Assembly: GCA_900088475.1 (NCBI GenBank) | Contig: FLMG01002722.1 | Coordinates: 1 to 45,527 of the forward strand | Source: Hyphochytrium catenoides | Taxonomy: Eukaryota > Protista > Hyphochytriomycota | Direction: 5' to 3' | Length of the DNA: 45,527 nt | In this document: positions 1 through 45,527 of the stretch, piece by piece | Layout: each line of letters opens with the position of its first letter | Numbering within the stretch: position 1 is the first letter of the stretch | The notes under the pieces: model-generated | What the model was told of the DNA's origin: nothing | Databases searched by the model: none | What the model saw: the letters and a program-made list of their open reading frames with translations, nothing else | Program-made: the position numbers and the translations under genes

Positions 1-60
1 GAGAGAGAGAGAGAGAGAGAGAGGAAAGAGGGAGAGAGAAAGAAAGAAAAGAGAGAAAGA
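1..60. repeat. (GA)n microsatellite / purine tract
   Basis: Perfect (GA)11 at 1-22 followed by a degenerate GA/GAAA tract. Confidence 0.9.
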
Positions 61-174
61 ACCGGGCTTTACATGGAAAAGTGATAGGGGAACTCTCAGA
101 CATCAAGAGGGAAAAGGGAGAGAGAGACAAAGACTGATCGGGGGAAGAGGACTAAGCTCTCTCGCTCTGGGGAC

Positions 175-480
175 CTACTCCGATGAACGCTTTCCCGTCT
201 CTCTCTCTACCGCTGACTCCTTGGCTGCTATGGAGAGAATGTCTGCGACATCTTGCTTAGAAGTCTCTCCACTCTTCTCTCTCTCTTTCTCTCTTCTCTT
301 CTCTTGACCTTTCTCTGCTGTTTCTCTCGCCACTGACTGCAGGACAGAGGTGACGGACGGGCCTGACGTCTCTCCCTCTCTCTCCTTCGGTGTCTCTTCC
401 ACTTTTGCCGTCTTCTCTCTCTCTCTTTTGATCTCGGCGGCGGAAGCGGACAGGATCTGAGAAATCTCCATCGACGCCAA
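175..480 (-). CDS. Probable exon of an unidentified minus-strand gene that may extend past the window start (Glu/Lys/Arg-rich, three similar amphipathic helices)
   Basis: The ORF contains three related segments (ISQILSASAAEI, VTSVLQSVARET, VADILSIAAKES) separated by charged linkers. A possible GTAGGT donor at its 3' end is followed by a CT-rich, intron-like tract on the minus strand. No family recognised; exon boundaries unresolved. Confidence 0.3.
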   Translation of the reverse strand: MASMEISQILSASAAEIKREREKTAKVEETPKEREGETSGPSVTSVLQSVARETAEKGQEKRREKEREKSGETSKQDVADILSIAAKESAVERETGKRSSE

Positions 481-658
481 GGCGCGATACGGCTACTGTC
501 AGCTCCCTCTCTCGTCTGTCTCTCTCTTTCTCTTCTCTTCTCTCTCTGTCTCTCTTTTGCTGTCTCTCTTTCTCTGTCTCTCTCTTATTGCCGCTCTTCC
601 TACTCCCTTTTCCTCTATTAGTCTCCTCTCTTTCTCCCTTTGTATCTCTTTGACTCTC

Positions 659-695
<37 letters not shown>

Positions 696-918
696 TCTTC
701 TGAGGTGGAATAGAGAGACACTAGCATCAGTGGCGAAGAAAATTTGTAGGCGAGAAAGGAGAGAGTTCAGGGCCGCGCTGCTTCGATGAGGTCAGGCAAG
801 ACTAGTATCGAAGGAGCGACTGGAAAAGCAAGGGAAAGACAAGTGAACCGCAGAAAGTACTCCGTGAAAGACGGACGAAGGGACATCAGAAAAGGCTCCC
901 GAGCTAGTCAGGGAAAAC

Positions 919-921
<3 letters not shown>

Positions 922-960
<39 letters not shown>
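922..960. repeat. (AG)n microsatellite
   Basis: Uninterrupted AG dinucleotide run of about 19 units. Many other (GA)/(CT) runs occur, e.g. ~664-691, ~1162-1185, 1520-1544, ~27785-27805. Confidence 0.9.
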
Positions 961-967
<7 letters not shown>

Positions 968-1488
968 AGTGAGAAAGAAACGAAGGAGAAAGGCTGATGC
1001 TGGTTCTGAAAGGTCAATACAGGGGCGTTATAGGTAGTCGGTAACCGCTATAATATAAAGCCCAGATCAAGTCCCATATTACTGTTATCAGTAACCCGGG
1101 TAACCTATAAAGCAGACCCACTTTTGACGCATTGGAAGAGACAACGAGAGAGAGAGAGGAAGAGAGAGAGAGAGAGAGAGAGAGAGCCGAGGAAAAGACT
1201 AGGGTGAGAGAGTGAGAGAGAGAGAAAGAGAACATAGAGAGGACAAGAGCAAAACAGAGAGAGAGAGAAGGGAGCAAAGCAATGAACCACGAAGATCCAC
1301 CAGTTTTTGACTTATAGCCTTCATTATCTTCTGCAGCTAGGGAAAGCTGGAGATCTGAGAGACGGAGACTGCGTGAGAGAGGGGAGAGAAAGAGAGCAAA
1401 GAGAGACATCAGAAACCGAAGGAAGAAAGGGGAAAAGTAGCGAAGAGCAGCTAGGAAGAAAGGAAGAAAGGAGAGGCTGAGATGCACT

Positions 1489-1519
1489 NNNNNNNNNNNN
1501 NNNNNNNNNNNNNNNNNNN
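1489..1519. other. Assembly gap (31 N)
   Basis: Run of N flanked on the right by a (GA)n tract. Confidence 0.98.
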
Positions 1520-1555
<36 letters not shown>

Positions 1556-1605
1556 GAGAGAGAGAGATCGCGCGTGTGTGAGAGGAGAAGGAGAGGGTAG
1601 AGGAT

Positions 1606-4600
1606 GTGCTGCGGCTCCTGTTCGCCGCCCTCGAGGATGCAGCGGAGGTTCTCTGCGTGATGGAGTTAGAGAGACAGAGATCTGGCGGCGGCAGGAGGGA
1701 TAGGAGCTTGCCCAGGAGCGAGGAAGAGAGACAGTTTGAGCACGGGAAACATAGCAAAAGACGGCCGCACAAGTCCCACCGAGACGCCAGCAGAGGGTCA
1801 GAAGATGGAAATAGGAGAGATCGAGAGCAAGGCGACTCTCGAGGGAGAGGTAACTCTTTTCCTCCCGTATTTTCGCCTCTCTGTCCTTCCTTCCTCTCTC
1901 TCTCTCTCTCTCCCTCTCCCTCTCTCTCTCTGTCTTTCTCTGTCACTCTCTCTCTCTCCCTCGCTCTCTTTCTTTCTCTCCCTCTCTGTGTGTCTCTCTC
2001 TGCGCCTCTCTCTCTAACGAGCCTGGTTCTCCTTGCTCTTGTTGTCTCTCTTTCTCTTACTCTCTTTTCTCTCTCTTACTCTCCGTGCTTTCTCCTGTCT
2101 GGGATGCCAGACCATCATTTGGGTGCGAGCGGCGTCGCCCAGGAGCCGGGTGGAGGAGAAAATGACTTCGTTTTCTTAGGGACAGCAGGTAAGCAGGCGG
2201 TCTAGTTCTTTTCTCTCTCTTTCTCTCTATGTGCACTGCTGTCCCTTCTTGTCGCTTGTCGCTCTTTCACATCTTGCCTGCTCTCTCTGTGTATCTTCTT
2301 CGCACCCTCTCTCTCTCTCTTTTCTCTCTTCTCTTCCCTACTTCCTCCTCTTCTTTTCTTGCTGTCCCTCTCTTTGCCGTTCTTTCTTTATATCGCACCC
2401 TTCTTCTCATCTCTCTCTCTCTCTCTTTCTGCCTCTCCCTCTCCCAATCCGAAGAGCAAGAGGCCAAGGGCTTTAGAACGACAAGAAGTGCGATACGCAC
2501 GAGAAGCAGCGGAAGACGAAGAACGTCGAGCAGCCAAGGCGGTAACGGCCGTAGCCAGCACGCAGCTACGAGCGGAGGAACCTCTCTCTCTCTCTTGACA
2601 GATGATGAGGACTTTCTCTCTCTTGGAAGGCGGCATAGCTTAGGAAGCTTCCATCCTCTTGGCGGCTCTGTCTCCCAGCTCGTTGTAGGCTCTCCTCCCA
2701 CGGACTCCTGGCATATAGAGAGACCTGTCAACCCGAAGCCTTTGACGCGTCTCCTTTCTAGAGAGAGAAGACATAGCTTTGGTTCCGGGGGAGAGATAGA
2801 GAAAGATGAGGTGGAGAGAGAAGTAGACAACGTAGTTAGAGAAGCGGTAGCGAGGAGAAGCGGATCGTTGGGCCACTGTAAGTGCAGCCCAAGTGCTCCT
2901 CTTCTCTGTCTTCTTCTTTAAGCTCTTTCATTTCTTTCTCGCTCTTTCTCTCTCGCGTGGCCCTGCCCCACTTCGTTTTTCTTCTTGGCTACTGAGGTGC
3001 CATTTGCTCTCTCTTAACTTCCTCCTCCTCTCTCTTTTACTGTGTCTCTCTTTCTCTCTCTCTGCCTATCGTCAACCTATCTGGCTGTTTTTTCCAGTCT
3101 CTCTTGCACAAGCTCTTCTCTGCGCGTGACCTCTTATCTCTCCTCTCTCCCTTCTTCCTCTCGGTCCAGCGGGCTGGCGCAAGTTTAGAACATACAGTGC
3201 GGACAGTTCAGATGTAGAGTATCGGCGGCAGTTGGCGGCGAAGCAGTTAGAAGACACCGTCGACACTTTCGTACAGGAAGAAGACGATGAAGACGGTAGA
3301 AACGGGCTTCAAAGTCTCCCCATAGTCCTTTTTCTTTCTCTCTTCTCTTTTCTCTCCCTCTCTCTCTCTCTTTCTCTCTCTCTCTCCTCTCTCGCTCTCG
3401 CTCTCTACGTGTTGTCTGCGAGAGTTGTATACTGTTCCCTTCGCTTAACGCTTCCTGAATGATTTTCTACCTGCCAAACTGCCTCCATCACGGCGCAGAC
3501 TCCCTCCTTCCCTCAGATCCAGGGATTCTCCATTCTCCATAGTCAACAAGTGGCACGGGAACTAACCTTCTCTGATCCCGTACTTCCTTCTTGTCCCCAC
3601 GACCTAGTGGAATCTCAGCATTCAGGGCTGGAGGAGGCTGGTCAAGAGGAGGAGATAAAGAATGAAGTCACACAGGACACCGCGAACGTCCTGCAGACGG
3701 AAGACGGGAGAGAGGAAGAGAGCAAAGAGTCGTCATCCCTTTCTCCTTCTTCTCACGCTCTTCCACCTCCACCCCCACCTGTAAAGATGTCCATCCCTTG
3801 GGCCAAGCTCGTCTCACAGTCTCTTCAGCCTCGGACAGACAGCGATCTTCACGCTGCGGGAGAGCTCCGCCTTCCTATCTGGTGCAAAAAGCCTAAGATC
3901 TACTTACGGGACGACCTCCCGATCCCTGTCCTGCTCCACCAAGAGATTGAGGAGTATGTATTCTATGTAAAAACAGAGGTGTCACGCCTGCAGCTGCGCA
4001 TCGATAGCAGCATAGAGAAGGTAAGGAGAAGCGTCTCCTCTCTTTGGGCTGGCGCTTCCGTGGAAGTGTTTGGAAGCTTCGCCACAGGACTCTGGCTCCC
4101 TAGCAGTGACCTAGACCTCGTCGTGATGGGCGTTGCCTCAGACCAAGATCGCTCCTCCTGCCTGCAATGCCTTCAGAAGGTGGTAGAAGCTCTGAGGGGG
4201 CAGCCCTGGGTGGCGTCGATACACTTGGTAGATACAGCGAAGGTGCCAGTTGTGAAGCTCCAGACGCATGAGAGCCCTGTGCCCATTGATATCACCATAG
4301 AGACGGCCAGCACACACAGCGGGCTCATTGCAAAGGACATGGTCCTGCAGTACATCCGTGAGCTACCAGAGATCTTCCCGTTGATCGTTGTGCTGAAGCA
4401 GTTCTTAAGGGAGAGAGGCCTGAATGACGCCTACACTGGTGGCCTCAGCAGCTATTCCATAGTCCTGATGACCGTATTCTTCATCCAGCTGCGGAAGCTG
4501 AAGAAGAGCTCGATAGAGAGGTATGAGGCCGTCCTCGCCTATGCTGGAGGCGGAACCGTACCGCCAGAGCTTCTTCACCCTCCTCCTTTGAACAGCCAGG

Positions 4601-5325
4601 GCAAGGTCAATGGAGAGCTGAAGGAGAGAGACAGAGCTAGCGGAGTCAAAGAAGAGAAAGGCGTCCTGAGTCCTTCAAAAGAAGAAGAGAAGATGAAGCC
4701 GCCGAACTCTTACGCTGCAATTGCGAAAAAGATGCTCCAGGAAGGCGGTGGAAAGACTGACGTCGAGAAAAAGAGTGATCCTCCTCTCTCCTTAGCCGCC
4801 TCTTCCACCACTGCTGGTTCTCGTACGGCATGGTCCAAAGAGGCAGCATCTTCCCATGCTCATGAGGGGAAGGGCCCCGCTCTCTCTGCTCCAGGTCCCA
4901 AAGAGGAGAGAGACGTAGAGCCTACAGAGAATATCTTGGGAGACTGTCTCATCGAGTTCTTGGAGCTTTATGGCACAATTTTTGACTTCGCCTCCTGCGG
5001 GATTTCTGTGCGGGAGGATGGTTATGTCTACCGCTTGGCTGCACCATTTGCCGCGCGGGACAACATGCACAGCCCGCCGCTTCTCATCATTGATGATCCC
5101 GTACATTCCGGGCACAATGTCGGAGCCAGCACCTTCGCTCTTCCACGGATAATCTCTGTTTTTGAAGACGCCTACTACGCCCTCAAGTTCTTCCGAAGAA
5201 CTCCAATACTGCCAACGCCCCTGAGCTACCTCGTGAACCCGAGCTTTAGAGCTTCGACTCCAGCGAGCAGGCAACCGAAGGAAGAGTATCGGGATAGTAC
5301 GGATCGCGCGGTAGGAAGGAGTTAA
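1606..5325 (+). CDS. TRF4: Non-canonical poly(A) polymerase, TRF4/PAPD5 (TENT4)-like; multi-exon, 5' end uncertain
   Basis: The last exon (~3550-5325) has the Pol-beta nucleotidyltransferase signature FGSFATGLWLPSSDLDLVV, the third Asp in PIDITI, GGLSSY, and a PAP-associated domain (LGDCLIEFLELYG..FDF..ISVR..LIIDDP..HNVG). Phase-compatible upstream exons: ~1600-1849, 2111-2188, 2455-2877, 3170-~3270/3295. The junction into the last exon and the start (next to the gap) are unresolved. Confidence 0.85.
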
Positions 5326-6983
5326 AAGAGTTGAACATTAATTGGTTTATAGCCAAATGTCTGAGAGCTCTGGGCCTGACCTCCTACAGAAGCTTTGGAG
5401 TCTCAAGATATTTAGCAGCCAGAGCCGTCCCTCTCTGAGGCTGCGATAATATTTAATAAAGGCACTGCCGTGATCTTCAACCTCTTATCTTGGCACTATC
5501 TTAGTGCATGGGAAGCGCCGTGACTGCAGGCAACGCGGGGAGCTGCTTGTCTCTGTTGTGTGGCTCCGTGAATGGCAGGTGTTGGCGTCAAGGTGATCTC
5601 TAGAGGTGCCTCGCTTTGGCAATCGCTGCCAGGGCTGGCTGGCTGCTCAATGTGGAGATAATGGATACATTGGTTCTACAGTAGGTGAGCCTCTTTCCGT
5701 ATCAAGAGCTTGCTGAGGGCTGTGACGCCAATAGTCCTCCAAGTAGTCGATGGACTAGGCTGGACGATAATTCCCTTAGCTAAACGTGCCTCGTCTGACT
5801 GTCACCTGCAGCCAAGCCGCAGAGTGCTTCTCCCTCATCTGCAGTCCGCTCTTTGACAATCAGACCTTACACACTCACTGTCAACTGTGGCGATACCATT
5901 GGCTTGTTCTTAGAAGCAGCCATCGGAAGGCGAGTATCAGTATCCTTTCCTATAGATGTATTGATATTAAAGGCCTGGGAGCACAACGGAAGCCTCGTCT
6001 TCTGCAACTGCCTTTGGGATGGTATCTACCTTCTATCACCACCAAGCTCCTCACATCTGGGGACTAGGCAACACACTTGGAGTACGCCTAGTGCACCCCT
6101 TTACCGTCGTGTCAGGACTATAGGTCAAAAGAGATTGTCAAGGGTGAGAGATGTGGATAAGCAGCGTGGTATGTCCGTCTGTTGGCCTGACAGCTGGTGC
6201 TCAAGTGGGAAAATTGACGGGAAGGCCAGCGCCAGATCAGAATTTGATAGAGTCATTGGTAAGAGGCTTTAAGTACAGAAACCAATATAGCTTGTCAATG
6301 TTCAAGAACCACTTAAAGCCTCACTAGTAAGTGCACTTTCATACTTTCTTGGGACGACGGAGATCAGAGATCAGAGAAGAGCAAACAGGCCATTCTCTGT
6401 CTGCCAAAGAGAGAACGCTGTGCACCTGAAGAAGATAGGAGTCTAATGCTATACAGAGAGCTTTGCTCAGGTCTTTGGCTTCACTAATAGAAGACTTCTC
6501 TCCTCCTTTCTCGCCTCTGAGGATGATTGCTGGTGGCCGGACATGCGGCGGCCGAGGTCCTCCGTTCTGATTAATCTCTGGGATAGTAGCGCGGCCAGCA
6601 GCTCATGAAGGGTGCGGATGGTAACTTAGAGGCTAGCATGGGGCACCTCTATGAGGCGTTCCGTGGTGCAGATGTGCTCCTGCACACATCTTTTAGGATT
6701 ATCTACCTCATGGCATGCTGCGCAGGCTTGCACTATGTGGTTGGCAGTGAGCCTAACTGGACCAGCATTAGAATTGTCGTCCCGCAGTCTCTCGAGCAGC
6801 TGTTAACCTCAGTCATTGGTCACCAGGTATAACTCTTCTTCCGATGACCCTCAAACTCTAAAATATCAGCTTATCTCTTGCTCTGGGCAGTTTCCCCTTG
6901 CTCTGCCAAACGCTCTGCTTCCCCCTCATCCGGCAGTTCTTAACGCTTCACCTTTGTCATTCGACGCCTTCTATCCCTGAGAA

Positions 6984-9900
6984 ATGCATAGTCTTCACGT
7001 CCAGACCGCCCCCAGCCTCTTCATTTCCGGCTATGCTTTAAAACTGGCAGGCACAGTCCTGTTTCTTCAGTTAGTCTACTGACACTCCACTGGCCTTTCT
7101 CGTCCTTCTCTTCTCTTGTCCTTGTGCTTCCTCATACTTGCCTTCCAGCCGCCGCTTCGTCTGGACTCCCTGGCTCTCATTGTCGCGCTCTCGGTGCTCT
7201 TTGTGTCGATGGCGATCGCGGAGAGTTCGAGAGGCGAATCTGATCTCTTCCTAAACACGGCGCTTGGGCTGGTGTTCTCCTCTCTCATCGCCCTCCTCTA
7301 TAAACAACAGAGCTATCACCGACCTCATGCTCCTCAGAGGCTCCATCACCAGCAGGATTATCTCGAAAGAGTGCTTGAGAATGGGAGCAATGTAGGTAAA
7401 GAGAGAGTTCTGGAAAGGACACGGAGGAGAAGGAAGAAGGAGCGCCTTAAGACTGTGCAGACTGAGGAGAATACGGTTGACCTGACAGGAGAGGAGAGCA
7501 GCAATGGAAGTCTCTCTCCGCCAAGTTCTTTAGACGAGGACGGAGAATCGACTCTCGCAGACAGTGGCTCTGGCATGGAGGTTGGACCTTCCTCTTACTT
7601 CATCGCTATTCGGTCTGTTTCTGTTGCCGCCTTCGTATGAGAAGAGCCCTGGATCTTCGCTCGGACTCTCTCTGCTTGGCACTGTCCCGTCCCTGTTATC
7701 AATCGATCCATCTCTCTGCCTTTTGGTCACTCTACTCTCTGTCTTGCCCTCTCCTTCTTTCTTTCTCTGTCTCTCTCTTTCGCCCTCTCTCTCTCTATCT
7801 ATATATATGTGTACCCGTGTTAACCGGTCTTGTCCCATGCACACCGTTTTGGATTCCTTTCTTGATGGCTCTGTAGGGCCCTTACTCTCTCTTACGGAGC
7901 TATAGCCGGCGTTGTTCACTCTTTCAATTACCCTGATCGTATTCCTGCACCTTTACCATGCTTTCGCTAAGTCTCCTCTCTCCTTGTCTTTACTCTAGAA
8001 CCTAGGGAACACATGCTTCGCAAACTCTATCATTCAGTGCCTTCGCTATGCCCCTGGCTTGGTGGTGATGCTACAGACGGAATATAGGCTGAAGCAGATT
8101 AGAGAAGGAGGAGCACCGAAGAAAGAGAAAGAGAGAAGAGAAGAAGAAGTGCTTATTTCTTTTCTAGATCTTGTTGTTGACGCTAGAAGAGATAGCTTTC
8201 TCTCTCCTGTGGACCCATCAAACTTCTTCCTCGCTTGCAGCAGGGTTGAAAGCCTGGGGAATCTGGTAGGAGAATGCTAAGCCAACACCCATGACTCTAT
8301 CTCCAAGTCTTCTCTCATACGATTTCCCTCTCCATCGCGTCCCATGGAAACTGTCTTTGTTTTTCTTCCGGACGAAGCTTACCTTTTACCCTTTGTCGCC
8401 ATCAGAACTTCTTTCTTCTCCCCTTCGTCTTTCCTGTCAACGACATCTATTTTATTTCGCTATTCTTTGCTGTCTTTCTCCCTCTTTTCTCACTCCCTCG
8501 TGGGTTTACTCCCTTCTATGTATCTGTGAGGCTTCCCCTATAATAGCCGACCCGTCTTGTACCGAAGTGTCTGTCCCCCTTCGCGTCTCGTCTGTGCTGC
8601 TTCAGCTTTTGGATTGGGTTCCTTACTCTATAGCAGAGTTTGGAGCGTTGTTCTATGCCAGTTAGAGAACGTTATCTCTGCTTTTTCAGTCACTTAAACT
8701 CCTTCGGCATCCCCTGTCACGTCCGCCTCACCCTTCTGTGACTCTTTCTCATGAAATTGGTTCTCCGTAGATCGAGCGGCCGCCCTCAAAGTGGTTTTCT
8801 TCTCAGACCCTCCAAATGCAGCAGGATGCATCTGTAAGCTCTATATGTCTTGCATCTCTCTAGCCACTTCCTTCCTCTCACCTTCTCCTTTCCTTCCCAC
8901 TTGTCGGGCATCCGTTTTCCTTTCCAGTGTTAGGGTGACTCTCCTACTTTTCCTTCTCTCTCTCACATGTGCTTTCTACGGCTCTTCGTTGGTGACCTCT
9001 CTTCTCCTTGCTCCTTAGGAGTTCCTCTCCCATCTCTTGGAAACAATGCACGACGTTCTGCGTCGCTCTCCGCGTCGGTTGAGCCAAGCTGAAGCTGAAC
9101 ACCATGAGAGCGTTGTCAGGAGTTGCTCCAACGTCCTACGCAACTGCACTTCAGACAAGCCCAGGACTTACATGACAGCCGTCCGTACGTCACTCTCCCT
9201 ACTGTCTTTTTACCTAAGGCTCTTTTGCTATCCCGTTAGCCGTGCCCCTTGTTTGTTACTATGGCCACCTAGAAGTGATACATGCTGAACATATTGTCTT
9301 CCCTCTATATGGGCTGTCAGTCTACCTTTCTTTCCCACACGATCTCCTGTTTGCCTCCTCTCATCTCCGCCTTTGGGTCGCTCTCTCTTGTTGCAGAGAA
9401 GCTCTCAACTCTCGCTTGGCTGGAGCACTGCCGCAAGGAGAGCAGTGCCATCACCGACTATTTCTCAGGTCAGATGGTCAGGGGCTGCCGGTGCCTGAAA
9501 TGTAACGGCCTGTCCTGCAGCCACCAGGAGTTCAGGTGCGCCAGAAACCCGTTGGCAATGCACCTTTGTTCCTGCTGTCCTTCCTACTTCTACAGAGTGC
9601 TTCAACTTGGCCTTTCGTTCTTCATCTCTTCCCCGGCGTCTCGCCAAAGACATCTTTCTTCAATTCTCTCAAGGCCGGCCCGCCCTCAGGGTCACAGCCA
9701 CGGTTCTCTCTCTCTTTGCTTCGCACCTTAGTTGCTCCCTAATTCTTTTTGGACTGTGCGCTCCGTGCTTGCACTCCATCCCTTAGTGGATGTCTGCTTT
9801 TTCGCCGCTCAACCTTCCTTTCATGCCGTTCCTTCAGGCTCCTTCCTCTTGACATAGAAGCGAAGGACGGGAGCACGACGCTGTTGGACTGCCTGCTGAA

Positions 9901-10963
9901 TCTCACAGCTGCCCAGCAACTGACAGGACCAGACCAAAGAATATGTGAAGGTCGACCCTCATTTCCCTTTGCCCTGTTTGGAGGCGCCTAAGAGCTGGAG
10001 CCTATGGACTTTTCTTATGGCTTCTCGCTCTATTAGACAGTCGCACTTCCAAAGCCCGTCCTTCTCCTGTGGAAATCGCTCTCAATTACGGACTGCTAAA
10101 GTTCTCAAAGAGGGCTCTCCTTTCTGTATCTTGCGCATACAGGGCACTGTGGCAACGTGAAGTCGGACAGTGAGACTCAGGTTCTTCTCCAGCGTCTTCC
10201 TCCCTGTCTCGTCTTGCAGCTCCAGCGCTTCAAGCAGTCATATAATAGCGACTACACAGGTGCTAACCGTGTTATTTTCATGGCCTACTTTTACACCTCC
10301 TGTCCTTGCTGCGCATACTTCCCTTTCATCCACTTGATCCTGTGCCCACTGAATACTTCCGTGGCCGATTGTTTGCTGCCGGTTCTCAACTTTCCCCTTC
10401 TCCGCCATCTCTTCTTCTTCCGTTTGGTATCTCTCTCTTTCTCCTTTCTCTTTTCCCCTCTCTTCACCTGTTCCGTTTACTTAGCAAAGCAGTTTATTCC
10501 CTTCACTCCCACCTCTTTCTCACGTCACATGGTCTCTGTATCTCGTCCTATGTACGGCGTCAACCGTCCTTCCTTCCTAGAGATGATAGTGGAGAAGGAA
10601 CACACCCGAGTAGAGGTTCCCATTGACGGCTTAGACCTTACGGAGCTTTTGATAGAGCGAGGGGACAGGAAGCCGCCGCTTTATGACCTCTTCGCCATCT
10701 GCGCCCACAGAGGGAGAAGTATGGATTCAGGCCATTACATTGCCTACTGCAGAAGCCTGCATGGCGGAGCGTTGGATAGGAGAACGTTAGGGAAGAAATC
10801 AGCAGAAATAGAAAGGAAGAAGTCGCGGTGGTTCAAGTATAACGACAGCGACATCTCAGTCGTCTCCGAGGAGGAGCTGCAGGAACAGACAGAGAGGGAC
10901 TCATACCTCCTCTTCTACTTTCGAAGGGACTGTCCCAGAGAGAAAGACGGGCTGGATCTATAG
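6984..10963 (+). CDS. Ubiquitin-specific protease (peptidase C19/USP) with N-terminal hydrophobic segments; about 9 exons
   Basis: Splicing rebuilds the Cys box GME|NLGNTCFANSIIQCL (intron 7581-7998) and QQDAS|EFL (intron 8834-9018). Also present: Zn-ribbon CLKC...ICEGHC, LPPCLVLQLQRF, His box YDLFAICAHRGRSMDSGHYIAYC, and WFKYND. Exons: 7149-7580, 7999-8265, 8771-8833, 9019-9184, 9397-9535, 9838-9950, 10143-10259, 10581-10963. The first exon from ATG 6984 is tentative. Confidence 0.9.
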
Positions 10964-11497
10964 ACTCTGCAGTCACTCACACCGCTTCGCATCTCTCCTA
11001 TGATTAATTTATTGCCCTGTTCCCCCTCCTTGGGTCTACGACTCTTCCCCTCCATAGATGATAGCTCATTTATAGGGGAAGATGCTGTTGGCGAGGGGCG
11101 AGGCAAATAATGAGACGAAGATGAAACTGTGACAATAGGTAAAAGGTCCAGTGGGCCTGAGCTCGTGCCGCAAGGGTCCAAAGGAGTAATAGACCAGGGT
11201 CTATTCTGCTGGCAGCCGGTCCTACCGCTCCCTTATTGCCTGGGTTACTGCGATAGTGTTGAGCCCGCATCACTCCTTCGCGAAAGCGTTCCTTTTATTA
11301 GATAGTTAGGCGCTGTCCTCGCTTTCGAAACGACTGCTAAGTGCCATAAAGCCCAGCATCCGAGTGCTGGCGGGTTCTCTCTGTGGGCGAGAAGCATTTT
11401 CCGCTTCCACCATCACTGCCTGCCTACAGAGGTGTCCTACAAGGACTAGATACGTAAAGACCAGCTCGGTTCTCTTCCGGCAATTGGCAAGATCAAT

Positions 11498-14400
11498 CTA
11501 TTCCCGTCGTCGGTAGTCTTTATCCTTCTCTAAGGACTCCTTCAGCCTCTCAAGGTCCTCTTTCCATAAGTCCTGAGGAGAGGACGTTTTTAGCTTCTCT
11601 AAGGCTGCTGCTTTCGTCTTAAACTCTTTCTGCAGCTGTGACACTTTTTCCATAGTGAAGGCCACGATGGGCGTGTTCAGGAGATAATCATACGCCTGTG
11701 TGGACGGGAGGGTATTGAGAGAAGAGAGAGAGAGATGGGTCGGACATCTGGAGAAGGACTCAAAGAATGACGCTCAACCTGGAGGTGTAAGACAGACTAA
11801 CATTCAGTGTCGAGGAAGACAAATAAAGTACCTTATCGTCTTGTTCAACAGCTATATTCTCAGATGAAGAACCATCTGCTAATTCTTGATCAATCTGGGC
11901 AGAGTTATGGGAAGATCAAGGAAGGTAAGGTTGAGGTCCACCCAAACACAGAGACGAGGAATGAGTGTTATGAATGAACGAAACATTATCACTTACGTTA
12001 TCTAGATCCTGGTCCGTCTTCTGGCTAAACTTGTCAGCAGGATCATAACCTTGGGCGGCCAGAAGCTGCACTACTGCAGCTTTGGATCTGCCCGACCGTG
12101 TTATATCCAACATTCCGCTGGAGATCTCTTGTGCGAAACGCACCTAGAATGACACAAGTACAAGAGTCAAACGCGGTTTCCAGGAGCTAGACGCACAAGG
12201 GTACAGAGGGAAGGAAGACATGGCACTCCGAACGGCTGGGTAGCGGTCCAAATAAAGATGCGAGGCAAGGGATTGTCAGGGACTCTTCTTCGGCTCTTAC
12301 TTTGTTCTGCAGCTTGCGGATCTCCCTAGCCAGTTCTGCCTCAACAACCTTTTTTCTGTTCTCATAGAACTCTAGGCGCACATTATAGAACTCCTGGGTA
12401 AGGAGAAAACGTCTAGTCAGAGCGTTCCACAGGGACCAGAGACGAGGGCATACGTAGAGCAAGGAACGAAGAGGATGTGGAGTTATTGCTCGAGAATTTC
12501 CGCAGGAATAAGGGAGAGCCACATCTTGCAGGGTGGCCGGGGAAGCAGTCAAGTTGCACATCGCAAAGAGGCTCGCAAATAGACGAAGAGGTGAAAAGAA
12601 GAGTGCGGAGACCTTCAGTATGTCTAGCACCGTGTCATATTTCTTAATGGCTCCAGTGGAATCAAACGCGTGCATATTTGTGGTCAAAAGCTGGCTGCAT
12701 GTTACGGGTTTCATGGTCAGAAACTGCCCCGCCGGTATAATAGAGTAGTGAAGGCAAAAGGACTGTTCAGACGACAGAGATCTGAACGGAAGAGACAAGA
12801 CTCCAAAAGTAAATTAAGCCTTTGCCCATGCTTCATCTTCTACAGCCTGTCACTTTACTAGGCAGGCATGGCTAGAGAAAGAGAGAAGAGAGACAGTAGG
12901 AACATAGGGTTCGGTCTTACTTTTGAAGTTTGAAAAACTTATGGTACCCAACAGCCTCAGCCTCTTGTGCTGCTTGCCGAGTGAGCTGCACCACAAAGTC
13001 GACGGAATGCTCTGTGTGGTACTCTTTGAATCCCCGAACCTCAGCTTTGGAGACCAGAGATATCTTCGCAGACGGAAGCGCGGGTTGACCAGCGCAAACA
13101 GTAAGGAAGAGGCGGTGACAAGGAGGGATTTAAGCGTGAGGTGAGGGAGAGCACCAAAAGCCTCTTTTCGCTCTGTCACTCTTCCCTTCGGTGGCGGCCC
13201 ATCCTATTCTGGGCAGGTCATATCTTTCTTTTCTGTCTCTCTCCCTGAACAACTAACTCCTCTGTGCCTATAGTCCTGAAGTCTTACCAGGAAATCTTTG
13301 AAGTCCTCTGTCCACTTGCCCACTGGCAGCTCTGAAATGCGGAGTTCAGTAGCTGACTTCTTGGTGCAAATGCCAGTTGTAACATAGACGCCTTGAAGAA
13401 CCAGAGAATGCGGCGTTTAGTCTACCGGAACCCCCACCGAGGTCTAGAGGAAAAGAAGACAAGCAAGCAGAATGTAACCTCGGCGGGAACGAAGGCAGCA
13501 ATAATAAGGAAGGTGGGAGTATGAAGAGACGGAGAGACTGCTACAAAGCCCACCCTGCTTTTCTCCTTCCCGTATGGTTCCCTTAAAGCCCTTAATCCAA
13601 GGGATCATCTTCTTGGGCTCCTCGCCGTCAAGCATCCTCTTCAGGTTGTCAATCAGCTCCAGAGGATGATGTGGAGGCACCGATGTGGACCATCCAGTCC
13701 CGACTCCATCACTACCGTTTACCAAGAGCAGGGGAATAACGGGGACATAATACTCTGGCTCCACAACCGTCCCGTCATCCTCTATGTACCTTGAACGCCG
13801 TATGAAACGGAGACAAGAAGCGTAAGCAAAGTATCTCAGGAGAACTAAAGGACGCGGAAGTAGTGCTGGCGTAAAGAAATGGGAGGCCAAGCGATGACAA
13901 GAGAACAGAGGAAAACTGAACACCCTAGGACGGTTTGCCTTGTTAATATGGCTATAAAGAGATATTGAGAGGGCAATGGCAAGTAGCGAAGATAGCAATG
14001 AATTGGCATGCATGAATAGTACCAGGTCAGTCTATGATGGAGAAAAACAATGCGTGGGTCTAAGAGATCCTTACTTTAGCAGCTTCTCGTCACTTTCTAA
14101 GAAAACCTTGCGTGTATGAGGGCCAAGCTTGGTAAAGATGTATCTGACGCAAGTTGAACAAAGTCAGAACAAGGAGCAAGTGGGCAAGTGTCCTCGCCTA
14201 TCTTCCAGTCCGCCGCAGTCCATAACACGTCACCACCTTGGCTCGTCAGCATTTCAAACGTAAGCCTAGCTTACCTTGACCGAGCTGCATCCTTGCCGCC
14301 TTGCAACCGTGTACCAAACTGTCCCGCCGGGAAGAGTAGAGGGACGTTGTTGGAACCTACAAAGTCCTATAGTCACGGCAGAGGGAAGCTAGGTAAGGAT

Positions 14401-17400
14401 AGTGAATGAGATACAGGGGAAGCAAGTGGGCAGGGAAGAAAGGGTACCACTCCTAAGAGTCCTGATGACTGTGGATTGGCTAATGATAAAGGACAGCTGT
14501 TATATTTATATAGTATATAGTAAGTTGGATGGGAAGGAGGAAAAAATGAAGACGAATGAAGTCCCTGCAATTGTAAAGACAGGGGCATTCTCTCACCTGA
14601 GCCATCGAGGTAATGGTCATATGGAGAGAGACTTCTCCATGATTGTAAGCAGTTTGTTCTGCGCAGTAACCAGCAAGTTGCGCGACCTTGACTTCCTTCA
14701 CAGCATTTTTCTGCGGGAAGAGATAGTGAACGATCGAGCTTCCAGATAAGAAATAGCATCACTAGGACCGGAAGGCTGTTCCTGCTAGCTTTTAACTTGG
14801 CCCGTTGTCTCGAAGTGCTGAGTTTGTACTATGGGGAGAGTGCATTGAACCTGGTCTCCCTATGCTAAGTGTATGTCCGGCAGCTGTACTCTCCACCTCG
14901 CATCCAACGCAAAGCTCTCTCTCTCTGCTCAAACCAGCAGTGAAGTCGCACCTTAAAGCAGCCAAAGAGAACTTTTCTCTGGGACGGCTTGAGACCATCT
15001 ATGACAGAGGGCAGAGATCGTTCGTTGTCCGCCGATGAGAACTAATATGAATAGAGAGAGATCATGAGCGTGAAAGCAGTAATCCACCGCTATGATGAAG
15101 AGACTTGCGATGATACTCATTCTCTACTTCTCCGCATTTTTACTCTTTCCCTTTCACGAATGTCTTCACACCGCCTCCCTTTATTGCTCTCCTACCTGTA
15201 TGAGTTCCTTATTGACAAAGTCCGAGTATGTGACTGTTCCGTGGCTAACGTCCAAGAATGTATCCGGTGAATACTTTTCCAGCCATCGCTTGCGATCTGT
15301 GACCTGGACGAGAATAGGAAGCGCGGGGAATAGGGAAACTTTACATTCTAAAGTACTTACAAGGGACGCGCATTAGCTGGAAGAGCTTTTACACTAAATT
15401 AGAATCCTCAAGGACGTTTCAAACGCCAGACAACGGAAAAGCGACAGTTCAATGGGGAAGTGATGTTACACCACGAAGCTATCCTACAGCTAGACCAGTG
15501 CCCAATCAAAAGTGTCTTATTATGGTTTCCTCACCCTTGTCTTATTGAAAGCCATGTCAATGAGGTCCTCGTCCTCCATCCCACTGTACGTGAATGTCAC
15601 GCGATGTCGGTCCAGTTGGCCAAAATATTCTCGGGCCTCTGCACTGGTGCTGGTTCCTAAACCCTTATAGTACTTGATCTGCCAGCCAGCCAATCCTGAG
15701 GAGGAAACACAAGAAATTAGTACTGATAGAGTGTAAGAAGTACAAAGAAGCGAAGAGAATTGGGGCGATGTAACCAAGAAGGTTCTTTGAGAACGTTAAA
15801 GGGTTTATGTAAACAGCAACCGCGCCAGCACCTACTCTGGGTTATAGCACATAGACAGACAAGAGGGATTCAATTTTGCTAGCCTTCACCTTTGGGACTC
15901 TCGAGCATTTCCTTGCGCCAAGTCTGGAACTCCGGAATAGAGAAAAAAGAGTGCACCTCGGCCCCTTTCTTTGCTTTGATGATGGGCGTGATGAACTCCG
16001 TAAGGAACCCGTCAACTTCCAGGAGCTACGAAACGGAAGAGAACACGAATGAATTTCAGTGTTCTAATCTGTCTACTTAGTGATCTAACGTGTCTTAACA
16101 TCTGATGACTCTCTTTATAAGCGCGAGATCTCTGCCTTACTAACCTTTGGCCAAAAGGTGTGGAAGAAATTGATAAGGAGGCCCTTAATGTGGGATCCGT
16201 CATGGTCCTGATCTGTCATCAGCATAATTCGACCGTATCTAGGAGCAATGATGTCAGCGGCTCGACCCTTGCGGTTGCTGAGTCGCTTTTACTAAATGAT
16301 AGAGATCCAACTCGATTACGAACCTGAGCTCTTCTCTCTCTTTCGCTGTCTCATACGTCTTATTGAAGTTGAGGCCAATAATGGAGCAAAGGCTCACGAT
16401 TTCCTGGTTCTGACTCACGGCTTTCAAGGACGCCCCTCGAACATTCAACACCTTGCCCCTTAGGGGGAATACTCCGTACTTATCTCTTCCGATGACACTC
16501 AGACCAGCGACAGCGAAGGCTTTGGCACTATCTAGAGTGTGGATTAAGTTGCGGAGGATAAATAGAGGATGCAAAAGGTTGATGCGTTAGAGAGGAATAG
16601 GATAGGAGTAGGGCAAGAAGAGAAAATGAACCCAGCGAAGGTACGATGCAGGATGAACTATGTAGGTAAGAGACGTAGCCTGATCCTATCAATCATCCAT
16701 AACTAACTCAACTCTAAATAACGTAAATAAAGGCAGTGAGATAAGAAGCCTCGCGATGGATCAGAGACATACTCTCCTACCTCCCTCTGTCAAGATAAGA
16801 GTACAATCCTTGCTTTTTGAGGTTCCAGCGTCATTTGCATCCTCCAGCTTGGGAATAAGAAGAAGGCTTCCTTTCCCTTTTGGCGCCTTTTTAAGGACGT
16901 TTTGTTTCTGTCGAGCTTGCGCCCAGCTTACCACGAGTTCTACGATGCCAGAAGAAGCGATGACCTCTCTGCAGAAAATCTGTTAGGAGCGGGAAGCACG
17001 AGAGGAATGCTGCGATGTCTGGGCTAATGAAGGTCAGACGGGGATAGAGAGAAGAATGGTAAGCAGGCTAGCAGAGCAAGAGAGGTTGGCACCGGATGCG
17101 ATCGAAGACCATATCCACCGCAGTGAAGAAATAGAATTTAGATGTAAATGACCGACGGCCAACTCGAAAGGAGACCGGGTCCATTACTTTCTGAACTTGC
17201 TGCTAAGAATAGCCGCTGAGCCAAACAGATGGGGCTTGGAGGTCAGGAACTCCTTCATCTGGTTATCGAAGGTAGGATTCTCTATCAAACAATTCACAAA
17301 TAGACAACAGTGGGCCTTCACCTAGTAATAACATTCGGAGTTTGCAAAAAGAGAAGGCGAAAGCACTGAAAGTTAGAAACGGTGAGTGTTGGAGGAGATC

Positions 17401-19916
17401 AACAAAGGAACCCTACATGTGCAGGTGTGACGTTAAGATCTTTGTGCTTTTGGTTGATATAATCCGCCAGGCTCTTCGCCACCTGGTCCAGCACATAATT
17501 CGCATGTGATCCGCCACGTGTGGTGAACATATTGTTCACAAAGGTAACCTACAGGGCAGAACGGAAGTTTGTGAACAAAGAACTGAGTGTTATCTACCGC
17601 TCAATACGGTTGGTACTACTACGAAGAGACACGCTTACTACTGCTACGGAGAGACGCTGTAGTGGATAGTTTATCAAGACAAAGAAGCTCAAAGGGTAAA
17701 TTGGGAATGAGATTTAAGCGTATGAGAGCAGTGTTGCCCGAGACACAACAGAGGCTTCTGGAACAATGTACGATGGTGACAAACTGTGAACGTGAGCTTC
17801 TCCAGTTCAGTCGTACCTGCTGCAGCCCGTTAGGGGATGGCATAAGAGCTACTTCCCAGCGGTCATTAAGTCTCGCATAGTGTACGGGTGGAGGAGGAAT
17901 GTCTCTGCTCTTCTCTCCTTTCGCCTTCTCTCTCCGTTCTTTCTCAACCATAGCATCTCGATAGAGATTCACATACTCTAAAAAGTTCTTGGGCTTAACC
18001 GCCTCTCCGTTCAGACAGACTGTGACACCTTGAACACACCCAGCAATGTCCAGCACTCTCCTCTTCATGAGTTCTACGGTATTGTCATGGCTGCTCTCGA
18101 TCTCAAAGCCTGGCAAGAATGGATGCGAAGTGCAGCGATGTGAATACACGAGAAGAGAGAATGCTTCAGAGAAGCTTTGAGAGACGAGAGTGCAACATGC
18201 GGCCGAGCCTCCTATCCCAAAAAGTTTACACCTTAATCCCCTGCCCCTTTCCACTAGCAACATGGTCTCTCTACTCGCTTGTTCTGGATCTCTCTTTAGA
18301 AGATCTCTATTCATTTTTTAGCATGTCAGAAGTGTACGTACGGCTAAGATCAGGAACAAACGTGACGCGCGTGAAATCTTTTTCGCCGTCTTTCAACTTT
18401 GTTATCTCTGCCTTATCTTTCTCTTGCATGTTATTTCTCCAGACCTGTGAAGATGATAGTGAGCTTAGGGATTCCAAGGCAGTGTATTTCTCAAAGCCAA
18501 AGAGGGAGAGACTCATGGGGGAGACTACGAGAAGGTGGCTCCCACGTATCAAAGTACCGCACTGAGACTCCCAAGAGCAGCAGGGATCAATCAGAAGAAT
18601 GTTGAGTACCTGCTTAAACTTAAGTCCGGTGGAAGAGTCTGCCGTCTCGACCATGAACTCAGAACTGAAGATATTAGTCAGCTTCGCGCCATAGCCATGC
18701 CGACCGCCAGTCAGTCGCGCCACCTCATCGTCGAAGTTGGAGCCCGTTAACAGACTTCCGAACACCAACTCGGGGACGTATACGCCTGGAAGCTAGGTAA
18801 GTAAAGTGCTGCACATATGACGATCAATAGAAGAGCAACGGCCATCAAAGGTGCCTCTGATTTATAAAAAAGACAGGAGTGAAAAGACTAGAGGAGAGCC
18901 TTGGGCCATCTAAACTAGATATCTACCATATGGCGTTCTCATGGATAATGAAGCACTGACGTAGGCATCCAACGAGCGAGAGAACAAAGTATGAAGCGCA
19001 GGGACGGAAGGAGTCCGAAGAAGGGGGTAAATGGAGGCCAGTACCTCATAAGCATTATCCCTAGCTCGCAGTGGGCAAGAAAGCAAAGCCGCCAAGAGTG
19101 GAAGAGGCAGTAGGAGATTAAGGGCAAGAGAAAGCCAAGGCCCCCATAATTCTATCCTTTGCCATTGATGATGACTCGGATTGTCCTGTGACCACGCACC
19201 TTCCTCTTTGTGCTTTTGCACGGTGATTCCTCGGCCATCGTTCATCACTGACACCCGGAGATGGCCGTCATCTTCATAGTTAATGTTTACGTCAATCCTT
19301 TTCATGCCTGGATCTCTCATCTTGTTGTCCGCGGCATTCACTAGAATCTCGTCAAAAATCTTGAACAGCGCAGGGACATATTCAAGCTCCTTAGAGACCA
19401 TTCGCTCTTTCTTTGCATCATAGAGCCACATCGTTTCCTTGATGCTCTCCACGGAGCCAACGTACATGCCTGGGGCCGGAGGAGAGACGAGGTAGGCGAA
19501 ACATGAGGCGTCTAGTGCTGAGAGATAGGACTTGGGGTGCGATGGGGCGCAAGGTATAGGAGAGAAGACCTACGGACACGGGCCAAGAGGGGACACGAAG
19601 GGCATTGATAAAGGAGAACATGCAGCTAAAGGATGTTACCTGGTCGAAGGAGAACATGCTCTACCGGCGTCTTCCGTTGATAAAGTTCTTCTATCGTCTT
19701 CTCTTTGGAAGCAGCTGCAGATGCCTTCGTACTCAGCGAGGACCCATGGACCGAAGCCAACACACGAAGCCTACTACCACAAGATGAAGCAGTAACTCCT
19801 GCAGCGGCGGAGATGGGATAGAGCCATCTCTTAGAGCCTCCGCGCGGAAGCACTAGAGCAGTCAACCGCATTGCGGCGACCTTGCCGCCGCCGACATTGA
19901 CCGCCCTGGAGATCAT
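11498..19916 (-). CDS. TOP2: DNA topoisomerase II (eukaryote-type IIA), likely mitochondrial; 25 exons, 1236 aa in my model
   Basis: GT-AG exons: 19916-19640, 19469-19200, 18785-18610, 18444-18342, 18109-17817, 17548-17417, 17321-17188, 16968-16781, 16531-16324, 16238-16145, 16025-15890, 15695-15535, 15303-15196, 15041-14952, 14710-14597, 14366-14275, 14143-14075, 13789-13554, 13391-13288, 13063-12921, 12694-12613, 12393-12301, 12143-11997, 11894-11832, 11695-11498. They join into one open frame of 3711 nt. Motifs: [71 protein letters not shown], catalytic RSRYIFT. Confidence 0.96.
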
Positions 19917-20683
19917 CTCTCCGACCTGGTCACCGCAAGCTTGACCCCGCCCTCACTGCAGAGGCTCTCATCCACCTTGTACCGCTCCGATTCACCTTTG
20001 CAACGTAGAGTGAGAACGGGATAGGTCCAGGAAGGCCCATCGCTTGACGTCTGCTGGGTGATGACGCCGCAGTGAGCTGTCACGAGGTTTATCGTCAGGT
20101 CATCAGAAGCTGCTTCTGGAAGCTTGATGATGGCTTCTGATGGCGGATCTGACTCTCACTCCCACAGCCTTTGGCGCGGACCACCGCCAATAACACACAT
20201 CAACCTTCTGATCTGATAACTAAAGACTAGCACCAGTAATAGGTTACTGACCAGTGACAAGAGGTCTGATTTTCAAGGTGGATTCCGGAATACTACATTA
20301 GAGTAATTGGTTATCCCGTTCTATAAAGGCCCAAACCCGGGATTCATGGGTTAGAAAAATCTCGAGCAAGATCATTTTCCCCTGGGGCTGCGGTCTCGCT
20401 CTCCAGCCATCAGATCATCACTGCGCCATCCCAGTCTGGAGGCCGGAGGACGAAGCACAGGAGACAGCCAGATCTCTTCGACAGGCAGCAGGGCGTTAGC
20501 GCTAGTCCTCCTTCCCGCTCTGTTACCCTTCCGATAGCACAGGGCGGTAACTCTACTGCGCTATCGACTCTTCAGCAGTTAAGCGGCGACTGAGGATTGT
20601 GCGACCAGTTACGAGTTAGTTGACGGACCAGCGGCCTGTCGAGTATCATTAGAGTACATTCCCAGCAGAGTGACAAGGTCAAA
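19917..20683. promoter_or_regulatory. Divergent (bidirectional) promoter region between TOP2 and LysRS
   Basis: 767 bp between two head-to-head ATGs. It contains CCAAT (~20187) and ATTGG (~20306) in opposite orientations and a 10-bp inverted repeat, CATCAGAAGC (20101-20110) / GCTTCTGATG (20133-20142). Function is inferred from position only. Confidence 0.5.
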
Positions 20684-23576
<2,893 letters not shown>

Positions 23577-23780
23577 CCACGTCAACAGAATGGATAGAAA
23601 AGTATGGCAGAGGAGAAAGGAAAGACGAGTGAGATAGGAGAGGAGGATGAGGTGGTTCTTAGTGTCAGTTAGAGTTAAGCGTTATCAAAGAAACCTGCAA
23701 TGGGGCAACGAGGGTCTAATAATAATTAATGACAGTCTGTTAGAGCTTCCTGGGCCTGGGTATATTTCCTTTCTGCCGAA

Positions 23781-26700
23781 CTAGGGCCAAAAATTGCCTT
23801 TGACATCTGGAAGAGTCAGGCGAGCGAGTGAGGCGGCGGAGGATCTTCTCCTCGCCCTTGGTACAGGAGCTGCCGCTTGTTCAGCAAGCGACACTGAGGT
23901 TGAAGAGGAAGGAGACACCGTCTCTTCTTTTGTCACCCCTATTTGCCGCTCTTGCTCGTTCTGGACAATTGGTTTCTCTGTGGTCGTGCTGACGGCTTCT
24001 GTTCTCTCGGCAGTGGCCTCTCGCGTCCTCTCCACCGTACCGACTTTCTGCTCTCCCGTTTCTTCAAAGATTGGTGAGGGAGAGACGATGCCACTTAATC
24101 TTCGTTCTACAACTTTAGATGTGCTCTTTCTTCTCTCCAAGGCTCTCCCTGCTTCCAGTAGTTCCCCCTCACTACCAAGGTTATCATCCTTCATGGCCGG
24201 GGAGGGGGAAAGAGAGAAGGAAGAGCGAGAACGGCTCTTTAACTTTTGCGAAGAAGATGCAGGTGAAGCGGCTCTTCTGCTTCCGTCACGGGCCTGGGAA
24301 CAGTAGGAGATTAGAATGATGAGAGTTTGGAAAGCGCGGTCAGCAGGGAGAGAGAATAGAGCATTTGTACGATCTGAAGGTTGGTTGGCTGACGCAAGGA
24401 AGTGTAGAGGAAGAGAGAAATAGACCAGGCGGAAGGGAGTGCAGGGAAGAGAAACAGACCTTTCTGTCAGGGAGAGGTGCTGTCAGTAGTCTCTGCAGCA
24501 TAACTTCAGAGCTTTCCCCTCTCTTCCCACAGACTCTTCCATACTTCTCAGAATAAACAGAAAGAGAGAAGAAGACTCCAGGAGCAGAGCCTTCCCTCCG
24601 CCCAGGAGACGACGGAAGAGAGAGTTCCCCAATCCCTTTCTTCTTCGCGAAGTCGGCGGCAGAGCAGTGATGGACGAAGCACTCGTCAATGATTGACTTT
24701 ATATCCTAGAAGGAGCAAGAAGAAAGAGCAGGTCCGTTGATAGAGTTAGGGACCAAGACCGAGACAAGATAAAAAAACCATGGAAAGAACAGGACCAGTT
24801 TTAGCGGAGGATCTATGCATGAGAAGAGAAGAGAGCTCAACCGGGGCAGCCAGGAAGGTGCCGATGAGAGCGCATAGCAGTGAAGACGGACAGGACAGGG
24901 ATAGGGCATATAAGACATTAAGATGGAGCTAGAAGTAGAACGGTTTTGCTTCGAAGAATGTCCGAACGAAAGAGCGAGTCAGGAGAAGAGGAGGAGCAGC
25001 AGCGCTAACTGCAAATCCTCTCCTTTCTTACGGCAAAGAAGATGGCAGTGCCCTCATAGAGCTCGACCTCCTCTTTCTCTTCTCTGACGGATCCTCCCGA
25101 GGATCGCGCGGACGTCAAGGCAGTGAGTGTACGACTAAGGCGTCGGCCAAAGATAGGCAACGCAGAGGAAGCCGAGGGCATTAAAGGAGAGCTCGAGGTC
25201 ATTGGGGACGGCGGTGGAACAGAGGTTGGCTGGCCAGAGAGCAGCAGTGGTGCGCTGGTAGACATCGCTAAAGAGGTCCAAGCTTTGACTTCCGACTTGA
25301 AATAAAACTTGTGGAAAGCAACCCAGGCTCCTCCATCAGCGTCCTGCATCGTCAGCAGAAGTGTCAACGATCCAGACAATGCGTGAATGAACGGAAAGAG
25401 AGAGAGAAAAAGAGAAAGAGTGCGCCCATCGAAAGCTGACATTGCTTCGACACCTGTCCGTAGTACCAAGATATCGCGCCATGAAATACAAAGACAATCA
25501 CCCAGAAACTCAACCCACTACGCCGGCGCCTCAGGAAAAAGGAAACTTGGCGCTCTCTAACATGGGAGAAACGGAGCAGCAAGAGGAAGACAAAGAGCTA
25601 GTTTATGAATGGTCAAGCACAGAGGTGTGAAGCGCAAGAGTAGTAAGCAAGCTCAGTGTATGAGGAGAAACCTCCGCACCTTAAAGAACGCCAAAGGATC
25701 AATTGGCCTTCGCAAGGTTCCCTTATCTTTCCCTCGCTGTTTGAACCTTCTCGCCCTGGCCGTTGCTCCGCCGTTATCACTCTCTCTCGCTCTCTCTCTC
25801 CCTCCAATCTCTCTCTCTTTCTCTCCTTCCGAGATCATAGGCTTATGGGCGCTCAACGGCTGGTTCAAGGAGAAAGAGAAGTTCCCAATAGGAAGATCTC
25901 CACGAGACCGGGAAAGGCTTATCTTCTCCACGAAGCGAAAGGGAGGCCGACCTAGCTCCTCCTTCCGTTTGGTGATCTCACTGTCCTGTCCACCGTCAGC
26001 TCCTTTTCCCCGAACAGACTGCGACGAGGAAGCAGAAGAGGAAGATGATAGAGAGGGAGGTGGCCGGAGAAAACTGTGGAGGCAGTCTAGACATTGCTTT
26101 GAAGGCTTCGAAGCATCATGTCGGTAGCAGAGGCGAAGAAGGGATGAGATTGACTCTGGAGGCTCAAACGGTGGGACCACTCGCTGCTTCTGCGGCCAGG
26201 ATATCTCTACCTTCACTCCCTCTTTATCTTTCAACTCATCCATGGACGTAGAGAACGAGGAAAGAGAGACGGAGGATGAAGGGAGAGCAGGAGAAGTCCC
26301 GACGGGTCTTGTCGTGGCTTCTCCAAAACCTTTTACGATGGGAGTAAGGCTAGAGGACGCGGAGCGAGCAGTAGAGAGAGGCTTCGCCCTCTGTTCGTCC
26401 TTTCTTTCCTCTCCTATCGTCGTTTCCTTCTCCCTGTCTCCTTCCGCATTCTCGAGTATGGCAGTGATGGATCCACCTAAGGTTTGACTAGCAGTAGGAA
26501 ATGAAGCAAGTAAGGGAGCTCGAGGAGGCAGCGCAGAAAGGGAGAAAGAGAAAGGGAACTGGTCCTGCGCGGTGGACCTTCTCCGCTTCGGCTCTCTCCG
26601 ACTTTCCTCTGCGGTCGACCTGTCGTCCGCTGGTGCTTTTTGCTCTCGAAGTTTTCTCTTTCTCACGGCACGACCTTCTCTGTCTAGCAACGGAGATGGA

Positions 26701-29700
26701 GAGACATCGCCCCTGTGCCAAGGAACCTCCTTGGGCCAAAATGGGAACATCATAGAGTCAGCTTCTGTTGACGTGTATAGGCCTTGCTTGTTCAGGTGCT
26801 GCCAGAGACAGAGAGCCATAAGAGCAGCACGAAAGGGCATTAGACAGAGACGTTCATCTTGAGTGTAAACAGTGAAAAGCAAGGACGGACGTCCAAGAGA
26901 ACAGCTATGTAGAGAGAGATAGAAGGCAAAATAACGTCGCGGTCGCCGCGCAGCGGACTGACGATGAAGGACGCGGAGAGAGAACATATCTGTCAAGAAA
27001 AATAGAGAGAGAGAGAAAGAGACGAGAGAGAAAGGAGAGAAAGAGACTGAGGGAGATGGGAAGAGACGTAGAGAGGCAACAGAGACAGGAGTGAAAAGTG
27101 TGAATTTGGGATGAACGTGGCATGGGGAGTCGAGAGAGCGCAGATGCAGAGAGAGAAGGAATAGCGAGAGAGACAGCCGTACAGAGATGGCCTGACTGGA
27201 TGAAAGATGTGGGGAGAAAGAGAATGAGGTTTTTATAATAGAGTCCATAGAGTTCAGCCACGGAGCTGAGTATGAGACGAAGCCCAAGGATTAAGATGAG
27301 TGAGCCTCTACACCTCAGAGTGCTGGTGTTCTAACAGCGCTTCCGCGTGGTGGAAGGACTCGCCGCAGGCAGGAAAGGCGCAGACCCAGCGCCGAATCTC
27401 TCTGGAGACGGTGCCCAACACAATCTTCACGTTATAGAAAGACTCCCGGTAGAGCTCAGAGGAGAATGAAGGAAGAGGCGTTAAAGACGACCAGGGCTCG
27501 GCGTTGAGATTGCTTAGTTCTCGAGTAAGGGCCATCCTGTGACGGGAGTCCGACTGAGAGGGCGAAGGGAGAGAAGAGACACTGCCCTCAGGGTTGACCA
27601 GCTGGACGTTAAACTGTGTCAGCGCTTCTTTTAGAGCGAAAGCACGGTCTGGCTGCGGCTTCATAACCGACTGGGAGGAAGAAGAGGAAGACTAACGTGA
27701 GCAAAAGAAAGGAGGCGGGAGACGGACGCCAGACTATCTGACGGCCAATGGTAGGAGGAAGCTCATGCGCGTGTGAGTGAGTGGGAGAGAGAGAGAGAGA
27801 GAGAGAAATAGAGAGAGAGAGAGAAAGAGTGAGAGATAAATTGTAGAATGAGCGAGCGGGAAAGGGAAAGCCTGAGAAATGGAGAGGAGACAGAGTCGAG
27901 AGACGATAACTCATTGAAAGCAATTGAGGAGGCAACGTAAGAGAAAAACTGGGAAAGAGTCAATCTCCTTGCCTTCAGTCTCTCTCTCTCCTTCTCTGTC
28001 ACAGGAGACGCTCCGCTAAGATAGCCATTAGAAATATCTTCTACCAAGAGAGACCACCATTGCGCGAGGGAACCAAAGTTCCGGAAGAAGAAGGAGATAG
28101 TAGGAGCTAGAGAAGGAGAGGAAGTAGACGTTGGAGAGCTTGAGCAAAGAGAAGGAAGAGAGCCATTGGGAGAAGGAGGAGAGACTGCTGTGGCCGGCGA
28201 TCCCGAGGAAGAGAGAAAAGGAAGGAGAAGGTCATGACCTGGGCGGGCGTCTAGCAGCCTCTCCAGCAGGTAGGAGTATGAAGGCAACCAAGGCATCTAG
28301 GGAAGAAATAGTCAGACCTTGGCAAGGTGGCGGCGAAGTAGATCAAGAAAAAAAAGCGTGAAGAACCTAAGGAGAGAAAGATAGGAACACAACGGTGGGA
28401 GACCAAGGAAGACAACAGAGGGCCTCCCTTACCTCCTCTTGCGCCAATGAACGCGAAGCCACTTTCTCTCGAAAGATCCTGCTTCTTCCTTTTCCTCTCT
28501 TCTTTGACACACATGAGAGCTTTCTTCTCCTCCCCTGAATGCATCTGTCTCCTCCTATGCTGCTCCTCCCACCAGCGCTCGACTCTACCATCTCCCCTGC
28601 CCTGTCCATATCCTTCTGTCCCCAGAGGCTTTCGTCGTCCACCGGTTGAAGCTGAGGCTCACCATCATGACGCGTTCTTGGCGGGGCTATGGGTTGCTCT
28701 CCAAGTTCGTCAGCCACGGCTGGGCTGGCACCAGTCTCTGTGTCTTCTTTCCTCTCTCTACTTACAAGCGTGCTGGATAGAACTCCGTCAAACTTGATGT
28801 AGGAGGATGGAGAAGGGCGTGCTAGAATGCGCTGTAGCTGTTAATAACGAGAAGAAGGAGATCCTGAGCGAAGCGCTAAAGGAGTAGTTCCTCTTAATTA
28901 AGAGACTTTCACACTTCTGCCGCTTATCATTGCGCGACCCACTCCCTCCTACACTTGGTCTTGTCCTCTCTTCCTTTTCCTTGTCAAGGTTGCTGACCAT
29001 CCTGAAAATCTTTCTGTAGCCTTGCCAGTCCTCTCTCTTCCTGCCCATCATCTTCAATGTCTGTCTCTCGCGTACCTGTTTCGGTGTGAGGTTGATTCCA
29101 GGAGAGAAGTCGAGATGAGTGCGTGGCGCCGGCACCAGTGCGTGAGCGGCTTGGTAATGTCCACACTCACAGATGTGCGAAGCAAAGAGCGAGGAAGGTT
29201 GTGGTCTCTTGCGAAAGACGAAGCAAGGACACGTTATTCCTAGAGGGAGATAGTAAGCGAGAGAAGGAGGATTGAGGTTGTCAGAGGAGGGCTAATGCAG
29301 GTCGGTAAGTGGAAGGTAGGGGCGGCCAGAAACTCCAAAGGTACAGATAGGAAGAGATGTATTGCCGAGGCAAAGCTAAAGGATGCTAAGGCTAGGGCTT
29401 CTAACACTGTGGAGAGTGCAACGAATGGACTCCAGGTAGGACTGCTTAGGGACCGCTAAATAAAGAGACGAAGATCCCCGCTAAGGGACACGCGACGTTC
29501 AGACAGTAGAGAAAGGAAGGCAAGCGGCTGAGATTGAGGTTTGTGCGGATAGCCATCAATCGATGGGGAGCCAGCTCTTGGAAGGCAAAATAGCACTAGC
29601 ACTGGCAGAGACGTATGTCCAAACGTTGCCGTTGCAGGAGAAAGACGAGAGGAGGAGAGAAAGGACATGACTGACATGCGCAAAGTAGAGTACATCAAGA

Positions 29701-32700
29701 TAAGCTGTGAGGTGGGAGACATCATGGAAGGAGTCAGACACATGCCTTGCTTTCCTTCTCTCGTGCATCTTCCATGAGTAACACAAGTGGCGCAGATTTT
29801 CCTTCGGTGTCGTGTGCACGGCGTTGGCTGGAGAGAGGCGAAGCGGCAGAAAGCACGCTCGTCTACCCTCCCGTTCCCCAACGTACAGAACCTTTGTATG
29901 AGCAACAGGAGCTCATGCTCTTGAACTTCTGGCCAAATGTGCCTGAGAGCACACGCAATTGAAAGGAGGTAAAGGAGCTGTTGCAGACGGGATCATAGAA
30001 TGTGACAGAGCAATCCCTCGATTGAAGATGCGGAGAGAGAGGGCGTCCAGAAAGACTAGGTGGCATTGACGGAGGGTTAAGAAGAGGGAGAGATAGTTAA
30101 CATAGACCGGTTGAAAGAGCAATCGACGGAAAGAAAGGAAAGTTCTTAGCCGACCTGACGATAACTTCTCTAAACTCTGTCTTTGCGACGCCTCTCTGAT
30201 CTCCTGGCCTTCTTCTTGCTTCGAAGTAGTCCATCAGCTCCTTCGCTCTGTGGTAAGTTTCCTCCCCTGTTCGACCCTCTTCACTGCCTAGTTGGTGTCT
30301 TGAACTGTCCTCTCTTCCTCCTTTCTCACCACTCGGAGGCGAGTAGCAGGCCGTGTCCAAGGCCGCTCTCATGCGCCAGCTTTTCACCAAGCTCTCCATC
30401 GCCCTCACCTGGTCCACAAAGTCTTCCCAGTGCTTGGCAGTGACGAGACCAAAGTCTGAGTCCATCAAGAAGCTCCTTTTCCTCGCTTCTCCCACGCTAC
30501 CGCCCAAGCTAGCCAATCTGTCTCTCAGTCGCTGCCGCAGAGCAGGCTCAGGAATGCGAAAAAGATTCGATAGCCTACGGGCAGGAGGCGCCAACCAGGA
30601 GCAAGTGGTGAGACACCCATGGAATGGATCAATGCATTGTCTCTATCTTCACCCTGGATCTTTTCCTCCTCCGTCGTGTATCATCTCCATGTCGCTTAGT
30701 CTTTTGTTAGCAAGCAAGGCCGCCCACAGAGGCATTAAAACTGATGTGCACACCTGCTGGAGGTCCTTGGACTGAAGGTGTCTTGACACCCTATTCCACC
30801 TTTCTTTCGCCTGAATCTACGCTGAAGCCTAACAACCGCGTCAAAAATAAGCCAGAACTGGTCGAAGAGGACCCTTCGTCGTTTATAGAAGGCTCTACGG
30901 CATGCGAAGCCGCGCCTAGAAGAGAAATGATGATGAGCGGGATGTTCCATAGAGAAAGGCGGAGGATATTAACGCTTTTGAAATGAAGAAGTAACGGAGA
31001 GGGCCAAAGACAGAGACGGACTTTGCAGAAGAGAGTGTCCTCCTGAAAGAGACAAAGTAAAGCTCTAGGCAAAATTTGTCTAAAAGCGCTAGGAGAGCAG
31101 ACGCCGCCTACCAGATCCTTTGTATCTCTATCGCCGGACTCTTGCGAGGTTCATCGCCTTTCTTCCTTTGCGACTCTATGTGGGATGGAGATGTATCTGC
31201 TGCCTTCTCTCGGTAGGTTGACACTATGACGGTGACATCAGGTTGTGACACTGCGTCTCTGCCATTTGTCTCTGTTTTGTCCATCGAGAATTTGCCGCTT
31301 AAGACACTGCTCCTCCGCCTTTCGGATCCGACTACTAGAAAAGACTTTGAACTGCTTTCTTCTCGTTTTTCCCTAGGCTCAGACGGGAAGGGAAGGGGCG
31401 GAAGCGGAACCAAGAGCTCGCGCCACAGCGCAACGACTTTGTACATCTTCCCCAATCTTCTAAGCGTTGGTTGCCAAAGCACCTTCTTCCTGCAGACCCT
31501 GCTCATGCCTTCACTTACCGCTTCCAAACAGGCTCTATTTGCGGTGAACCTTATGTCTCTCTGTCTTTCATCCCTCATTTTCCTCTCTCTCTTCTCTCTC
31601 AGGGTCTCTAGGTATCGGTGATGGTAATGCTGCAACACCAGTGCCGCTCTATTTCTTCTCCAGTAAGCTTGAGCGGAACGCAGCCTTCTTACTCTACGGC
31701 GTCCCAAGTAGCCTCGGACACTTCTCTGAATGACAGTAGCTGCAGCGTTAACCTCTGCCTCTGACCGCCGAAGAGATCGCAGCCGGTGGAGAAGGATGGC
31801 AGAGAATGAGAGCCCCCGCTGTATCTCGTGACCCTTCTCATCTTGGTTCCTGCGTTCCAGGGTGACAGGCGCCGAGGTGTGACCGGCGAAGAGTGTCGAT
31901 GAGGCAGCGGGAGTTTGAGAGGAGGGAGGAGGATAGGTCTTGGGAGCCAAGGGATGGCGTCTTCCTCTTTCTTTATGTTCACCCTTTGCATCTTTACTCT
32001 CCAACGCATTCGCTGGTCTTCTTCCAGGTGGGGACCGACGCCGGCTGTTATTAGACAGTGGGTCCTCCGTTGCTAACACGTCCAAGAGAAGTTTTCCTTT
32101 TTCCAAGTCCCTTTCCATTGCCCTCTTTCTCTCTTCCAATGTCGGCCCTCGAATGGTTCGGTAATGGGACTGGAGAACCGAAGGCAGACGACGGAGAGCG
32201 AGAACAGGCGCTGACAAGACACCCACGGCCTCCTGAATTAGCTTTCTCTTTAGTTCTTCGTCTTTGCGCCTCGCCTCTTCCTTTTTGCGTCTTTCTCTCT
32301 CGTCCTGCTCTCTTTCTACCTCCACATCCTCCTTTTGCCGGTGCAGTTCGTTGTAGTCTTGCCATGGTAGGTCGCTGGAAGAGGCCGATCCTACGTCAAC
32401 GTCCTTTCGGAGCCTTCGAAGTCCTGCCTTTGAGTCGACTGCCAGGACCTTTAGGGCAAGATCCAAATTCTTTCGACGGGCTGCAATGGCCTAGAAAAAG
32501 CGAGTTAGTAGAAAGAGAAATAAAGGTCGAACAAGACAGAACCATAACTAAGCTAGTGAAAGATCTGGGGACTAGGGCGCAGACGAGATTCAAAGAGTGA
32601 GGCTCAAGGTAGGGGCTGTTGAGAAAAGAGAGGCGGCTCCCTCAGAGGGAAGAGAGAAGGGAGAAGTGACATTGACATAGAGTCGTAGGTAAGAAGGCAG

Positions 32701-32997
32701 GAAGAGCTGTAGTCTGAACAGCAGGAGAGAGATCTTGAGGAAGGACGGAATTTGACTGTCATAGAGCTAGGGGCTAGAATCTCAAAATATAGAGAATACC
32801 TCCAGACCAAGAAGAGTTAACGACAGAAGCTTCTTGCATGCGAAACGATAGGACGCCCATGGTGCGTTACTTACCTCCAAGGAGCTACCCTTCCCTGCGA
32901 TGGTCCTCGGTCTAACCAGCTGGAGGAGTAGTTGTCCTGGAAGTCCAGAGGCGGTCGCTTTCTGGTCGCTTACGTCCATCCCTGTTGGCAACTTCAT
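23781..32997 (-). CDS. Large uncharacterised protein (~1900 aa, ~13 exons): IQ motifs, EF-hand-like pair, Cys/His clusters, C2H2 zinc finger, BAH-like domain
   Basis: Phase-consistent exons: (32997-32875, tentative), 32490-31112, 30915-30754, 30574-30155, 29942-29746, 29239-28998, 28792-28433, 28296-27937, 27670-27314, 26798-25680, 25343-25032, 24705-24460, 24293-23781. Splicing rebuilds motifs across junctions: IQ motif IQRIW|RGFACRR, C2H2 CAFPAC-x12-HQHSE|H, BAH-like LAFFK|DADGGAWVAFHKFY and ELYEGTAIFFA|DIKSIIDECFV. A further IQ motif, IQRSVRGYLGRR, lies within an exon. Whether this is one gene rather than two is inferred. Confidence 0.65.
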
Positions 32998-33570
32998 TGT
33001 AGACCACTAATCTCTGGCGATGCGGGGCAAGAGTCGTGTCTTTGTGGCTTTAGAAGTTTTTGCCATTGGCCCGCAGTGTGGGCGGGGGGATGTTCAGGAG
33101 GATCACGCCAGAGACGTCCTGCATACATTTCTCTATAATAACCCTGCTTCTGCTTCGTACTATCTAGAACGAAGTCAAGAGCCCGCCGTTGTTGTCAAGC
33201 GCAAGAAGCAGTCGCAAGGAGTCAAGTATCTTCGATAGGTAGTCCTTTGCATTCGTGCAGACTCTTCAATGTTTCGTACGATTTTCAGTGGAAAAAAGCT
33301 GACTGACGGTGAGAACGACGATTGGATGTAAGAGGGAGGTGGTGCTCTTCGACCCTATTATGGAACTCTCCTGCCTCCTCCCCGCCTATGGAACTTTCCC
33401 GCAATCTCCCCCGCCACTGCTAGAAGTAAATGCCTCTCTCCTGCAGCTCCTCCCTCCTTCCTTCGCTCCTCCTCCCCACGCCGTGCAGCCTGCTGCTGCC
33501 ATGTCGCGACCGAGCTCGTATAGTCTGTCGGCCGGTCAGCTCGCGCAGAAAGGCGTTACGGGGACGAGCG

Positions 33571-33997
33571 GTACTGGACTTCAACTACTCTAGACCTGGA
33601 CCTGTACTTGCTTCACCAACAAGTACTACCAAAGATCTGCCGAGTATTTGTAATACTTGTCAAGAGGCTCCCAGAGCTACAGTGTACTACTGTCCACGAA
33701 GAGGAGACACAAATAAAGGGAGGTTTGGAAGTGCAGAGCGGATACTTGCACAGTTACAAGTACGTGGTACTGTACACAAGTAAAAGTTGTACCGTGAGGC
33801 GGTAAGTCCAAGTAGCAACCTCCTAACAAGTATTTGTACAGGTACAAACAAGTACTTGTACAGGGTGTAGTTCTTGAGCCATGTCGTGCTAATAATGTAT
33901 CTAGAAGAGCATCGAGTTCTAGTGGATAGTAGTACAGCACAACCATGGTGACTGGATAATGCAAGGGCCAGTACTGTTTGGGTAGAAGTCCAAGTAC
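33571..33997. repeat. GTAC / ACAAGTAC-rich cluster
   Basis: 15 GTAC sites counted in ~430 bp. An 18-bp near-perfect direct repeat AACAAGTA(T/C)TTGTACAGG lies at 33825-33842 and 33847-33864, and a palindrome ACAAGTACTTGT at 33848-33859. Confidence 0.75.
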
Positions 33998-35494
33998 TCC
34001 GTAACTTACTTTGGTTATTATGTATGAAAAGTTGTAGTTCTACAGTATGCTCGCTCTTCTTGGCACGAAAGCAATAACAATCTGACCTGATCTTCATAGA
34101 TGCAGTCGTCGGCATCAGAGAGCTGCAGAAGTCATCATCAGCGGAGGGTAAGGCTTGGGGCGAAGCGAAGAGGAATGTGAATCATCATATTTGTCTTTAT
34201 ATGAAGAGAAGCAACTATTGTTTCGCTAGCTGGTTGACTTGACTATGCTATTCCTCTCCTCCTTCTTTTCTGCTGCATAATAATAGTCGCCGGTCACAAC
34301 AGAAGAAAGATCTTCTTCTCTTCCAAATCTAATAATAAGCTCTACCAGGGCAGCCGCCAAACTGTACGAACCAAAAAATGCAAATCCATAACCTCTACTA
34401 CTGTATGAGCCCTCTTGAATAGTTCTAAACAGGCGGCACGGCAAATAACGCAATTTAATGAGTCCGATAGTGGATAGTTTGTGCTTCTACATTTTTTCTT
34501 GTCAACCTCAACCAACTCCTCTTACTTTCTTATATTATCGACACATTACACAGAAGAACGATGGAGGAGAAGAAGGAGGAAAAGGAAGAAAGAAGAAGAA
34601 GAAGAGAGACAACAAGTCTTGTTGCTCGTCTCTTCATCCACTCTCTTCTTTCTGTCCCCTCGTTCGTTGTCGAAAGGAAGAATTATAGTTCGAGCCCCGA
34701 CAATAACAGAGGAGAAGGAGGAGGAGAAGATCGAGCGTCGCTGAGACCATAATACATCATGAGACTCCTCGACCAGGCAAGCAAGAGAAGGTTCCAAAAG
34801 CTGAAAAGGAATGAAGCGCACTTTCTTCTCGCATGGATGGCAAATGAGACTCTTGTTTGATGTTGAGCTAAAGCCATCGCCAATCGAAGAAGAGACGATT
34901 GGCCATGATGCTGGGGAAAGCATCATCCAGTGAAGAGCAATCACACACAGTGAAGCTTCACAAGCTACTGCACACAGTCCAGAACACAAGGAATAACGTG
35001 GAGAGAGAGCAGAAAAAAAAGCGAATAATTCAGAGACAAAAGAATCAAAAGCGATGGGGGGTGTGATTGTACCAAAGTTTCGTACACCTTCCACACCCGT
35101 CATTAAACATGAAATCACTGCTGGAAGAGCGTTTCAAATCCAAGGTAGGCGAGCAGAGCTCGCATTTGCCAAGGGTGAGCTCCAAACCAATATGTGGGTT
35201 GTTGACGTGGAATTTGGGAAGAGCCTTTCGCGACATTCTCTATTGTGCCCATAGGAGAGACCTCATCGAGGTGGTACCACGCGTGGAGGTCCAAGGTGGA
35301 TGCAGAGTCAGCGATGATGTCGGCGACAATAGATTGAAGGATTAACCCGAATCCCTGACGACCAAAAGGGTCACTTTTTATTATTAGTATAGCAAAGCAA
35401 GTATAGATACCGATAGGATGAAGATTCGTTCTCTTTCGCTCCGGATTGGAGGATAAAAGCGTATCTTATGATTAGAGTAAGTAGCTGCTAGAGC

Positions 35495-36873
35495 TTATGA
35501 CCCGCATATTTGGATGTCATCTTCGGGTTCTACTCGTTCCTTCGTCAAGATTCTATTATAACGTAAGAGTAAGTCCTCGACTGCTGTGTGGTGCCCATAA
35601 TGCTGGACTCCAAGGATTCTTGCCAATCTCCTTCCTCTTTCTTTCTCTCTCAATACAGAGAGAACTTTTTCGCGACAAAGTCATCCACATTATCAGGTTC
35701 AAAGAACCAGTTGATGCTTCCTTCGTCTGTGTTTTCTACGTCGCTGCAGAATTCTTGTGTCCCTTGTTCTTCTGCACCTAGACAACTGTAGGCAGCAGGA
35801 AAAGCTCCAGCCAAAGGAATAACCACTGGCGTCCCACAACAGAGAGATTCCGCGATGGTGACACCAAAAGTCTCAGAGTCTGATGCGGTGACATGAATAT
35901 CGGAAAGGGCGTAACAGCGCGCGAGGGTCTCTCTCCCTAATATCATGCCGACGAAGAAAATTCTCCTGTTAGTCTCTGTTTTTATCCGCATTAAGTACTC
36001 CTCCCAGCTCGACTCAAACTTCCGTGAGTCTAGGAGTTCCATAGAGACTCTCTTCGGCCCGAAGAGCTCATAGGATAGACTGACAAGTCTATCCCTGTCT
36101 GGACCATCACCCGCAATGAGGAGCTTCGCGTGGGGATGAAGACTGTGATGCGCCATTGCTTTAATAAGAAACTCCACGTTCTTCTCCTTTCCTAGCCTAC
36201 CAACGTAGCAGAGAAGAGGGCCCTCTTCTTCTTGCTCCATAATCTTTCCTGTAGGCACTTTTGAGGTCTTTTCTTCATCGTCTGCACTACCTCTTTTTGA
36301 TAGTAGGCACTTTGCGGGAGAAAATACTTCCGTGTCAACTCCGCTCTTCATTAGGTGAATTTTCTTTCCGTGAGCAAGCACTGCCTGATCTGCAATCTTC
36401 GATGGGATTCCTATCTCTTCTGCAAAGAGACCGACGATCCGTAAGTAAACATTAGCATGAGTCCACGTGGCTAGGTTGTAAAACCATTCTGGAAGATCAT
36501 ACGCCTTCCCATACTTCTCCAGCGCAACGTGATGCGAAGCGTAGATTTTGATGCCTCTCAACCAAAAGAGAGGCAAGAGCAAAACAAAAGGGAGGCAGAG
36601 CGGAAGAACAATATGTAACAAGTCGTAAGGAAGACGCTGGAAAGGATTCAACAGCTCAAAAAATAGCCGAGGGGGAATCATCCAGAAAGTCCGTTGTTCT
36701 TTATAGAAAGGCTGGACGATGGATGGTCCTACATAGTGGCATTCTGTCCCCTTCACTGAGCAGACGGTGACAGAATGTCCTCGAGCCCGAAAACCTCGGA
36801 TAAGGCCGTCAAATCTCACCGCAATGCCAGAGACGTAAGGGGGAAGGTATTCTGTTACCACCAGGATGTGCAT
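35495..36873 (-). CDS. Glycosyltransferase family 4 (GT-B), intronless, with a frameshift near the C-terminus (pseudogene, assembly error or recoding)
   Basis: N-terminal MHILVVTEYLPPYVSGI..GHSVTV, then SGVD..F, YVGRLGKEKN, LLIAGDGP, and the GT4 E-x7-E motif SETFGVTIAES. The zero frame stops at 35650. The -1 frame from the A5 run (35666-35670) continues VLSVLREKERGRRLARILGVQHYGHHTAVEDLLLRYNRIL...TAA (35495), which resembles the usual GT4 C-terminal helices. Confidence 0.85.
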
Positions 36874-39144
36874 CTTTCCTCTCGTTCCCCTCTGCAATTC
36901 AGGATGCTCAGCGACCTGGTAGATGCTCACTCTTCTTCTCCTTCTCTGCCCAACACTTTCTACTTGTCTTCTTCAGCCCTGCTTAGGCAAGGTTATATAC
37001 GAGTACTTCTTGCAACATTAAGCAACATTAATGGAGAAAGAGGATCGATGAAAGTTCCTGAGCTATTGCAACTCACAAGAGCAGTTTTCCGCCGGTCTCT
37101 TTGCATAGGCCACGTTATGAGGTTGCGGCAAAATCCGTTGTACTACTGTGACCAGCATTTGATGTAGACCTGTTTGCGTCTGACAGACCAAGTGAGCGTA
37201 GAGTGAGTGAGCGCCATGGCGACAGACAAGTCAACCCGGCTGAACGGTTTAGATTGACTACTAGAGGGAGCCTAAAGCTGGGGCCGAGAGCGAGTAGGGC
37301 GGCAAGTTGAGGCTCACGTTCAACGGTAAACCGAAAAGAAGGTTTTGGTACCTTTATCTGGCTCTCGCATGACTCTCGCTTGTGTCATCCCTCTTTTATT
37401 ACTTCTCATTGTTCCTTCTTTTTCCTCCCGCTCTCTGTCTCGGCCATCACTCTTTTTCCACATTTCATGCGTTCCTAAGATAAAATGTTTTGAACGGGGT
37501 CATCGAATCCTTTCCATGCGTTCCTAAGATTCCATGTTGCTCTTTCGTTGCCATTCTTTCGTCGTTCTATCTTTTAGACTTCTGCTCTATGTTGGATCTT
37601 CGACTGGTGGTAGTCCCTTGTAAACTCGCTCCAGACTACCGAAGAAGAACTCGAAGAAGCATCTTCTTCTCCCCCACGAACCAGGAAACTACGACCTCTA
37701 CGGGTATCGTCAGAGCGGAGTTGAAGTTCCAACCAACCAAAAGAATAATAATCCATGCAGCCTAAATTGGTTATTGAACTGTCGACGCAGTTTCCACGTC
37801 AGCAATGAGTGCACAGTCTATCGACTGTCGCAATGTACTAGCTCTGCACCTCGGACTATTTCAATCGTTCTACTACAGTACTCGGAAAATTGACCTACTT
37901 CTTCACCGTGGACTTAGGTCTATCGACTATCGCGAACTACTTCTACTACTACTGACAATGAGCTACCATACACAGATACACAGACAGTATTTGTCAAGGA
38001 GCTTGTGAAAACGGAAGAACCACTCTCAACCATTGCCATTGAGAACGGACCCTGGCGCTATGCGAGGTTTACAACCGCCGTCCCTAATCACACCACCTCT
38101 GTCTCAAGGTGGGGAATTCCTCTAGTCTAAGTCCCAACCACCAGCCGCTTTTACCTAGGAAAACGTTCTGATGAAGAGAGGGAGTCAATCCGTTACGGGA
38201 CCTGTAGAACTAGGAGAAGGGGTATAGGGTGATAAAACTATTTTATAAATACTTCCTTCTTCTTCGTCACTCAACAAGGGCACTCAACAAGTGATAAAAG
38301 TGTTCTTTAAATTACTCATTCGTTCTACCGAAAGTCGGCATCCTCGTGAGACCGATAAACAAGATTCTTAGTCGCTATGTTTCCCCGCCTACCTGCCGCC
38401 ACCACTGCAGTGGGTCTACTCACCCCCATGACCATTGACAAGGAGGGTCGCCCGACTTCACTATGTTCTATCTTCTATGAGATTTTAGTTCTACAACATC
38501 ATCGTCCACCAACCGTGTCGCGGCCATCTTCGACCCCGAGACGTTCTTTCCTTCCTCATTCTTTCACCATATACGTAGAAAGCTACATCATTCTTGCCCT
38601 TCTGCTGGCCTCTGTTTGCCTAAAGCCTAATAAAGCGCTAACTAGCCGCTCCTACAACCATGTCCACGTCCTCCTTACTCTGTTGACATCCGCAGTTGAA
38701 AGAGAAGAATCGGTACATCGGGTAATATTTTCCACGATCCTCATTTCTTGGCCATAACTTGACAAGCTGCACAATGCTTTACAACAAAGACTGCGATGGA
38801 AGAGGGCAGTTAGATTGGAGAACAGACAGAGTTTAGTGGCTGCCGTTGTTGGCCATCACTATCCCAAGCCAGGCGAGAGAACAGATACCAAAAGACACGA
38901 CGCATATCGCATATCGCTACTAGAGTTATAAGCAAAGTGACAGGATTACTTCCGACCGCGCCACCAGGCGCAATATTTCTACAAGTCTGAAACATCAGGT
39001 TGACACCAAGTAGAGAGATTCACACCAGAGGACCGAGAAGCAAGAGCAAATCGAGGGAATCGTCTTGGAACTATATCATGGGCGTGGGCATGAATCAGCA
39101 CAAGGAAAAGCCAGAAGATTGACTGAAGTTAAGAGAAAGGGATA

Positions 39145-40866
39145 ATGTTACAGGCCATCCTCTATCTCCAGACCTTTCTGAGCACTCTAATGTACTCGGT
39201 GGTCATGCCCTCCGTCCCTCTATATATGGACGTTGTCAATAACCCTCACTCCTCGTCTTCCTCAAGTGAGCTGTCAATCACCGATGGCTGCATAGCGGGT
39301 GGAGAAGGAGGAGAAGGGTCTTCTTCATCCATCTATATCGGTATGGCCGTTGGAGTATACCCCTTAATGGCTGCCGTAGCGAGCCCTCTACTTGGATGGT
39401 GGTACCAGAGGGCCAAACTACTTTTCCCTCTCCTCTTCTCCCTCTTATGTGTTATGCTAGGCAATGCCCTGTACGTTGTGGCTCGGTTGGTGAAGAAAAG
39501 CCCTTCTACAAGAGCATTTGTCGTCATTGGTGCCCGAGCTATCATTGGCGTTGGAGCAACCAACGGTGGACTAGCGAGAACGCATTTCGCGACAGTTACT
39601 CCTGCTGTCGACAAGGATAAAGTGATGGTCATTGTAACAGCTTTCGAGACCTTTGGCCTACTCCTAGGGCCAGTCCTCTCGGGTCTCGTGGCTGACGTGG
39701 AGTTCTCTATCGGTCCAGTACTAATAGACCAATTTTCTCTTCCGTCTCTTATTGCGATGGTCCTAGCAATGCTAAGCGCAGCTGGATTTGTTATCTATGA
39801 GAAAGGTCTCATTGAGAAGAGAGAGAGAGAGGCAAATAAGAAGAACTCTAAGGTTGAGGAGCATAAAAGACCAAGAGGAAGCAGAAGCCCGTCTATTGGG
39901 GAGAAAATATCTGAATATGGAGATGCGCCACGAGGGAGAGACTCAAGTGAGGTTTTCCTCAGGGAAGATGACTTCGTAACGGCGCTGGTTTCGACGGTTA
40001 ATGGCAGGAAGAAAGGGCCGAGAGGATTACACGTGATGCTTTCTCTGTCGTTCATTGTCAGCAGCACATGGGCGGCCTTTGAGACGGTTATGATCCCTTC
40101 TACGTGCCGCATGTACCAGTGGGCAGTCAGAGAGAACAGTTTTCTTCTGGGTGGATCTGCTTGTGTTTGCGCCCTAGTCTTCGTCGCTTACCTCCTCTTG
40201 CGGAAGCGCTATCTAAGCATCCAACGCTATCAGCGTCACCTCTATTCAACGGCCCTCCTTCTTCTAGCACTCGGCGATGGCTTGTTGATCAACCTATACC
40301 CCCTCGGCTCCTCGTTGCCTATGTTCGTGCTCCTCTTTTCTGCACTTGGCCCTCTCGCAATAGGCTTTGCCCTCTCCCAGGCATTGGGCTATTCCCTCTA
40401 TATGCTGCTTGTTTCGTCTGGAACGGAAGGCGTGGCCGTCGGCCGGCAGACGTCGGTTAACTTCCTGGCACGCTTTATCGGTCCCGTGGTCAGTAGCGCC
40501 CTTGCCGATATCCTTTTATTAGGAGATCCTCTGAAGTACGGCTCAGTCACTTGGATCTTTAACGTCGTGCTGCTGTCAATGGCCTTGGCCTTGGTCCTGA
40601 CCTTCTGGGCTGATCTTTGGTACCAGGCCTTGCCACAGGAGGAGAGGCATGCCGAGGCACGATGCATAGAAAGGATTAGCAGTGGTGCCACTTTGGTGGG
40701 CTCGATCTTTGATCAGCCGGACATAGGGTCAAGAAAGGATAGCGCAGACTTAATAGAAACAGCGAACGGGTATGAATCTGTTTTCTCCTCCCCTACTTCC
40801 TCCTTTCTTCCATTCAGTCAGCCTTTAACGTCTCCTATAGCTCTCCAGGGACACAAGAAATTGTAG
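39145..40866 (+). CDS. Major facilitator superfamily transporter (MFSD8-like), intronless, 573 aa
   Basis: About 12 hydrophobic segments in two bundles split by a hydrophilic loop. Motif-A-like SPLLGWWYQR, GARAIIGVG, and G...GP in both halves (GLLLGPVLSG; ARFIGPVVSS). An in-frame stop lies 15 nt upstream of the ATG. Confidence 0.88.
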   Translation: MLQAILYLQTFLSTLMYSVVMPSVPLYMDVVNNPHSSSSSSELSITDGCIAGGEGGEGSSSSIYIGMAVGVYPLMAAVASPLLGWWYQRAKLLFPLLFSLLCVMLGNALYVVARLVKKSPSTRAFVVIGARAIIGVGATNGGLARTHFATVTPAVDKDKVMVIVTAFETFGLLLGPVLSGLVADVEFSIGPVLIDQFSLPSLIAMVLAMLSAAGFVIYEKGLIEKREREANKKNSKVEEHKRPRGSRSPSIGEKISEYGDAPRGRDSSEVFLREDDFVTALVSTVNGRKKGPRGLHVMLSLSFIVSSTWAAFETVMIPSTCRMYQWAVRENSFLLGGSACVCALVFVAYLLLRKRYLSIQRYQRHLYSTALLLLALGDGLLINLYPLGSSLPMFVLLFSALGPLAIGFALSQALGYSLYMLLVSSGTEGVAVGRQTSVNFLARFIGPVVSSALADILLLGDPLKYGSVTWIFNVVLLSMALALVLTFWADLWYQALPQEERHAEARCIERISSGATLVGSIFDQPDIGSRKDSADLIETANGYESVFSSPTSSFLPFSQPLTSPIALQGHKKL

Positions 40867-43276
40867 CCCTAGAGTAACTCTTCCACTTTATTTATTTTTT
40901 TTGGGGTCGTTTGCATCAAATCGCAGGTTGACAGACAAGGGTTATCTTTAATAATGCATCATAGTGCTACATTTCTTTTAGCTTCAATAAAATCAGCTCA
41001 GGAGACCGGAACGTTGATTGACGTTGAGCAGGACGTTAGACGAACAGGAAGTGAAGATTCGAGGAACGCGGCGACTTGTTGCCCGATTCCTCCTAAATAA
41101 CTTCTATGTGGGAATCTAGAGGGCGGGTAGATGACAACGCAGGAGGACCTTTATCTTTTCAGACATAGCCCTTTTCAGATGTGCCAAAGGAGCATATGTG
41201 CCAAAAAGGAGCATCAGTCCCATCACCAACCCTAATCTTCTCACCGCTGCCCCTTTACGCCTCTCTCTTCCAGATTTTCGCTCATCATATATCGCCTCAC
41301 TAAGAACATCCGACTACAAGCCAAATGACCTACTGGTCGTACAGAAGGAAGCGTAAGAGACCTACCATAACTTGCAATACCAGCACTTCTGCTGTGGAAT
41401 CTGATCAGATGCAAGTATCATCAGTACTAAAAATGCACAAGAAGAAGGGGAAAACATCCACTGGCATAAGGAACAGCGCTGATTCCATGATTCCGGAGAA
41501 GAGGTAATAAGTAGAAACAGTAGTAGTAGATACACTTGGGATGGGAAACATCCCTGGTCAACAACAAATGAGCAGGATCATTCAAAGCATCATTGTGGAT
41601 GGACCAGGAAGGGTGGCAAGAGGTAGTTCTAGAGCGGGCGGGAGATAGTAAGACTTTACCACCAACAAGTGGCTTGGGCACACGAAGCTGCATAAGAAGC
41701 AGCGACCTAAAAGGTGGATAAAACCTCTATCTTGGAACCCTCTTGTACCCCCATTTTTGCACTCTCTTTATCATCTGCTTTTTTTCGTGCTCGCCTTCTT
41801 TTGCTCCTTCTCTTTTGTCATGTTTGTCTCCTTTTCCTCGTTCCTTCTTGAGCGACTTTGCCATGCGAAGGGCTTGATCAGATTCAATATATGGACTGGT
41901 CTCCACCCACAGTAGACAAGCACCGCCTGCTATGGTCACGCAACCGCTCGTTTTTTCCTCTAGTTATCAAACTCACCTATGCGCTAGCAGTCTCCTGTGT
42001 TACTACTTGTACCATCAGCAATGCCATCCTCCTCGCTCAAGACTTCTTTCACTACCATTTTTAATTCGTTTATCACCGCCCTCTCGCCGAGTTTTCTGTT
42101 CTCAATCTTTCATCTTTCGTACCCATTCTCTCCCACTGATCTCCTCTTCTTCTTCTCCCTTGCTCCAGCTCCTTTGCTCTCCAGACGTAACACTTGCCAT
42201 TTCTATTCTCTTTTCTTTGAAACACTCCTCTCCTCCGTATCTCTCTGAACGTTGTCGGGGCTAGAACTATATCCGTTTTCGTTCCCCATTTTTTCCCTTC
42301 AGACTTTCCATCTTCTGGGTTTGCCTCCTCTTTTGTTCTTTCTATCTGTGTAGCTATGTTCGCTGTTACACATAGTTCCACCACTAACATCTCGTTGCCT
42401 CCAATCTCACCTTTTCCACGTTATTCGGTCCTTTCTGGCAGGTACACAGATACTACTCTTGTCTCTCTCTTCTTTCTCCCGTCCTCTCTCTCTCTCTCTC
42501 CGTCCATGTATACGTTACCGCTTCCCCGGCCCTTAAATTTCTCGTGTCTTGATCTGACAGCCTCATACCTTCCCCTATATACATTACCATTTTTCTCTGT
42601 CTCTTTCTCCTCCCTTCAGGCATAAGGGTCTTATTTTTCTCAGTAACGGCGAGGCTTCGGTCTAGTACTTCTTGTCTGTGTCCTTGCACTAACACGGGTC
42701 AGTTAACTAGTACTACCCAGCTGCCTTTCTTATTACCCTGGTCTTCGTTTTCGTTGCTCGCTTCCTGCAGGTCACTCACACAAAAGGGGCCTCGAGAGAG
42801 AGAAACAGGCATATAGAGAAGCATCGAGAGAGGAGACATATAGAGAGACGATTTATTGAGGTATAGAGAGAGGCCGGGCACACCATTAGGAGCAGGGGAC
42901 AACATCAGAGAGTGGTTCCTGTCTCCTATCTTCTTGCGTGCTATCCCTGCCTCTGCCTCTTACCACCTCGCTCTCTCGCTGCCTCTTGGTATTACTGCCT
43001 GCTGCGTGATGCTGCCCGTGTCTTCTCCGTACTTTCCTACGGCTTCTGCCTCATGCCCCTAGCGTGATGGGTGCTTTCTCTTGCACCCTGGTGCTGTCCT
43101 CTTGGTCAATGTATTGCCTTGGCTTTGCCTCCTCCTACCGCCAATTTGCAACCAAGGGCTACGTGTCTCCTCTGTCTCGTATGGTCTCCTGCCTCCTGTT
43201 ATCTACTACTGCCTTGCTGTCACCACCCAGTGCTGCCTTCTGACGTCCACCTTTTGACCCCTATCATCTACCTCAT

Positions 43277-43311
43277 GCCTCCTGCTGCGCCTCCTGCTGC
43301 GCCTCCTGCTG
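43277..43311. repeat. 12-bp tandem repeat GCCTCCTGCTGC (~2.9 copies)
   Basis: Read directly; it lies within a C-rich block (~42930-43510). Confidence 0.8.
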
Positions 43312-44279
43312 TCGTCTCCTGTGTCCTACTGTCTCTTGTCTCCTGCTGTTCTTAGTTATATAGTAATCCCTTGCTCCTTCCTGCAGTTGCCCGCTGCTTC
43401 CTTCCTCCTGGTGCTACCTAACCCCCTTATGCTGTGTCCCTCGCCCATGGCTGCTTGCTGCTGTACCCGGTGCCGCTGCCATGCCTCCTCCAACTGCCTT
43501 GCACTACCCCAACAAGTGACTAAGTCAAGAAAGAAAGTAAGAATGAGAAGAAGTATCTTGGAAGGAGCAGAAAAAAGAGACTAAAAAACAAAGCAAAAGA
43601 GTGATCAATCGTAACTAACATCACGGAAAGAGGAAAAGTTAGAGGATTAAGTAGAGAATGGACCAAGGGAGAAGATTATGAGGGAAAATGAGATAGGGCA
43701 TATTGGAATTGGGGATACAGCTTATCCTTCTCGCTAAATTGTAATGGATGGTGGACGATAAGGAGCTCCGGTAGATAGCATCAAAGGTCTCTAGCAATAG
43801 CTTTACTGTAAAGAGTACTGGAAGTTACTGCTGACGTTCGGACTCTGTACTGGAAGTCTCTCGCACACTGTCTCTGCACTAGACCGTGCTGGTCTTCTGC
43901 GTTAGACTTTGCAGATGGAAGTTCTGATGGCGCTCTGAACTTCTCACTGAACACGACCGAAACTCTTGAAAGGCTTTCTTTCTTCTTGTCCCTTCTGAAG
44001 TCTTTCTCTCTCACTCCCTTCTACTTCTATCTTCTTTGCATGTGTTGCTCTTTCATCGTAGAACTTGGATATAGGAAGTAGTTCAGTATTAAGTTAGCGA
44101 ACTACGTAGTTTAGGTAGTTAGCTCTAGTAGAATCACTAGCCAAGAGCTTGATGAGCGCTTGTTCACTTTGATCAACTAATTCATTCATCAATCTCCTAC
44201 GAAAAGCACAAGCCCAACACTCCCTCATTTGATGAGCACTCGGCTAAAGAAGGGTAGTAGGTAGGTAGGGATGAGTAAT

Positions 44280-45381
44280 TAGGGATGAGAAGGATTAGGG
44301 CATTAGGGCACCACAAATACCAGGCAGGCCGGTAATCAATAGACAGCATCGGGACCGGGCAGTTGGCAACGGCAGCTGGTTAGGTGCTGAGGTATTAACA
44401 ATAGAGCAACTACTCAAAAATAGGACAGCGGGTTTGAGAAAGGCATCGGGGAAGGGAGTGAGCAGCGCGTTAAAAAGCAGCGGGATAGGAAGTTGGTTAG
44501 CAGCAATTAACGAGAGGGTAGTAAGCGTGTTGGACCGAGTTCTGGCGAGGGCAGTTGGTTAGGGCTTAGGAGCTAAGCGCAGGACAGCTTGTTAAAAGGG
44601 CAGCGGGCAAGAAAGGGCATCGGGTAAGAAAGAGCATCGGAAAAGGGAAAGAGCAGCGCTAAAAAACAACGGGTTAATTGAAAGGGTGTTGATCAGCAAG
44701 CGAGTTGGACAGAGGGTGGAAAGCGTGTTGGAGCGGTTTGGGGTAGTGAGTGGGTTAGTGAACGGAATAGTGAGCGGGTTAAGGAAGGGGTAGAAAAGGG
44801 CAGCGGGTTAGAAAAAGGGCAGCGGAAGAGGAAAGAGCATAAAAGAACAGAGCCGCTTAGAGTTAGGAATCGCGAGTAGAATCAAGAGGGTAAGAAAAGC
44901 AGCAGTTAGGAAAAAGCAGCTTAGATTCAAGAGGGTAAGAAAAGGCAGCAGTTAGGAAAAAAAGGGTAAGAAAAAGCAGCAGGTAGGAAGAAAACAGCAG
45001 TTATAAAAAGAAAGAGCAGCGGGTTAGGTTGCGGTTAAGAAGGGCAGCGGGTTAGGGCAGCGGTTTACGAAAAGGTGTTATGGTAATGGTTAGGGTTAGA
45101 GCAGAGGTTAGGGCAGCGGGTAAGGGCAGCCGGTTAGGGCAGTGGGGTTAAAAAATTAGCAGATATAAAGAAAAGGAAGCGGGTTAGATTGCGGGTAGGA
45201 AGTGCAGGGGGTTAGTGCAGCGGGTAAGAGAAGCGTGTTATGATTAGGGCGAGAAGCGTGTTATGGTTAGGAAAGAGGGTTAGAAGAGTGGGTAAGGAGA
45301 GCGGTTTTAGGGCAGCCAATTTTAGGGCGGTGCGAAAGAGCTGCAGTTAGGGTGGGCGGTTAGGGCAGCAGGTTAAGCAGA
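44280..45381 (+). repeat. Degenerate telomere-associated array (GGGTTAG / GGGCAGC half-units, often with A-tracts)
   Basis: Strongly G/A-biased strand with recurring GCAGCGGGTTAG, GGGTAAG and TTAGGG. Fidelity increases toward the window end. An internal ~34-bp duplication lies at 44882-44915 / 44927-44961. Confidence 0.8.
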
Positions 45382-45527
45382 GTGTTAGGGCAGCGTGTTA
45401 GGTTAGCGTGTTAGGTTAGCGTGTTAGGTTAGCGTGTTAGGTTAGCGGGTTAGGGTAGCGGGTTAGGGCAGCGGGTAAGGGCAGCGGGTAAGGGCAGCGG
45501 GTTAGGGCAGCGGGTTAGGGCAGCGGG
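45382..45527 (+). repeat. Terminal 13-bp tandem repeat, consensus GGGTTAGGGCAGC; candidate telomere
   Basis: Eleven consecutive units in exact 13-bp register plus a final GGG: GTGTTAGGGCAGC, 4x GTGTTAGGTTAGC, GGGTTAGGGTAGC, GGGTTAGGGCAGC, 2x GGGTAAGGGCAGC, 2x GGGTTAGGGCAGC. The G-rich strand runs 5'->3' toward the sequence end. The repeat itself is certain; its telomeric role is inferred. Confidence 0.85.

What the first reader, a model, noticed from the sequence alone, without database searches (positions are those of the whole stretch)
45382..45527. Candidate unusual 13-nt telomere repeat GGGTTAGGGCAGC
Seen: the window ends in 11 in-register 13-mers, with the G-rich strand pointing outward, after ~1.1 kb of progressively less degenerate copies and a gene-poor zone. 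Known: that polarity and the proximal-degenerate/distal-perfect gradient are typical of telomeres. Most protists use 6-8-nt repeats (TTAGGG, TTTAGGG); long repeats are mainly known from yeasts, some filamentous fungi and Allium. Inference: the unit is a compound of canonical TTAGGG and CAGCGGG. That implies a telomerase RNA with an extended template (about CCCUAACCCGCUGCCCUAA) or a recombination-based mechanism. It keeps a GGG every 6-7 nt, so it should still be G-quadruplex competent, and it carries a CpG. I do not recognise this motif from any described telomere.
Basis: partly seen in the sequence, partly recalled or inferred. Interest (0 to 1): 0.88.

Follow-up and report, generated by a model that had tools for sequence, protein, structure and literature searches.

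The report
Candidate 13-base telomere repeat, unproven
A scaffold from an oomycete-related protist ends in a short, imperfect run of a 13-base G-rich repeat (TTAGGG plus CAGCGGG) that looks like the inner edge of a telomere with an unusually long unit, but one scaffold end cannot prove that.

Summary
The window ends (45382-45527) with 11 in-register 13-mers plus GGG, G-rich strand 5'->3' outward. Behind them lie about 380 nt with weaker 13-nt periodicity, about 740 nt of G/A-rich relics, and a 4.7-kb stretch with no recognisable gene. It is less clean than described: only 3 units are exact GGGTTAGGGCAGC, 4 differ by one base, and 4 are an identical 3-mismatch variant.

The window is a short-read scaffold (31-N gap) of a eukaryote. 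Its TopoII and Trf4 genes are closest to oomycetes but distant, so it is probably a non-oomycete stramenopile, possibly a hyphochytrid.

No tandem TTAGGG or TTTAGGG dimer occurs anywhere in the window, and all subtelomeric relics are of the 13-mer type and in one orientation. The motif was absent from the metagenome and viral collections, gave one chance hit in prokaryote genomes, and appears in no telomere paper (19 of 26 rotations searched).

Best reading (about 0.5): this is the proximal edge of a telomerase-made telomere with a 13-nt unit, cut off by assembly. Main rival (about 0.3): a telomere-associated minisatellite lying inside a conventional telomere. Other chromosome ends, raw reads, telomerase RNA and BAL31 were not testable here. 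If true, it is a new variant of a known kind.

The parts
45382..45527 (+). Terminal tandem array: 11 in-register 13-nt units plus GGG, consensus GGGTTAGGGCAGC (that is, TTAGGG + CAGCGGG)
   Evidence: lag-13 identity 0.95
45447..45527 (+). Near-consensus distal block: 6 units with at most 1 mismatch plus GGG. It has 13 GGG tracts with 3-4-nt loops and is the only extended (G3N1-7)x4 region in the window. The last 37 nt are pure consensus.
45395..45446 (+). Block of 4 identical variant units GTGTTAGGTTAGC (3 mismatches, no GGG). Block-wise variation indicates intra-array duplication.
45000..45381 (+). Degenerate zone with weak but significant 13-nt periodicity. It includes short runs of near-consensus units (45041-45067, 45093-45146) and a duplicated block, 45003-45089 versus 45163-45249 (160 nt apart, 77% identical).
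   Evidence: (D1, D7)
44260..44999 (+). G/A-rich relic zone. It has scattered GCAGCGGG(T)TAG and TTAGGG fragments, all on the + strand, with 17-, 31- and 33-nt periods and no 13-nt periodicity.
40867..44259 (.). Stretch with no recognisable gene between the last gene and the repeats. It includes a C/T-rich block (about 41750-43500) and a 12-mer GCCTCCTGCTGC x3.7 at 43277-43321.
39145..40866 (+). Last recognisable gene before the end: MFS transporter ORF (573 aa)
   Evidence: PF07690, E 1.4e-21

Best explanation
The last 146 nt are the proximal (variant-repeat) edge of a true telomere whose unit is the 13-mer GGGTTAGGGCAGC. The rest of the array was lost because a short-read assembler cannot pass a perfect tandem repeat.

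Inferred mechanism: a telomerase whose RNA carries a template of one unit plus an alignment overlap (about 15-19 nt, a permutation of CCCUAACCCGCUGCCCUAA) adds whole 13-nt units to the 3' G-strand. The innermost units are no longer resynthesised. They drift and are duplicated by slippage or unequal exchange, which gives the blocks of identical variants. Older material decays into the A-rich relics further in.

Shown: the position at the end of the window, the polarity, the periodicity gradient, the G4 motif, and the absence of canonical short-unit dimers. Inferred: that the array continues beyond the scaffold, that it caps the chromosome, and that telomerase makes it.
For: (1) The array is at the extreme end of a 45.5-kb window that carries a 31-N scaffold gap. 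This indicates a short-read scaffold whose end is expected to stop roughly one k-mer into a perfect tandem array, and the last 37 nt are pure consensus.
(2) The G-rich strand runs 5'->3' outward; GC skew is +0.385, and every telomere-like motif in the last 1.3 kb is on the + strand.
(3) The unit contains the ancestral TTAGGG core and keeps GGG tracts every 6-7 nt. 45447-45527 is the only extended G4 motif region in the 45.5 kb.
(4) There is a gradient of 13-nt periodicity, 0.95 -> 0.45 -> background. The relics are of the compound type (TTAGGG followed by CAGC, not by TTAGGG).
(5) No TTAGGG-TTAGGG or TTTAGGG-TTTAGGG dimer exists anywhere in the window, so nothing points to a different short unit at this end.
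(6) No recognisable gene lies in the last 4.7 kb.
(7) Long compound telomerase units built on a TTAGGG-like core have precedent: 12 nt in Aspergillus oryzae and Allium, 10 nt in Yarrowia, 10-11 nt in Galdieria (PMC9498494; PMC3622300).
(8) Telomere motifs are known to be labile in stramenopiles: TTAGGG, TTTAGGG and TTAGG.
Against: Only one end of one scaffold was examined. There are only 11 units, 3 of them exact. The variants are block-wise (4 identical, then 2 identical), as in any minisatellite. No second chromosome end, no reads, no telomerase RNA and no TERT were available. No stramenopile is known with a unit longer than 8 nt. The array could equally stop a short-read assembler if it were an internal or subtelomeric satellite.
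Confidence: 0.5

Rival explanations
1. It is a telomere-associated (subtelomeric) minisatellite. In this reading the 13-mer array and its relics derive from telomere-like sequence and evolve by slippage and unequal exchange. The true telomere, with a short unit such as TTAGGG or TTTAGGG, lies just beyond the scaffold end.
For: The array is short and heterogeneous, with blocks of identical variant units and higher-order duplications (blocks about 160 nt apart) next to it (D7, D8). This is typical satellite dynamics. The nearest sampled lineage (oomycetes) uses TTTAGGG, and TTAGGG is ancestral for stramenopiles. A short-read scaffold would break in such a satellite just as readily.
Against: There is no tandem canonical dimer anywhere in the window, even among the relics. 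Units become more, not less, consensus-like and G4-competent towards the end. The strict single orientation with the G strand outward is required for a telomere but only optional for a satellite.
Confidence: 0.3
2. It is an interstitial G-rich minisatellite at an assembly break and has nothing to do with a chromosome end.
For: The other end of the window also stops in a simple repeat, (GA)n at 1-60, which shows that this assembly breaks at repeats. The genome is full of microsatellites.
Against: The window has 1.3 kb of strictly one-orientation telomere-like relics, a gradient towards the end, a TTAGGG core, a flank with no recognisable gene, and no copy of the motif elsewhere in 44 kb.
Confidence: 0.08
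3. The array is terminal but is maintained by recombination (ALT-like, rolling-circle or gene conversion) rather than by a telomerase with a long template.
For: The block-wise variants and higher-order duplications are what recombination produces. A 13-nt unit is long for a telomerase outside the yeasts.
Against: The unit retains the telomerase-type TxAyGz core and G-tract spacing. Telomerase units of 10-12 nt are documented. Recombination-maintained ends usually use much longer satellites or retroelements (own knowledge).
Confidence: 0.07

Closest known systems
Aspergillus oryzae 12-nt telomere (dodecanucleotide; Kusumoto et al. 2003, cited in PMC9498494; the unit TTAGGGTCAACA is from my own knowledge)
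   Same: A regular long unit made of a TTAGGG core plus a 6-7-nt extension, in an organism whose relatives use a plain 6-7-nt unit.
   Different: The extension differs: it has no second GGG tract, whereas the present unit has two G-tracts. A. oryzae is a fungus, not a stramenopile. Its unit was proven at chromosome ends and the telomerase RNA of relatives is known. Here nothing is proven.
Allium telomere (CTCGGTTATGGG)n, 12 nt, synthesised by telomerase (PMC9498494)
   Same: An unusually long unit that was long mistaken for, or masked by, subtelomeric satellites. It shows that the decisive tests are BAL31-NGS and TRAP.
   Different: It has no TTAGGG core, it is a plant, and it was validated experimentally.
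Yarrowia lipolytica 10-nt telomere (1.5 units GTTAGTCAGGGTTAG were used to find the telomerase RNA; PMC9498494)
   Same: It has a GGGTTAG core with inserted bases. The method of finding the telomerase RNA with a 1.5-unit query transfers directly.
   Different: It is 10 nt rather than 13 nt, it is an ascomycete yeast, and its template has been identified.
Stramenopile telomeres: TTAGGG (ancestral), TTTAGGG (oomycetes, xanthophytes), TTAGG (Aurantiochytrium) (PMC3622300; PMC11139960)
   Same: Same supergroup. The TTAGGG core is retained, and the motif is known to change repeatedly within the group.
   Different: All described units are 5-8 nt. A 13-nt compound unit has no precedent in the group.
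Proximal telomere variant repeats of human chromosomes and telomere-associated minisatellites (own knowledge)
   Same: Variant units sit in blocks at the inner edge of the array, with the same orientation as the telomere and a degenerate gradient inward.
   Different: In those cases the distal homogeneous array is known. Here it is not assembled.

Membership tests
Telomerase-type telomere repeat | Tandem array at the physical end of the chromosome | tested here: inconclusive
   The array runs to the last base of the window, and the 31-N gap marks a scaffold. A scaffold end is not a chromosome end.
Telomerase-type telomere repeat | G-rich strand runs 5'->3' towards the end | tested here: met
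   GC skew is +0.385. All TTAGGG, CAGCGGG and GGTTAG motifs in the last 1.3 kb are on the + strand and none on the - strand.
Telomerase-type telomere repeat | Long homogeneous distal array of exact units | tested here: not met
   There are only 11 units: 3 exact, 4 with 1 mismatch and 4 with 3 mismatches. The last 37 nt are pure consensus. Truncation by a short-read assembler could explain this, but that is an inference.
Telomerase-type telomere repeat | Same repeat at all or most chromosome ends | not testable with these tools
   The organism is absent from the searchable collections. There was no self or close protein hit. The 26-mer and 19-mer scans gave 0 hits in metagenome contigs. In prokaryote genomes the 26-mer gave 0 hits and the 19-mer 1 chance hit. 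The 19-mer gave 0 hits in viral contigs.
Telomerase-type telomere repeat | Complementary template in a telomerase RNA; TERT present | not testable with these tools
   The only matches to CCCTAACCCGCTGCCCTAA (up to 3 mismatches) are the array and its relics. There is no Rfam hit in the window. The rest of the genome is not available.
Telomerase-type telomere repeat | TxAyGz-like unit able to form G-quadruplexes | tested here: met
   The unit is TTAGGG + CAGCGGG. 45447-45527 matches (G3N1-7)x4 throughout and is the only such extended region in the window.
Telomerase-type telomere repeat | BAL31 sensitivity; telomerase (TRAP) products with the same period | not testable with these tools
   Requires wet-lab work.
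Telomere-associated (subtelomeric) minisatellite | A different, true telomere repeat lies distal to the array | not testable with these tools
   The sequence stops inside the array. No canonical dimer is seen anywhere in the window.
Telomere-associated (subtelomeric) minisatellite | Block-wise variant units and higher-order duplications | tested here: met
   Four identical GTGTTAGGTTAGC units and 2 identical GGGTAAGGGCAGC units. Duplicated block 45003-45089 / 45163-45249, 160 nt apart. This is also expected for the proximal part of a real telomere.

The most novel reading that the evidence does not exclude
A non-oomycete stramenopile (possibly a hyphochytrid 'pseudofungus') caps its chromosomes with (GGGTTAGGGCAGC)n. 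That would be a regular 13-nt telomerase product: the longest regular telomere unit known outside budding yeasts and the first above 8 nt in stramenopiles. It would imply a telomerase RNA template of about 15-19 nt and telomere-binding proteins adapted to a TTAGGG/CAGCGGG compound site that carries a CpG.
Probability: 0.45. Interest if true: 0.75.

Novelty: new variant of a known kind. Interest (0 to 1): 0.55.

Why it matters
If the 13-mer is the real telomere, it adds an independent case of template lengthening in a lineage where telomerase RNA is essentially unknown. The motif gives a ready 1.5-unit query for finding that RNA, the approach that worked for Yarrowia. It also raises three questions: how Myb/POT1-type binding proteins follow a compound unit, whether the CpG in each unit is methylated, and whether motif searches that assume TTAGGG or TTTAGGG miss chromosome ends in pseudofungal assemblies. 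If it is only a subtelomeric satellite, it is ordinary.

Tried and rejected
(1) Looking up the window's own proteins to reach other contigs of the same genome. The exact look-up of the MFS ORF found nothing, and the homologue searches returned no self or near-identical hit. The genome is therefore not in the protein or contig collections, and other chromosome ends could not be examined.

(2) Scanning public DNA for the motif. The 26-mer gave 0 hits in metagenome contigs and 0 in prokaryote genomes. The 19-mer gave 0 hits in metagenome contigs and 0 in viral contigs. It gave one isolated internal hit in an Arthrobacter contig, which I judge to be chance; a few such hits are expected in a collection of that size.

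(3) Literature search for 19 of the 26 rotations and strands of the unit. Only primers and unrelated sequences turned up. Seven rotations were not searched.

(4) Rfam on the whole window found nothing.

(5) A chytrid fungus as the source was suggested by the GT4 gene. I rejected it as the organismal signal because Trf4 and TopoII point to oomycete relatives, and because the GT4 copy is a long branch outside all chytrids.

(6) Pirsonia diadema as the source is unlikely: its assembly consists of HiFi contigs, whereas the window has an N gap. Hyphochytrium catenoides fits in assembly type, N50 and intron statistics, but this is not demonstrated. I could not map the SRA run ids of the best Logan hits to a paper.

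(7) The telomere-like fragment at 41226-41257 was considered as a telomerase RNA template. I rejected it because the two halves are separated by 10 nt.

Full report
OBSERVATION. The + strand of the window ends with 11 in-register 13-mers (45382-45524) plus GGG. TRF calls 45358-45527 as period 13, 13.2 copies, 90% matches, score 200. GGGTTAGGGCAGC with up to 1 mismatch occurs 12 times, all on the + strand at or beyond 45049, against 0.03 expected by chance.

From proximal to distal the units are:
- GTGTTAGGGCAGC, once
- GTGTTAGGTTAGC, four times
- GGGTTAGGGTAGC, once
- GGGTTAGGGCAGC, once
- GGGTAAGGGCAGC, twice
- GGGTTAGGGCAGC, twice, followed by GGG

Only 3 units are exact, and only the last 37 nt are pure consensus. 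The array is real and far beyond chance, but it is short and heterogeneous, and the variants come in blocks.

SURROUNDINGS. GC skew is +0.385 in the last 2 kb. In the last 1.3 kb, TTAGGG (18), CAGCGGG (13) and GGTTAG (24) occur only on the + strand. Lag-13 self-identity is 0.95 in the array and 0.43-0.45 in 45000-45381 (shuffles 0.30 +/- 0.03). It is at background in 44260-45000, where 17-, 31- and 33-nt periods and A-rich spacers dominate.

The degenerate zone contains higher-order duplications, for example 45003-45089 versus 45163-45249, 77% identical. The last recognisable gene, an MFS transporter, ends at 40866. No ORF above 110 aa follows it, and the only one of those ORFs sent to Pfam (41932-42264) had no match.

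No TTAGGG-TTAGGG or TTTAGGG-TTTAGGG dimer exists anywhere in the window; the best is 1.7 units at 45088-45099. The block 45447-45527 is the only extended (G3N1-7)x4 motif region in 45.5 kb. The consensus carries one CpG per unit.

WHAT ORGANISM. The window is eukaryotic and gene-dense.
- It carries a topoisomerase II gene in about 19 coding pieces on the - strand (about 12.2-19.5 kb), a class II aminoacyl-tRNA synthetase, a UCH domain, a Trf4/Cid1-type nucleotidyltransferase, a GT4 glycosyltransferase and an MFS transporter.
- The Trf4-like ORF hits oomycetes only at the top: Pythium, Aphanomyces, Lagenidium and Globisporangium, at 38-40% identity over 74% of the query, E 1e-90 to 1e-76. The next group, insects, is at about 1e-42.
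- The best TopoII match is P0068 (55.7% over 1033 aa), from Logan run SRR15309490. Trf4 homologues from Logan runs, one of them traced to the neighbouring run SRR15309472, are 70-80% identical to Globisporangium. P0068 is only 43-45% identical to all other TopoII proteins retrieved, so the window groups with it.
- The GT4 ORF, in contrast, hits only Chytridiomycota (35-42% identity) and branches as a long branch outside all of them. I read this as a candidate fungus/pseudofungus gene transfer, not as the organismal signal.
- A 31-N gap at 1489-1519 marks a scaffolded short-read assembly.

Together this points to a stramenopile related to, but far from, oomycetes. The published Hyphochytrium catenoides assembly would fit: Illumina/Platanus, N50 35.6 kb, 3.64 introns per gene, mean intron 208 bp, and no mention of telomeres (PMC5795050). 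The identification is an inference. Pirsonia diadema is less likely because its assembly is HiFi contigs.

WHAT IT MOST LIKELY IS. Five features are what the inner edge of a telomere looks like. The array is at the scaffold end, with the G strand outward. It has a TTAGGG core with a regular second G-tract. Order increases towards the end. The relics all have one orientation and are of the compound type rather than the 6- or 7-nt type. There is no trace of a canonical short-unit array.

A short-read assembler is expected to stop roughly one k-mer into a perfect tandem array, which fits the 37 nt of pure consensus at the very end. That is an inference, because the k used is unknown.

The block-wise variants (4 identical, then 2 identical) show that the assembled units evolve by slippage or unequal exchange. 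Both proximal telomere variant repeats and subtelomeric minisatellites behave this way, so this feature does not discriminate between the readings.

My estimates are:
- About 0.5: the 13-mer is the telomerase-made telomere unit.
- About 0.3: it is a telomere-associated minisatellite inside a conventional telomere.
- About 0.08: it is an interstitial satellite at an assembly break.
- About 0.07: it is a terminal array maintained by recombination.

COMPARISON WITH KNOWN SYSTEMS. In stramenopiles TTAGGG is considered ancestral. Oomycetes and xanthophytes use TTTAGGG, and Aurantiochytrium uses TTAGG (PMC3622300; PMC11139960). The review PMC9498494 adds TATAGGG, TGTTAGGG and TGTAAGGG from a survey of green algae, ciliates and stramenopiles, without saying which motif belongs to which group. 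Nothing above 8 nt is described in stramenopiles.

Long regular units outside budding yeasts include the dodecanucleotide of Aspergillus oryzae, CTCGGTTATGGG of Allium, the 10-mer of Yarrowia and TTTATT(T)AGGG of Galdieria. The present unit would work like these, through a lengthened telomerase template built on a TTAGGG-like core. The Allium story is a warning that satellites and true telomeres are easily confused without BAL31 and TRAP.

On membership in 'telomerase-type telomere repeat': polarity and G4-type unit were tested and met. Terminal position is inconclusive. A homogeneous long array was not met in the assembled sequence. Presence at other ends, an RNA template and BAL31 or TRAP were not testable here.

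NOVELTY AND SEARCHES.
- The 26-mer (2 units) gave 0 hits in JGI metagenome contigs and 0 in prokaryote genomes.
- The 19-mer (1.5 units) gave 0 hits in metagenome contigs and 0 in viral contigs, and one isolated hit in a prokaryote genome that I judge to be chance.
- 19 of the 26 rotations and strands of the unit occur in no telomere paper of the library.
- No paper in the library links Hyphochytrium catenoides with a telomere motif.

If confirmed, the motif would be a new variant of a known kind of system.

VERDICT. Interest is 0.55: a specialist would want the read-level check, which is cheap and decisive, but a single truncated scaffold end does not justify more.

Noticed in passing
window 35650-36930 (-): The named homologues of this intronless GT4 glycosyltransferase ORF ('SQD2-like') down to about E 1e-59 are all Chytridiomycota (35-42% identity), and no oomycete appears in the list. 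Trf4 and TopoII of the same scaffold point to an oomycete-related stramenopile. The window copy is a long branch outside all chytrid sequences. This is a candidate fungus/pseudofungus gene transfer or differential loss.
   Followed up: partly
window 1-60, 503-691, 1146-1268, 1894-2015, 3333-3406, 27785-27836 and many more: There is an extreme density of (GA)n/(CT)n microsatellites and GA-rich low-complexity tracts (most of the 88 TRF rows). The window itself begins inside a (GA)n run, so the other scaffold end also breaks at a simple repeat.
   Followed up: no
window 1489-1519: A run of 31 N, which is a scaffold gap. The sequence is therefore a scaffolded short-read assembly, and terminal tandem arrays are expected to be truncated.
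   Followed up: yes
window 41226-41257 (+): An inverted, interrupted telomere-like fragment (AACCCTAA, 10 nt, CCGCTGCCCC) lies about 4.2 kb inside the end and is complementary to subtelomeric relics (repeat finder I3, I14). It is not a contiguous template. It may be a relic of an old rearrangement, or chance.
   Followed up: partly
window 41750-43500 and 43277-43321: A C/T-rich block on the + strand contains the 12-mer GCCTCCTGCTGC x3.7. It switches abruptly to G/A-rich sequence at about 43500 (GC skew -0.21 to +0.39). There is no convincing ORF and its meaning is unknown.
   Followed up: no
window 45003-45089 vs 45163-45249; 44443-44475 vs 44634-44666; 44513-44537 vs 44711-44735: Higher-order duplications at a spacing of about 160-200 nt lie inside the degenerate zone. 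The subtelomere therefore grew by duplication of blocks that already contained decayed 13-mers (D7, D12, D16).
   Followed up: partly
window about 12187-19467 (-): The topoisomerase II gene is split into about 19 short coding pieces, with short gaps (roughly 80-330 bp) where neighbouring pieces could be compared. Its best match is an intronless Logan contig from a probable oomycete run (55.7% identity).
   Followed up: partly
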